Shown here in pieces: positions 1-64,000 of a stretch of DNA of 64,000 nt. The notes under the pieces were generated by a model, which saw only the letters and a list, made by a program, of their open reading frames with translations, searched no databases and had not been told where the DNA came from. Both the position numbers and the translations under genes were made by a program. The DNA comes from Ignavibacteriota bacterium (GTDB lineage: Bacteria > Bacteroidota > Ignavibacteria > UBA10030). Position 1 is the stretch's first letter. Every line of letters begins with the position of its first letter. Where the stretch lies: the NCBI GenBank assembly GCA_963727825.1, contig CAVSHO010000010.1:128001-192000 (forward strand), in the 5' to 3' direction.

Positions 1-2006
1 TTGTCGCCGGTGAGGCATTATGCCAAAACACTCAACCGCAGACAAAAGCGATTGATCCGGCGAATTTGGATCTTTCTATAAAGCCATGCGATGACTTTTT
101 CCATTATGCTAATGGTACGTGGATGAAAAATAATCCAATCCCCGCAGCCTACGATCAATGGGGAAGCTTTAATATTCTTGCCGATCACAATAGCGATGTG
201 CTTCATGAAATTCTCGAAGACGCAGCTAAGGATAAATCTGCTCCCACAGGAAGCAATAAACAAAAGATTGGCGACTTTTATGCCACAGGTATGGACTCTG
301 CCTCGATTGAAGCACTGGGAATGAAACCTATCGCAGGAGAACTGGACCGCATTGGAGCGATCAAAAATATGACGGATGTGCAGGGAGAAATCGATCGTCT
401 TCATTCTGTGAATCTGAATCCTCTTTTCGGCTTTGGCTCTGAACAAGATCCGAAGAATAGTAATGAAGTCATCGGCGAGATTCACCAGGGAGGTCTCGGG
501 CTGCCTGAACGTGATTACTATTTTTCAGAAGAATCTCGCTCCAAACGAATTCGTGAAGAATATGTAAAGCATATGACGGCGATGTTTAAATTGATAGGTG
601 ATGATACAACAAAGGCGGCTGCTTCCGCACAATCAGTGATGGCTTTTGAAACACAGCTCGCAAAGGAATCGCGTAAACTTGTTGATCTACGCGATCCTGA
701 TAAGAATTATAATAAAATGACACAGGAACAGCTTGCAGCGCTCGCTCCTGCTTTCGATTGGAAACGATATTTTACCGATTTGGGATGGTCAAATCCAGGA
801 AACGTTGATGTCGGTCAGCCAGAGTTTTTTAAAGAAGTGAATACCATGCTGGGAACCATTCCTATTGAGACATGGAAAAATTATCTCCGCTGGAGAGTGG
901 TGAGCAACTCTGCAAACGCTTTAAGTTCCGCATTTGTAGCAGAAAATTTCCATTTCCGCGGAACGATAATGACCGGTACAAAAGAAATGCAGCCGCGGTG
1001 GAAACGTATCCGGGGTGTAATTGATGGTCTCTTAGGAGAAGCTGTTGGTGAAGTATATGTTGCAAAAGCATTTCCTCCGGAAGCAAAGGCTCGTGCATTA
1101 GAATTGGTCAATAATATTAAACTCGCGCTGCGTGAGCATATTAATAATATTACGTGGATGGATAATACAACAAAACAGGCAGCACTTAAAAAGCTTGATG
1201 CGATTATGGTGAAGATTGGATATCCCGACAAATGGCGGGATTATAGCAAACTCAGTATCGATCGAAAATCCTATCTGGAAAATGTACGGCAGGCAGCACA
1301 TTTTGCCATACAGCGTGAAATTAATAAGATTGGCAAACCGGTGGACAGAACCGAATGGGAAATGTCACCACAGATTGTAAATGCATATTATGATCCATCA
1401 ATGAATGAAATCGTATTTCCAGCAGGAATTCTTCAACCTCCGTTCTTCGATTTCAAGGCAGATGATGCCGTGAACTACGGCGGCATTGGCGTTGTTATCG
1501 GCCACGAAATTTCTCATGGCTTCGACGACCAAGGAAGCAAATTTGACGCAGAAGGAAATTTGAAGATGTGGTGGACACCTGAGACACGCAAGAAATTCGA
1601 TGAACGAACGGGAATTCTCGCTCACCAGTTCGATAGCTTTATCCCAATTGATTCACTTCACGTTAACGGAACAGCTACACTCGGCGAAAACATCGGCGAC
1701 CTGGGCGGACTTGCCATTTCCTATACAGCTCTGGAGAATACACTCAAAGGAAAGAATGTTGAACCCATTGATGGCTTTACACCGGAACAAAGATTCTTCC
1801 TTTCGTTTGCACAATTGTGGCGGCAGAATGTGCGCCCGGAACGGCTTCGGATGCTCGTAAAAGTCGACGTTCACTCACCAGGTGAGTTCCGGGTCAATGG
1901 TCCGCTGCCAAATCTTCAAGCATTCTATGATGCATTTGGATGCGGTCAAGATGGAAAAATGTATTTAGCTCCAGAAAAACGCGCGTTGATCTGGAATCTA
2001 AAGTAG
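1..2006 (+). CDS. M13 family zinc metallopeptidase (PepO/neprilysin-like), 5'-truncated by window edge
   Basis: PCDDFFHYANG N-terminal motif, VNAYY, HEISH (HExxH) and GENIGD motifs. The frame is open upstream of the ORF-track start at 66 back to the window start. Confidence 0.93.
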   Translation, partial: VAGEALCQNTQPQTKAIDPANLDLSIKPCDDFFHYANGTWMKNNPIPAAYDQWGSFNILADHNSDVLHEILEDAAKDKSAPTGSNKQKIGDFYATGMDSASIEALGMKPIAGELDRIGAIKNMTDVQGEIDRLHSVNLNPLFGFGSEQDPKNSNEVIGEIHQGGLGLPERDYYFSEESRSKRIREEYVKHMTAMFKLIGDDTTKAAASAQSVMAFETQLAKESRKLVDLRDPDKNYNKMTQEQLAALAPAFDWKRYFTDLGWSNPGNVDVGQPEFFKEVNTMLGTIPIETWKNYLRWRVVSNSANALSSAFVAENFHFRGTIMTGTKEMQPRWKRIRGVIDGLLGEAVGEVYVAKAFPPEAKARALELVNNIKLALREHINNITWMDNTTKQAALKKLDAIMVKIGYPDKWRDYSKLSIDRKSYLENVRQAAHFAIQREINKIGKPVDRTEWEMSPQIVNAYYDPSMNEIVFPAGILQPPFFDFKADDAVNYGGIGVVIGHEISHGFDDQGSKFDAEGNLKMWWTPETRKKFDERTGILAHQFDSFIPIDSLHVNGTATLGENIGDLGGLAISYTALENTLKGKNVEPIDGFTPEQRFFLSFAQLWRQNVRPERLRMLVKVDVHSPGEFRVNGPLPNLQAFYDAFGCGQDGKMYLAPEKRALIWNLK

Positions 2007-2025
2007 AAAATATTTTGAGATATTG

Positions 2026-2061
2026 ATCCCGTCTTTTGTCCCTCAAGAGACGGGATTTTTT
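2026..2061 (+). terminator. Intrinsic terminator after M13 peptidase
   Basis: ATCCCGTCT...AGACGGGAT stem followed by a T-run. Confidence 0.75.
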
Positions 2062-2089
2062 CTATAGCAGCAAATTCCTATGGTAAGAG

Positions 2090-2163
2090 TGACCCCGGCG
2101 TGACTCGAACACGCGACCCACAGCTTAGAAGGCTGTTGCTCTATCCACCTGAGCTACGGGGCC
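2090..2163 (-). tRNA. tRNA-Arg(TCT), CCA not encoded
   Basis: Minus strand reads GGCCCCG TAGCTCAGGTGGATAGAGC A ACAGC-CTTCTAA-GCTGT GGGTC GCGTG-TTCGAGT-CACGC CGGGGTC A, a complete cloverleaf with anticodon TCT. Confidence 0.96.
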
Positions 2164-2274
2164 AAATATATTTTCCAATGAACGCTTAGTCCCGCTCGCG
2201 CAGTGCGCGGCGGGATTCTCATTCTGACACTGAACTTACCTGCACTTCGTTTAGTAAATTCAGTCAGAATGGAA

Positions 2275-2312
2275 AAGGCTGTTGCTCTATCCACCTGAGC
2301 TACGGGGCCAAA
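2275..2312 (-). repeat. 38-bp exact duplicate of the 5' half of tRNA-Arg (copy of 2129-2166)
   Basis: AAGGCTGTTGCTCTATCCACCTGAGCTACGGGGCCAAA occurs at 2129-2166 and 2275-2312. Confidence 0.95.
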
Positions 2313-2458
2313 ATATCTGATAATGAGCACCAGTTTTAGACAAATGCATATTACGAAAAATTCAATTTTGATTCAATGTCCGTCGTCCATGCATAATAAG
2401 AAAGGCTCAGATATTTCCGAGCCTTCTCAATACTACGAGAACCAATGAAACAATGCTA

Positions 2459-2854
2459 TTAAGGTTTTATATCCTTTTCAACAAATGAAATATAATCATC
2501 AGTCGTTCTTGCCAAACGCTCGGCAAGATTAACGAGAATTTTTTTTGTCACATCGGGATACTCTGCAATTAGCTGGTCCAGAGGCATATCAAAATGAACT
2601 GCTTTTGTCGGTTCAAGCGCGATCAGCGAAACAGTGCACGGCGTATTAAGGATAAAACTCAATTCTCCAAATACTATTCCCCGCTCATTAAATTCTGCAA
2701 CCTGCCGGTCGTGTTTATAAACACCGATTCTCCCTTCCAATAATATATACCATCCATTCGGCTTTTCTCCCTCGGTCGTAATCTGCTCTAGCTCGGCAAA
2801 TGTTCGAATGTTACTGGAGTATTCCGACATATTTTTTTCTATAGAATTATCCAT
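2459..2854 (-). CDS. Stand-alone cyclic nucleotide-binding domain protein
   Basis: EGEKPNGWYILLEGRI, VFGELSFI and terminal NLAERL helix are typical of cNMP-binding domains; no HTH. Confidence 0.8.
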   Translation of the reverse strand: MDNSIEKNMSEYSSNIRTFAELEQITTEGEKPNGWYILLEGRIGVYKHDRQVAEFNERGIVFGELSFILNTPCTVSLIALEPTKAVHFDMPLDQLIAEYPDVTKKILVNLAERLARTTDDYISFVEKDIKP

Positions 2855-2947
2855 TGTGCCTTTCTCCTTGTAGAACCAATGCTATATGTAATGTTAGCGA
2901 TTCCATTGGAATAATCCACGTATTTCACAAGCTCAATTTATTTTTGT

Positions 2948-4012
2948 TCACAAAGATATAGCTTGAATTGATTTAATCACATCTTCAACTTGAATTTCCT
3001 TCATACATCGGAAATGACTTTCCGGACATTCTTCACGGCCGATATGAGAGCAAGGCCTGCAATATAATCCATCCCGTTCCACTACTGCATTTTCTGTCCC
3101 TACCGGGAAAAAACCGAATTCGCGCACAGTTGAGCCAAAGATCGCAACCACTTTTTTCTTCATTGCAGCGGCAATATGCATCAGACCTGAGTCGTTGGTC
3201 ACGATAATTGTGCATGCGTCCATCGCAATCGCGCTTTCAAGAAGCGATAATTCGCCGCTGAGATTGATTGCACTTACTTCTTTACTTAATGAATTTATTG
3301 TTTTAGCGATAAAAGAACATTTTTCTTTATCTTGTTGTCCACCGAATAGAAGTATCTTTGCGTCATAATCCTTTGATAGTTTTGCGCCTAATTCTGCAAA
3401 ACGTCCCAGCGGCCAGCACTTGGTTGCATGCTTTGCTGATGGACAGAATCCGATCATCATGCCAGACTTTTGAACACTTAATTTTTTCATTTTGGCTGAA
3501 GCTTGCGCACGGATCTCATCTGAAATGTGCAACTCAAGGCCTTTGCCATCATTCTCAATCCTATACTTTTGTAAAGGCTCTATGTATCTGTCGGCAACGG
3601 ATATTACACCTCGGTAGAAATTCTTTTTCAATCGAATAAGCATCGTTCTTGAAAATATCCGCTTATTTATAACGACAACATCATTGGCTCCTAGCATCCA
3701 TCGAAGATAGCGGCTCCGTAAACTATTATGGATATCAATAACAAGATTATAGTGTTCTGCGCGAAGTTGATTTTTGAGCTTACGCAGTCCGGCAAGCCCA
3801 GTCTTCGCATCAAACTCATATATGCTGTTGAGATTTTTGTTATTGCAAATAAGTTCAGTGTATTCTTTCCGTACTATAAAATCTATTTTGGAAGATGGAA
3901 AACTTGCATGAAGCACGCGCATCAACGGCGTTGCCAATACGATGTCGCCTATTGAGCTAAATCGAATGATAAGTATTTTTTTAGGGGCGATCATATTGTG
4001 CTGAAAGTACAA
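2948..4012 (-). CDS. waaF: Lipopolysaccharide heptosyltransferase II (GT9)
   Basis: KILIIRFSSIGDIVL, TNDSGLMHIAAA and CRPCS...C...HFRCM motifs. True start may be the Met at 3994. Confidence 0.85.
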   Translation of the reverse strand: MYFQHNMIAPKKILIIRFSSIGDIVLATPLMRVLHASFPSSKIDFIVRKEYTELICNNKNLNSIYEFDAKTGLAGLRKLKNQLRAEHYNLVIDIHNSLRSRYLRWMLGANDVVVINKRIFSRTMLIRLKKNFYRGVISVADRYIEPLQKYRIENDGKGLELHISDEIRAQASAKMKKLSVQKSGMMIGFCPSAKHATKCWPLGRFAELGAKLSKDYDAKILLFGGQQDKEKCSFIAKTINSLSKEVSAINLSGELSLLESAIAMDACTIIVTNDSGLMHIAAAMKKKVVAIFGSTVREFGFFPVGTENAVVERDGLYCRPCSHIGREECPESHFRCMKEIQVEDVIKSIQAISL

Positions 4013-4212
4013 TGTTTTTAATGGAGGTGCAAACTTTCGTCTTCTGAATAAATCCTCTTATTAAAATTGGATGTTTTTTCCAATCGGCCCATTTAACTGC
4101 AATGTGGTTATCTAAGATTCTTGAATCTCGCCAATTTTTTCCGCATTTTGATTTAGTGAGCAGTTCTTCCTTGATATTAGGAAAAGACTTTTTTATTTGA
4201 TGGAACCCTAAG

Positions 4213-4977
4213 ATGATACTTATTTATCCAGCAATCGAAATCAGCCACAAATGTAGTGTCGAAATCGTTCACGGCATTTCAGGATCGGAACATATATACT
4301 CTGTAGACCCAGTTCAGTTGGCTGTGATGTTGCGAGGCGAAAATGCCAAGACATTACATGTTGTCGATGTGGATGGAGTTGCTGAAGGACGAATTGTGAA
4401 CGAAGATGTTATCAGAAGAATGGTCAAAGCTGTTGATATTCCAATTGAAATGGGTGGCGGCTTGAGGTCTTACGATGAGATAAAAAAAGTATTAAACCTC
4501 GGTGTATATCGTGTAACAATTGCTACGGCAGCCGTGGAGCAGCCCGGTTTAATTGAGCGGCTTTTGAAAGAATTTGGTACACGAAAAATTGACATCGCAA
4601 TAATTTCGGAAGGCGGAAAAGTCACAATCAAAGGTGGTGCAACACCAACTGAGATCTCGCCATTAGAACTTGCATTAAAAATGGTGCGCATTGGTGTTTC
4701 CCGAATTTTATATGGTGAACGCGAGAATGGCGATCTCGATAGATCATTGCCATACGATACGCTTAAGGAACTTGCGATTAAAACCGGAGTTCGAATTACG
4801 GCCCGCGGTGGTGTTTCCGACTATAGAGATTTAATGCGAATTCAGGAACTGGAAAAATACGGCGTCGATTCTGTCGTTATTGGGAAACCATTGTACGAGA
4901 ATCGTTTTCCATGTCAGGCACTTTGGCGCTTAAACGAATTAGCACTCACCGATCTTGGACCAACGCGAAGAATATAA
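4213..4977 (+). CDS. HisA-family (ProFAR isomerase-like) TIM-barrel protein, divergent
   Basis: IYPAIEI, LHVVDVDG, GGGLRS, ARGGV and GKPLYENRFPCQ motifs; canonical catalytic Asp residues appear altered. Confidence 0.75.
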   Translation: MILIYPAIEISHKCSVEIVHGISGSEHIYSVDPVQLAVMLRGENAKTLHVVDVDGVAEGRIVNEDVIRRMVKAVDIPIEMGGGLRSYDEIKKVLNLGVYRVTIATAAVEQPGLIERLLKEFGTRKIDIAIISEGGKVTIKGGATPTEISPLELALKMVRIGVSRILYGERENGDLDRSLPYDTLKELAIKTGVRITARGGVSDYRDLMRIQELEKYGVDSVVIGKPLYENRFPCQALWRLNELALTDLGPTRRI

Positions 4978-5959
4978 ATGACTATCACTATCATCGGACA
5001 TATCTGTAAAGACATCATCCATCTGCCCGGCGAAAAAGACGTTCCAGGAGGAATCATTCGGTGGAATAATGTTCACGCTACTAGCTCTTGCCAACTTGAT
5101 GAGTGAGAGGGATTGCGTCCAGCCAGTTTTTGGAGTTGGGCAGGCTGATTACGATATGTTGATAGAACAATTGAAACCGTATAAAAATATTGATGTGAGC
5201 GGCATTTTCAAATTTAAGGGTCCAACAAATCAGGTACACCTCTTTTATCAGAATGATGCTCAGACACGAATTGAATGTTCACAAAATATTTCTGCCCCGA
5301 TTCCGTTCAATCGTATCAAGCCATACTTAGACGGTAACGGTGTGCTAATTAATATGATTTCAGGAGCGGACATTACGCTTGAAACACTTGGATATATTCG
5401 GATGGAAGTTCGTGAGCGAGGTATTCCGATCCATTTTGATTTCCATTCGCTCACGCTTGGCACGGATCAGGAGTCTAAGCGCTTCCGCCGCCCTATCACC
5501 GACTGGCGGCGATGGTGCTTTATGTTGAATTCGATTCAGATGAGTGAAGAAGAAGCACTCGGATTATCAGCAGAACGATACGATGAGAAAACACTGACCA
5601 ACCATTTAATGACATTAATGGTCGAGACACTGCTCATTACACGAAGCGAGCGCGGAGTAACTGCGGTTGTGCAGGATATTCATAAGAAGCTGACACAGAA
5701 GGATATTGCCGGTGTTTCGCTCGGCAACGCGATAAATACAATTGGATGTGGAGATGTATTCGGCGCAGCATTTTTATACCAATATCTTAAGTCCAAAGAC
5801 AGCTTTGTTGCTGCAGAGTTTGCCAATAAAGTTGCAGCACTGAATGCAACATTTAAAAACATTAAGGAGCTTGAAGGATTGCGTTCGAATTTGGAACAAA
5901 TGGGAATTACTATTTCTAAACCAGTAACGAATGGAAAAAGCCCCAACGGCTCTCAGTAG
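4978..5959 (+). CDS. PfkB/ribokinase-family carbohydrate kinase (one frameshift near 5045)
   Basis: ATG at 4978 gives [14 protein letters not shown] (PfkB N-terminus). A shift near 5045 joins it to [10 protein letters not shown] and the ORF-track frame, which carries [13 protein letters not shown]. Confidence 0.8.
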
Positions 5960-5976
5960 CCGAGGAGATTAGTAAT

Positions 5977-6825
5977 ATGATTCTAAAAGAACGAATCGAA
6001 TTATACTACCTGCAAGAAATCGACAAAATAGATAGGCATGAAGCGATTCAAACTTTCAATGAGTTCAAATTCTTTTTAAACAACGGAGAAATCCGCGCTG
6101 CATCTCCTTCTATGAAAGAAGAAAATAAATCCGGATGGATTGTCAATGATTGGGTGAAAAAAGGAATTCTGCTCAGCTTCCGGCTTGGCGAACTTGCGGA
6201 TAATTCTATTAACGAGCATTTCAGATATTTTGATAAGAACACATATCCGCTTAAGAAATTTACGCTCGATAATCAAGTTCGAATTGTGCCAGGAGGCTCA
6301 GCTATTCGCGATGGATCGTACATAGCGCCGGGTGTTGTAATAATGCCGCCAGCGTACATCAATGTTGGCGCATATGTTGACAGTAAAACGATGATCGATT
6401 CTCATGTGCTTGTCGGTTCATGCGCACAAATTGGAAAGCGCGTTCACTTAAGCGCTGCCGCACAAATAGGTGGTGTGCTGGAACCGGTCGGCGAGTTGCC
6501 AGTTATCATTGAAGATGATGTGTTCGTCGGCGGAAATACAGGCATTTATGAAGGTACTATTGTCAAACATCGAGCAATTATTGCAGCAGGTGTGATTCTC
6601 ACCGGCTCCACTCCCGTTTATGATTTGGTAAACGAAAAGATTTATCGCCGGACGAAAGAATTACCTCTCATCATTCCTGAAAATGCAGTAGTCGTTCCCG
6701 GCAGCCGAGCTATTGACGCACCCTTTGCAAAAGAAAATCGCATCGCGCTTTATACACCAATCATTATTAAGTACCGCGACGGAAAATCAGACGCGGCAAC
6801 AGTATTAGAAGAAAGTCTTAGATGA
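5977..6825 (+). CDS. dapD: Tetrahydrodipicolinate N-succinyltransferase
   Basis: [36 protein letters not shown] and GGVLEP motifs. Confidence 0.95.
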
Positions 6826-7733
6826 AACGTATTCTTATCTGCGGCGCGAATGGATTGCTCGGCCAGCGGCTTTCACTAATGCTTAGCACGCAAAACGATT
6901 ACGAGGTTTTAAATACATCAGTTGAACGTTCATTTGTGTATGACAACAGATTATTTGATTATAACCAATTGGATATAACTAATCGTAGCGATGTAAAAAG
7001 TCTTATATCAAGTTTTCAGCCAAATGTGATTTTGAATGCAGCAGCAGCAACCAATGTCGATTGGTGCGAATCGAACCGCGAGGAGGCATGGAAAGTCAAC
7101 GTAACTGCCGTTGAAAATTTAGCAGAGGCATCGCGTAAAGTTGGTGCTCAACTTATTCACGTTTCTACCGATTATGTTTTCGACGGTAAAAACGGTCCGT
7201 ACGATGAAACAGCGAAGCCTAATCCCCTGGGATATTATGGTAAAACGAAACTCGCTAGCGAAAATACTATCCGAAGTGCAACGATTCAACATACAATTGT
7301 ACGAGCAATGGTTGTGTACGGCAGTGGAATCGACGTGAAAGCAAACTTCGCTCTTTGGATTATCAAGAATTTAAAAGTTGGCAAGCAAATTACTGTTGTC
7401 GATGATCAGTTTGGCAATCCGACGTATGTTGGCGATCTTGCAATGGCAATGATTAAAGCATTTGAGCTGAATCGCGAAGGTATTTTTCATGTCGGCGGTG
7501 GAGATCAATTAAGTCGTTACGATTTTGCTTTACAGGCAGCTGAAGTGTTCAACCTCGATGCGTCATTGATCAAGCGGATCAAGACAAGTGATTTAAAGCA
7601 AGCTTCTCCGCGCCCAATGATATCCGGTTTTATAACATTGAAAGCCGAAACTCAACTTGGTATGCGTTTTCTCAGCGTAAAAGAAGGATTGACACTGCTA
7701 AAACATGAACTTCAAAGCAATGGCAGAAATTAA
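6822..7733 (+). CDS. rfbD: dTDP-4-dehydrorhamnose reductase
   Basis: [30 protein letters not shown] and RP motifs. Confidence 0.9.
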
Positions 7734-7754
7734 ATAATAAAGGTAATAACCCTT

Positions 7755-9020
7755 ATGCTAGACTTGAAATTTATTCGTGAAAACCGCGACCTCGTTCAAA
7801 ACGGCGCCGAAGCAAAAGGCATTATTATTAATCTTGACGCAATCTTTATCCTTGACGACAAACGCCGCGCACTTATACAAGAAGGCGATGCACTCAAAGC
7901 AAAACGCAATCTGGTTTCTGCACAAGTTGGTAAAATAAAGAAACAGGGCGGAGATGCAAGCTCAGTTATTGCAGAAATGGAATCGGTAAAAAATAGAATT
8001 CAAGAAATAGATCCTGAGATACGTTATATAGAAACGAATCTAAATTCTCTTCTTCTTACTGTACCAAACATCCCGCATCCATCAGTGCCGATTGGGCAAA
8101 CTCCAGCGGACAACAAGGAGATTTTTCGATGGGGCGAGATGATCGAAACCGATTTCCCGCTAAAGCCGCATTGGGAATTGGCAGAAAAGCTAAGCATCAT
8201 CGATTTCGATCGTGGCGCAAAAGTGTCCGGCGCAGGATTTCCATTCTATGTTGGTAAGGGCGCAACGCTGGAACGCGCACTTATCAATTTCTTCCTCGAT
8301 CAAGCGACCGAACGCGGATACAAAGAACTTATGCCGCCCATCGTCGTGAATGAAGACAGCACTCGAGGCACTGGACAAATCCCAGATAAAGAAGATTTGA
8401 TGTACATTGTCGAACGAGACAAGCTCTATATGATTCCGACAGCAGAGGTCCCTGTAACAAACTTCCATCGAGAAGAACAATTAAACGAAAAAGATTTACC
8501 GATTTGTTATGCCGCTTATACCCCGTGCTTCCGACGTGAAGCAGGTTCATACGGAAAAGATGTACGGGGCCTCAATCGTCTTCATCAATTTGATAAAGTA
8601 GAGTTAGTAAAGTTTGTTCATCCATCAAAATCGTACGATGAGTTGGAATCGCTGCGGCAAGATGCAGAATACCTCCTCCAACTTCTCGGCCTTCCCTATC
8701 ATACACTTTTAATGTGCACAGGTGATATGGGATTTACTCAAGCAAAAAAGTACGATCTTGAAGTTTGGGCACCGGGTCAGAAGAAATGGTTAGAAGTGTC
8801 ATCTTGCAGCAATTTTGAATCATTCCAGGCACGGCGTATGAACATAAAATTCCGACCCGGGAACGGCGGGAAGCCAGAAATTGTTCACACATTGAACGGA
8901 TCTGGTCTGGCGCTTCCACGAGTCGTTGCGGCCCTTATTGAACATTATCAAACACCGGAAGGGAAAGTTATCATTCCGAAGGCGCTTCACCCCTACACAA
9001 AGTTTGAAGTGATTGGATGA
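7755..9020 (+). CDS. serS: Serine--tRNA ligase
   Basis: MLDLKFIREN, IPTAEVPVTN, FRREAGSYGKDVRGLNRLHQFDKVE and HTLNGSGLALPR. Confidence 0.98.
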   Translation: MLDLKFIRENRDLVQNGAEAKGIIINLDAIFILDDKRRALIQEGDALKAKRNLVSAQVGKIKKQGGDASSVIAEMESVKNRIQEIDPEIRYIETNLNSLLLTVPNIPHPSVPIGQTPADNKEIFRWGEMIETDFPLKPHWELAEKLSIIDFDRGAKVSGAGFPFYVGKGATLERALINFFLDQATERGYKELMPPIVVNEDSTRGTGQIPDKEDLMYIVERDKLYMIPTAEVPVTNFHREEQLNEKDLPICYAAYTPCFRREAGSYGKDVRGLNRLHQFDKVELVKFVHPSKSYDELESLRQDAEYLLQLLGLPYHTLLMCTGDMGFTQAKKYDLEVWAPGQKKWLEVSSCSNFESFQARRMNIKFRPGNGGKPEIVHTLNGSGLALPRVVAALIEHYQTPEGKVIIPKALHPYTKFEVIG

Positions 9021-9110
9021 TAGACCATTTTCAATTGACGATTTCGATTTCGAATTTTGTGTTATCAATTATTTTTCATTTTTCACTTTTTTATTGACCT
9101 TTTAACTTGA

Positions 9111-10872
9111 ATGCGACCGCTACTTCGTCTTAAACCATATCTACTTCGCTACAAAAAGACTCTCCTTTTTGGATTGCTAACGGTCATAGGAAGCAACGTA
9201 TTTACCGTTGTTCAGCCGATGTTTCTCGGTAAAGCTGTTGATGAATTGAAGCGCGGTATTGAGCTACGCACATTAGTCTCCGGCGACTTGCTAATGTGGG
9301 CTGGCCTCATTGTCAGTTTCTCCCTCATCGCCGGTATATTTACATTCCTGACTCGTCAAACGATTATCGTTATTTCACGGCATATCGAATTCGATTTACG
9401 CAACGATCTTCTTTCACATCTTCAAAAATTATCCTATTCATATTTCCAAAACAAGCCAACCGGCGATTTAATGGCGCATGCCACCAACGATATTAGCGCT
9501 GTGCGGAACGTCGTCGGCCCCGGTATTATGTATCCATCCGATACATTCATGACACTGACATTTATCCTGATTATGATGTTTATGAACGATTGGCAGCTCA
9601 CGCTTCTTGTGCTCATTCCAATGCCGTTTACTTCATATGTCGTGTATCGGTTAGGCAAGCTCGTGAATAAAATATTCACAGATCGGCAGGAACAATTTTC
9701 ATTGCTCACTACACGCGCGCAGGAAACACTCTCTGGTGTTCGTATCGTAAAAGCATACGTACGCGAAGAATACGAAGAAGAACGATTCCATAAACTCAGT
9801 TGGGATTATTTAAAAAAGAACCTCGTTCTTGCAAAGGTGCAGTCTATTATGTGGCCGTTGATGTTCGTGCTTGTTAGTCTATCGCTCATTATCACTATCT
9901 ATTTTGGTGGATTAAAAGTGATTGATGGACGAATGACTATTGGAACGCTGACAGCATTTATGGCATATCTAAGCATGCTAATTTGGCCGATGATTGCTTT
10001 TGGCTGGGTAACAAATATTTTGCAGCAAGGCGCCGCTTCTATGGGTCGATTATCTACAATTTTTGACACAGAACCAGAAATAAAAGATACCGAGGCAACA
10101 AATCATTCTCATCGATCACGTTGAAGGTGATATAGAATTCCGTTCTGTTTCCTTCTCGCATAAGAATGCGGGGCAACCAACTTTAAAAAACATCAATCTC
10201 AAGATTGATTCTGGCATGACAGTCGCAATTGTTGGATATACAGGAACGGGAAAATCGACGTTGGTCAATCTTATTCCACGCCTCTATGATATCACAAACG
10301 GCGAATTGCTCATCGATGGGAATGATATCCGAAAAATTCCACTTGATGTGCTTCGTTCCAATATCGGATTTGTACCACAAGAAACATTTCTTTTCTCTGA
10401 GACGATAGCCGAAAATATTCGATATGGTGTGGATATTTTCACTGAAGAAGACTTAAAATCGGCAGCAAATATTTCTCAGATTGCCAAAGATGTTTTAGAA
10501 TTTCCAAAACAGTTCGAAACAACCATTGGTGAACGCGGCATCACACTTTCCGGCGGACAAAAACAACGTACAAGTATTGCTCGCGCCATCATGCGCCAAC
10601 CAAAAATATTAATTCTTGACGACGCGCTTTCTGCTGTTGATACTTACACTGAAGAGAGAATTCTTCAACGCCTTCGTGAATTTATGAGGGGTAGAACAAG
10701 TATCATTATCAGTCATCGCATTTCAACAGTGAAGGATGCCGATTTAATTGTCGTACTCCAAAACGGAGAAATTGTTGAGCGCGGCACACACGATGAATTG
10801 GTAGAATTAAATGGAATTTATTCGGAACTGCACAGGAAACAGTTACTAGAGCAAGAGCTGGAGACGATGTAG
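9111..10872 (+). CDS. ABC exporter subunit 1 (TMD+NBD, TM287/BmrC-like), split by a frameshift near 10110
   Basis: TMD in 9111-10124. Shifting one base near 10110 gives [15 protein letters not shown], continuing into an NBD with [14 protein letters not shown] and degenerate Walker B ILILDD. Confidence 0.88.
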
Positions 10873-10903
10873 ATATTCCGAATGCAAAATACTTCAATGA
10901 AAA

Positions 10904-11290
10904 ATGAAAAAAGGGTTAAATGACATGACCGGAAAACCGTATGATATTCAGCAACGGATTTTTTTATTCGGGTTAAGTATCATCAGATTTTCTGAACAAC
11001 TTCCCCATAGTCAAGTTGGGAAGATTTTATGCAACCAGTTGGTACGCTCAGGAACATCTATCGGTGCCAATATGGAAGAAGTGACAGCCGCCTCTAGTAA
11101 ACAAGATTTTATCTACAAAGCAACCATCTCTCTTCGTGAAGCAAGAGAAAGCAACTATTGGCTCCGGCTCATCAAAGAAAGTAGAATTGTCAGTTCACCA
11201 CAGTAAGATGAGCTAATCACAGAATCAATTGAATTGATGAAAATTCTCGGAGCTATAGTCAGCAAAGCACGCGGTAAAAGAAAGGTTTAG
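10904..11290 (+). pseudogene. Four-helix-bundle protein (23S rRNA IVP family) with an in-frame TAA at 11204-11206
   Basis: QLVRSGTSIGANMEE, FIYKATISLREARESNYWLRLI. The frame continues past the TAA with DELITESIELMKILGAIVSKARGKRKV to TAG at 11290. Confidence 0.85.
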
Positions 11291-11338
11291 TTGTTATTAT
11301 TATTTTTCATTGTTTTATTTCTAATTATTAATTGAACT

Positions 11339-13135
11339 ATGCAAGAAGAAGAAGTTTTAGGCAAAGCATACGATGGACGTCTCATGCGGCGGCTTATCAA
11401 ATATTTAAAGCCATACCGCTGGCATGTTGCGCTTGGCATTGTACTTAGTTTGCTGGTCAGCGCTATGGAAGCAGTGCGTCCATACTTTACAAAAATTGCA
11501 GTGGATAAGAATATTGCACAGGGTGATAAACACGGTTTGCTTATAACAATACTACTCTTTCTCGCAATTATGATCGTGCGTGCATTCATCCAATATGCCA
11601 ACGCATACTTAACACAATGGATTGGACAACGCACAATTTTTGATCTTCGGATGGAAGTTTTTCAACATCTCCAAAAACTTTCGCTTACGTTCTACGACCG
11701 CAATCCGATCGGCAGACTGATCACCCGTTTAACAAATGATGTAGAAGTACTGAACGAAATGTTCTCCTCCGGCATTGTAATGGTTTTCAGCGATGTTTTT
11801 ACAATCGTGGGTATTCTATATTTTATGTTTTCAATGAACTGGAAGTTAGCATTCGTGACATTGAGTGTACTGCCGTTTCTTTTTTATGGTACATTTCTTT
11901 TCCGCAGAAAAGCTCGAGAAACATACCGCGATGTGCGCATTCAGATTGCCCGCATCAATACATTCATGCAAGAGCACATCACAGGTATGCTTGTGGACCA
12001 AATTTTCAATCGTGAAAATAAGTCATATTCAAAGTTTACGGATGTCAACGCTGCACACAGAGATGCAAATATTAGATCTATATTTTACTATGCTGTTTTT
12101 TATCCGAGTGTAGATCTCATCGGCGCAGTGGCAGTCGGATTAATTATCTGGTATGCTGGACATAATGCTTTGGAAGGAGTTGTATCAGTAGGAACAGTAA
12201 TGGCATTTGTCCAATTCAACGAGATGTTCTGGCGCCCCATCCGCGATCTTTCAGAAAAATACAACATCCTCCAGACTGCAATGGCATCTTCAGAAAGACT
12301 CTTTCAGCTGTTGGACGACAAAACAGTCCTGAACATTTCACCTACACTTCTTTCATTGAAGCATGTCCGCGGTGACATCGAATTTCGTAATGTCTATTTT
12401 ACATATAACCCTCCGGCCGATAATGAGCGGCTGCCTAATTGGATTCTAAAGAATATTTCCTTCAGTATTAAACAAGGGCAAACTGTAGCAATCGTCGGGC
12501 ATACCGGCGCCGGCAAAACGACAATCATCAACTTGCTAAGCCGGTTTTACGATATTCAGCAGGGTGAAATTCTAATTGACGACATTAATATTAAAGAAGT
12601 CAGTCCGAAAGATCTGCGCAAACACATTGCTGTTGTACTGCAAGATGTGTTTCTTTTTTCCGGCGATATCCAGAGCAACATCCATCTGGGCGATGAAACA
12701 ATTCCAATTGAACGCGTGAAGGCTGCTGCGCGTATGGTTGGCGCAAATCGATTCATTGATGCGTTGCCGAATACATATGCCGCTGAGGTAAAAGAACGCG
12801 GTGCTACACTTTCCGTCGGGCAAAAGCAATTGCTCTCATTTGCACGCGCACTCGCTTTCAACCCACGAATTCTTGTGTTGGACGAAGCAACATCGAGTGT
12901 TGATACTGAAACCGAACAATTAATTCAGCATGCAATCAAAAAGATGCTTCAAGGACGAACATCTATCGTCATCGCACACCGGCTCTCGACAATTCAAAGC
13001 GCCGATAAAATCATTGTTTTACATAAAGGCGAAATCCGAGAGATGGGCAATCATCAAGAATTACTTGCACTGAATGGTATTTATCGAAAACTTTACGAGC
13101 TTCAATACAAAGAACAAGAAATCAAATCCAATTGA
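11339..13135 (+). CDS. ABC exporter subunit 2 (TMD+NBD, TM288/BmrD-like)
   Basis: EEEVLGKAYD N-terminus, GHTGAGKTT, degenerate signature LSVGQ, ILVLDEAT and IAHRLSTI. Confidence 0.93.
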   Translation: MQEEEVLGKAYDGRLMRRLIKYLKPYRWHVALGIVLSLLVSAMEAVRPYFTKIAVDKNIAQGDKHGLLITILLFLAIMIVRAFIQYANAYLTQWIGQRTIFDLRMEVFQHLQKLSLTFYDRNPIGRLITRLTNDVEVLNEMFSSGIVMVFSDVFTIVGILYFMFSMNWKLAFVTLSVLPFLFYGTFLFRRKARETYRDVRIQIARINTFMQEHITGMLVDQIFNRENKSYSKFTDVNAAHRDANIRSIFYYAVFYPSVDLIGAVAVGLIIWYAGHNALEGVVSVGTVMAFVQFNEMFWRPIRDLSEKYNILQTAMASSERLFQLLDDKTVLNISPTLLSLKHVRGDIEFRNVYFTYNPPADNERLPNWILKNISFSIKQGQTVAIVGHTGAGKTTIINLLSRFYDIQQGEILIDDINIKEVSPKDLRKHIAVVLQDVFLFSGDIQSNIHLGDETIPIERVKAAARMVGANRFIDALPNTYAAEVKERGATLSVGQKQLLSFARALAFNPRILVLDEATSSVDTETEQLIQHAIKKMLQGRTSIVIAHRLSTIQSADKIIVLHKGEIREMGNHQELLALNGIYRKLYELQYKEQEIKSN

Positions 13136-13145
13136 GATACAAGCT

Positions 13146-13748
13146 ATGATGCAAGACTCTCATTTATCGGAGGGTACATTTGTTGTAGTGGACGTTGAGA
13201 CAACCGGTCTTAGTCCCGTAGAAGATCGGATCACCGAAATTGCAATGATGAAAGTGAAGAACGGTGTTCTATTGGATGAATTTTCAACACTGATTAATCC
13301 GCTGGTAACAATACCTGCATCAATAACTAGTTTAACTGGAATTGATAACCTGATGGTATCGGATGCACCAACCGCGAGAGAAGTAACACCGGCGATTGCA
13401 GAATTTTTAGGCAATGCAATTTTCGTGGCACACAATGCTCAATTCGATTGGGGATTTGTTTCACAAACTACGATGCGCGAACGGGGAATTGAAATTACTA
13501 ATCCGCAGTTGTGCACAGTTAAACTTAGTCGTATTATTTTACCGAGCCTGCCCAGCAAATCACTTGGCCCGGTAACCACAGCATTGAACATTACAATTCC
13601 CGAACGCCATCGCGCTTCCGGAGATGCATATGCTACTGCGCTTGTGCTTATTAAATTCATTTCTTACGTTCAACGCAAACACGATATTCATCTCGTAAGC
13701 GAGTTGCTTCGGTTTCAGAATGGGTGGTCGCCTATCTCTTCAAAATAG
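13146..13748 (+). CDS. DEDDh 3'-5' exonuclease (DnaQ/PolC-exonuclease-like)
   Basis: VVVDVETTG, VAHNAQFD and HRASGDA. Start placed at the ATG just after the ABC gene stop. Confidence 0.9.
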   Translation: MMQDSHLSEGTFVVVDVETTGLSPVEDRITEIAMMKVKNGVLLDEFSTLINPLVTIPASITSLTGIDNLMVSDAPTAREVTPAIAEFLGNAIFVAHNAQFDWGFVSQTTMRERGIEITNPQLCTVKLSRIILPSLPSKSLGPVTTALNITIPERHRASGDAYATALVLIKFISYVQRKHDIHLVSELLRFQNGWSPISSK

Positions 13749-14090
13749 TACCTCTTGTTACTCCATATTATTTGGCTGCTTATGTTCCACAGTCTTTCTT
13801 CCTCAATTGAATAATTCCTAAAATACAACCAAAGCTTTTTTAGTCAATGTTGCACCCTTATGTAATAAAAACACCATCTCATAGCCAATATTAAGTGTGT
13901 CAATTAAACATCAAGTTTTGAACTTTAACCCTCTCTTCACTCAATCTCCAATTGTAGAATCTTCATTAGTATAGATCGCAATAGCTGCGATTATACGCTG
14001 AAATCGATGATAAACCCACGGTATCCACCTTGTGCCATTTTCTGGAAGAAAGATACAAAGGAGTGAGACGAAAGTCTCAAGGAGGATACA

Positions 14091-16097
14091 ATGGAAACAG
14101 CAGCAAGCAGCATCAATATAATCCCGTTTATTCCGTCAACCGCAACCGCGGCACGATCGGCAATATCATCAAACAGGCATAATTTCCCAAATATTAATCT
14201 GTGGAATACCCCAAAGATTTTTTCATCCATTTGGGAAAATTCGAATGAAGGAATGAGATTAACAGATAGCAACGGCATTATTGTTGCCGTCAATCCTGCA
14301 TATTGCCGGCTTGTAGGAAGGACTTCTGAAGAACTTACCGGTCACATATTTACCAGTATTTACGCCGAAGCGGAAAACCGTGAGAAAATGCTGCGTACCT
14401 ATGAATCACACTTTAAAAAGCATGAAGCGGAACCTCAATATGAACGAAGATTGGTACTTTGGACAAACCACACTATCAATGTTGAAATAAATGATTCCTA
14501 TGTAGAGACAGACGATGGACGCATGTTATTACTTTCACGATTTCGTGATATTACTATCGAAAAGCTCACTCAAAATGCTCTTGCGGAAAGCGAATCAAAG
14601 TACCGCGGCCTTTTTGCAAACTCGGTAATGCCGATGTTTCAAAGCAGTGCCGAAGGGAAATTGGTAAATGCCAATCGCGCTATGCTTAAACTGCTCGGGA
14701 ACAACAATTTCTATGAGCTGGCAGACCTCGATATCGCGCGCGACGTATATTCTTATTCAGAGGAACGCAAATTAGTAATAGAGACTTTGCAAAAAAAAGG
14801 ATATGTGATTAATGCAGAATTGAAACTAAAAAGAAAAAACGGAAAGATCCTTACCGTGCTGGAAAATTCCCGTACTTTGCATGATGAAAACGGAAAAATA
14901 ATCGGTTATGAAGGTGTGTTGGAAGATATCACTGCACGCAAGGCGATGGAAAAGAAATTACAGGAATATGTCTGGGCACTGGAAAAATCCAAGAATGCAC
15001 TTGCAGAATTGAATGCGAAAAAGGATAAACTATTTTCTATCCTATCACATGATCTTCGTTCTCCATTCAGCAGTATCTTGGGATTCTGCGACATACTTTT
15101 AAAAGAAAACGATCAGCTCACAGCCGAAGATCGATTGCAATTTGTAGCATATATCCAAGAAGGAGCACAGGATCAACTTGCGCTAGTTAATAAGTTACTC
15201 GATTGGTCACGGCTAGAATCCGGACATGCTCGATTTGAACAGACAGAAATCGATTTACAGGATATCGTTAAAAAGAGTGTCAACTCTTTATTAGGACTTG
15301 CACATCAGAAACAGGTGAAACTGCAAACAACACTGCCAGCAAATGTGGCGGTGCGAGGCGATAGACACATGCTAGGTCAGGTTTTTGGGAATCTCATCGG
15401 AAATTCTCTGAAGTTCACGCCAGCAGGCGGCACAATTACTGTAGAATTGATTGAAGAAAAAAGCGATAAGTGGGTAATCGGAGTTCGCGACACGGGTATT
15501 GGCATACCTGAAGGAGACGTACACAAGCTATTCAAGATCGAAGAGAAATATACACGTAAAGGAATACAGGGTGAAAAAGGAACAGGACTTGGTCTGCCGG
15601 TTGTTCACGAAATTGTTTTGAAACATAATGGCACGATTGAAGTGCAAGGTAATCCTGGAACCGGTACACTTTTCCTTGTCACTCTTCCTAAAAGTAGGCT
15701 GGATAAAAATGAGAACGTTCTAGTAGTCGATGACGAAAATGGGATGCGAATGCTGCATACACGGTATATTAAACGAGTGCTTCCGGATGTGAATGTATTG
15801 CATGCAACGGATGGTGCGGGAGCGTTACAACTGGCACATGAATTCAATCTAAAAGTGATTATTTCTGATAACGATATGCCAGACATCAATGGCGAAGAGC
15901 TTGTACGTAACTTGAAATCAGATCCGTTGACCGCCAATATTCCAATCATCATCATCACCGGACAGGATTCAGATGCAAATCGCGAAGCACTTAAGCAGTA
16001 TGGCGCAACTGAGGTTCTGACGAAACCAATCGCGCCGGAACAACTTGCTGAAATCTTAAATAATATTGAAGCTGGTGAGGTTACTATAGCCGTTTAA
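14091..16097 (+). CDS. Cytoplasmic hybrid histidine kinase (PAS-PAS-HisKA-HATPase-REC)
   Basis: Two PAS/PAC domains, SHDLRSP H-box, NSLKFT, DTGIGI, GTGLGL, and a C-terminal receiver (VVDD...SDNDMP...TKP). Confidence 0.92.
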   Translation: METAASSINIIPFIPSTATAARSAISSNRHNFPNINLWNTPKIFSSIWENSNEGMRLTDSNGIIVAVNPAYCRLVGRTSEELTGHIFTSIYAEAENREKMLRTYESHFKKHEAEPQYERRLVLWTNHTINVEINDSYVETDDGRMLLLSRFRDITIEKLTQNALAESESKYRGLFANSVMPMFQSSAEGKLVNANRAMLKLLGNNNFYELADLDIARDVYSYSEERKLVIETLQKKGYVINAELKLKRKNGKILTVLENSRTLHDENGKIIGYEGVLEDITARKAMEKKLQEYVWALEKSKNALAELNAKKDKLFSILSHDLRSPFSSILGFCDILLKENDQLTAEDRLQFVAYIQEGAQDQLALVNKLLDWSRLESGHARFEQTEIDLQDIVKKSVNSLLGLAHQKQVKLQTTLPANVAVRGDRHMLGQVFGNLIGNSLKFTPAGGTITVELIEEKSDKWVIGVRDTGIGIPEGDVHKLFKIEEKYTRKGIQGEKGTGLGLPVVHEIVLKHNGTIEVQGNPGTGTLFLVTLPKSRLDKNENVLVVDDENGMRMLHTRYIKRVLPDVNVLHATDGAGALQLAHEFNLKVIISDNDMPDINGEELVRNLKSDPLTANIPIIIITGQDSDANREALKQYGATEVLTKPIAPEQLAEILNNIEAGEVTIAV

Positions 16098-16119
16098 CTA
16101 ATATAAATCTTCCTCTCAG

Positions 16120-16168
16120 GCCTTTCCACGGATGCCTCATCAAGAGCAATCTTGAACCGTGGAAAGGC
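16120..16168. terminator. 12-bp stem-loop between convergent genes (possible terminator or 3' stabiliser)
   Basis: GCCTTTCCACGG (16120-16131) pairs with CCGTGGAAAGGC (16157-16168); no clear U-tract. Confidence 0.5.
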
Positions 16169-16351
16169 TCCTCCTTAAATATTTGACAAATAATTACAAA
16201 TTATTGTGTTTATGCGATTCAGATCTATGAAATATGGTTTGCTGGGCTATTTGAACTAAAAATGAATTTTCTAACCGGCGGCTTTTTAAAAGCCTCTCTT
16301 CCGCATTTTGAGAACTACTGCTACCCTTAGGCGTAAGAAAACAATTTACAT

Positions 16352-17050
16352 TTACTGAAGAAGATTTATTGCTGGAAGAAACCAAGCATAAAGTGCCCAG
16401 AGGGAGAAACCGACAGAGAGGGGAATTGAAAGGTTGTCATCAACTTTAATTGGAAGCGCTTCAACGACAGTGCCGATTGCCGCTGCAATAAAGCCGATTA
16501 TGTATTCTATCGGTAGTTGATCAATCTTTGGCGCGACTAGAATCACGAGTACAGCGGAAACAAAAAAAGCTGACGATCCTTCAAGACTTTTAGCAAGGAA
16601 ACGATGTTTGCCGAATCGCCTGCCAATAAGTGCCGAAGTTGTATCAGAGATTATGAGAATAGTAAAGGCGTTAATTGCGATGACTTTGGGAAATAATATT
16701 ACACATAAAAGTGCCGAGATAAGCACATTCGAAGCACCGCTTAATCTTTTTTTGTTGATATCGGTTTCATGCCGCCGCAGAAGCCAGCCAAACCATTTAT
16801 AAAACCATCGGGCAACAGTTGGGATATAATATCGCCCTATATCAATAATTATGCATACCGCTGTAATTGGGACAAGCAGATAAATTGCTGATCGCTTAGA
16901 GATAAAAAAATAAACAGTTGGGATTGAAAGAGAAAAAAGATGAATTGCTTTCCGAACCAACTCATGCTTGTATTCGATAGTTGCAGTATGATCAAGATGC
17001 CTTAACTCACTACCGCTCAAATTTAATTTCTCGTTACCGGTGTGAAGCAC
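16352..17050 (-). CDS. CTP-dependent polyprenol/diacylglycerol kinase (SEC59/DGK1/VTE5 family membrane protein)
   Basis: [33 protein letters not shown] and DDNLSIP motifs. Proposed GTG start overlaps the predicted true ftsH stop (TAGTG). Confidence 0.85.
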
Positions 17051-19198
17051 TATGATTTCTTCTCTTCGCTTATCGGCGGTTGAGGAGGCACAGTCACCTG
17101 TGCTTGTGGCGGTTTCGCTTCCGGTACCTTCAGCTGGAGATGATATTATATGATTCACATGTTTGTCAACAGGCGGCAATTCCTCTCCGCGAATAATTTT
17201 ATCTATTTCCTCGGAATCAAGGATTTCGCGCTCAAGCAACGCATTTGCCAGACGATGAAGAATCTTTGCATTTTCTTTTAGAATTTTATCAGCCCGCTTC
17301 ATTGCCCGCGTTACAATTAACCGCACTTCAGCATCGATAGCAATTGCCGTGTTTTCACTGAAGTTACGAGTTTTCGTAACTTCACGTCCTAAAAAGAGTT
17401 CTTCTTCTTTTGCTCCGTAAGCAAGTGGGCCAAGTTTATCGCTCATGCCCCATTCACATACCATTTTACGCGCAAGTTCGGTAGCGCGTTCAATGTCGTT
17501 ACCGGCTCCCGTAGTAAATTGGTCGAAGACTAACTTTTCTGCCGCGCGCCCGCCAAGAGCATAAGTGATCATTGCTTCAAGATATTCGCGTGAGTATGTA
17601 TGCTTCTCGTCGATTGGTAAATACGTTGTAACTCCTAGTGCACGCCCGCGTGGTATAATTGTCACCTTATGGACAGGATCGGCTTCAGGCAAACACCGAG
17701 CAACCAACACGTGACCTGATTCATGATACGAAGTCACTTTCTTTTCTTTGTCGGAAATAAGCATACTTTTCCGCTCAGTTCCCATCATCACTTTATCTTT
17801 AGCTTCTTCAAAGTGATGCATCGTCACGGCTTTACTGTTCTGTCGTGCAGCAAGCAATGCAGCTTCATTCACAAGATTGGCAATATCGGCACCAGATAAA
17901 CCCGGTGTTCCTTTTGCCAGAACATCCAATCGAACATCTCCATCGAGCGGAATATTTTTCGTATGCACACGGAAAATTCCCTCGCGACCTTTCACATCTG
18001 GCCGATCAACAACTATCTGTCGATCAAATCGACCAGGTCGCAATAGCGCAGGATCAAGAACGTCCGGACGATTTGTTGCTGCAATAATTATAACACCTGT
18101 GTTTTGTTCGAAGCCATCCATCTCTACCAATAATTGGTTAAGTGTCTGCTCGCGCTCGTCGTGCCCGCCGCCAATTCCGGCACCGCGATGCCTGCCCACC
18201 GCATCGATCTCATCGATAAAGATTATGCAGGGAGCGCTTCTTTTCCCTTGCTCAAATAAATCTCTCACGCGGCTTGCACCTACGCCAACGAACATTTCCA
18301 CAAAGTCTGCACCACTGATAGAGAAGAACGGAACGCCTGCTTCTCCTGCGACGGCGCGTGCAAGTAATGTTTTGCCAGTACCTGGAGGTCCAAGTAACAA
18401 CACACCTTTAGGAATTTTCCCGCCTAACCGTTGAAATTTCGCTGGCTCGCGCAGAAACTCAATAATCTCCTGTAATTCTAATTTAGCTTCATCCGCACCT
18501 GCAACATCAGTGAATGTCACCTGCATTAATCCTTCTGTCAACAGTTTTGCGCGGCTCTTTCCAAACGAGAACAATCCTTTCGCTCCTCCCGCTCCTCCGC
18601 CCGCACCGGCTTGCATCCTCCGGAAAATGAACAACCAAACTCCAATAAGTATAATCCATGGAAGAATACTGATCGCGGCATTCATCCATGTATTGTCTTC
18701 CTTTTCAACTCGGAACTTCAGACCTTTTGTCGTCCATGACGTTACGAGTGCATCATCAAGATTCGTGTATGGAAGTGTCAGTGTAATACGTGTTGCATTG
18801 CGTGCAGTCTTGCCGCTGGCCGTTTGAATATCTATCGGTTCTTTGAGTTTTCCATGAAAATCAAAGACGGCATACCCGCTAATCTTCACTGATGCATCGC
18901 TGAATTTTTGATCGTTCAGTAATTGTTGAAATGTTGTAAAGTTTATTTCGTACTCTGTTTCTTCATTTGTACGAAACATCCACATGAAAAAAATTACTGC
19001 AAGAATAATTGCGACCCAGCTCAATATGACTTTTCCAAATTTTGCCCACGGTGACATCTCTTCTCGTTGCTGTTTCATCTGCCGTTTTGGAAAGAGTTGA
19101 GGTGTTGTACGTTTTTTCTGAGGTGCGTTCTGATTCTTCTTTTCTTTGTTTTCGTCTTGCATATCGTTTTTCATTTCAAACTCCAATTTCGGGCTCAC
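17050..19198 (-). CDS. ftsH: ATP-dependent zinc metalloprotease FtsH (probable frameshift near 17145)
   Basis: Two TM helices, [19 protein letters not shown] ([20 protein letters not shown]) and HESGH. An alternative frame gives a natural tail [27 protein letters not shown] ending at 17050. Confidence 0.95.
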
Positions 19199-19200
19199 AC

Positions 19201-19764
19201 TTACTCTGGCTTAATGATTCCTTTTGGAGCAAGCCTATAAATTGACTTCAAGTTACGAACTTTTTGCGCGTAGTCCAAGCCATAGCCGATTACGAAATCT
19301 GGTGGAATCTCGAATCCAACATAATCAACCGGAAAGTCGATTTTCGGCACACCTTTCTTTAATAAGAGGGAAACGAGCTTAAGTGACTTCGGCTTTTCTT
19401 TTTCAATGATGTTCTTAATGAAGGCAATAGATAATCCAGAATCGACAATGTCCTCCACAACAAGTATATCACGCCCAGCAACCTCGCAATTCAAATTTTT
19501 TAATAGTTTCACTTGTCCAGAAGAAATTTTGGCATCGCCATAGCTGGATAGCTTAAAGAAATCCATTTCGCAATCGACGCTGACCTCTCGAATAAGATCG
19601 GCAAGAAAAATGAACGAACCGTTCAACACACCAATGAAGATAGGTGTCTTTCCTGCATAGTCGGCATTAATGCACACTGCAAGTTCTTTTATGCGTTTCC
19701 GTATTTGCTCTTCAGTGATGAAAAGTTCAAATGTATCGCCATTGATTTTAATAAATTCATCCAT
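19201..19764 (-). CDS. hpt: Hypoxanthine phosphoribosyltransferase
   Basis: [25 protein letters not shown] and FVIGYGLDY; sits in the tilS-hpt-ftsH cluster. Confidence 0.96.
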
Positions 19765-21148
19765 GGTAAGCTCTTGTTGATGGTTGACAGGTAAGCCGAA
19801 TTGCTGTTTGCGTTCGATCAGTCAATTTGAATCTATCATCTAACCGTTTACCGCAAATCCATACGATAGTGCCATCGGATTCCAAAACGGGAATGGAGGA
19901 TTTTTGATATCGCGGTACTTTTTGGTCGGTAAAGAAATCACTCAATTTCTTTTTCGTTTTCATCCCGAGCGGAATAAACCAATCACCGGCTTGCCACGGC
20001 CTAAGGATAAGTTGTTTACCTAATCGTTCGGCATCGATGTATTCCACTTCGTGTGTCCCGGCATATGTGGAAGGTACGTTTTCCGGCGAGCTGATTGAAA
20101 CAAGATAATCTTTATAGTCGTAGCTTTTACCGAATTCAACTTGCCTGATATTTGGCTGTTCATTGTCATTGACTTTGATAACGATATAATTTCGATCGCG
20201 GTATGCTGCCCATTTACTATTTAATTCCACAATTCGGCCTGTTGGCTGAGTGCAGAGCCGGTGCAGCGCATCAACTTTCTTTTCTGTCGGTTCAATTTTC
20301 ATCTGATTAAGAAGTTGAACAAAAATTTCATCCCATAGAAAATCCGGTTCCGATTTCAGTTTTTTTACACTCAACTTTAAGTAGTTTTGTGTATCTATCT
20401 GGATGACAGAATGAAATGTCCTATCAACAATCTTCCGCATTTTTTTGTTCACGTCTTGCATTATTTCAGCAATATGATTTAAAGTATGGATAATGCTAGG
20501 ATTATTTTCTTGCAGCACCGGAAGAATGTTGTGCCGCAGTTCATTCCTTCGATATGCAAGTGAAAGATTTGACGAATCGTTCCGAAATTTGATCCCCTGC
20601 TCTGCCGCATATGTGCTAATCTCTTTTCGTGTTGCAAATAGTAGCGGACGAATAATACATCCCAATTCGCGCTTCGGTGGAATTCCAGCTAAACCATGAA
20701 TACCTGTTCCTCGCACAATGTTGAGAAGTACTGTTTCGGCATTATCATCTGCATGATGCGCGGTTGCCACTGTATCTGCATTAATCTTCAATCTAACTTG
20801 TTCAAAACAATCATATCGGAGCATACGTGCAGCAAGTTGTTTTGAAAGTTTATGATCGTGGGCATACGACATCACATTGATTCGCTCACAATAGAATGGA
20901 ATGTGATAGAAATCCGACATCTCTTTAACAAATTTTTCATCATCCATCGATTCTTTGCCGCGCAATTGGTGATTGATGTGAATAACTGAAAGACGCAGTT
21001 TCATTTGCTCACGCAATTTTGAGAACAGATGAAGCATAACCATCGAATCAATGCCGCCGCTTATCGCAAGAAGTATGGATTGCCCTGACGACACCAACTT
21101 TTGGCGTTGAATAAACCTTACAAGCTTTGTTTCAAATGAATTCATCAT
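19757..21148 (-). CDS. tilS: tRNA(Ile)-lysidine synthase
   Basis: AISGGIDS PP-loop, ATAHHADDNAET, IIRPLL, DSSN...RNELR and C-terminal KKKLSDFFTDQKVP. Confidence 0.96.
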   Translation of the reverse strand: MMNSFETKLVRFIQRQKLVSSGQSILLAISGGIDSMVMLHLFSKLREQMKLRLSVIHINHQLRGKESMDDEKFVKEMSDFYHIPFYCERINVMSYAHDHKLSKQLAARMLRYDCFEQVRLKINADTVATAHHADDNAETVLLNIVRGTGIHGLAGIPPKRELGCIIRPLLFATRKEISTYAAEQGIKFRNDSSNLSLAYRRNELRHNILPVLQENNPSIIHTLNHIAEIMQDVNKKMRKIVDRTFHSVIQIDTQNYLKLSVKKLKSEPDFLWDEIFVQLLNQMKIEPTEKKVDALHRLCTQPTGRIVELNSKWAAYRDRNYIVIKVNDNEQPNIRQVEFGKSYDYKDYLVSISSPENVPSTYAGTHEVEYIDAERLGKQLILRPWQAGDWFIPLGMKTKKKLSDFFTDQKVPRYQKSSIPVLESDGTIVWICGKRLDDRFKLTDRTQTAIRLTCQPSTRAYHG

Positions 21149-21179
21149 ATACGAGAACCAAGTCAGGCAATACTGGCTT

Positions 21180-21210
21180 AAAAAAAAACTTGACTTAAAT
21201 TCAAGTCAAG
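21180..21210 (-). terminator. Terminator-like hairpin upstream of tilS
   Basis: CTTGACTT-N6-AAGTCAAG followed on the minus strand by a 9-nt U-run. Confidence 0.55.
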
Positions 21211-21379
21211 ATGAGGCTGTTACGCTTTTAAGATACTGGTTTTTGGAAGGAAAGACAAGACGATGGAATGACTATGGGTGCAAGGTTTTTGAATATCGAG
21301 GTAAATAAAGATTAGGAAGAAATCTCTTTATTTTGTTGAATCAATAGTAGAGCGCCGTGGTTCTCTGCATACTCAAGAA

Positions 21380-21850
21380 TTATTTCCCCTTTTTTCTCTT
21401 CTTCTGCACTACGGCTTGAGAGGAATATTTTTTTTCAAGAAGCTCGATAAAATTGACAGTTGGCAGGAGAAATTTTCCATGCAATGATGTTCCCGTTGCT
21501 TGCCCTACAATTCCACGCGCAATCGCATAGGTCATTGCAAGACCGTTCGGGCCAAGCAAGGTAGATATTTTGTCTTCTGAAATCGACTTGTCAAATTCAA
21601 CAAAGGCCTGCAAGGCAATTCTTATACGATATGGTGCTCGTTTGAATGCTTCTTCGGAAGAATTGATATCAACTTGTAAATCGATTCGAAACACCGGTTC
21701 AAGTTCTTGCTTCTTGAAATCAAAGTTGATTCCAATTTGTCCTTCATAAGGTTTGTTCTTGGAGCCATCGAATTCTGTGTTTGCCTGGAGATGCAGACCC
21801 AGCAAAACATAATCTCTAAGCTGCATTGGGGAGATTGGATTCATATTCAT
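21380..21850 (-). CDS. SecB-like chaperone (TAC chaperone)
   Basis: 156 aa with PYRIRIALQAFVEF and LLGPNGLAMTYAIARGIVGQAT...LLPTVNFIELL, matching the SecB C-terminal pattern; third gene of a TA operon. Confidence 0.8.
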   Translation of the reverse strand: MNMNPISPMQLRDYVLLGLHLQANTEFDGSKNKPYEGQIGINFDFKKQELEPVFRIDLQVDINSSEEAFKRAPYRIRIALQAFVEFDKSISEDKISTLLGPNGLAMTYAIARGIVGQATGTSLHGKFLLPTVNFIELLEKKYSSQAVVQKKRKKGK

Positions 21851-22205
21851 CCTTCAATGAAACAGAAGTATTGAAACCTTCATTGTTAATATGCCTATAG
21901 GAAAAATGATAGAACCGTTGAACATCTGCATTCCGCGGTTTGAGTGCAATATCGAGTTCCTTTCCCAGAGCCAATGCAACCTCAAGAAGTTTTTTCAATG
22001 TCAGATTCTCGGTGCCATTCAACAGTTTCGTAATATAGGCATTCGAACAATTCAACTGTTTGGCAAGCTGTGTCCGTGTGAACTTCTTTCTTTCCATTTC
22101 CCCGACAAGTTGTTCATTGATATCAATGAGCAGCCCTTCCAGAATGTATTCGGGATCGTCCTTATACTGTTCAGCAAGTTTCCGATATCGGTCGATAAGT
22201 GCCAT
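21816..22205 (-). CDS. XRE/HigA-like HTH antitoxin with C-terminal chaperone-addiction-like extension
   Basis: TRTQLAKQLNCSNAYITKLLNGTENLTLKKLLEVALALG HTH, then an aromatic-rich tail (FYHFSY) ending in -NAA. Confidence 0.85.
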   Translation of the reverse strand: MALIDRYRKLAEQYKDDPEYILEGLLIDINEQLVGEMERKKFTRTQLAKQLNCSNAYITKLLNGTENLTLKKLLEVALALGKELDIALKPRNADVQRFYHFSYRHINNEGFNTSVSLKDEYESNLPNAA

Positions 22206-22214
22206 GGCTGTGCC

Positions 22215-22586
22215 TTATGTTAAATTGTTCACGATTTCTTTATAAATGCGTTGCGCTTTTTCTAATTCAGCAGGTGGTAAATCTTGTCTCTTTTTGATAT
22301 ATCCATGTGTCAGGACAATCGTTCGTTTTAATGAACGTGGAAGATAAAAACAAAGAATTCTAACCTGAAATGATTTAAACGCATAAATCGGTTTCTCTTC
22401 AAATCGAAATTTTTCTTTGTTTCTGATTTCTCCGCTCCGCGCAAATTCTTCAAGCAAACGAAGCGTTTTCTTACGATCAGAGAGTATAAGCCCCTCAAGA
22501 AAGTCTACAGCAAGTGCCTCACCTCGCGGGTTAATATATGCATAGATGTCAGCGTTTTGACCTGGGATGTATAATTCAATCGCCAC
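22215..22586 (-). CDS. RelE/HigB-family (Gp49-like) toxin
   Basis: IYAFKSFQVRILCF...IVLTHGYIKKRQDLPPAELEKA pattern of Gp49/HigB toxins; lies upstream of an HTH antitoxin. Confidence 0.85.
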   Translation of the reverse strand: MAIELYIPGQNADIYAYINPRGEALAVDFLEGLILSDRKKTLRLLEEFARSGEIRNKEKFRFEEKPIYAFKSFQVRILCFYLPRSLKRTIVLTHGYIKKRQDLPPAELEKAQRIYKEIVNNLT

Positions 22587-22590
22587 TATG

Positions 22591-22619
22591 AATTTAACCT
22601 ATAAGTTAAACGATGTCAA
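22591..22619 (-). promoter_or_regulatory. sigma70 promoter of the TAC operon with an overlapping palindromic operator
   Basis: TTGACA (22619-22614)-17 bp-TAAATT (22596-22591); near-palindrome TTTAACCTATAAGTTAAA at 22593-22610. Confidence 0.75.
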
Positions 22620-22769
22620 GTACTTTTTCGTTCCAGAACTGCCCATCTTTATTACCCTAAGCTGTATGTGATTTGCACTCACGAACTCCTTTTAACAGCC
22701 AACAATTGTTTTGGTCGGGAGAATATCTCCCTCCCAGCTTTGGTGAGCCTGTCAAACCACCTCCAATTT

Positions 22770-25700
22770 TTATCTCTTCTCCATCTCCCGCACAATCTTC
22801 ATCGTCTTAACGCTTACCGTGCAGACTTTTTTCAGCAACTCTATCACTTCTTTTTTGTAATCAGAAAATTTGTAGGAGTTAAACTTCTCAGCAATTGTCG
22901 GATCGCTAGGCGTGCTTTCTTTGTATTGATCCAAAACCCATTCCAGTGCGCTGCGGTTACCGAGTTTGTATTCCCACGCTTCTTTTGGGACGCCTGTCAA
23001 TGTCGTTTCATCGTCAATTATAATTGCGCCATTTTCTTTATCGGCTTTGAGTTTGGGTTTCAGCGAAACCTTCCGAAGGTCTCTACGATTCGCTGTGATC
23101 TTCGGAAGGTTAAACGGTTTTGCCTTCTCATAATTCACATGCAAATCCATCAATTGCTTGCCCCATTCTGCCCATTGCCAGAAATCGTCGTACAGCGGTA
23201 CACGCGGAAATTCGCGTTTGAGATTAATTTCATATTTCTTCCGGTAGGCAGGATTGTGCAGCACGGCATAGACATAATGGAAGATATCTTCTTTGGTAAT
23301 CGTCGTAACCTTGCGAAGGTTCTTAGCGGTTGCGCTTGTAACCTTCGCAAGGTTTTCTTCATACTTCTTTCTAAACTGCTCTAAACCCCAATCCGTTATA
23401 TTCTCCACGCGCGTGCCGTCGTTTGCAAAGCGATAAAGCGAAATACATTGTCCATTGGGTGTCAATTGAAGATGCGGAATATACTTTGTAGCTAATGTAT
23501 GAAATGGTTTTTCCATTCCAACGCCATTAAAACAAATGCAAATATTTTTCTTTTCAAAGTATTCTCCAAACATTTCAGTATGATTGGATGTCAATCGATC
23601 ATTCCAATATTTATCTGCATAATAGTACAAAACAGTATATGGGCGGAAATGTGATTTAACAATTAACTTCTTATCAAATTTTGGTTCTATTCTATTATCG
23701 AATTTCCTCTTTAAAGTTTCACTCCATTTAATTGTATCTGGATAGGATTTATTCCTTTTTTTGAGCAATTCAATAATTGTTCGGTTTTCATATAAAAATT
23801 TCTTTTTCAAATTCTCCGAAGAAACATCATATACCCATTCATCGCGATTTGAAACCGTTCCGGGTGATGAAACAGCGAAAATCGATTCATCTCCTACCGT
23901 TGCGATCATTTTATCCCAATCGTTGTCCGAAATATTAATCCAGTTGTTATTTTTATCCGGCTGGACGGTCTCAAATGTTATTTGCTTTAACGGATTGCTT
24001 GAAAGCCATCCAAGTTTTTCTTCCTTCCTCCAAAAATCATCCATTGAGGTATAACGGATAAGACACTTCGTATTATCGCGATTTTCTTTCCTCACTAAGA
24101 ACATCAACGCAACGCCCGTTTGAATACCAAAAACATTGTGTGTTGTTCCAGCAATTTTAGGATTCTGTCTTACATCGCTTTTCGTGTCGATGATGTAGGC
24201 ATAATCAAAATCGTTATAGACACACTTGCGAAATCCGTCAAATGTCCTGCTGTCGATAAACGAGCGATTGGTAATGAACGCAACGACACCATTTTCATCT
24301 AACCGATCAAATGCCCAGCGGTAAAATCGTGCATACATATCGTACAGTTTTGTTTTCTGAGCAGTGCTGTATTTGATAAACGTATCTTTAATCCGTTTAT
24401 CGATGACCGGGTACTCACGATTCTTATTATTCTCATTTTCATTTTGCTGGTTTGCATTATACGGCGGGTTGCCGATAATCACTGAGATTTTCTTTTTGTT
24501 CTGCCGTTTTATGCGCTCTACATTTTCCGCGCTTACGGCAAACAGCCCTTCCTGTTTGTGCCGGTATCCGAATCCCATATTATCCAGCGTATCTACAAAG
24601 CATAGATTTTGAAACTCGGCATACTGCTCCATCTTCTGTTTGTAGGTAAATTCGATGTTCAGGTTGGCAATGTAATAAGGGAGAATTGCCACCTCGTTGG
24701 CATGGAGTTCGTTTTTGTATTTGTATTCCAGCTTGTCGTTGCGTATGTGATCGATAATATCGCAGATGAACGTCCCCGTGCCGGTGGCGGGATCGAGAAT
24801 TTCTACGTCCTTGTCTTCCAAGAACTTGCCGAAGTGTTTGTGCAAAAGATGGTCAGTGCTTTCTACCATAAAGCGCACAATTTCGTTGGGTGTATAAACC
24901 ACGCCGAGCCGGTCGGCGGCTTTGGGATTATAGCTTTTGTAAAACGTTTCGTAAACAGCTTTGAGGAATTTCTGTTTCTCGTGGTGGTCGGCAATTCCCG
25001 CCGCCGCTGCGTTGATCGCCTGATAATAATGCTGAATGCGGTTGAGTGTTTTCTTGCGCACATCGGCAATAAAAAAAGTGTCCACTACTTTTTCCAACGC
25101 CTTTGCCACATTGTTTTCGCGGTGGAAGTACGGCTCATCGAACACGGTGTTGAAAATATCCGCGGTGAGAATATGCTGGATCATCATTTCGGTAATATCA
25201 CCGAGCGTAATCTGCGGGTTTATCGCCTCTTTGCATATCTCGAAGAACTCGTCGCGTGCTTCGACATAGAACTTGTTGTGCTTCTCGGCTTGCGCCATTA
25301 CATTCCGAAGCGTTTCAGTTACATTCGGCACATCTTCTTTAAAGAGTTCAATTGCCTTCCGGAAGGTTTCCACTTCCGGTCGCTGGTAGCTGACGAATTC
25401 TTTTAGAATTCTATCTAACGCATCGGCATCACTGAAAGAGGCACGATCAACTTCAATGCCGCTTTGAATCAGGACGGCGGTGTTGCTATCTTCAAAGAGA
25501 ATATTAACATCTGGATAACCTTTTTCAAATTTCTTTTGGATTTCTTCATCGATGTCATCGGCTTCGTCTTTACTTTCCCAATAACCCCAATCCTGACGCA
25601 AACTGTCCTTGAGCGTGCCGTCCGGTTTTACTTTTCTACCGAGCTTGCCTTTTACCCAAACTTGCGGAACCAGCATCAATTCTTTTTGCTGTGCGTAGTC

Positions 25701-25811
25701 GTTGAGCAGTGTATAGAATGCCTGACTGACGGTAGATTCCATTTTTGTGCCGCCGCGCTGCTTGAGTTTTTCTACTTCCTGATAATAGTGTTGTATGCTG
25801 TTTGTCGTCAT
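22770..25811 (-). CDS. Single-chain restriction-modification enzyme (nuclease + N6-adenine MTase + Type ISP-like C-terminal specificity region; no helicase)
   Basis: N-terminal PDGT...WESK nuclease motif, ILDPATGTGTF (motif I), IIGNPPY (motif IV) and LlaBIII-like C-terminus (IFHYVYAVLH.P.YR..Y...L.REFPRVP; AWEYKLGNRSALEW). Confidence 0.88.
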   Translation of the reverse strand: MTTNSIQHYYQEVEKLKQRGGTKMESTVSQAFYTLLNDYAQQKELMLVPQVWVKGKLGRKVKPDGTLKDSLRQDWGYWESKDEADDIDEEIQKKFEKGYPDVNILFEDSNTAVLIQSGIEVDRASFSDADALDRILKEFVSYQRPEVETFRKAIELFKEDVPNVTETLRNVMAQAEKHNKFYVEARDEFFEICKEAINPQITLGDITEMMIQHILTADIFNTVFDEPYFHRENNVAKALEKVVDTFFIADVRKKTLNRIQHYYQAINAAAAGIADHHEKQKFLKAVYETFYKSYNPKAADRLGVVYTPNEIVRFMVESTDHLLHKHFGKFLEDKDVEILDPATGTGTFICDIIDHIRNDKLEYKYKNELHANEVAILPYYIANLNIEFTYKQKMEQYAEFQNLCFVDTLDNMGFGYRHKQEGLFAVSAENVERIKRQNKKKISVIIGNPPYNANQQNENENNKNREYPVIDKRIKDTFIKYSTAQKTKLYDMYARFYRWAFDRLDENGVVAFITNRSFIDSRTFDGFRKCVYNDFDYAYIIDTKSDVRQNPKIAGTTHNVFGIQTGVALMFLVRKENRDNTKCLIRYTSMDDFWRKEEKLGWLSSNPLKQITFETVQPDKNNNWINISDNDWDKMIATVGDESIFAVSSPGTVSNRDEWVYDVSSENLKKKFLYENRTIIELLKKRNKSYPDTIKWSETLKRKFDNRIEPKFDKKLIVKSHFRPYTVLYYYADKYWNDRLTSNHTEMFGEYFEKKNICICFNGVGMEKPFHTLATKYIPHLQLTPNGQCISLYRFANDGTRVENITDWGLEQFRKKYEENLAKVTSATAKNLRKVTTITKEDIFHYVYAVLHNPAYRKKYEINLKREFPRVPLYDDFWQWAEWGKQLMDLHVNYEKAKPFNLPKITANRRDLRKVSLKPKLKADKENGAIIIDDETTLTGVPKEAWEYKLGNRSALEWVLDQYKESTPSDPTIAEKFNSYKFSDYKKEVIELLKKVCTVSVKTMKIVREMEKR
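23067..23111. repeat. 45-bp in-frame inverted-repeat element inside the RM gene
   Basis: AACCTTCCGAAGGT-17 nt-ATCTTCGGAAGGTT, arms 13/14 complementary. Confidence 0.85.
23307..23354. repeat. 48-bp in-frame inverted-repeat element inside the RM gene
   Basis: AACCTTGCGAAGGTT-18 nt-AACCTTCGCAAGGTT, perfect 15-bp arms. Confidence 0.9.
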
Positions 25812-25987
25812 AAACAACTATCGCTTAGTAATTTTGTTGGAGTGCTTGTCACCGTTAATCTACCGAACCCTTAGCTTTTATGCAATGTTGTCTCCTTAAT
25901 AAAACAAAAACCCCAATGCTCTATTAAACACTGGGGATTAGGGATACTAACGCGCTATTGGGGAGACCGGTGCAAGATCACTTTTCA

Positions 25988-26422
25988 CTACTTCAGATGC
26001 CCGACTGCCTCTTCCACTGCTCCAACAAAATCATTTGCAGCATTGTTGAACACAGCAATACTTCGCCTTGATAATTTGTTCGGGTCTTCTTTTGACGGCT
26101 GGCTTTCGCTAATTGAGAAATAGCGCGATTTGTTCTTTGCTTCTTTCACATCTACGTAATATGTGATCTTCCCTGACTTCATTTTCCTCGTGAACTCACC
26201 TTCACCATCAATTACTGTTTTCGCTTCTTTCAATGCACTGATGAATTCATCTGCCACGCTGCCAAAGACGGTTACGCTGCGTTTCGCAAATTGCTTTTCT
26301 CCTTCCTTCGGCGGCTGGCTTGCTGTAACAGTGAGATATTTCTTGTTGTTCTTCGCCTCTTTCACATCCATGAAATAGGTGGTAGAGCCCGCTTTGAGCG
26401 TTTTGCTGAATAGTGCATCCAT
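25988..26422 (-). CDS. PUR-family (DUF3276-like) ssDNA/RNA-binding protein with two tandem repeats
   Basis: FSKTLKAGSTTYFMDVKEAKNNKKYLTVTAS and FTRKMKSGKITYYVDVKEAKNKSRYFSISES, each followed by a strand and an amphipathic helix. Confidence 0.8.
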   Translation of the reverse strand: MDALFSKTLKAGSTTYFMDVKEAKNNKKYLTVTASQPPKEGEKQFAKRSVTVFGSVADEFISALKEAKTVIDGEGEFTRKMKSGKITYYVDVKEAKNKSRYFSISESQPSKEDPNKLSRRSIAVFNNAANDFVGAVEEAVGHLK

Positions 26423-26641
26423 GACATTACTCCCTAATTGATATTATTGATTTGTGAATTAGTAAAACGTAGTTAAAAATAAATACAGCACGTTCAACTT
26501 AATTGACAGAACAAAAATGCCAATACTGAAATCATGAAAGATGAATGACCCAGAATATCCAATGAATCGTAGTAATAAGGGATAGCTTTAGTAGTATCAC
26601 CCCGAAAAAAACTACAGTTTTTAAAGAGAAATGTCAAGAAT

Positions 26642-26676
26642 AAAAAACGCCCCTCAAACCTTGCGGCTGAGAGGCG
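26642..26676 (-). terminator. groEL intrinsic terminator
   Basis: Imperfect GC-rich stem (CGCCCCTCA/TGAGAGGCG) followed by U6 on the minus strand. Confidence 0.7.
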
Positions 26677-26756
26677 CCTGTTTTAACATTGGTATGTTAT
26701 TTGTCAGAAGTTGAAATCAATCATACTTAATACTTTTGACTTCAAACTTTAACTTT

Positions 26757-28397
26757 TTAGTACATATCTCCGCCCATACCACCACCCGGAGGCATTGGAG
26801 GCATAGAATCCTTCTTCTCCGGTTTCTCTACTATGGTTGCTTCTGTTGTCAACAATAAGCCGGCAACACTGGACGCGTTTTCAATTGCAATACGGGCAAC
26901 CTTAGTCGGGTCGATAACACCGGACTTCACGAGGTTTTCGTACTTTTCTGTCTGCGCATTGAAACCGTAATCATCTTTGCCATTCTTTACTTCGTTCACA
27001 ACGACAGCGCCGTCATAACCGGCATTTGCGGCAATCTGGCGAAGCGGCTCTTCCAAAACACGGCGGATAATATTTACGCCCGTCTTCTGGTCAAGATTTT
27101 CCGTCTTTACTTCATCAAGCTTTTTCACACAACGAAGGAATGCAACGCCACCGCCTGGAATGATACCTTCCTCGACCGCTGCCCGTGTGGCATGAAGTGC
27201 GTCTTCTACACGCGCTTTCTTTTCCTTCATCTCTACTTCTGTTGATGCACCAATTTTAAGTACGGCAACACCTCCAGAAAGTTTTGCGAGGCGTTCCTGC
27301 AATTTTTCCTTGTCGTAATCGGATGTGGTCTTATCAATCTGCTGTTTGATTTCGTTGATGCGCTTTTTGATATCTTCCTTCTTGCCGGCACCTTGCACAA
27401 TCGTCGTATTGTCTTTATCGATTGTGACACGGTTGGCAGTTCCAAGATATGCAAGCGTCGCATTCTCAAGCTTATAGCCCTTTTCTTCGGAGATAACTTG
27501 ACCGCCGGTGAGGATAGCAATATCTTCCAGCATTGCTTTGCGACGATCGCCGAAGCCCGGAGCTTTCACTGCGCAAATGCGAAGTGTGCCTCGTAACTTG
27601 TTCACTACCAATGTAGCAAGCGCTTCGCCTTCCACCTCTTCCGAGATGATTAGCAGGCTTTTTCCGGCTTGAGCAATTTTTTCTAATATTGGCAGCAAAT
27701 CCTTCATGGCACTTATTTTCTTGTCATGAATTAGGATGTATGGATTTTCAAGAACGGTTTCCATTCTATCTGCATCGGTTACAAAATATGGCGACAGATA
27801 ACCGCGGTCGAACTGCATCCCTTCGACAACCTCTAAAGTTGTCTCAGTGCCTTTTGCTTCTTCAACTGTAATGACGCCATCTTTGCCAACTTTTGCCATA
27901 GCATTGGCAATCAATTCGCCAATAGCACTGTCATTGTTTGCAGAGATGGAACCAACTTGTGCAATCTTTTCTTTATCATCACCAACAGTCTTGCTGATTT
28001 CTTTGAGACCTTCGACGACTTTTTTCACAGCTAGATCGATTCCGCGTTTCAAATCCATCGGATTAGCGCCGGCAGTTACGTTCTTCAATCCTTCGCGCAC
28101 AATTGCTTGTGCAAGAATTGTTGCGGTCGTAGTGCCATCACCAGCAACATCGGATGTCTTTGAGGCGACTTCGCGAACCATCTGTGCGCCCATGTTTTCG
28201 ATAGGATCAGAAAGTTCGATTTCTTTCGCCACTGTCACACCATCTTTAGTAATTGTTGGTGCGCCAAATTTTTTATCTATTACAACGTTGCGCCCTTTGG
28301 GTCCAAGTGTCACCTTCACTGCATTTGCGAGTTGATCAACACCCTTCTTTAAAGCGGCACGCGCTTCAGTTTCATAATTAATTAATTTCGATGCCAT
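26757..28397 (-). CDS. groL: Chaperonin GroEL
   Basis: [22 protein letters not shown] and GGM tail; start set at MASKLINY. Confidence 0.99.
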
Positions 28398-28416
28398 ATT
28401 CTTTTTCTCCTTTTTC

Positions 28417-28707
28417 TTACTTTGGCATAATGGCAAAGATATCACTTTCGCGCATGAGCAAAAGTTCTTCACCTTCCATTGTGACTTCAGTTCCGGAATA
28501 CTTTCCGTACAGAACCTTATTGCCGACCTTCACTTCCATCGGGATAGTTTTTCCATCATCGGAAACTCTTCCTGGGCCAACAGCAATCACTTCGCCCCAT
28601 ACCGGCTTCTCTTTTGCCGTATCTGGTACGATAATACCGCCTTTTGTCATTTCTTCGGCTTTAGACGGTTTTACAACAACACGATCCGCCAATGGTTTGA
28701 GCATCAT
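28417..28707 (-). CDS. groS: Co-chaperonin GroES
   Basis: [10 protein letters not shown]...[13 protein letters not shown]...KYSGTEV; AGGAGG RBS upstream. Confidence 0.98.
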
Positions 28708-28751
28708 AAAACGACCTCCTTTTGATTGTTTATTTGTACCTTTTAAATGAA

Positions 28752-28778
28752 TTAGCACTCTATATCTATGAGTGCTAA
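28752..28778. promoter_or_regulatory. CIRCE operator (HrcA binding site)
   Basis: Perfect TTAGCACTC-N9-GAGTGCTAA, directly downstream of a minus-strand TTGACT-17-TATATT promoter (28805-28777). Confidence 0.97.
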
Positions 28779-28820
28779 TATAACGTTCTTTGGCGTTAAA
28801 GTCAAGGTGAAAAATAAGAA

Positions 28821-29375
28821 TTACAGATTTGCCTTAATACGGTGGAAGAAATGACCAGCAATTCTATCAATAATCACAAGTAAGACAATTGCTAGTAACG
28901 CAAAGGTGATGGTTTGTGAATGTGATACATCTACGTTTTGAGGATGAATTTTCGGCGTTAAATAGCCACTAAGTTGCTGACTACCTATTTGGATAATTTT
29001 AACAAATTCAATAACCGGTTCAATCTTTGTAGGACTATTGTTTTTAAAAGCATGAGCATCTGTGAATGAAAATGCATACCAGAAAAAAGCAAGAGCTAAT
29101 GCCATTGCAATAACATTGCCCATATTATTAAGAATCCATTCATACCATTTTTTCTTTTTTGAAGGTATAACATCATTGAGAACGTTCTGTGTAAAATTAA
29201 TCGAGGGCTTGACGAGCTGTATTTTTTGCGATATTCTTACGATTGATTTCTGCAGCTCGACTTCTTTTTGACAAGTCTGGCAAGATTTTAAATGAATCAA
29301 ATATAATTCTATTTCGCTTTGTGGTATATCACCATCAGCTATTCTACAGATAACGTCAAAAGAAAGGTGGTTCAT
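28821..29375 (-). CDS. Membrane-anchored anti-sigma factor (zinc-binding HxxxCxxC)
   Basis: HLKSCQTC motif, two hydrophobic segments, directly downstream of an ECF sigma. Confidence 0.8.
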
Positions 29376-29390
29376 TTTTTAATATCCTTC

Positions 29391-29975
29391 TTATTCATTT
29401 ATTACAAGAGAATGATCCATTCTCTTTACTATTGCCTCTCGCAGCATTGCCCGTGCCCGAAAGAGCCTTGCCTTGACTGTACCCAGCGGTAATCCGGTTA
29501 CTTGAACGATTTCTTCATAACTCATTTCTTGAATAGTAAATAATGTAAATGTACTTCCATAAACAACTGGTAATTTTTTTACTTCCTCGCAGACAATTTT
29601 CGTAAATTCGTCGGATTCCATTCTCAAGTCGGGTTGCAATTCATCCGACTCGATCTCCATTTGCGGTCTATCTTCACCCACTATATCAAGTGAAATATGA
29701 TATTTTCCGCTCCTTTTTTTAACTGCTGTTGCGCATGTATTGTAAACTATTCGATAGAACCACGTTGAGAAATTTGATCTCCATTCGAATGAAGATAATG
29801 CACGATATACACGCACAAAAGCATCCTGTAATGCTTCTTCGGCCTCTTCACGGTTTTTTAGAATTCTGAATGCCAGAGTCATTGCTTTAGCTTTATGCTT
29901 ATCAACAAGAATTCCGAAGGATCGCACATCGCCATCCAGGACACGTTGGATTATCTCTTTATCCGTATCACTCAT
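29391..29975 (-). CDS. ECF RNA polymerase sigma factor
   Basis: AEEALQDAFVRVY, FSTWFYRIVYN and MSYEEI...LGTVKARLFRAR. Confidence 0.95.
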   Translation of the reverse strand: MSDTDKEIIQRVLDGDVRSFGILVDKHKAKAMTLAFRILKNREEAEEALQDAFVRVYRALSSFEWRSNFSTWFYRIVYNTCATAVKKRSGKYHISLDIVGEDRPQMEIESDELQPDLRMESDEFTKIVCEEVKKLPVVYGSTFTLFTIQEMSYEEIVQVTGLPLGTVKARLFRARAMLREAIVKRMDHSLVINE

Positions 29976-30001
29976 CTGAATCTACCGGCATTCATAAGAA
30001 C

Positions 30002-30070
30002 TTAGACCCAATTTTTCGTATTTAGGTTTCAGAACTTTTCCTGAAACCTTTTCTTCAAACTTCAGGTCAA
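30002..30070. promoter_or_regulatory. Back-to-back ECF-type promoters
   Basis: + strand TGAAACC(30042)-16 nt-GGTCAA; - strand TGAAACC(30031)-16 nt-GGTCTA. Confidence 0.7.
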
Positions 30071-30123
30071 AGTTACTAAAGCAGACAATCAACATCAATC
30101 ACAAATAACGCAGGAGAAAAACA

Positions 30124-30486
30124 ATGCAAGAAGATATTATTATTCCTATTGTTATCTTTGGAGGGGCGGCATTAGTGTTATGGACCTATTTTGATGGCCG
30201 TCATAAAGAACGAATGGCAATGATCGAAAAGGGAGTCAATCCTGCTGATTTCAAATCAGGCACTCCATTCCGGCTATGGCAAGGGAGTGTGCTCAGCAAT
30301 CTTAAATGGGGACTCCTATTTGTTTTTATTGGCATTGGATTACTCGTCGGTCAGCAACTTGAATATTACTTTGGATTTCATGAAGGATCGGCTATTTTTG
30401 GAAGTATGTTGATTACAGGCGGTCTTGCTTTAATCATCTTTTATTTCATTGCATCAAGGAAAATGAAAGAAAAGCAAGATGACTAA
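30124..30486 (+). CDS. DUF6249-like small membrane protein
   Basis: RHKERMAMIEKG, LKWGLLFVFIGIGLLVG and GGLALIIFY; divergent from the ECF sigma. Confidence 0.8.
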   Translation: MQEDIIIPIVIFGGAALVLWTYFDGRHKERMAMIEKGVNPADFKSGTPFRLWQGSVLSNLKWGLLFVFIGIGLLVGQQLEYYFGFHEGSAIFGSMLITGGLALIIFYFIASRKMKEKQDD

Positions 30487-30510
30487 GGATAATCTCGCTC
30501 ATTCTCAACG

Positions 30511-30550
30511 AAAGCCGTTCCCGATACTAATCGGGATCGGCTTTTATTTT
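30511..30550 (+). terminator. Intrinsic terminator
   Basis: AAAGCCG-T-TCCCGAT...ATCGGGA-T-CGGCTTT followed by TATTTT. Confidence 0.8.
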
Positions 30551-30930
30551 GTACTCATTAATATTTTTGCTTCTCACGCAACACCTTGAAAGAAACAATC
30601 GTATAAATATTCATATTTCTGACAATACTATTCTTAACAATTCTTATAAAGAATATTCCGGCAATTATATTCTCATCCTGTGGGTTTAAGGATCATAATA
30701 CGCTATAGGATAAAATCGATTTGATAGATTCCAATCATTTACAAAAATCAATAAAACTATTGTATTCATTTATAACTGAATTAGGAATGAACAATAATTA
30801 TTTTGATCCAAAATAAGATAGACAAAATATACAACTAAGTTTAAGCTTACGATATGAAATTATTATTTAGTATGAGAAAGAAAATTTTGCATAGGCATTT
30901 CTGCCTGTTAGATTAAGATAAACAACAAGC

Positions 30931-32094
30931 ATGGAGACAATAATGAAAAATATAATTACTGCTTTTATAATTACTATTTTTTTTACTCCGGCAGTATATC
31001 CGCAAAATTATTCAGATGAACCAGATTCGACTTACCTCGAATGTTCTCATGGAGGATTTGGTCTTGTCTATCAAAACAACGGCATTTACTTCGGCAATTC
31101 CCAAAATAATAACGGTATCAGGTTCAATTTTATTGATTGCGGAATTGAAAATATAAATGGGATAAATATTACTCTCTGGAAGCCGCAGCCAAATCCAGGC
31201 TCAGAAATAAATGGCATTGCTTTGGGCTTGATGCCTAGTGCCGGTGACATGAACGGCCTTTCTATCGGCCTGGGGGCAGTTATTGCAGAAAGAAGCATGA
31301 ATGGATTAAACCTTGGAATTTTGGCAAATGTATCTAAGGGAGAAATAAACGGACTAAATATTTCTGGGCTTGCATCTGTCGGGGGAAAGGATATTTCCGG
31401 GATTAACCTTGGCGGCCTTGCACTTGTTTCGAAAAGGAATTTAAAAGGCATAAACATTGGCGGATTAGCCTCGGTGGCACAAGGCGAAATATTAGGAATT
31501 AATTTTGGAACGATTGCCCTTGTATCACAAAAAAATATTTACGGGGTCAATATAGGAGGACTTGCATCGGTTGCACAGAAGAATATTTATGGATTAAATT
31601 TTGGAGGATTAGCTTTGGTTGCACAGAAAGATATTTACGGAATAAATTCTGCAGGGCTGGCAATCGTTTCTCAGCAGGAAATAACCGGAATAAATGTAGC
31701 GGGACTTGCACTTGTCGCACAAGAGGGAATAACGGGGATAAATTTCGGTGGAATTGCCATTGTTGGAGGCAAGAAAGAATTGACCGGGTTAAATTTTACT
31801 ATCGGAAAATTGTATGCCGGAACCGCTGTTACAGGACTTAACATTGCAGGTTATAATGTAGAAACATCTAACCTTACCGGGATTAATGTTATTGCCGGCT
31901 GGGTGAAGACTGATAACTTAACCGGTTTATCAATATCATCTTTTCACAAGATAGCGGGATTGCAACAGGGACTAGTTATTGGAATAGTAAATATTGCCGA
32001 ATCATTACAGGGAATCCAATTGGGTTTGATCAATATTGTAAAATCAAATCCTGTCCCATTCGGAGTATTGCCTATTATAAACTTTAGGTTTTAA
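30931..32094 (+). CDS. Secreted Gly/Asn repeat protein (LA_2272-like surface repeat, probable beta-solenoid)
   Basis: Signal peptide, many ~16-aa repeats of the form GINxGGLAxVAQxxI, C-terminal GIQLGLINIV...PIINFRF. Confidence 0.75.
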   Translation: METIMKNIITAFIITIFFTPAVYPQNYSDEPDSTYLECSHGGFGLVYQNNGIYFGNSQNNNGIRFNFIDCGIENINGINITLWKPQPNPGSEINGIALGLMPSAGDMNGLSIGLGAVIAERSMNGLNLGILANVSKGEINGLNISGLASVGGKDISGINLGGLALVSKRNLKGINIGGLASVAQGEILGINFGTIALVSQKNIYGVNIGGLASVAQKNIYGLNFGGLALVAQKDIYGINSAGLAIVSQQEITGINVAGLALVAQEGITGINFGGIAIVGGKKELTGLNFTIGKLYAGTAVTGLNIAGYNVETSNLTGINVIAGWVKTDNLTGLSISSFHKIAGLQQGLVIGIVNIAESLQGIQLGLINIVKSNPVPFGVLPIINFRF

Positions 32095-32152
32095 TTAACA
32101 TAAAAACAGATGGATTCCCTACGCTTGGTTGTTGGTTATGCCGATAAAAACA

Positions 32153-32186
32153 GAAAAGCCAATGTCAACGACATTGGCTTTCTTTT
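32153..32186. terminator. Bidirectional intrinsic terminator
   Basis: AAAGCCAATGTC-AAC-GACATTGGCTTT between convergent genes. Confidence 0.85.
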
Positions 32187-32202
32187 ATACAATTAGGTTC
32201 CA

Positions 32203-33819
32203 TTATTTTTGAAATGTTCTTAAAAAGACTGGCACAAGCCGTAGCCCACCCTTGAGTCTTTTTCCTAGTTTTTTCGAATACAGAAACTCCAGTGCTCCTT
32301 TCAATCCTTCGTACACTTTCTTGTTATGCGGGTGCCACCACATATTCTTTTGCACAAATGGAAGAATATCAACCACGACACAACGCGGCTGCGTCATTTC
32401 TTCTAAACCGATATACCCATGCGTACGGCCAATGCCAGATTCTTTCCAACCGCCCCATGGAGTTTCTGCAAGTCCATGACTCATAAGGTGATCATTGATC
32501 ATAACAGAACCTACCTCGAGTCGAGATGCAATTTCATGTCCCTTGCGTCGATTTTCCGTCCAAACTGAAGCAGTTAATCCTAATGTTGAAGCATTGGCAT
32601 GAGCAATTGCTTCCTCTATGCTTTCAACTTTTTGTACAGCAAGTATCGGGCCGAATATCTCTTCGTTCACCACCTTCATATCGTTATTAATGTTTTCCAG
32701 AAGCACTGGTGGACAAAATAATCCTTTATTTATCTTTTCAATATTCACAATTTCAGGATATGATTTTGCTCCTTTTTTAACAGCATCTTTAAGAAAGCTT
32801 TGCATTTTTTTCCATTGCTGTTCTGTGGTCATAGAGCCAATATCAACATTCGAGTCAATATCAACTCCTTGTTTTAATTTGCCCATCTTAGTCTTTAGGA
32901 TTGCAATAAATTTTTCATACACTTTTGATTCCACATAAATTCGTTCGACACCGGCACATGATTGACCGGCATTCGAAAGCCCCGCCCATATCGCTCCACT
33001 TGCCGCACGATATAGATTCGCGTCACCGCAAACAATCATAGCATCGTTACCTCCCAATTCCAAAGAAAGTGGAATAAGGTGTTTCGCTGCCTTTCGCATC
33101 AATTCTTTACCTACCGGTACCGAGCCGGTGAAGAATAGTTTATTGATCCCAGAATTCAAAAATGCATCGCCTGCAATTTTTCCCGGTAGATTAATTAGAT
33201 TGAAAATATCCTTCGGCAGCTTTCCAGCTTCAACACATTCTTTTATGATTTTACCGACTTCTAATGAATGAGACGCCACTTTGAGCACAACACCATTTCC
33301 TGCAATGAGTGCCATAGCAATTTCATGGAATGGAATTGAAAATGGGTAATTCCACGGACTGATGATGCCAACCACACCCATTGGGACCCGATCTACGTAG
33401 GACCGTTTATTAATCGTCAAAATACTGCCACCGCTTAACCGTTTCCGTTTCAGAATTCTTTTTGCACTTTTTGCGTAATACGTTATGGCCATCGAAGTAG
33501 AAAGCACTTCGGTGCTGAGAGCATCCATTTTTGTCTTACCGCTCTCCTTCGATATGACATCAGAAATTCTATCAACATTCTCTACAATGTAATCTCGAGT
33601 CGCTAAAAGATATTGCGCTCGCTCTTGAAAACTTAGCTTTGCCCATCCAAGTTGAGCGATTTTTGCAAGGGCAACAGCTCTTTCCAATTCTTCGACAGTA
33701 TCCTCAAGCGTTTTGCCTATGATTTCTCCAGTTGCGGGATTGATTGATGTTGTTATCTTTTTTGATTGCATGGCGATATCCTGATTAGAGATTGAAGGTT
33801 TTAGATTTGAGATGTCCAA
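32203..33819 (-). CDS. Aldehyde dehydrogenase family protein
   Basis: ISPWNYP, FTGSVPVG, LELGGND, catalytic GQSC and EEIFGP; true start may be MQSKK at 33771. Confidence 0.93.
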   Translation of the reverse strand: MDISNLKPSISNQDIAMQSKKITTSINPATGEIIGKTLEDTVEELERAVALAKIAQLGWAKLSFQERAQYLLATRDYIVENVDRISDVISKESGKTKMDALSTEVLSTSMAITYYAKSAKRILKRKRLSGGSILTINKRSYVDRVPMGVVGIISPWNYPFSIPFHEIAMALIAGNGVVLKVASHSLEVGKIIKECVEAGKLPKDIFNLINLPGKIAGDAFLNSGINKLFFTGSVPVGKELMRKAAKHLIPLSLELGGNDAMIVCGDANLYRAASGAIWAGLSNAGQSCAGVERIYVESKVYEKFIAILKTKMGKLKQGVDIDSNVDIGSMTTEQQWKKMQSFLKDAVKKGAKSYPEIVNIEKINKGLFCPPVLLENINNDMKVVNEEIFGPILAVQKVESIEEAIAHANASTLGLTASVWTENRRKGHEIASRLEVGSVMINDHLMSHGLAETPWGGWKESGIGRTHGYIGLEEMTQPRCVVVDILPFVQKNMWWHPHNKKVYEGLKGALEFLYSKKLGKRLKGGLRLVPVFLRTFQK

Positions 33820-33852
33820 TTAATTGATTTATGATTTAGTGATCGATATCCA

Positions 33853-34677
33853 TCATTGTTTCCTACCATACCAGGTTTTCATACTTCCCGCAACTCCCAT
33901 GATAATAAGGAATCGTTGGAACCAGCGATCCGGCATCAAAGCTCTAAAGCGAAGATTGAGATTAATCGTGCTTGGACGCTTGGGGGAATATTTCCCCTTC
34001 TTTAATGCATCGTTGATTATTGCCTTTGCAATGACGTCATGATTTTTCACTAAAGGAACAATCCATCTCCCAGGAATCCCTAACTTCGCGCCTTCGAACA
34101 TTCCAGTTGCGATATATCCGGGATGAATAGAAGAAAATTTTACTCCAGATTTTCCATTCCCTAAAGCTTCCATCCGAATTGATTCTGTTAATCCCCATAC
34201 AGCCCATTTGGTTGCGGCATATACTGCGAGCCCTGCAACTCCGATAGTCCCTGCAGCAGAAGAGATGTTTACGATATGTCCGATATTGCGATCGTACATT
34301 CCAGGAAGAAATGCTCTTGTTGTATAAAGCAATGCCTTTAAATTCACATCGATAGTTCTTTCCCAATCTGCATCAGGCCGTTCTAGAAATTCTCCTCCTG
34401 AAACATAGCCTGCATTGTTGATCAGGATATCAACTTTGCCCATCTCCTTAGCCGCTTTCTTGGCAAGTTTATACACTTGTTCTTTTTGGGTCACATCGCA
34501 TTGGTGAAGAAACACTTTCCCTAATGCAGAAAGTTCTTGCTTTGCCTGTTTGAGAGCGGCTTGATTTAAATCCCAGACAGTAACAACAACCCCTTCCATA
34601 AGAAGTCGTTTACTTGTAGCAAGCCCAATACCCATTGCGCCACCTGTAACAATTGCACATTTATCTTTGAGTTCCAT
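33853..34677 (-). CDS. Short-chain dehydrogenase/reductase (17beta-HSD11/retinol dehydrogenase-like)
   Basis: TGGAMGIG, LINNAG, NISSAAG and YAATK. Confidence 0.9.
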   Translation of the reverse strand: MELKDKCAIVTGGAMGIGLATSKRLLMEGVVVTVWDLNQAALKQAKQELSALGKVFLHQCDVTQKEQVYKLAKKAAKEMGKVDILINNAGYVSGGEFLERPDADWERTIDVNLKALLYTTRAFLPGMYDRNIGHIVNISSAAGTIGVAGLAVYAATKWAVWGLTESIRMEALGNGKSGVKFSSIHPGYIATGMFEGAKLGIPGRWIVPLVKNHDVIAKAIINDALKKGKYSPKRPSTINLNLRFRALMPDRWFQRFLIIMGVAGSMKTWYGRKQ

Positions 34678-34717
34678 AATATTGATCCATCCAATCGTTG
34701 AAAAAAAGTGAGTATTA

Positions 34718-35263
34718 CTATTGACGCAATTTATATATCGCAGAAATATTGAATCCCCATTCGGTTGCTTTTTGAATTAATTCATTATAAACGGCGTCGT
34801 CTAAATGTGGTGTCCGGCTCAATATCCAAAAATATTTCTTTGAACTGCTTGTTACCATAGCATAAGAGTAATTTGCCGTATCGAGTTCGATTACTTTGTA
34901 GTCTGCGTAAAAAAACCAGAAAAAACTTACTTCAAGAAAAGCATCGGTATTAGAATCTTTTATGCGTGCCTTACCATTTGCTTCCTTCCATTCCCCTTTA
35001 ATTGTATCGAATCCTTTATTGAGCACATTTATCTTGCCATCATCGCGCAATGCATATGTAGCAGTCACTTTATCCAATCCATTTTCAAACGAGTGGGGAA
35101 GGCGTGCTATTTCATACCATGTTCCGAGATACTTTTGAAGATCGAAGGATTTAACCGCTGGAATGGATTCCGTGCTCATTTCTTTCGAAACTGAACACCC
35201 ATATAAGGGCACAAGAATGAGTGGGAAACTAAAAAAGATCGAGGATAATTGAGTAGGATTCAT
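34718..35263 (-). CDS. blc: Bacterial lipocalin (Blc-like lipoprotein)
   Basis: Lipobox LYGC, YLGTWYEIAR, VSFFWFF and WILSRTP; AGGAGG RBS before the ATG at 35263. Confidence 0.9.
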   Translation of the reverse strand: MNPTQLSSIFFSFPLILVPLYGCSVSKEMSTESIPAVKSFDLQKYLGTWYEIARLPHSFENGLDKVTATYALRDDGKINVLNKGFDTIKGEWKEANGKARIKDSNTDAFLEVSFFWFFYADYKVIELDTANYSYAMVTSSSKKYFWILSRTPHLDDAVYNELIQKATEWGFNISAIYKLRQ

Positions 35264-35579
35264 CCTGACCTCCTTTTTGTGTGTTGGATGTGGCATAGTT
35301 TGATAACGACAAAAGGTAAAGAAAATGAATGGAAAGAGCAAAGGGAGAATGACGCCCAGGTAATATAGGAGACCTATCCTTTTTTTGAAGATATTTTATT
35401 TCACTCGCTCCCAATACTGGCAAAGCCATGGAATAATTCGGAAAAGGGGATGCGACCTAAGTTTATCGAAAAATTTGAGTCAAGATATCGAGGATGAAGT
35501 GTCCATAATCCCATAAAGCTCGATTTTTTCTAATGGTATTCACTACATCCAAATGTGCAAATTAAGTGTCGCGTGATTT

Positions 35580-35942
35580 TTAATTTACAAAAACACTCAA
35601 CTCTTTACCAATTGCATCAACGAGAGCTTCTTTTGGTAATGCCCCGACAGACATCTTTGGCTTGCCTTCTTTCGGAATGAAGAGCATTGATGGAATACTG
35701 CGAATACCAAATATGCCAGCAAGTTCTTGTTCGTCATCTACATTAATCTTGTAGAAATTTACTTTACCGGTATATTCTGTTGACAGTTCGTCGATAATAG
35801 GTCCCACCATTCGGCACGGTCCGCACCATGGCGCCCAGAAATCAACCACTGCCGGAATATCGCCTTCAAATTTCCATTCCTTGTTTTTTTTATAATTAAA
35901 TATTTTTTGTAAAAATGTTTCTTTTGTTAAATGCTCAGCCAT
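35580..35942 (-). CDS. trxA: Thioredoxin
   Basis: VVDFWAPWCGPC and GIRSIP. Confidence 0.92.
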   Translation of the reverse strand: MAEHLTKETFLQKIFNYKKNKEWKFEGDIPAVVDFWAPWCGPCRMVGPIIDELSTEYTGKVNFYKINVDDEQELAGIFGIRSIPSMLFIPKEGKPKMSVGALPKEALVDAIGKELSVFVN

Positions 35943-36069
35943 TATCAATTCCTCTATTTATAATTGCTTCACCATCTATGACCTTGTTTATTCCTTAACG
36001 CTTTTGTGAGATGATGAGTTCCGGAAAAAGATTCAATAGAAAAAGGAATGAGAGTTATTGCTATGAAAT

Positions 36070-36103
36070 AAAAAAACGGATCGATTTATTCAATCGACCC
36101 GTT
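36070..36103 (-). terminator. Intrinsic terminator after the Spy-like gene
   Basis: AACGG-A-TCGAT...ATCGA-C-CCGTT stem with a U-run on the minus strand. Confidence 0.65.
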
Positions 36104-36179
36104 CGAATTGTCTTTTATTCTATTACAATTATCTTATTTTGACATTTGCTGTTCATGCCGTGTTGACGACTGTTGTCTT

Positions 36180-36629
36180 TTATCCATTCGTTTCATCATC
36201 CCATGTTTCATCATCCATCATCTCATGCTGTCTAAATGCTTGTCTTTCTCCTAGAGCTTTTTTCCATATTTTTTGCTGATCCGGCGTAAGTAATTTATTA
36301 ACGGCAAACCAAGAGTTAATCTTGATCATATGCATCTGCACTCTTAGAACTGCTATGTCACCGATCTTCTTCTCAATGGCTGATTTGTCTGGGGCATCTG
36401 CTTTAAGTAGTTGCCGAAGCTCAATGCCCGCGGTTTCCACTTTTGCTTTTTGGGCAATTGTTTGCTTCTCCGCATCAAAATGAATCTTTTCAACATCCTT
36501 CTTTTGCTCATCGGTTAGATTGAGCTTCTCCATGAACTTTTTGATCTGCTTCGCCTCGTTCGGCTGGCCATATAATTGAGTGCCTAATATCATCACAGCA
36601 GCCGCCATCAATATTGCAAGTCGTTTCAT
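36180..36629 (-). CDS. Spy/CpxP-family periplasmic chaperone (C-terminus possibly frameshifted)
   Basis: Signal peptide MKRLAILMAA..., LNLTDEQ and LLTPDQQ LTxxQ motifs. Confidence 0.82.
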   Translation of the reverse strand: MKRLAILMAAAVMILGTQLYGQPNEAKQIKKFMEKLNLTDEQKKDVEKIHFDAEKQTIAQKAKVETAGIELRQLLKADAPDKSAIEKKIGDIAVLRVQMHMIKINSWFAVNKLLTPDQQKIWKKALGERQAFRQHEMMDDETWDDETNG

Positions 36630-36833
36630 TGTCTTTCTCCTTTTATTAGTGACTTCAATAGTTTGATGCATTACGAGTATAAAAGGTTTAAGAGGATATT
36701 GGAGGAAAATAAAAAGGGTCGGTATTTGACCAACCCTTAATAAAAACATAAACCAACCAATCAGGAAGAAAATGTCTGAAAATGTTACACAACCCTATAC
36801 AGCTGTCTGAACGCTTACTTATAGCAAATTTAT

Positions 36834-37928
36834 TTATTGATCCTTCGGCTGAAATTTTTCTACTTCTTCTAAAATAGTCGAAACAATTTCGCTTTCTTTG
36901 ACACGCTTGATCATCTCACCTTTGCGATAGAGAATGCCGACTCCTTTGCCTGCTGCAATACCAATATCTGCAGAGCTTGCCTCGCCCGGTCCATTGACAA
37001 CACAGCCCAAGACAGCAATAGTCACAGGCTTCTTCACATTCGCCAACTTTTCTTCAAGCTCGCCCATAATTCTAAACAGATCAACTTCGATCCGGCCGCA
37101 AGTCGGGCAAGCAATTAATTCGATATTACGCGAAGCAAGATTTAGTGAGCGCAGAATTTCCTTGCCAACTTCAACTTCCTTAACTGGATCGTCAGTTAGC
37201 GAAACACGAATTGTATCGCCAATGCCTTCAGCAAGCAATGCACCGATACCCACCGCCGATTTGATCGTGCCGCTGCGTGTTGGTCCAGCTTCTGTTACTC
37301 CAAGATGCAGAGGAATATCTGTCCGCTCAGCAACAAGCCGATAAGCTTCAATCATCAATTTTACATCTGTGGATTTTACTGAGATGACGATATCTTTGAA
37401 ATTATATTCATCACAAATTCCCACGTGACGCATTGCGCTTTCAAACAATGCTTCTGCCGTTGGATAGCCATATTTCTTAAGGATATCATCTTCCAGCGAA
37501 CCGGAATTTACGCCGATACGAATTGGAATATTACGTTCTTTTGCAGCTGTTAGTACTTGTTTAATACGATCCTTTGATCCGATATTACCGGGGTTGATGC
37601 GCACTTTCGCTACGCCTGCTTCAATTGCCTTCAGAGCGAAGATGTGATTAAAATGAATATCTGCGACAATTGGCACAGGCGATCGTTTTACAATCTCAGT
37701 CATCGCAGCCGCAGCTTCTTTATCATTTACCGTCACCCGAACAATATCAGCACCTGCCTCCGCTGCAGCCTTAATTTGTGCAATGGTACCTGCAATATCA
37801 TCCGTTTTTGTTTTTGTCATTGTTTGAATGGAAATCGGTGCATCGCCGCCAATTTTTATGCCGCCGACATTCACTTGCCGGGTTTTCCTTCGTGTAGTTA
37901 CCTTATATGTCTTATGCTGTTGGCTCAT
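36834..37928 (-). CDS. ispG: (E)-4-hydroxy-3-methylbut-2-enyl-diphosphate synthase
   Basis: VADIHF, RINPGNIG, RIGVNSGSL, HLGVTEAG, ACPTCGR and GCVVNGPGE. Confidence 0.98.
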   Translation of the reverse strand: MSQQHKTYKVTTRRKTRQVNVGGIKIGGDAPISIQTMTKTKTDDIAGTIAQIKAAAEAGADIVRVTVNDKEAAAAMTEIVKRSPVPIVADIHFNHIFALKAIEAGVAKVRINPGNIGSKDRIKQVLTAAKERNIPIRIGVNSGSLEDDILKKYGYPTAEALFESAMRHVGICDEYNFKDIVISVKSTDVKLMIEAYRLVAERTDIPLHLGVTEAGPTRSGTIKSAVGIGALLAEGIGDTIRVSLTDDPVKEVEVGKEILRSLNLASRNIELIACPTCGRIEVDLFRIMGELEEKLANVKKPVTIAVLGCVVNGPGEASSADIGIAAGKGVGILYRKGEMIKRVKESEIVSTILEEVEKFQPKDQ

Positions 37929-37985
37929 CGATCATCTTTCTTTCTATACAAAAACAAAGGGCACGATATATCGTTCCCCTACAAA

Positions 37986-38897
37986 TTAATTCATTCGTTT
38001 ACTGGCTTCAAAGAGAATTTTCTTTTCTTCTTCCGATAAACTTTGGTATCCGCTTTGGCTGATTTTATCAAGAATCTCGTCGATGCGCTTTTGAGCATCA
38101 ACTGGTTTTTCCTTTGGTTCAAATGCTTTTGCTTCGTTTATATCAAATACTTTTGCATCCACCACATTGCCGGTAGAAGTAGTTGGATTGCTCCAAGGTG
38201 CAGAAGACATCCATGATCGAGAAGTTCCGCGGCTTTTTCTTCGTATCAATTGTCGACGATCATACAAGATATAAAGATATCCAGCGACCGCTCCGCCAAG
38301 ATGTGCAAGATTGGCAACATTCCCTTGTCCACCAACAGACATCACACCAAAGACAATCAGGATAATGACAAAGTATTTCACTTTTACAGGAATTAAGAAA
38401 TAAAGATATATGTATCTATCCGGAAAGATAGCGGCAAATGCAATCATCACGCCATAAATTGCTCCAGATGCTCCGACAGTTGGGCCAAGCGCTGGTTCAA
38501 AGATGGGTGAAAGTATCAACTGTGATATTCCTGCCGCGACACCGCAGGATAAATAATAAATAAGAAATTTCTTTGATCCCCAAACATGTTCGACTTCCAT
38601 TCCAAACATCCATAATCCGAACACCATATTAAAAAAGAGATGCCAGAAATTGGCATGCACAAACTGATAGGTAATAAGCTGCCAGATGTAAAACCCATGC
38701 CCCAAAGGCATCAAACCAAAAAATCGGTCAAAAATTTCACTAAATCCTATGTCTCCGAAATGGAATGACCCAAAGAACATTTCCAACAAAAATACGCCCC
38801 CGTTGGCAATCAATAGTGCCTTGATTACAGGTGGGAAAAATTGAAATCCTCCAAACGCTGAAGGACGATAGTAATTGCCTTGATTGTTGTAAGCCAT
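37986..38897 (-). CDS. Rhomboid family intramembrane serine protease with C-terminal DUF6576-like domain
   Basis: WQLITYQFVH, HLFFNM, VGASGA, AHLGG and IDEILDKISQSGYQSLSEEEKKIL. Confidence 0.92.
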   Translation of the reverse strand: MAYNNQGNYYRPSAFGGFQFFPPVIKALLIANGGVFLLEMFFGSFHFGDIGFSEIFDRFFGLMPLGHGFYIWQLITYQFVHANFWHLFFNMVFGLWMFGMEVEHVWGSKKFLIYYLSCGVAAGISQLILSPIFEPALGPTVGASGAIYGVMIAFAAIFPDRYIYLYFLIPVKVKYFVIILIVFGVMSVGGQGNVANLAHLGGAVAGYLYILYDRRQLIRRKSRGTSRSWMSSAPWSNPTTSTGNVVDAKVFDINEAKAFEPKEKPVDAQKRIDEILDKISQSGYQSLSEEEKKILFEASKRMN

Positions 38898-38909
38898 TTT
38901 TAGATTTTC

Positions 38910-38939
38910 TGCGCCAGAGGCGCATCCGTCTTCGGCGGA
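38910..38939. repeat. Tandem GC-rich mini-hairpins (REP-like)
   Basis: TGCGCC-AGA-GGCGCA followed directly by TCCGTC-TTC-GGCGGA. Confidence 0.6.
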
Positions 38940-39046
38940 GATTTAATGATTTTATGATTTTGTGATTGATAAAAAATGGTGTCATTATTTATCTGACAGC
39001 CAATTACTTTATTTTTTACCTTTTACTTTTTATCTTTTACCTTTTT

Positions 39047-40311
39047 TTACTTATCATTCAGTGCTGCAACACCGGGAAGAACTTTTCCTTCTAAGAATTC
39101 TAACGATGCTCCGCCTCCTGTTGAGACATGTGACACAGCTTTATCGAGTCCGGCTTGAGCTATTGCCGAGGCAGAATCTCCACCGCCAACGACGGTAATC
39201 GCGCCGGCTTTTGTTGCAGTAGCTAACGCTTGCGCGACGGCAGTAGTTCCTTTTGCAAAGTTCGACATCTCGAACACACCCATTGGTCCGTTCCACACTA
39301 CCGTTTTAGCTTTCACGATTTCGTCATTATATATTTTTATGGTCTCTGGACCGATATCCATTCCTATCCAATCGGACGGAATTTCGTTGATTTTCACTAT
39401 TTTGTTGCCGCCGCATTATCAAATTTATCGGACACAACACAATCGACCGGCAGCATTAATCTTACTTTTTTTGCTTTAGCTTCATCAAGAATTTTCTTTG
39501 CTAATTCAATTTTATCTTCTTCTAATAATGATTTACCGATTTCCAATCCTTGTGCCTTGTAAAACGTGAACATCATTCCGCCGCCGATAAGCAGTGCATC
39601 TACTTTGTTCATAAGATTCTGTATGACATCAATCTTGCCGGAAATTTTTGCACCACCGATAATTGCAACATAAGGCTTTGCCGGATTTTCGACTGCTTTG
39701 CCAAGATACGCCAGCTCTTTCTCCATCAAAAATCCTGCAACTGCCGGCAAATAATGTGCAATAGTTTCTGTAGATGCATGTGCGCGGTGTGCAGTACCAA
39801 ACGCATCGTTCACGAAGATATCGCCGTATGAAGCAAGTTCCTTTGCCATTTGTTCGCGTTCCGCCGGATCTTTTGAAGTCTCTTGTTTATGAAAGCGAGT
39901 ATTCTCCAGCATCAATATTTCGCCGTCCTTCAATCCATCCACCATAGCTTTTGTTTCCGGACCGATTGCTGCAGGAGCAAGTTTCACCGGTTTATTCAAC
40001 AGTTGCGAGAGATGCTCGACGATCGGTTTCATTTTATGTTTGCCTTCGATGAACTTTGCTTCATCGAACGGTTTGCCATCTTTCTCGGCTTTCTCTTTTG
40101 CCTTCTGAGTATCTTTTTTTGGATCTCCGAGATGCGACATTAGTACGAGATATTTTGGTTTTTGGTCAAGTACATATTTGATAGTTGGAAGTGCTGCACG
40201 CATTCGAATGTCATCTTGAATGACGCCGTTCTTTAATGGTACGTTAAAATCAACGCGCATAATAACGCGCTTGCCGGTAAAGTTCATATCGCTCACAGTT
40301 TTCTTATTCAT
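39047..40311 (-). CDS. pgk: Phosphoglycerate kinase (split by a 1-nt homopolymer deletion near 39400)
   Basis: [33 protein letters not shown], then DIGPET, WNGPMG and [13 protein letters not shown]. One added A in ACAAAATAGTG restores TKIVKINE. Confidence 0.95.
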
Positions 40312-40376
40312 TGTTTTTCTCCGCGAAGAGATGGATGTTTGACTATTCCGGCAAAGCCGGAGTTTCTTTTATATAT

Positions 40377-40412
40377 AAAAAACGGGCTTCGACCCGATAA
40401 GTCGTCAGCCCG
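40377..40412 (-). terminator. Intrinsic terminator between gap and pgk
   Basis: CGGGCT...AGCCCG stem with U6 on the minus strand. Confidence 0.65.
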
Positions 40413-40479
40413 ATGCAGAAAAACATTCTGCCCAATGCATTTACGCACCGGGCAGATAAAGATTGAATACTTTTGAGTC

Positions 40480-41604
<1,125 letters not shown>

Positions 41605-41657
41605 CTAAAATTTAGATAGAAATCGATTGAAATGCAAGAACGAGAAATTGACTGCGT

Positions 41658-43025
41658 TTATTCCTTACTTTCATCTTCATCTTTAGCCAATCCGTAACGT
41701 TTCATTTTTGTGTAAAGATGGCTGCGCTGGATTTCCATAGCTTCAGCTGTTTTGGTAATGTTCCATTTGTGAATTTCCAATTGCTTTTTAATGAACGCTG
41801 CTTCGGCACGTTCTTTGAATTCCTGAAATGTTTCATTGATATCGAGTGATCCCAAATCCGTGTCACCAACATTTCCAAACGTATCGAGCACAGTAATGTC
41901 AATCGAATTACCGTGCGATAAAATGATCAGACGTTCGACTGCATTTTTCAATTCACGCACATTGCCAGGCCAATCGCGCTGAAGAAGAACATTAATCGCG
42001 CCACTGGATATTGCCTTACGCGCAATTCCGTTCCGTGAACAAACATCATCAATAAACGATTGAACGAGGATAGGAATATCATCTCGATGTTCCCGCAGAG
42101 CTGGTGCGTGAATAGGGATGACATTAAGCCGGTGAAAGAGATCATTACGAAAATTCCCTTTGCCAATTTCCTCATCCAATTTTTTATTAGTTGCCGAAAG
42201 AACACGAACATCAACAGAAATGAGTTTGCTGCCGCCAACGCGCTCGATCTTTCCTTCTTCCAATGCACGCAGAACTTTCGCTTGCGCCTGCAAACTCATG
42301 TCGCCAATTTCGTCAAGGAACAGCGTTCCACCGTCCGCCTGTTCGAACTTGCCAATTCGTTGTGCTATTGCTCCTGTAAAGGAACCTTTTTCGTGACCGA
42401 ACAATTCTGATTCAATCATTTCAGAAGGAATCGCCGCACAGTTAACTTCCACGAACGATTTCGTATTGCGCTTGCTGGCACGATGAATAGCGTGCGCGAT
42501 TAGTTCTTTCCCTGTTCCATTTTCACCTGTGATCAACACGCGAGCATCCGTAGGCGCTACCTGATTGATAACGGCAAGTATCTCTTTAATCTTCTCTCCC
42601 TCGCCAATAATACGCCGCTTACCTTCAACACTTTCCTGCAACCTCTCGTAGTCTTCTGAAAGCTTTGCCTGTTGTATCGCATTGCGAATGGTAATAAGAA
42701 GTTTATTGCGGTCAAGTGGTTTGGAAAGAAAATCGAACGCACCGAGCTTTGTCGCTTCTACAGCCGTTTCAATAGTCCCGTGGCCGGAAATCATTACCAC
42801 CGGCAGTTTTCCACTCTTCTGTCGAATCTTTGTCAATACTTCGATACCGTCCATGCCGGACATTTTCACGTCAAGCAAAACAACATCAACCGGCAAGCGG
42901 TCAATTTTCTGCAACCCTTGTTCACCGTTCTCAGCAAACTCAACTTCGTAACGATCGTATTCAAGAATCATTTTGAGCGATTCACGAACAGATTTGTCAT
43001 CGTCAACAATAAGAATAGTTTTCAT
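41658..43025 (-). CDS. sigma54-dependent response regulator (NtrC/NtrX family)
   Basis: REC domain, GENGTGKE, ESELFGHEKGSFTGA, WPGNVREL and Fis-type HTH. Confidence 0.93.
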   Translation of the reverse strand: MKTILIVDDDKSVRESLKMILEYDRYEVEFAENGEQGLQKIDRLPVDVVLLDVKMSGMDGIEVLTKIRQKSGKLPVVMISGHGTIETAVEATKLGAFDFLSKPLDRNKLLITIRNAIQQAKLSEDYERLQESVEGKRRIIGEGEKIKEILAVINQVAPTDARVLITGENGTGKELIAHAIHRASKRNTKSFVEVNCAAIPSEMIESELFGHEKGSFTGAIAQRIGKFEQADGGTLFLDEIGDMSLQAQAKVLRALEEGKIERVGGSKLISVDVRVLSATNKKLDEEIGKGNFRNDLFHRLNVIPIHAPALREHRDDIPILVQSFIDDVCSRNGIARKAISSGAINVLLQRDWPGNVRELKNAVERLIILSHGNSIDITVLDTFGNVGDTDLGSLDINETFQEFKERAEAAFIKKQLEIHKWNITKTAEAMEIQRSHLYTKMKRYGLAKDEDESKE

Positions 43026-43075
43026 TTGATTTATCGACAATTAGATTCCTGTGTTCAATGGAATAAGTCTATTAT

Positions 43076-43840
43076 CTATTTACTGTCTTCATACGGAAAA
43101 GTCAAGTAATCAGATGGAAGTAATGTCTTCACTACCAATAGATCGCGGCCAAAACTTTTGCCTTGTTTATTTGCGCGTTTATCACGCGGGTCATCTGTGC
43201 CTCCAACAATGAATTTTGCTTCTGACCACTCAATAAAGTCTCCTGTTGCATGCGTCAACCCTGGCGACTCAGATGCGAACGCAAGATATGCCGAACCAAA
43301 AAAATGTTGAAGCTTATCCTTATCTCCGTAGGAACCCGGCGGTGTATCAGGATATACTTGAATAGGAAGATTTTTTATACGGGCAGAGAAAATACTGTCA
43401 TCTTCAAATGTCAGCGGCAATGCAAGTGAATTGAAGATTGGCATTTTGACATCAACCTTTCGATGTTCAAGCACAGCCATAAAAGAAAGGAAAAGTGCAC
43501 GCGCAATATTATAATCTGCAATCTTTAGCGATTTTAAATAGATAGCATCGATAGCGCGGATATCGCCGCACCAACTGCGTAAAATTTGAAACCGTCCATC
43601 ACGAATATAGTCCCTGAGGCTCTTAATATCCAGTATAATTTGCGGCGTAAAAAGGTCTGATATAAATGTTCCAAAAGAAAATCCTTTATTATTCGCTTCA
43701 TCAAAGTCCCAAGAAATGCCGTCGGTATTTTTTTTGTCATCACATTGTGCACGCACTTCAAGAATCAAAATCTGAGAAAAGACACAAAAGAACAATACTA
43801 TCAATTCAAGGTGGGATATTTTGCGCTTCGAGAAATTCAT
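43076..43840 (-). CDS. Secreted hypothetical protein
   Basis: 254-aa ORF in operon context with a signal-peptide-like N-terminus; DKLQHFF and DKRANKQG motifs. Confidence 0.7.
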   Translation of the reverse strand: MNFSKRKISHLELIVLFFCVFSQILILEVRAQCDDKKNTDGISWDFDEANNKGFSFGTFISDLFTPQIILDIKSLRDYIRDGRFQILRSWCGDIRAIDAIYLKSLKIADYNIARALFLSFMAVLEHRKVDVKMPIFNSLALPLTFEDDSIFSARIKNLPIQVYPDTPPGSYGDKDKLQHFFGSAYLAFASESPGLTHATGDFIEWSEAKFIVGGTDDPRDKRANKQGKSFGRDLLVVKTLLPSDYLTFPYEDSK

Positions 43841-43939
43841 TTTTCACTTCGGTGTTATGTGAAAATTGCAATTCGTAATTTCAGAAGTCGTAAGAATATT
43901 TTTGAGAACAATTCCAAATGACGCAACACTTTATTGATT

Positions 43940-44872
43940 TTACTTGCCTTTGGAAAATTCCTTTTTGAAGTATTCCGCCGTTGATCGCAAGCCTTCTTCT
44001 AATTGCACGGTAGGTTTCCAGCCAAGTTCACCCTCAATTTTCTTAGAACTAATCACACTGCGTTGCTGCTCACCCTCTTTTGCCGGAGCGTGTCGTTCTG
44101 GACAGGATGGATTAAGATGGGTTCGCAAATTGAGGAAAAGATTATTGACATCAGTCTCAATGCCTGTACCTATATTAAAGATATTTGATCTATCATATTT
44201 AAGAGCCAATAAATTTGCTTTCACAATATCACTAACAAACGTATAATCGCGCGTTTGTTTACCATCGCCATTAATGACGGGTTGTTCACTTTTCAGCATT
44301 TTATTGCAGAAAATGGCGACAACACCGGCTTCGCCATGCGGATTCTGGCGCGGCCCATAGACATTAGCATAGCGAAGAATAACATGGTTAATTCCATAAA
44401 CGGCTTTATAGAAGAAAAGATATTTTTCTGTACAAAGTTTCGTGATGCCATACGGAGAAAGGGGGCGAGTGGGATGTTCTTCATCAGCGGGAAAATAATC
44501 TTGTTCACCATAAATTGCACCGCCGGTGGAAGAAAAGATAATTTTCTTCGCTCGATGCCGTCTTGCAGACTCAAAAATATTTAATCCGCCAAGGACATTG
44601 ACAGAAGCGTCGAATTTCGGATCGGCAACCGACCGGCGCACATCCATTTGTGCAGCCAAATGATTCACTACATCTATTTTTTCTTTTTGAAATACGTCTT
44701 CTAGTTTTTCGCTTCGTATATCGAGTTTATAGAATTTCGCTCTCTTGTTTATATTCTCTAAAAAACCTCCTGACAAATTATCGACGACAATAACGTTATG
44801 GCCTTCAGCGATATACGCATCTGTTATGTGAGATCCGATAAATCCAGCACCGCCTGTTACAAGAATATTCAA
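43940..44872 (-). CDS. NAD-dependent epimerase/dehydratase (UDP-glucose 4-epimerase-like)
   Basis: TGGAGFIGS, HLAAQMDV, YGITK and NVYGPRQNPHGEAGVV. Confidence 0.92.
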   Translation of the reverse strand: MNILVTGGAGFIGSHITDAYIAEGHNVIVVDNLSGGFLENINKRAKFYKLDIRSEKLEDVFQKEKIDVVNHLAAQMDVRRSVADPKFDASVNVLGGLNIFESARRHRAKKIIFSSTGGAIYGEQDYFPADEEHPTRPLSPYGITKLCTEKYLFFYKAVYGINHVILRYANVYGPRQNPHGEAGVVAIFCNKMLKSEQPVINGDGKQTRDYTFVSDIVKANLLALKYDRSNIFNIGTGIETDVNNLFLNLRTHLNPSCPERHAPAKEGEQQRSVISSKKIEGELGWKPTVQLEEGLRSTAEYFKKEFSKGK

Positions 44873-44892
44873 ATTATCTCCTATGGATTTTT

Positions 44893-46188
44893 CTATTTTC
44901 TAGTTAAATGCCCCAGCGCTTTCTTGCCGATATCACTACGGTAATAGGCACCATCAAACGTAATCTTTTCCACTGCACGATACGCGTTTTGGATCGTCTG
45001 CTCCAGTTCATTATTAAAACCGATTGCCGTCACTCCGAGCACACGCCCACCGGAAGTAACTATTGAATTTCCTTCTGACTTTGTGCCAGCGTGAAACACT
45101 ACAACGCCATCTTCTGCCTTGATGTTTTCCAATCCAAAAATCTGTTTACCGATTTGATATTCATCCGGATAGCCATGCGATGCTATTACCACGCTTACAG
45201 CTGTCGCCGAATGCTGCCTTACTTTCGATGAATCAAACCGACGTTCTGTAATGGCTAGGAATATTTCCGCTAAATCACCATCGATGAGTGGAACAACAAC
45301 CTGCGTTTCCGGATCACCGAACCGGCAATTGTATTCCAACACTTTAGGTCCATCTGGTGTTATCATTAATCCAATATATAGACAGCCACGGTATGGCATG
45401 CCTTCTTGTTTCATGCCATTGAGCGTCGGCTGAACTACAGCGGGTATAATGCATTGAAGAAGTTCATCGGTCACAATATGCGCTGGGGCGTATGCTCCCA
45501 TACCGCCGGTATTTTTTCCGAGATCGCCATCAAGAATACATTTATGATCTTGCGCTGAAGCGAGAATTGCAAACTGCTCGCCGTCAGTCAGGACAAACAG
45601 CGATGCCTCTTCACCATTCAAAAATTCTTCAATTACAATTCTATCACCCGCAGAACCAAAAGCTTTGTTTAAAATAATATCATCCAACGCAAGATTGGCT
45701 TCCTGCCTGCTTTTACAAATGAGTACGCCTTTTCCTGCCGCAAGGCCGTCCGCCTTTACAACCATCGGTGGCTCAATTATATTGATATATTTCTTTGCTT
45801 CGTCGATCGCAGTTGCTACAAAGGTCCGATATTGAGCAGTTGGAATGTGATTCCGCAACATAAAATTTTTTGAAAAGACTTTGCTACCTTCCAATTGGGC
45901 AGCAGCTTTACTTGGACCAAAAATTTTAAACCCGCGTTCTTCGAAGGCATCAACTATTCCATCGACAAGCGGTTGTTCGGAGCCAACAACTGTTAGATCT
46001 ATCTTTTCTTCCTTCGCAAACTTAAGTAACCCTTTGATGTCGGTCGGCTTCAAAGCAATGCATTTGGCAAGATACTCGATACCGGCATTCCCAGGTGCAC
46101 AAAAGATTGTCTTCACTTGAGGGCTCTGACGGAGTTTCCAAACAAGAGCATGTTCTCTTCCACCAGAACCAATGACGAGAATATTCAC
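44893..46188 (-). CDS. purD: Phosphoribosylamine--glycine ligase
   Basis: GSGGREHAL, KADGLAAGKGV, NTGGMGAY and EYNCRFGDPE. Confidence 0.98.
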   Translation of the reverse strand: MNILVIGSGGREHALVWKLRQSPQVKTIFCAPGNAGIEYLAKCIALKPTDIKGLLKFAKEEKIDLTVVGSEQPLVDGIVDAFEERGFKIFGPSKAAAQLEGSKVFSKNFMLRNHIPTAQYRTFVATAIDEAKKYINIIEPPMVVKADGLAAGKGVLICKSRQEANLALDDIILNKAFGSAGDRIVIEEFLNGEEASLFVLTDGEQFAILASAQDHKCILDGDLGKNTGGMGAYAPAHIVTDELLQCIIPAVVQPTLNGMKQEGMPYRGCLYIGLMITPDGPKVLEYNCRFGDPETQVVVPLIDGDLAEIFLAITERRFDSSKVRQHSATAVSVVIASHGYPDEYQIGKQIFGLENIKAEDGVVVFHAGTKSEGNSIVTSGGRVLGVTAIGFNNELEQTIQNAYRAVEKITFDGAYYRSDIGKKALGHLTRK

Positions 46189-47507
46189 GCTTGCCCCACC
46201 TTCACTTTCACAAATCCGGCACGATCATAATTCATCAACGATTCGAATTGTTTCGCCAATTCAGCTGTGAGGGTTAATCGATTGAATTTTGCCATAAACG
46301 ATTCCTGAACACGTTCCAATTTTTTTAGCTCGAACCGTTTAAACTGTTCGAGAATTGCAAGCTCGTGCGCCGCAACATCTTTCAGCGGAACACAAATCGC
46401 CGCACCACTTTCTTTGATGATCTGCTTGGTATATCCATCTACAAGCGAGGCGATCAGAGGTTTCCGCGAACCAAAATACTCATATAACTTGCCGGGCGTC
46501 TGAAAATCGTTATCAATAACGAACCATAGCACATCAGATTCGACTAAATGTTTTATACATTCCCTGTGCGGTAGATACCCCAGAAAGTGAACAGCATTCT
46601 GTAAATCTAATTTTTTCACTAACTGCCGATCTTCTTCGCGCGCGTTGCCAACGAAGTGTGCTTCGATACGTCCGCGAATTTTGGGATTCGATTGTAAAAC
46701 ATTTGCGAGTGCATGAAGCAAGGTTACCGGATTTCTTTCGGCATAAAATGTCCCCGCGTGAGTAATTTTCATTTTTACAGGCTTAATGTGTTTCTCTACA
46801 TTTGTTGGTGGAAAATCTTCAGCATCAAATCCCTGAGAAATAATAATTACTTCTTTGTAATCCACAGTTTTATGACGACGCAGAATACTTTCCTTTACCC
46901 GTCGGTGTGTTACGATTACTTTATCCGCCGCTTTTAATACGCGTTTTTCTAAATGTGCATGCCACATGCGGTGCAAAGGTGTTGGAAAATACTTGAACGG
47001 ATAATCGAGCCAAGCATCTCTATAATCCACTACAAGAGGAATTTCAAACTTGCGTTTCAGTGCTGCACCTATAAGAAAATCAGTTTGCGGAGGAGCAGTC
47101 GCAAATAATAGATCGAATCGTTCGCGTTCGATCAATTCTGATGCAACCTTCACAGCTGTAGATTTCCACCCAATTTTTGTATCCGGGATAAAAAATAAAT
47201 CTCCAAAGAATTGCAGTATCTTCCGTATCCGTTCGGAAGGCATCTTTATTACACCTTGCTTTTTTAGCAAGCGATTAACATCATAAGAAGATGTGCGAAC
47301 AATCTTTACACCAGCTTCCTCGGCTTCTTTCAATAATGTGTCATCAAATGCATAATAACCAGTCGGTTCCACTGTAAGCACTGTTGGTTTCCAACCGTAT
47401 TTTGGAAGAAACTTAGCAAACTTTACCGTTCTCTGCACACCACTTAATCCCATAGGAGGAAAATAATATGCAATGATTAAAACCTTTCTAAATCCGTCAT
47501 CCGCCAT
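46185..47507 (-). CDS. Glycosyltransferase family 4 protein
   Basis: IIAYYFPP..SGVQR..KF.K.L, VVDYRDAW and PGKLYEY. Confidence 0.85.
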   Translation of the reverse strand: MADDGFRKVLIIAYYFPPMGLSGVQRTVKFAKFLPKYGWKPTVLTVEPTGYYAFDDTLLKEAEEAGVKIVRTSSYDVNRLLKKQGVIKMPSERIRKILQFFGDLFFIPDTKIGWKSTAVKVASELIERERFDLLFATAPPQTDFLIGAALKRKFEIPLVVDYRDAWLDYPFKYFPTPLHRMWHAHLEKRVLKAADKVIVTHRRVKESILRRHKTVDYKEVIIISQGFDAEDFPPTNVEKHIKPVKMKITHAGTFYAERNPVTLLHALANVLQSNPKIRGRIEAHFVGNAREEDRQLVKKLDLQNAVHFLGYLPHRECIKHLVESDVLWFVIDNDFQTPGKLYEYFGSRKPLIASLVDGYTKQIIKESGAAICVPLKDVAAHELAILEQFKRFELKKLERVQESFMAKFNRLTLTAELAKQFESLMNYDRAGFVKVKVGQA

Positions 47508-47510
47508 AAA

Positions 47511-50070
<2,560 letters not shown>

Positions 50071-50136
50071 TTAATGAAGAATAAAGTTTTTAAAAATTAG
50101 TCAATAATCGATGCAAAAGCAAGAATGAGATTCTGG

Positions 50137-50240
50137 AAGAAAAGGATAGAGCCAGTATCTCGATCGACACCACCACGCGCAATCGATTGCTGGCTCTATA
50201 TAAGAAGGAGATTTGGGAAAACTATCTTCATTCCCAATTT
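50137..50240 (-). ncRNA. Candidate small RNA (two hairpins, anti-SD linker, U-rich tail)
   Basis: Upstream GCAAC-17-CGTA motif, TTGGGAA/TTCCCAA hairpin, TCTCCTTC linker, long TAGAGCCAG...CTGGCTCTA hairpin, then CCTTTTCTT. Confidence 0.4.
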
Positions 50241-50300
50241 GATGATACGATGATGCTTATAAAAATGTTGCAGGCAAATAGAAATAGAATGCGAATGTAA

Positions 50301-51674
50301 TTACGGTTCTAGAGAATCTAAATGCGGTACTATAATTTTATATCGCTTGATTTTTAGGTAGAGTGTCTTCGGTGTAATCCCCAATGTCGCTGCAGTCTTT
50401 ACACGATTCCATCGGAAATGTTTCAAGGTGCGTTCGATGTATAATTTTTCAAGTTCATCCATCTTAATGAGTTTGTCTTCGGTAGGCAATTGAGCAGGAG
50501 CAGCCGTTGCAGATGGTGATGCACTCAATGCGACATTCATCCATAAATCCTTAGGTTCTACAACATCACTGTGACTGAGAGCAACAGCGCCTTCAATTAC
50601 ATGTTCAAGTTCGCGTACATTACCAGGCCAATCGTAATTTCTAAGCACTTGAAATGCATCCGGGCTGAGGTGTTTCGTTTTTGTTTTTCGCGAAAGAAAA
50701 TTCTCTACAAGAAGCGGAATATCTTCTTTTCGTTCGTTCAAATTTGGCAGGCGAAGACTGACAACATTTAACCTGTACAGTAAATCTTCCCGGAAACGGG
50801 TTGCTTTTACTTCTTCCTGTAAATTTTTATTTGTTGCTGAGATTACACGAACATCAACCATTCTTGTGTTAGTGCCGCCAACTCTCCGAAACTCACCTGT
50901 TTCCAAAAAGCGAAGAAGTTTGGGCTGAGTTGTGATGCTGATATCGCCTACTTCATCCAAGAATAGCGTGCCGCCGTCAGCAACCTCGACAAGGCCTTGC
51001 TTCGTTTTAACGGCACTTGTGAATGATCCTTTTTCGTGTCCGAATAATTCACTCTCTAATAACTGATCAGGCATTGCAGCACAATTGACAGCAATAAAAG
51101 GTTGATCCCTGCGTGTACTATGTTGGTGAATAAGCCGCGCAAAGAGTTCCTTACCAGTACCACTTGCCCCTTGAATCAACACAAATGCTTCGCTTGATGC
51201 TAATTTAATTGCTTTGCTGACTATGTCTTTGAATATCTGGCATTCACCAATTAGTTCAACCGGTCGTTCAAGCTGGTTCACTTCCTTGTCTATTAGCAGC
51301 TGTTTGTGTTCAAGTGCACGGCGAACTGTAGCTAAAAGTTCATCTGGTTCATACGGTTTGCTGACGAAGTCGTATGCACCTAATTTTGTCGTCTCAATTG
51401 CTGTTTTAACATCAACAACATTCGTCAGTATTATTACTTGCGTTGTCGGAGAATGGTCCTTAATATATTTGAGAACTTCAACTCCGCCAATGCGCGGCAT
51501 CTTTACGTCAAGCAGCACGACGTCATAGACTTTTGATTGGATCAAATTGATTGCATCCGAACCGCTTAATGCAGTATCAACTTCAAACTCTGGTAAATCT
51601 TCAAGTTCGGTTTTAACGAGATAGGTTATGGATTCTTCGTCGTCTACAACAAGAACCCGATACTTTTTGGACAT
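50301..51674 (-). CDS. sigma54-dependent response regulator (NtrC/AtoC family)
   Basis: REC domain, GASGTGKE, ESELFGHEKGSFTSA, WPGNVREL and HTH. Confidence 0.92.
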   Translation of the reverse strand: MSKKYRVLVVDDEESITYLVKTELEDLPEFEVDTALSGSDAINLIQSKVYDVVLLDVKMPRIGGVEVLKYIKDHSPTTQVIILTNVVDVKTAIETTKLGAYDFVSKPYEPDELLATVRRALEHKQLLIDKEVNQLERPVELIGECQIFKDIVSKAIKLASSEAFVLIQGASGTGKELFARLIHQHSTRRDQPFIAVNCAAMPDQLLESELFGHEKGSFTSAVKTKQGLVEVADGGTLFLDEVGDISITTQPKLLRFLETGEFRRVGGTNTRMVDVRVISATNKNLQEEVKATRFREDLLYRLNVVSLRLPNLNERKEDIPLLVENFLSRKTKTKHLSPDAFQVLRNYDWPGNVRELEHVIEGAVALSHSDVVEPKDLWMNVALSASPSATAAPAQLPTEDKLIKMDELEKLYIERTLKHFRWNRVKTAATLGITPKTLYLKIKRYKIIVPHLDSLEP

Positions 51675-51698
51675 GTCGGCAGGTCTCCCTTGCCGGAT

Positions 51699-52070
51699 TT
51701 ATGCACTCGTAAGGACTCTTTCGACTGTGGTCAACAGATCGACGAGGTCGTATGGCTTACTAACAAAATCTTCCGCGCCGAGCTTCTTTGACTCGATAGC
51801 ATTTTTAAGGTCGGCAAAACCTGTCAACATTACCACTTTCGTCTTCGGCCAGCGGTCTTTTACAAACTTTAACACTTCAAATCCATCTACATTGGGCATC
51901 TTAATATCTAATAGAATGAGATCAAATTCATTGGTTGTTAAAACATCAATCGCTGTTTGTCCATCAACAGCACTGGAAACTTGATACCCTTCGCCTTCTA
52001 ATTCAGTGCTAAGAACAACGCGAAGTGCTTCTTCATCATCAACAACTAAAATTTTATTTTTTACTGGCAT
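51699..52070 (-). CDS. Single-domain response regulator
   Basis: KILVVDDE, LLDIKMP, MLTG and SKP; GAGG RBS before the ATG at 52070. Confidence 0.92.
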   Translation of the reverse strand: MPVKNKILVVDDEEALRVVLSTELEGEGYQVSSAVDGQTAIDVLTTNEFDLILLDIKMPNVDGFEVLKFVKDRWPKTKVVMLTGFADLKNAIESKKLGAEDFVSKPYDLVDLLTTVERVLTSA

Positions 52071-52291
52071 AGAGCATCTCCTCGCAGAATGTCTGTTTTC
52101 ATCTTTGAAACAGTACATTTAAGAATTCTTAACAGGTATTTACGATTGTGATAATATGAAGAATACTTATAAAAAGCAAACAATTCTACAAGAAAGCTCT
52201 CATCGATTTAAATCTCAAAATATTTCAGCCACAAGTATTAAAGAATAAATCTGTCGTTGAATGTTATATGAACTTATGGTACTATTAATGT

Positions 52292-52987
52292 ATGGAAACC
52301 ATCGATCTTAATAAGTTAAAACCTATTCGTGTTCTTCTCGTGGATGATGACGTCACATTTGCTAAATTGGTTCAAGTTATCCTTAAACGTTTCCAACAAC
52401 GCGCATTTATTACTATTTGGAAGGATTCTATTGAAGGTGCACTTGCCGAAATTGCTCAGAACCAAGAGATAGATGTGATTCTCATGGATTACTACTTTCC
52501 AACATCGAACGGTTTGGAGTTCTGTCTGCAATTGGATCAGATGGAACGTTTCATCCCAATCATTTTTCTAACTGGCTTTCATGATTTCAAACTTGCAGTT
52601 GAGGCGATGAAACTCGGTGTCGAAGATTTTTTGCTGAAAGACGATCTAAAGGAGGTATATCTGCCTCGAACAATTCTCAGTATTCTTGAGCGCGTTGATC
52701 TACGGAAGCACAAACAGGCGATTGAAAAAAGATTAGCGCTGGCTGAAAATCGCGCTCAAGCCATCCGTGAATTAGTCGTCACCGTGTGTCATGAATTCAA
52801 TAATCCGCTTGCAGCAGTTAAAATAAGTTTTGATCTCCTGCAACGTCAAAATTTGGAAACAGTAAAGCCGGAAGTGATGAAAACGTTTGAGAACCGCTTT
52901 AATACAATAGATTCAGAGATTAAGCGATTACGTGATTTAAATTTTGAAAAAATAGATTTCCACAGCAATTATTCTAATGACGTTTGA
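52292..52987 (+). CDS. Response regulator with C-terminal HisKA-like dimerisation helix pair (no ATPase domain)
   Basis: VLLVDDD, LMDYYFP, FLTG and LLK, then VTVCHEFNNPLAAV H-box; ends at 231 aa. Confidence 0.85.
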   Translation: METIDLNKLKPIRVLLVDDDVTFAKLVQVILKRFQQRAFITIWKDSIEGALAEIAQNQEIDVILMDYYFPTSNGLEFCLQLDQMERFIPIIFLTGFHDFKLAVEAMKLGVEDFLLKDDLKEVYLPRTILSILERVDLRKHKQAIEKRLALAENRAQAIRELVVTVCHEFNNPLAAVKISFDLLQRQNLETVKPEVMKTFENRFNTIDSEIKRLRDLNFEKIDFHSNYSNDV

Positions 52988-53000
52988 CAGGCCGTATATC

Positions 53001-53029
53001 TTGCATCTCTGTCTTTTTTTTGTTATTAT
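53001..53029 (+). promoter_or_regulatory. sigma70 promoter with extended -10
   Basis: TTGCAT-17 bp-TATTAT with TG at -15/-14. Confidence 0.6.
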
Positions 53030-53145
53030 TTTATAGTGATAGTGTAAAATGAATTCCTTTAAATAGTTGTATAGCAAATTAAGATGCCTGTAAAAAAGAA
53101 ATTAATAATCGATAAAATTACACTTCAAAAAACTTAGAGATTTAC

Positions 53146-53180
53146 AAAGTGTCCCGCCCAACCAGCGGGACACTTTTTTT
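53146..53180 (+). terminator. Intrinsic terminator immediately before the nif3-like start codon
   Basis: AAAGTGTCCCGC-CCAACCA-GCGGGACACTTT followed by TTTT. Confidence 0.8.
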
Positions 53181-53182
53181 AT

Positions 53183-54295
53183 ATGAGCCTGCGTGTAATA
53201 AATATTATCCAGTTGTTTGAAAATTGGGCGCCAAAATGGACTGCTTGGGAAAAGGATAATGTCGGGTTGCAAGTCGGCGACAAGCAAAACAAAGTTGCAA
53301 AAGTTCTAGTAACACTCGACGTCACCAAACAAATCGTTAGCGAAGCAATCGATCAAAAGGTGGATCTCATTGTCTCGCATCATCCGCTGCTTTTCCGACC
53401 AACATCTGCAATTATCGCAAACGATCCCGTTGGTGAATTAGTCTTGCGACTTGCAGAGCACAGGATTGCCCTTTTTTCAGCTCACACTAATTTAGATTTT
53501 ACGCAAGGTGGTGTCAGCTTTACGTTAGCCAAAACACTCGGATTAAAAAACATTCGATTCCTTGCACCATTAAAAAAGTCTCTGGCAAAGATTATTGTGT
53601 TCGTTCCCGAGGTGCATGTGGAACGCACGATACATGCAATGACGCAAGCAGGCGCAGGAATTATAGGCAAGTATTCGTCTTGTTCTTTCGGTGCGAAAGG
53701 AACAGGAAGTTTTTACGGTTCAACAGAATCTAATCCGTTTTTAGGAAAACGTGGAAATCTTGAGTTTGTTGGGGAGATACGGCTTGAGATGATTGCACCT
53801 CGTGCAATCATACCCGATGTCATTGCCGCTTTGAAAGCTGTTCATCCGTACGAAGAACCGGCATACGATATTTATTTTATTGAAAATGCAAACCCAAACT
53901 TCGGAATGGGCGCTCTCGGTAAATTATCAAAACTTCAGCCGCTTGGATTCTTTTTAAAGTCCTTGAAACGAACACTTGGTGTAGAAGCGTTGCGTTATAC
54001 CGGCAGTTTAGCACATAAAATCCAGAACATCGCAGTTTGCGGCGGAGCTGGAAGCGAACTTTTACCTGACGCTATCGCGGCGAAAGCAGATGTTTTTGTT
54101 ACTGCAGACGTTAAATATCATGCGTTTCAAAAAGCATACGAAACCATCGCTCTTATCGATGCCGGCCATTGGGAAACTGAACAGATCATTTTAAGACCCA
54201 TTGCAGTTCGACTTCGATCTGCTGCCAAGGCGGCACACGAACCATTGGATGTATTCATTACAAAGCATAAAACGAACCCGATTAAAATAATATAA
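53183..54295 (+). CDS. Nif3-like dinuclear metal centre protein (YqfO type with PII-like insert)
   Basis: WEKDNVGLQVG, SHHPLLF, HTNLD, HPYEEPAYD, CGGAG and AGHWETE. Confidence 0.94.
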   Translation: MSLRVINIIQLFENWAPKWTAWEKDNVGLQVGDKQNKVAKVLVTLDVTKQIVSEAIDQKVDLIVSHHPLLFRPTSAIIANDPVGELVLRLAEHRIALFSAHTNLDFTQGGVSFTLAKTLGLKNIRFLAPLKKSLAKIIVFVPEVHVERTIHAMTQAGAGIIGKYSSCSFGAKGTGSFYGSTESNPFLGKRGNLEFVGEIRLEMIAPRAIIPDVIAALKAVHPYEEPAYDIYFIENANPNFGMGALGKLSKLQPLGFFLKSLKRTLGVEALRYTGSLAHKIQNIAVCGGAGSELLPDAIAAKADVFVTADVKYHAFQKAYETIALIDAGHWETEQIILRPIAVRLRSAAKAAHEPLDVFITKHKTNPIKII

Positions 54296-54323
54296 GTTGT
54301 TTTATCATAGAGAGGAGCAACAG

Positions 54324-55055
54324 TTGGAAAATAGATTACGCTCGTTGTACTTATTGCAGTTAGTTGATTCAAACCTCGACGAGCTGCAAGAAATGAAAGG
54401 CGACTTGCCGCAAATCGTAGCTGAATTATCAGAGAACGTAAAGAACAAGCTCGCAAACAAGAAAGCTCTTGAGAATATTTTAAAAGAATCAATTGCTGTT
54501 CGAGACCAAACAGATTCAGATATCCTTTCTCTTAAAGCAAAAATTGAGAAGTATAAAGCTCAACAATTCCAGGTGAAGACTAACAAGCAATATGATATAT
54601 TGGCAAGAGAGATCGATCTCTCGCAAGAAAAGATCACTAAGCTTCAAAGAGATATGGAAATATTGGAAGGCAAAGCAATGCTTGCCAAAGAAGACGCAGA
54701 AAAGCTCATCCCCGAACTTGAAACACTTCAAGCAGAACTAACAAACCGAAAGAAAGAACTTGCCGCAGTTAACAAAGAGCATGAAGATGAAGAGTTAAAA
54801 TTACAACACCAGCGCGAGAAGATAGTTGGGAAAATCTCTAAAGGGGATTACCAGATGTACAGCAGAATCCGCAAAGCGGAAGATGGTCGTGCAATTGTAT
54901 CTGTGAAGCGGATGTCCTGCGGCGGATGTTTTAACCGTGTCACTCCGCAGCGAGTGTTGGAATTGCGGAAGAACGCTGCTATGATCGCTTGTGAGCGGTG
55001 CGGCCGTATTCTTGTATCGGATGAAATCGTTGAGAGCGCAAAAAAATTCCTATGA
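54324..55055 (+). CDS. Coiled-coil C4 zinc-ribbon protein (DUF164/CT398-like)
   Basis: Long coiled coil, CGGC...CERCGRIL; TTG start after AGGAG RBS. Confidence 0.9.
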   Translation: MENRLRSLYLLQLVDSNLDELQEMKGDLPQIVAELSENVKNKLANKKALENILKESIAVRDQTDSDILSLKAKIEKYKAQQFQVKTNKQYDILAREIDLSQEKITKLQRDMEILEGKAMLAKEDAEKLIPELETLQAELTNRKKELAAVNKEHEDEELKLQHQREKIVGKISKGDYQMYSRIRKAEDGRAIVSVKRMSCGGCFNRVTPQRVLELRKNAAMIACERCGRILVSDEIVESAKKFL

Positions 55056-55468
55056 CTATTCTCGCTTATACGGATGGAGCTTCACGCGGTAATCCTGGTG
55101 AAAGCGGTGTCGGCATAATATTGAAGGATGAACTCGGCAATGTAATAGCATCGCAATATGGTTATATCGGAAAGGCAACAAATAATATCGCCGAATATAC
55201 TGCACTAGCCGCTTGCTTAAAACTAGTGCAAGCAACTAAATGCAGCCGCCTTGTGGTCCATTCTGACAGCGAATTGATGGTATGTCAATTGAATGGTCAA
55301 TATAAAGTGAAGGATATAAAACTGAAGAAACAATTTCAGAAAATCCAAAATATTCTAGTAACGGCCCCTTTTCAATTTATGATTAGGCACATATCACGCG
55401 AGAAAAATCGGGAAGCAGATGATTTAGCAAACCGTGGTATAGATACGAAGAAATTATTAGTCATTTAA
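55052..55468 (+). CDS. rnhA: Ribonuclease HI
   Basis: YTDGASRGNPG, TNNIAEY, SDSEL and REKNREADDLAN. Confidence 0.92.
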   Translation: MTILAYTDGASRGNPGESGVGIILKDELGNVIASQYGYIGKATNNIAEYTALAACLKLVQATKCSRLVVHSDSELMVCQLNGQYKVKDIKLKKQFQKIQNILVTAPFQFMIRHISREKNREADDLANRGIDTKKLLVI

Positions 55469-55532
55469 AATTGTTTTCTAATTGCATTCGATGCAGTTAA
55501 ATAGAATTTTGTTGAGAAAGCTGGACGTTGAG

Positions 55533-56065
55533 TCCAGAAGCAGAAGCTGGTGCATCAGGCAGCCGCTCTATTTCATCTAAGATGAAATGGGGAGGAAAGT
55601 CCGAACACCACAGGGCAAGGTGCCTCGCGTGTCTGTTAGAAGCGGTTGAATCCGCATCTAACTTAGAAAGCGGGGGTTCTGCAGGCGACATCCTGCAGAA
55701 ACGGAAAGTATCACAGAAAACACACATCCCGGTCCCTTCGCAAGAAGGAATTGAGAGAAAGGTGAAAAGGTGGTGTAAGAGACCACCGCATCGTCAGTAA
55801 TGGCGATGGTCGCGCAAGCGATCCCGTTATGACCGTTGGTCATAACGGGACAAGAGAAACCCCGCTTGGTGCAAGACCATGTAGATCCCGTTCTCGGTTT
55901 GGTGAAAATCAAACGGAGGCAGAGTTGCCCGCACAAGTTCACGAAAGTGAAGACGGGATGGGTAGGTCGCCAAGAGAAATGGCTGCCTCGTTTCGCTGTT
56001 TGCCTTGGCATTCAACGGGATCAGACAGAATTCGGCTTATCGATCAACCACTTCTTGCTTCTGGA
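55533..56065 (+). ncRNA. rnpB: RNase P RNA, bacterial type A (enlarged, lacking P18)
   Basis: GAGGAAAGTCC (55592-55602), ACAGAATTCGGCTTA (56025-56039), GGTGAAAAGGTGGTGTAAGAGACCACC, AAACCCC..GGTGCAAG; P1 pairs TCCAGAAGCAGAAG with CTTCTTGCTTCTGGA. Confidence 0.95.
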
Positions 56066-56140
56066 TTTCAGTGCACTTGAATCCAATCGAGTGCTCAGAT
56101 TTCTCACCACATTGATCAATCATTTTATTAAAGGATACCT

Positions 56141-57883
56141 TTGTCGCCTATTCGGGAATATCGCTGGACACTTCGCAAAGATACGAACGTAGCGCCAGAA
56201 ATTACTCAGACAGCACTATCATTGTCGCAGGAATTGTCCATTTCTCCAATCCTGACCGAAATACTTGTAAGCCGGGGCATTGATACATTCGAGAAAGCAC
56301 GGACATTCTTTCGACCAAGCTTGGAAGATCTACACGATCCATTTATTATGGATCAAATGGATGCCGCTGTAAAACGCATTTCAATGGCAATCTTGAACAA
56401 TGAACATATAGTTGTTTTTGGTGACTATGATGTTGATGGGACTGATAGCACTGCAATGTTATGGAAATTTCTGAAAGACGCTGGCGCGAACGTCAGCTAT
56501 TTCATTCCAGACAGAATCAAAGATGGTTATGGCATTTCGATAGCAGGCATCGATCACGTACACGATGCAGGAACTACGCTTCTAATTGCTGTCGATTGTG
56601 GCATTACAGCAGTTCAGCAAATTGAATATGCTCGCTCAAATAGCATTGATGTAATCATCTGCGATCATCATGAACCTGGGAATGAAATTCCTAAAGCTGC
56701 CGCTGTACTTGACGCCCTGAAATCATCATGTTCTTATCCATTTAAATATCTTTGCGGGTGTGGAGTCGCATTTAAATTGATTCAAGCGCTTGCTGCGTCT
56801 GAGCCAATTCAAAGCAAGCTTGGCGAAGATGCACCGAAACGCCTGCTCGACTATCTACAATACGTAACGCTGGCAACTACTGCAGACATCGTTCCGCTTG
56901 TCAATGAAAACCGAGTAATGGTTAAATTGGGATTGGAGCTTATTAACTCCATTCCAGTACCGGGAATCCAAGCACTTATCGAAACCTCGGGTTTATCACT
57001 TGGAAGAATTTCTTCAGGTCAGATTGTTTTCGTACTTGCACCGCGTATTAATGCAGTTGGAAGATTAGGAGATGCAAACCGAGCAGTTGAAATGCTTGCC
57101 AGTGATTCTTACGATCGTGCAGTTCAGATTGCCCGTGTTATGGAAAACGAAAACTTTGAGCGGCGTAAGATCGACGAGGAAACTTTTCTTCAAGCACAGG
57201 AAATTGTAGAAAAATATCTTGAAGCAGACAATGACAGCGCCATCGTTCTGCATCAGGAAGCTTGGCACCCCGGTGTTATCGGTATTGTCGCATCGAGACT
57301 GGTAGAACGGTATTATCGCCCCACTATTATGATGACAACGGTTGACGGCGTTGCCAAAGGTTCTGCCCGCAGTATCTCCGGCTTTAACATTCACGAAGCA
57401 CTGAAGCGGTGCGAAGACAAATTAATACAATTTGGCGGGCACAAATATGCCGCTGGCCTGACAGTAGAATTAGATAAGGTCGATGAATTCCGCGAAGCAT
57501 TTAAGCAAGTTGCCGCTGAACTTCTTACGGAAGATTTGCTTACACCAGAAATAAAGATTGATGCAGAAGTACAGCTTTCCGATCTAACACCAAAATTTAT
57601 TCGAGTGTTAAGTCAGTTCGCGCCATTCGGACCAGAGAACATGCGGCCTGTATTTGCAGCGCACAACGTGGAAGTTATTGGACAACCACGTATTGTTGGA
57701 AAGAACCATCTCCGTTTTAAGGTACGCAGCAACACGTACATTGTTGATGCCATCGGATTTAATCTCGGACATTTGCTCAGCCGTGTTCAAAGCGGCAGTA
57801 AGGTTGATGTGGCATTCTCGTTGGATGAAGGTGAATACGCCGGCGAAGCTGTGCCGCAATTAAAAATTCGAGATGTGAAGTGA
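56141..57883 (+). CDS. recJ: Single-stranded-DNA-specific exonuclease RecJ
   Basis: GDYDVDG, AVDCG, CDHH, APRINAVGR, GSARS, FGGHKYAAG and APFGPEN. Confidence 0.97.
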   Translation: MSPIREYRWTLRKDTNVAPEITQTALSLSQELSISPILTEILVSRGIDTFEKARTFFRPSLEDLHDPFIMDQMDAAVKRISMAILNNEHIVVFGDYDVDGTDSTAMLWKFLKDAGANVSYFIPDRIKDGYGISIAGIDHVHDAGTTLLIAVDCGITAVQQIEYARSNSIDVIICDHHEPGNEIPKAAAVLDALKSSCSYPFKYLCGCGVAFKLIQALAASEPIQSKLGEDAPKRLLDYLQYVTLATTADIVPLVNENRVMVKLGLELINSIPVPGIQALIETSGLSLGRISSGQIVFVLAPRINAVGRLGDANRAVEMLASDSYDRAVQIARVMENENFERRKIDEETFLQAQEIVEKYLEADNDSAIVLHQEAWHPGVIGIVASRLVERYYRPTIMMTTVDGVAKGSARSISGFNIHEALKRCEDKLIQFGGHKYAAGLTVELDKVDEFREAFKQVAAELLTEDLLTPEIKIDAEVQLSDLTPKFIRVLSQFAPFGPENMRPVFAAHNVEVIGQPRIVGKNHLRFKVRSNTYIVDAIGFNLGHLLSRVQSGSKVDVAFSLDEGEYAGEAVPQLKIRDVK

Positions 57884-58002
57884 GCCTATGAGTGATAAAA
57901 CACTTGAGCCCGAATATTTCACCAATCATTTTAGACGTTCAACTACATATCTGCTCAAAAGCGCAGATGTTCCATAACTCTCAACTTTTAAGGAGAGGAT
58001 AA

Positions 58003-58758
58003 ATGTCCGGTCATAGTAAGTGGTCAACAATAAAGCGGAAGAAAGCAGTTACCGACGCGCGACGCGGCAAAATCTTCACGCAAGTCATCAAGGAAATAAC
58101 TGTCGCCGCAAAACTTGGCGGCGGTGATTCAAATAGTAATGCGCGGCTACGATTCGCGATTGAGAAAGCGAAAGCAAGCAATATGCCTGCCGATAACATT
58201 AAGCGCGCCATACAAAAGGGAACTGGTGAATTGCCCGGTGTCAATTATGAAGACGTGGTGTACGAAGTCTATGGACCGGGCGGTGTCGCTATTATTATCG
58301 AAACCGTGACAGACAATAAAAACCGCACAATCTCGGACATTCGTCATATACTTGAAAGAAACCATGGCAAGATTGCAATGGCCGGATCTGTGGCTTTCCA
58401 ATTTCATAAGAAAGGCATCATACTTGTACTAAAGTCCGTTATACAGGAAGACGATTTGCTCTCCATCATTCTTGATGCTGGAGCCGAAGACATGAAAATT
58501 GAAGGCGAAGAGTACAGCATTATTTGCGCACCTGAAAATTTTGAGAAGGTGAAACAAGCCCTCATAACAAAAAATATTAAGATCGAATCCGCTGAAATTC
58601 TTCTCGTCGCCGACAATACAGTAAAAGTGGAAGGAAAAGATGCGGAAAACTTACTGAAGCTATTAGAAGTACTTGAAGACTATGACGATGTGCAAAAAGT
58701 ACATGCCAATTTCGATATTGACGATAAGGAATTAGCACGAATAGGAACTGGAAATTAA
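58003..58758 (+). CDS. YebC/PmpR family protein
   Basis: MSGHSKWSTIKRKK, YEVYGPGG, TDNKNRT and DDVQKVHAN. Confidence 0.96.
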   Translation: MSGHSKWSTIKRKKAVTDARRGKIFTQVIKEITVAAKLGGGDSNSNARLRFAIEKAKASNMPADNIKRAIQKGTGELPGVNYEDVVYEVYGPGGVAIIIETVTDNKNRTISDIRHILERNHGKIAMAGSVAFQFHKKGIILVLKSVIQEDDLLSIILDAGAEDMKIEGEEYSIICAPENFEKVKQALITKNIKIESAEILLVADNTVKVEGKDAENLLKLLEVLEDYDDVQKVHANFDIDDKELARIGTGN

Positions 58759-58842
58759 TTGATTGTTATTTAGTGAATTGGTGATGAGAAATCTCTATCT
58801 TATATAAATGATGAATTACAGATCACTTAGTCATCAATTATT

Positions 58843-59418
58843 ATGATAATTCTTGGTGTTGATCCTGGGACTCTCATTACAGGCTTTGGCGTTATAGAAG
58901 TAGAACGGGGAAAGTATTCCGTACTCACTTATAATGTTGTAAAAAATTCCGGCAATGACTCCATGCCAATCCGCTTGAAACGAATTTACGATCGACTATG
59001 TGAAATCATCAACAATTATCATCCGGATGAGTTTGCTATCGAAACTGCATTCTATGGAAAGAATGCACAATCGGCTTTAAAGATTGGCCATTCACGCGGC
59101 GTATCAATATTGGCGGCAGTGAATTATGAAATTCCGACCACTGAATATTCTCCACGTGAAGTCAAGAAAGCCGTTACCGGCAACGGTGCTGCTTCAAAAC
59201 AGCAAGTGCAGTTCATGGTGCAGACACATCTGAAGCTTCGCGAAACACCAAAATATTTTGATGTCTCAGACGCGCTCGCAGTCGCTTTATGCCATTCGTT
59301 CCGAATAACGGGCGGCAAAGCGACATCCAAACGCACACGGAGGATTGCTTCGAATACACATCGAAGCTGGTCGGATTTCATTCATTCGCATCCAGAACGA
59401 GTTGTGGGGAAAAAATGA
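58843..59418 (+). CDS. ruvC: Holliday junction endonuclease RuvC
   Basis: ILGVDPG, AIETAF, VKKAVTGNG and DALAVALCH. Confidence 0.96.
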   Translation: MIILGVDPGTLITGFGVIEVERGKYSVLTYNVVKNSGNDSMPIRLKRIYDRLCEIINNYHPDEFAIETAFYGKNAQSALKIGHSRGVSILAAVNYEIPTTEYSPREVKKAVTGNGAASKQQVQFMVQTHLKLRETPKYFDVSDALAVALCHSFRITGGKATSKRTRRIASNTHRSWSDFIHSHPERVVGKK

Positions 59419-60023
59419 TCGCATCTCTTACGGGTATCCTTAAATATAAAAGTCCCACGGAAATTCTTATTGATGTACACGGCGTCGGTTACAACGTTAG
59501 TATTCCACTTTCTACATATGAAAAGCTTGGAGAAATAGGTTCATCAATTTCCCTGCTAACATATTTCCACGTGCGCGAAGATGCCATGCAGTTGTTTGGA
59601 TTTTTTTCAGATGAAGAACGACGACTCTTCAAACTTCTAATTTCGGTGTCGGGCATAGGACCTAAGATTGCACAGAGCGTTCTTTCTGGAATGAATGTTG
59701 AAGAGCTCAAATCATATCTTATCAGTGGAAACGTCATTGCTCTAACGGCTATTCCCGGCGTTGGTAAAAAAACAGCCGAACGTTTGATCTTAGAATTGCG
59801 CGATAAAATCGGCAAAACGATTGCTGATGCCGAACCTCTCTCAACCCAAGGTATGGAATCTGCCGCAATGCGCACGGAAGCACTTCAAGCGCTCACATCG
59901 TTGGGATACAATCTGCAAATCGCTGAAAAATCTATTCGGCTTGTTTTGAAAGAAGCTGAGGGTTCGAATATTTCCCTTGAAGAACTCATCAAACGAGCGC
60001 TTCGTCACACGAACGTTCGATAA
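59415..60023 (+). CDS. ruvA: Holliday junction branch migration protein RuvA
   Basis: MIASLTG, DVHGVGY, VREDAMQLFGF, SGIGPK and PGVGKKTAERLILEL; ATGA overlap with ruvC. Confidence 0.96.
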   Translation: MIASLTGILKYKSPTEILIDVHGVGYNVSIPLSTYEKLGEIGSSISLLTYFHVREDAMQLFGFFSDEERRLFKLLISVSGIGPKIAQSVLSGMNVEELKSYLISGNVIALTAIPGVGKKTAERLILELRDKIGKTIADAEPLSTQGMESAAMRTEALQALTSLGYNLQIAEKSIRLVLKEAEGSNISLEELIKRALRHTNVR

Positions 60024-60100
60024 ATCGACCTTAATATTCTGCTAAATGTTTTTCAAGTGTTGTATTGCAATTCTCTGCGGTTCTTGGTAATATTCCATAA

Positions 60101-61153
60101 ATGAGACAGTCCAATTTGACAAAACCCGAACGATTGGATCAAGAAATTGATCTTGATCAAACATTGCGCCCGTCTGCACTTACAGATTTTGTCGGACAGG
60201 ATAAAATTGTAGAGAATCTGAAAGTATTCATTACGGCGGCGAGGCAGCGTAATGAACCGCTCGATCATGTTTTATTGACCGGTCCTCCCGGACTTGGGAA
60301 AACAACGCTTGCCCACATCGTTGCGCACGAAATGGGTACTGGTATTAAAATGACCTCTGGTCCGGCGTTAGAAAAACCAGGCGACCTTGCGGGCATTCTT
60401 ACTTCACTCGAGAAATCTGAAGTACTCTTCATCGACGAAATCCACCGCGTGCCTGCAAGAATAGAAGAATATTTATACTCCGCGATGGAAGATTTTCGAG
60501 TTGATATTGTGATAGACAGTGGACCTGGAGCAAAAACAATTCAACTTGGCCTTCAGCCATTTACTTTGGTTGGAGCTACAACACGTGCTGGATTGCTAAG
60601 TTCACCCTTGCGATCTCGATTTGGTATCACCAATCGTTTAGATTATTATTCATATGACCAATTAGACTGCATAATTCGGCGTTCGGCAGGTATTTTATCG
60701 ATAACGGCAGAATCAGAAGCAACTATAGAAATTGCCAAACGTTCGCGAGGAACGCCGCGTATTGCCAATCGTCTATTGAAACGGTGCCGCGATTTTGCAC
60801 AGGCAGATGCACGGCTGGCGCATTTCGATGGAATCATCACGAAAGAGGTTGCTGAGTTTTCACTGAAGGCTTTGGAAGTGGACGAGTACGGATTTGACGA
60901 AATGGATAAACGCATTCTATCCGCTATCATTAAAAAATATAATGGCGGGCCAGTCGGAGTCAGCACACTTGCAGTTGCCGTTGGCGAAGAATCAGGAACA
61001 CTGGAAGAAGTATATGAACCGTATCTTATTCAAGAGGGTTTTTTGAAACGGACTTCTCGCGGCCGCGAGGCAACCGCACTCGCCTATAAGCATTTCGGCG
61101 TTCCGATGAAACGAGAATCAATACAGCAATCACAGATTGAATTTGACAGCTAA
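60101..61153 (+). CDS. ruvB: Holliday junction branch migration helicase RuvB
   Basis: [34 protein letters not shown] and YEPYL. Confidence 0.98.
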
Positions 61154-61177
61154 CGTCGGAAATACAGGAAGAATAAT

Positions 61178-63067
61178 ATGATGAAGCATAAGCGAAATTT
61201 TCCTTGGCTGCTGATCTTCACCTGTTGTATGATTAATTTCGCTGAATGGAAATTCGTTTATTCCCAAAACGCACCATCAGACGGAGTGTCATTTCAAGCA
61301 ATAACATTTATTGATGCGAACAAAGTTATTGCCGTTGGCGATAGCGGAACTATTGCGCTTTCTACCGATATGGGCAAAACGTGGTCGATGCGGCGCAACG
61401 TCAACCACATAACGACTCCCTTGAATGGAGTAGCATTTGCAAATGCTGCGCGTGGTTTTGTCGTAGGAACAAATGGCGTCCTTCTAATGACAACAAATGG
61501 CGGAGGAACATCTTGGGACAAACAACTCATCAACTCTACGGCAACGTTGCATTCAATCTCTTTCAGCAATGAGATGACCGGCACTATTGTCGGCGATAAT
61601 GGCATGATATATCATTCTCTCGATGGCGGATATGATTGGTTCATGCAAACAAGTGGCGTTCGTCTCAATCTAAACAGTGTAGTTATCATGGACAACAAAA
61701 CTGGAATCGCTGTCGGCGACCATGGTACAATTCTTCGCACAACAGATGATGGAAATACTTGGACTAACCTTTCTTCTTCATTCATTCCTTATAATTTTTA
61801 TTCCGTTTCTTTTAACGGATTGAATAACGGAATTATAGTCGGTGAGAATGGAACTATACTCCATACGACGAATGGAGGCTTAAGTTGGACTTTAGAACCA
61901 AGCGGCGTCATGCAGACACTTTTTTGTTCTGCCTTTCCCTCCTCAAATTTTTCTATTGCTGCAGGTGCTTCTGCCACAATTCTTACGTCAATAAGAGGAA
62001 TAAATTGGCTGAAACAATCGAACATAACGCGTAACACAATTATTGCGACAGCGTTTGCTGATGCGAAGGTTGGCATTGCAGTTGGGGCTCAACAAACTAT
62101 TATTCGAACGACGGACGGCGCAATCACTTGGAATACTGTGATACCTGCGTTGGAAAAACCGGTTCCACTGCCGGCGATAACTGCGTTACCAGAGAGATTT
62201 CTGAAAAAGAATATTGCTACCGCCGTGGGAACGAATGGTCTAATTCTCCAATCCAAGGATTTCGGTGCATCATGGGCGAAAATAGTCGGCACAAGCGAGA
62301 ACACACTCATATCAATCTCTGCTGTAGACCAAACGAATGCTACGGCTGTTGGGAACGGCGGTATTATTCTCCACACGAGCGACGCTGGAGCAACTTGGAT
62401 AACTCAATTGAGTACAACCACCAGGCCATTATTCCGGTCATGCTTCACAAGCATTGACAATGGAATAGCAGTTGGCGATTTAGGCATTATGCTGAAAACA
62501 TCGAACGGCGGGACAACCTGGATCAAACAGCCATCGGGTACGGTCAATCATCTGCGCGATATTGCATTCATCGACAATAAAACCGGTATTTCTGTCGGAG
62601 CAATGGGAACAATTATAGGTACTATCGATGGCGGAATGACATGGACATTGCAGGAAAGTGGAACAACAAGCTGGCTAAATTCTGCAGTGCTTCTTTCTAA
62701 AACCACATTCATCGCCGTTGGTGCAGACGGAATAATTTTACGATCCACAGACAAAGGCAAAATATGGATATCACAAGTAAGCGGAACTACAAAGGAATTG
62801 TTAAACGCTTTCTGCATCGATTCAAATAATGTATTTGTTGTTGGAACAGAGGGAACAATATTACACACTCTAGATGGCGGGATAAAGTGGACTGAGATTA
62901 GAAGTCAATCTACCAACGACTTGCGTTCAATTCAATTCTTCGATGAAAAACAAGGTATCATTGTCGGAGCTGGAGGAATAATTCTGAGGACAACAAACGG
63001 CGGGACATCTTGGACAAAAGTGGAAACAGATTTCCCGTTATCACTTTTTAGTTTAACAATCAATTAA
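61178..63067 (+). CDS. Secreted YCF48/BNR-repeat (Asp-box) double beta-propeller protein
   Basis: About 14 repeats of AVGxxGxIxxTxDGGxTW with a Pro-rich linker in the middle; signal peptide. Confidence 0.85.
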   Translation: MMKHKRNFPWLLIFTCCMINFAEWKFVYSQNAPSDGVSFQAITFIDANKVIAVGDSGTIALSTDMGKTWSMRRNVNHITTPLNGVAFANAARGFVVGTNGVLLMTTNGGGTSWDKQLINSTATLHSISFSNEMTGTIVGDNGMIYHSLDGGYDWFMQTSGVRLNLNSVVIMDNKTGIAVGDHGTILRTTDDGNTWTNLSSSFIPYNFYSVSFNGLNNGIIVGENGTILHTTNGGLSWTLEPSGVMQTLFCSAFPSSNFSIAAGASATILTSIRGINWLKQSNITRNTIIATAFADAKVGIAVGAQQTIIRTTDGAITWNTVIPALEKPVPLPAITALPERFLKKNIATAVGTNGLILQSKDFGASWAKIVGTSENTLISISAVDQTNATAVGNGGIILHTSDAGATWITQLSTTTRPLFRSCFTSIDNGIAVGDLGIMLKTSNGGTTWIKQPSGTVNHLRDIAFIDNKTGISVGAMGTIIGTIDGGMTWTLQESGTTSWLNSAVLLSKTTFIAVGADGIILRSTDKGKIWISQVSGTTKELLNAFCIDSNNVFVVGTEGTILHTLDGGIKWTEIRSQSTNDLRSIQFFDEKQGIIVGAGGIILRTTNGGTSWTKVETDFPLSLFSLTIN

Positions 63068-63088
63068 AACCTAAGTACCGTTCATTCT

Positions 63089-63838
63089 CTATTTTCCATA
63101 ATATTTTTTCAAGACTTTTAGTACTGTTTCCATATCTTTAGGCATTTGTGCTTCTATTAACATCTTCTTGCCTGTCGTTGGATGAATGAAGGAAAGAGAA
63201 AAAGCATGAAGAGCTGACCGCGCCAGAAGCGGTTTCTCTTCCCCACTCGGCTTATAATTTCGTTTTACGCTCGAAAGAAAAAACCAACCGCTATTACTAT
63301 ACAAAGGATCAGCCAGAATCGGCAATCCGACAGCACTTAAGTGAACACGAATTTGGTGCGTGCGCCCTGTGTGTGGTTTTGCCTCGACAAACGCGTAGCC
63401 ATTAAATTTTTCAATTATTTTATAATCTGTTATCGCTTCTTTTCCATTTTTCCTATCAATTTTCATTTTTCTAACGCCGTGTTCATTCTCTGTTATTGGC
63501 AAATTGATGCAGCCACTATCAGCGTTCGGCGATCCGGTAACAATTGCCCGATATATTTTTTCCACCTGTCGCTTTTCAAAAGCCGTATTGAGAAGTGCAT
63601 GTGCCTCAGCGGACTTGGCAAAGAGCACAACACCGCTTGTCTCTCTATCAATTCTGTGCACAATAAAAATATTTCCGAGCGTTTCCTTTAATAACTCATA
63701 CAGATTAATCAATTTCCTGTCGAACCGATCCGGTAGTACTAATAATCCGGCAGGCTTATTGATAACAATAATGGTATCGTCTTCTAGAAGGATACCACCA
63801 CGATTCTTCTTGAGAATATTTTCAAGCTTCCATCGCAT
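63089..63838 (-). CDS. RluA-family pseudouridine synthase
   Basis: INKPAGL, VHRIDRETSG, TGRTHQIRVH and ALHA. Confidence 0.93.
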   Translation of the reverse strand: MRWKLENILKKNRGGILLEDDTIIVINKPAGLLVLPDRFDRKLINLYELLKETLGNIFIVHRIDRETSGVVLFAKSAEAHALLNTAFEKRQVEKIYRAIVTGSPNADSGCINLPITENEHGVRKMKIDRKNGKEAITDYKIIEKFNGYAFVEAKPHTGRTHQIRVHLSAVGLPILADPLYSNSGWFFLSSVKRNYKPSGEEKPLLARSALHAFSLSFIHPTTGKKMLIEAQMPKDMETVLKVLKKYYGK

Positions 63839-63961
63839 AACGATTTATTTTCAATGTAGAACCGCATTTGTTGAAAAACAAGCGATTGAAGAAATTGATT
63901 GTCAATAGAAATTGATTTACATTCGTTCAAATATTTGTTGGGAAAGAGCAGGAATAGGACT

Positions 63962-64000
63962 ATGGATAAAGATCTCCAATCAATTCAGGAAGCACGCGAT
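63962..64000 (+). CDS. Start of a CDS truncated by window edge (MDKDLQSIQEARD), resembling an acylating acetaldehyde dehydrogenase N-terminus
   Basis: ATG after AGGA; only 13 codons are visible. Confidence 0.45.
   Translation, partial: MDKDLQSIQEARD

Follow-up and report, generated by a model that had tools for sequence, protein, structure and literature searches.

The window, a stretch of 64,000 nucleotides from an uncultured Ignavibacteria-like bacterium, analysed as a whole, very probably carries a horizontally acquired HigB-HigA-SecB(TA) toxin-antitoxin-chaperone (TAC) module, for which we propose a chaperone-addiction mechanism. Reading of its open reading frames revealed three tightly linked, co-oriented genes on the minus strand in the order toxin, antitoxin, chaperone, at the positions that the first-pass annotation had given. 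The first gene (22215-22586) encodes a Gp49-type HigB toxin of the RelE superfamily, 123 aa long and read from a GTG start. It is followed, after a spacer of 9 nt, by the gene for a HigA antitoxin of 129 aa with an XRE-type HTH domain and a C-terminal extension (21816-22205). The third gene (21380-21850) encodes a SecB-like TAC chaperone with a polybasic C-terminal tail, 156 aa long from the first ATG and probably 154 aa from a second one at 21844. Of 13 loci taken from genomes of other species, 6 have the complete gene order. The operon, its putative TTTAAC-N6-GTTAAA operator and an out-of-frame overlap between the antitoxin and chaperone genes recur in Nitrospirota, Desulfuromonas and Ignavibacteria-like MAGs.

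The toxin scored above the cut-off of the Pfam family Gp49 (PF05973; E 1.5e-6, 28.6 bits against a cut-off of 23.9). A profile of eight toxin homologues matched HigB of S. pneumoniae (PDB 6af3) with an E-value of 6.7e-11. Residues K71, R76 and K98 of the window toxin align with R68, R73 and K92 of 6af3 and are invariant in 8/8 homologues; the catalytic roles of the S. pneumoniae HigB residues are described in PMC9098466. On the basis of family membership and these conserved catalytic residues, HigB is predicted to be a ribosome-dependent mRNA endonuclease. Among the PADLOC models, the toxin matched neither PD-T4-9_A nor any PDC-M64 model at E≤1.

The chaperone was difficult to place by profile methods. 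When the profile of its family was searched against the PDB, Rv1957 of M. tuberculosis was not retrieved at E≤1, and only 1fx3, the SecB of H. influenzae (E 0.11), and chance cadherin matches appeared, so that a fold search was needed. The AF2 model of the chaperone (pLDDT 86.4) has an order of four strands and two helices. Its best Foldseek matches were SecB of H. influenzae (1fx3, 6e-7), SecB of E. coli, and Rv1957 in complex with a ChAD peptide (5mtw_C, 1e-6), with TM values of 0.56-0.66, and all 23 matches at E≤1e-3 among those listed were SecB or SecB-like folds. The proposal that the third protein is SecB-like was thereby confirmed at the level of the modelled fold. Its scores stayed below the cut-offs of the curated models, namely Pfam SecB (20 bits, cut-off 26), NF004392 (21.4 bits, cut-off 143) and TIGR00809 (15.7 bits, cut-off 102.8). 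Matches were obtained to the PADLOC models PD-T4-9_C, which represents the CmdC chaperone (E 2.7e-6), and PDC-M64C (E 1.7e-4). About 512 clusters at 50% identity matched the chaperone clade at E≤1e-10. Judged from these searches, the chaperone appears to belong to a divergent and sizeable SecB(TA) clade that is missed by curated SecB models.

Translation of the chaperone is likely to start inside the antitoxin gene. Direct reading of positions 21816-21850 (minus strand) shows that the antitoxin end and the chaperone start overlap out of frame, and the Ala-Ala-stop codons of the antitoxin double as Gln-Leu-Arg codons of the chaperone. The overlap had been put at 35 nt in the first-pass annotation, which holds for the first ATG (21850) but not for the second (21844), from which it measures 29 nt. 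The start at 21844, giving 154 aa and the 29-nt overlap, is the more likely one, because it is preceded at a distance of 5 nt by an AAGGA motif (21854-21850), the homologues share the consensus N-terminus MNxISPLQLRDY, and the database protein call (P0001) is also 154 aa long. An overlap of 17-38 nt in the +1 frame was present in 9/9 loci examined, with a GAGG or AAGGA motif 5-8 nt before the chaperone start.

We considered whether the third gene could be an ordinary export chaperone SecB that happens to stand beside an ordinary HigBA pair. Its SecB fold and its being the sole SecB-like gene in a host genome that is 96.8% complete would fit such a role, as would a SecA-like ORF with a SEC-C motif in the host; that motif also matches in SecB-less control genomes and thus discriminates nothing. 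An export SecB is nevertheless extremely improbable here. Beyond the scores below curated cut-offs and the start codon buried in the antitoxin gene in all nine loci, the chaperone has G18, Q22 and R77 at the positions of D27, E31 and E86 of H. influenzae SecB (a weak alignment, E 0.11), which form its acidic SecA-binding cluster (PMC6377645). The C-terminal tail, at residues 137-156, is polybasic rather than acidic, and 36 of 41 family members carry a net positive charge there. None of 15 same-genus genomes yielded the chaperone, nor did any of 36 same-family genomes that include those 15, and it was found in only 1 of 24 same-order genomes. The TAC module is accessory and not a core gene set of the lineage.

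The operon lies within a 4.7-kb insert (21261-25979) that was delimited by comparison with congeners and is located between tilS and a DUF3276 gene. In three congeners (G015, G009 and G010) the flanks of the insert adjoin, about 90-300 bp apart, and in a fourth (G006) the same site is occupied by a different insert of 10.6 kb with a Type I system. DNA contigs of two sequencing runs (X1 and X2) match the window up to 21260 and then diverge. No convincing direct repeats were found around the insert, and no Rfam match at E≤0.1 in 20500-26800. Besides the TAC operon the insert contains, 183 nt upstream on the same strand, a gene for a Type IIG/ISP-like restriction-modification enzyme of 1015 aa (22770-25817, minus strand; PADLOC REase_MTase_IIG, 884 bits, E 3.7e-266) with the Pfam domains Type_ISP_C, ISP_coupler, N6_Mtase and Eco57I.

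The antitoxin matched HTH_3 (E 3.4e-8) and the PADLOC model PDC-M64B (E 3.3e-10). In its AF2 model helices are found at residues 2-79, and the pLDDT falls to 55/49/49/44 across residues 90-129. The HTH domain ends at profile position 91, and the further 38 residues (RFYHFSYRHINNEGF...NLPNAA) agree in length and sequence with the extra tail of about 38 aa noted earlier. This ChAD-like tail (residues 92-129; 21819-21932, minus strand) consists of an aromatic/basic motif RFYHFSYRH, a second aromatic motif EGFNTSVSL, an acidic stretch and an Ala-Ala end. Of the 14 aligned antitoxin homologues, 13 have an aromatic residue where the window antitoxin has F111, and the sequence of the first motif is not conserved.

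Presence of the tail was compared between loci with and without a chaperone. We searched 401 genomes of the phylum with the toxin, obtained a match in 125 of them, and examined the best 30 loci. Three were of the TAC type, and in 3/3 the antitoxin was extended by 38 residues with -AA at the end. Two of the three have a chaperone ORF after the antitoxin; the third locus stops short of the chaperone and belongs to the same record as locus L001, where the chaperone match reaches the contig end. The other 27 were two-gene HigBA loci, in which the antitoxin extensions measured -2 to 14 residues, none of the antitoxins (0/27) ended in -AA, and no SecB-like ORF was present. Across these 30 loci the 38-residue extension thus appears to be confined to chaperone-linked antitoxins (3/3 versus 0/27). 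A tail and an -AA end that occur only where a chaperone follows could be used for automatic TAC annotation.

Co-folding of four copies of the chaperone with tail residues 86-129 gave a score of 0.44, compared with 0.18 for the best of three controls. One of the three runs scored 0.14, the contacts agreed by at least 49%, and the partner pLDDT was at least 46. Of 157 solved complexes, 116 reach the mark applied, as do 2 of 215 mismatched pairs; with scores of 0.60 or lower, it is reached by only 18 of the 157 and by both of the passing mismatches. Since the similar complex 5MTW has already been solved, the score may be memory. The predicted model lends weak support to binding of the tail by the chaperone through its aromatic residues.

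The terminal Ala-Ala may plausibly act as a ClpX degron. Only 14 of the 2285 ORFs of at least 150 aa in the host genome end in -AA, in comparison with 11 of 14 aligned antitoxin homologues, although conservation of this end is confounded by dual coding, as conserved residues of the chaperone are read from these bases too. The host has ClpX (622.8 bits) with an adjacent ClpP (289.5 bits), and the tag of its tmRNA, ANYDYALAA, ends in -LAA. In the accessible part of PMC11618068, CmdA is described as ending in LAA and being ClpP-dependent, and a change of AA to DD abolishes CmdTA toxicity. The available text of bioRxiv 10.1101/2024.02.24.581848 gives Val-Ala as the end of the M. tuberculosis TAC antitoxin and reports that ClpXP is not required in E. 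coli HigBAC; a HigBAC may thus work without the degron step. The SecB fold, the chaperone-exclusive tail, the synteny across phyla, and the host ClpXP and -LAA tag bear out the original assignment of the locus as a TAC operon whose antitoxin has a ChAD-like tail and, at its end, a putative -AA degron.

A consensus scan of the upstream region revealed a promoter-like site, TTGACA-17 nt-TAAATT (22591-22619, minus strand; 10/12 matches), which ends 4 nt before the toxin start; as its -10 box is so close to the GTG, assignment of either the promoter or the start codon is tentative. The same frame precedes the toxin gene in three related loci (L001-L003). Over the -10 hexamer lies the palindrome TTTAAC-N6-GTTAAA (22593-22610, minus strand), a putative HigA operator that is conserved in relatives. 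Seven upstream regions were compared: the window, L001, L002 and L003 have identical copies in the same position, L004 and L006 have the variants GTTAAC-N6-GTTAAC and TTAACC-N4-GGTTAA, respectively, and L008 has only an imperfect copy. The antitoxin would bind this palindrome and thereby repress its own operon. Downstream of the operon, the scan found a terminator-like hairpin with a T-run (21189-21210, minus strand), within a flank shared with congeners (21180-21260).

The position of the palindrome also bears on whether the HTH protein could be the controller (C) protein of the adjacent restriction-modification gene and no antitoxin at all. It gave weak matches to PADLOC Control_protein (E 0.0027) and to PDB 3clc (E 0.0012), and the restriction gene lies close by on the same strand; its matches to HipB and HigA antitoxins are equal or better. 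The conserved palindrome precedes the toxin gene and not the restriction gene, and the HTH gene accompanies the HigB and SecB-like genes in the restriction-free loci L001, L004 and L006. We therefore regard a C protein as highly improbable.

That the module is an inactive remnant is very unlikely, if a shade less so. Decay does occur in relatives, for locus L011 has a split toxin, a tail without -AA and a truncated chaperone, and L007 is without a toxin ORF. In the window, all three frames are intact and of full length, and the catalytic residues, promoter-like site, putative operator and overlap are kept. Contigs of two RNA libraries span the gene junctions; they align to 21633-21953 with 31 differences and to about 22152-22316 with 1-3. 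This is a weak hint of activity that does not prove transcription, and stretches without coverage carry no meaning; with its 31 differences, the former contig would come from a relative.

Relatives of the locus were also inspected for their neighbours and their hosts. Of the seven complete T-A-C loci, counting that of the window, four have defence genes immediately upstream; apart from the restriction gene of the window, these are the Type IIG genes of L002 and L003 and, in the Desulfuromonas locus L008, a GajB/UvrD-like gene. The record titles of L001-L003 read 'Chitinophagales/Chitinophagaceae'. However, GroEL of these genomes is 80-83% identical to that of the window genome (78-79% for a Melioribacter MAG and an Ignavibacteria MAG), and one of the three records is listed as 'same order' as the window genome. 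For these reasons we regarded the titles as unreliable and tentatively treated L001-L003 as Ignavibacteria-like. Neither the 50,697 phage records nor the 72,556 plasmid records gave a TAC match by tblastn, and IMG/VR yielded one distant TAC (L025, 26% identity).

On this basis, the following mechanism is proposed. HigA would neutralise HigB, and a HigA dimer would repress the operon at the palindrome over the -10 box. The disordered 38-residue tail of HigA, with its two aromatic motifs and Ala-Ala end, would make the protein unstable unless a SecB-like tetramer holds the tail. This chaperone addiction is proposed by analogy with known TACs, and the comparative data are in its support. The chaperone gene would be translationally coupled to the antitoxin gene through the 29-35-nt overlap. 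Titrating away the chaperone would expose the -AA, which would deliver HigA to ClpXP; HigB would be set free, and translation would stop. The most likely trigger would be newly made phage structural proteins that compete for the chaperone. Together with the adjacent Type IIG enzyme, the module would then form a small defence islet, to which it would contribute abortive infection. Phage sensing is suggested by context, that is, by the Type IIG neighbour, an insertion hotspot that also holds other defence genes, and the PADLOC matches. Toxicity, chaperone dependence and proteolysis are likewise predicted steps.

The same TAC mechanics could operate with no phage sensing. The module would then respond to stress or serve as an addiction cassette, protect the 4.7-kb islet and its restriction gene from being lost, and fire once the chaperone runs short through general proteotoxic stress or because the operon has been lost. 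We hold this to be possible but rather doubtful. The accessible part of PMC3581621 introduces TACs as stress-responsive, horizontally acquired modules; the cassette is patchy in distribution and sits within an insert, and the phage, plasmid and IMG/VR records associate the clade with no phage beyond the one distant relative. On the other hand, according to the available excerpts of the reports, three E. coli TACs defend against phages through chaperone competition, and the upstream defence genes and the Type I system at the hotspot in G006 also argue for defence.

A bolder extension of the phage-sensing mechanism, which we think unlikely, would make this distinct HigBAC clade of Ignavibacteria, Nitrospirota and Desulfobacterota a co-translational phage sensor. 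The polybasic tail would tether the chaperone to ribosomes or nucleic acid, where it would choose between the ChAD and phage structural proteins as they are being synthesised. A single run of 30 bases holds the putative degron, the ribosome-binding site and the first strand of the chaperone; were the co-translational sensor real, this sharing would prevent mutation or recombination from separating the instability signal from its protector.

The TAC findings here do not overturn current understanding. They extend the range of putatively chaperone-addicted toxin-antitoxin systems to Ignavibacteria-like and Nitrospirota genomes, which are absent from the 2013 census; its Table S1 (PMC3581621), as far as available, lists no Bacteroidota, Ignavibacteria or Nitrospirota. 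A search for literature on SecB-linked toxin-antitoxin systems in Ignavibacteria brought up only HipA-kinase work among the texts accessible to it. The short two-motif tail, the degron embedded in the start overlap and the polybasic chaperone tail may make the module a compact model in which to study how the firing threshold depends on ChAD length and on the degron.

Among known systems, HigB1-HigA1-SecB(TA) of M. tuberculosis (Rv1955-Rv1957; PDB 5MTW for the chaperone with the ChAD peptide) shares with the window the T-A-C order, a Gp49/RelE-type HigB, and an XRE HigA with a disordered aromatic/basic C-terminal extension. The tail motifs compare as ...HFSYRH in the window and the published WHRLSSYR in M. 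tuberculosis, and both antitoxins end in a small aliphatic pair, Ala-Ala and Val-Ala, respectively. Both operons encode a SecB-fold chaperone in a host with no housekeeping SecB, as the accessible part of PMC3581621 states for M. tuberculosis. The two chaperones are only 12% identical in structural alignment, and the tail is about 38 residues long in the window and 45 in M. tuberculosis. The window system further differs by its 29-35-nt antitoxin/chaperone overlap, the polybasic tail of its chaperone and its Ignavibacteria-like lineage.

HigBAC of E. coli NT1F31 is likewise a HigB-HigA-SecB(TA) operon. In the available text of bioRxiv 10.1101/2024.02.24.581848, the ChAD aromatics slot into chaperone pockets, the system occupies a variable defence locus, and the trigger is chaperone competition. 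Compared by description, its ChAD has 96 residues and four aromatic motifs, in contrast to about 38 residues and two motifs in the window. The instability of its antitoxin is independent of ClpXP, whereas the window tail ends in -AA, and NT1F31 HigBAC is prophage-borne, whereas the window TAC is chromosomal and adjoins a restriction gene. CmdTAC (PD-T4-9) provides, with PD-T4-9_C, the best PADLOC match of the window chaperone, and CmdA (LAA) shares the Ala-Ala end of the window antitoxin. In the model published for it (PMC11618068), the antitoxin is degraded by ClpP once a capsid protein has displaced the chaperone. In contrast to the Gp49 HigB and XRE HigA of the window, CmdTAC has an ADP-ribosyltransferase as its toxin and a non-XRE antitoxin. 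The antitoxin and chaperone models of the PADLOC candidate PDC-M64 match the window, but the window toxin has no PDC-M64 match; a full-text literature search found no mention of 'PDC-M64'. Housekeeping SecB of E. coli and H. influenzae (PF02556, TIGR00809) has the same fold and strand-helix order as the window chaperone. The latter differs by its scores below the cut-offs, its basic C-tail, its accessory status and the coupling of its gene to an antitoxin gene, and in the weak alignment it lacks the acidic SecA-binding cluster. As far as the accessible text of PMC11618068 and bioRxiv 10.1101/2024.02.24.581848 goes, ChAD aromatic tails, -AA ClpX degrons and the AA-to-DD test have already been published for CmdTAC and, with Val-Ala in place of Ala-Ala, for the M. 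tuberculosis TAC, and what is new here is the lineage and the divergent chaperone clade.

Three linked genes on the minus strand, as the first-pass annotation had proposed, encode the toxin (22215-22586; 123 aa, GTG start), the antitoxin (21816-22205; 129 aa) and the SecB-like protein (21380-21850; 156 aa from the first ATG), and the operon is well supported as a toxin-antitoxin-SecB-like chaperone (TAC) module. The toxin passed the cut-off of Pfam Gp49 (PF05973; 28.6 bits against 23.9), and a profile of eight homologues retrieved HigB of S. pneumoniae (PDB 6af3, E 6.7e-11), which confirmed its assignment to the Gp49/HigB-like toxins. The catalytic residues R68, R73, and K92 of S. pneumoniae HigB, described as equivalents of RelE and M. 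tuberculosis TAC-toxin residues (PMC9098466), align with K71, R76, and K98 of the window toxin, which are invariant in all eight toxin sequences. Judged by its sequence, the toxin would be expected to act as a ribosome-dependent mRNA endonuclease.

The antitoxin contains the XRE helix-turn-helix (HTH) ascribed to it (HTH_3, E 3.4e-8). Its AF2 model shows helices at residues 2-79, and confidence values of 55, 49, 49, and 44 across residues 90-129. Alignment of 14 homologues revealed four features of this tail: a basic/hydrophobic stretch (RFYHFSYRH in the window), a second motif, one position of which is aromatic in 13 of the 14 (F111 in the window), an acidic stretch, and an Ala-Ala end in 11, with Ala-Val in two and a deviating end in one decayed copy. 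For the strongest test, a comparative one, the toxin profile was run against 400 genomes of the phylum and that of the window; it matched in 125 of these 401, and the best 30 toxin-homologue loci were inspected in detail. Three were of the window's TAC type, with antitoxins extending 38 residues beyond the HTH domain to an -AA end, whereas 27 were two-gene HigBA pairs whose extensions span -2 to 14 residues, with a median of 7; -AA ends (0/27) and SecB-like ORFs (0/27) were absent from these pairs. A SecB-like ORF follows the antitoxin in two of the three TAC-type loci; the third stops short of the chaperone, and the same record (L001) has a chaperone match running to the contig end. By such a contrast between chaperone-linked and chaperone-less antitoxins the chaperone-addiction (ChAD) regions were originally defined (PMC5105189), and the tail, earlier called ChAD-like, appears to behave like such an element. 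Two related loci are incomplete. A decayed copy from a Thermodesulfovibrio MAG (L011) has a toxin broken into two ORFs, an antitoxin without -AA, and just the last ~40 residues of the chaperone; in a Melioribacter MAG (L007), antitoxin and chaperone are present, and a toxin ORF of at least 40 aa is absent.

The third protein scored 20 bits against Pfam SecB, under the cut-off of 26, and matched the PADLOC model of the CmdTAC chaperone (PD-T4-9_C) at E 2.7e-6. In its AF2 model (41 homologues; pLDDT 86.4), four strands lead into two helices, one long and one short. Foldseek gave 23 matches at E<=1e-3, and among those listed all were SecB or SecB-like folds, in agreement with the initial claim, at sequence identities of only 11-14%. 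Among solved structures, the family profile reached 1fx3 at E 0.11 and did not retrieve Rv1957, the M. tuberculosis TAC chaperone. The gene is the sole SecB-like gene of the host genome (3.1 Mb, 96.8% complete); the profile had no match in 36 of 36 same-family genomes, including all 15 of the same genus, and matched one of 24 same-order genomes. The cluster of three acidic positions by which SecB binds SecA (PMC6377645) corresponds, in the weak alignment at E 0.11, to G18, Q22, and R77. The protein has a polybasic C-terminal tail, which carries a net positive charge in 36 of the 41 members of its family (median 8 Lys/Arg against 2 Asp/Glu). A housekeeping SecB role is disfavoured by the lack of matches in the genus and family genomes searched, by the gene being the sole SecB-like one of its genome, and by these three residues, the basic tail and the weak profile match; the protein is, by its modelled fold, a SecB-fold chaperone, and not a housekeeping SecB. 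Its clade is not rare: of 1.84 billion 50%-identity representatives, 2563 matched at E<=1e-3, and thresholds of <=1e-10 and <=1e-30 left 512 and 28, respectively; Pfam SecB recognises only 29% of the 286 members of the closest ESM Atlas cluster.

Four chaperone copies were co-folded with antitoxin tail residues 86-129. The outcome was weak support: the score was 0.44 (runs 0.51, 0.44, and 0.14), the best among three controls scoring 0.18, with contact agreement of at least 49% and partner pLDDT of at least 46. Of 157 solved complexes, 116 reach the mark, as do 2 of 215 mismatched pairs; at <=0.60, only 18 of the 157 and both passing mismatches do so. A solved complex of like kind exists, so the pass may be memory, and the result is consistent with tail-chaperone binding, not proof of it.

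The host encodes ClpX (622.8 bits, above cut-off), its gene adjoining that of ClpP (289.5 bits); its tmRNA tag is ANYDYALAA, and only 14 of 2285 genome ORFs of at least 150 aa end in -AA. CmdA has an LAA C-terminus and is degraded by ClpP, CmdTA toxicity is lost upon an AA-to-DD change, the M. tuberculosis antitoxin has a C-terminal Val-Ala degron, and ClpXP is described as not required for E. coli HigBAC (bioRxiv 10.1101/2024.02.24.581848; PMC11618068). The Ala-Ala-stop codons GCA GCT TAG encode conserved Gln-Leu-Arg in the window chaperone frame. Because the same codons are read in both frames, conservation of -AA in this clade is not independent of the chaperone first strand. At other loci, Ala-Ala-stop reads as Leu-Leu-Asp/Glu and Ala-Val-stop as Gln-Tyr-Lys, and -AA is retained across two differing chaperone-frame readings. 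The window encodes an unusually long FtsH homologue (16352-19198; 948 aa), with ~280 residues past the M41 peptidase domain.

A 9-nt spacer separates toxin and antitoxin genes, and the antitoxin and SecB-like genes overlap out of frame. The 35-nt overlap first reported holds for the first ATG; the true overlap is more likely 29 nt, because the second ATG (21844) is favoured by an AAGGA motif 5 nt upstream, by the homologue consensus N-terminus and by the database's 154-aa call. At each of nine loci, the start of the chaperone gene lies 17-38 nt ahead of the antitoxin stop in the +1 frame, with a GAGG/AAGGA motif 5-8 nt before it, within the acidic codons of the tail. This arrangement suggests translational coupling. 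Upstream, a promoter-like TTGACA-17-TAAATT site ends 4 nt before the toxin GTG, and its -10 hexamer is overlapped by a palindrome, TTTAAC-N6-GTTAAA (22593-22610), a putative operator. The identical palindrome occupies the same place in four of seven upstream regions examined (the window and L001-L003); variants occur in a Nitrospirota MAG (L004) and an Ignavibacteria MAG (L006), and in Desulfuromonas (L008) the copy is imperfect. The M. tuberculosis antitoxin-chaperone complex autorepresses on one palindrome (PMC6377645), and by analogy the window palindrome is compatible with autorepression by an HTH dimer.

The operon lies between tilS (19757-21148) and a DUF3276 gene (25988-26422), a site which we compared with five same-genus genomes. 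In G015, G009, and G010 the two genes are adjacent, ~90-300 bp apart. The window has a 4.7-kb insert (~21261-25979), in which the TAC operon is accompanied by a Type IIG/ISP-like restriction-modification enzyme of 1015 aa (PADLOC, 884 bits), and G006 has a different insert at this site, of 10.6 kb, with Type I hsdRMS (1098 bits) and a PDC-M66A-like gene. DNA contigs from two public runs follow the window as far as 21260 and depart from it thereafter, giving the same insert boundary. Neither flanking repeats nor tRNA-like or other RNA genes were found around the insert. The G006 insert (L023, G006:C13:186000-198500) also carries a 290-aa gene and short end segments similar to window 21261-21384 and 25902-25979, which suggests cassette exchange inside a shared frame. 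From the Type ISP architecture, the window restriction enzyme (22770-25817) contains just the coupler, methyltransferase, and specificity parts: it aligns with positions 735-1635 of a model 1646 residues long, and over the full length of a Type IIG model of 1024 residues. The 4.7-kb insert holds no separate gene for a nuclease or an ATPase. Two near-perfect 22-nt inverted repeats (23067-23111 and 23307-23354; 82-86% complementary, 1-4 nt loops) lie within its coding region. At other loci, the gene immediately upstream of the TAC is of Type IIG in L002 and L003 and GajB/UvrD-like in L008. Genomic context makes an anti-phage role plausible; a plain stress or addiction role instead has roughly even chances, and our search for a phage or plasmid link found none, apart from a single distant TAC carried by an IMG/VR contig.

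The window GroEL is 78-79% identical to those of a Melioribacter MAG and an Ignavibacteria MAG, and 80-83% to those of the L001-L003 MAGs, titled Chitinophagales/Chitinophagaceae; one of these records is of the same order as the window genome. We take the L001-L003 MAGs to group with the Ignavibacteria-like window genome, and their titles to be unreliable. The MAG carrying the L002 TAC has a second, CmdTAC-like triplet (L017; G042/G062 contig C205:833-4183), of a 171-aa protein (PD-T4-9_A, E 8.5e-5), an 87-aa protein with a -VA end and a 135-aa SecB-like protein (PD-T4-9_C, E 5e-19). In two Planctomycetota MAGs (L012 and L013, ~1930-3490), two genes precede a SecB-like gene (PD-T4-9_C, E 2.4e-11), one for a 180-181-aa protein with an -AA end and one for a 133-161-aa protein, neither with a PADLOC match; these may be TAC modules on an unrecognised toxin-antitoxin pair.

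By analogy with known systems, and supported by conserved residues and the comparative contrast, HigA would hold HigB, an mRNase, and its disordered aromatic tail would depend on a SecB-like tetramer; once the chaperone is occupied, HigA would be delivered to ClpXP via its -AA end. The 2013 TAC census, in its Table S1, names only Proteobacteria, Firmicutes, Actinobacteria, Thermotogae, Deinococcus-Thermus, Verrucomicrobia, and Synergistetes (PMC3581621), and our full-text literature search found no report on SecB-linked toxin-antitoxin systems in Ignavibacteria. The conceptual elements are all already in print, and the window TAC is a divergent member of the known systems. Noteworthy details of its clade are the length of the degron/start overlap, an antitoxin tail that is short and has two motifs, and a chaperone tail that is polybasic.
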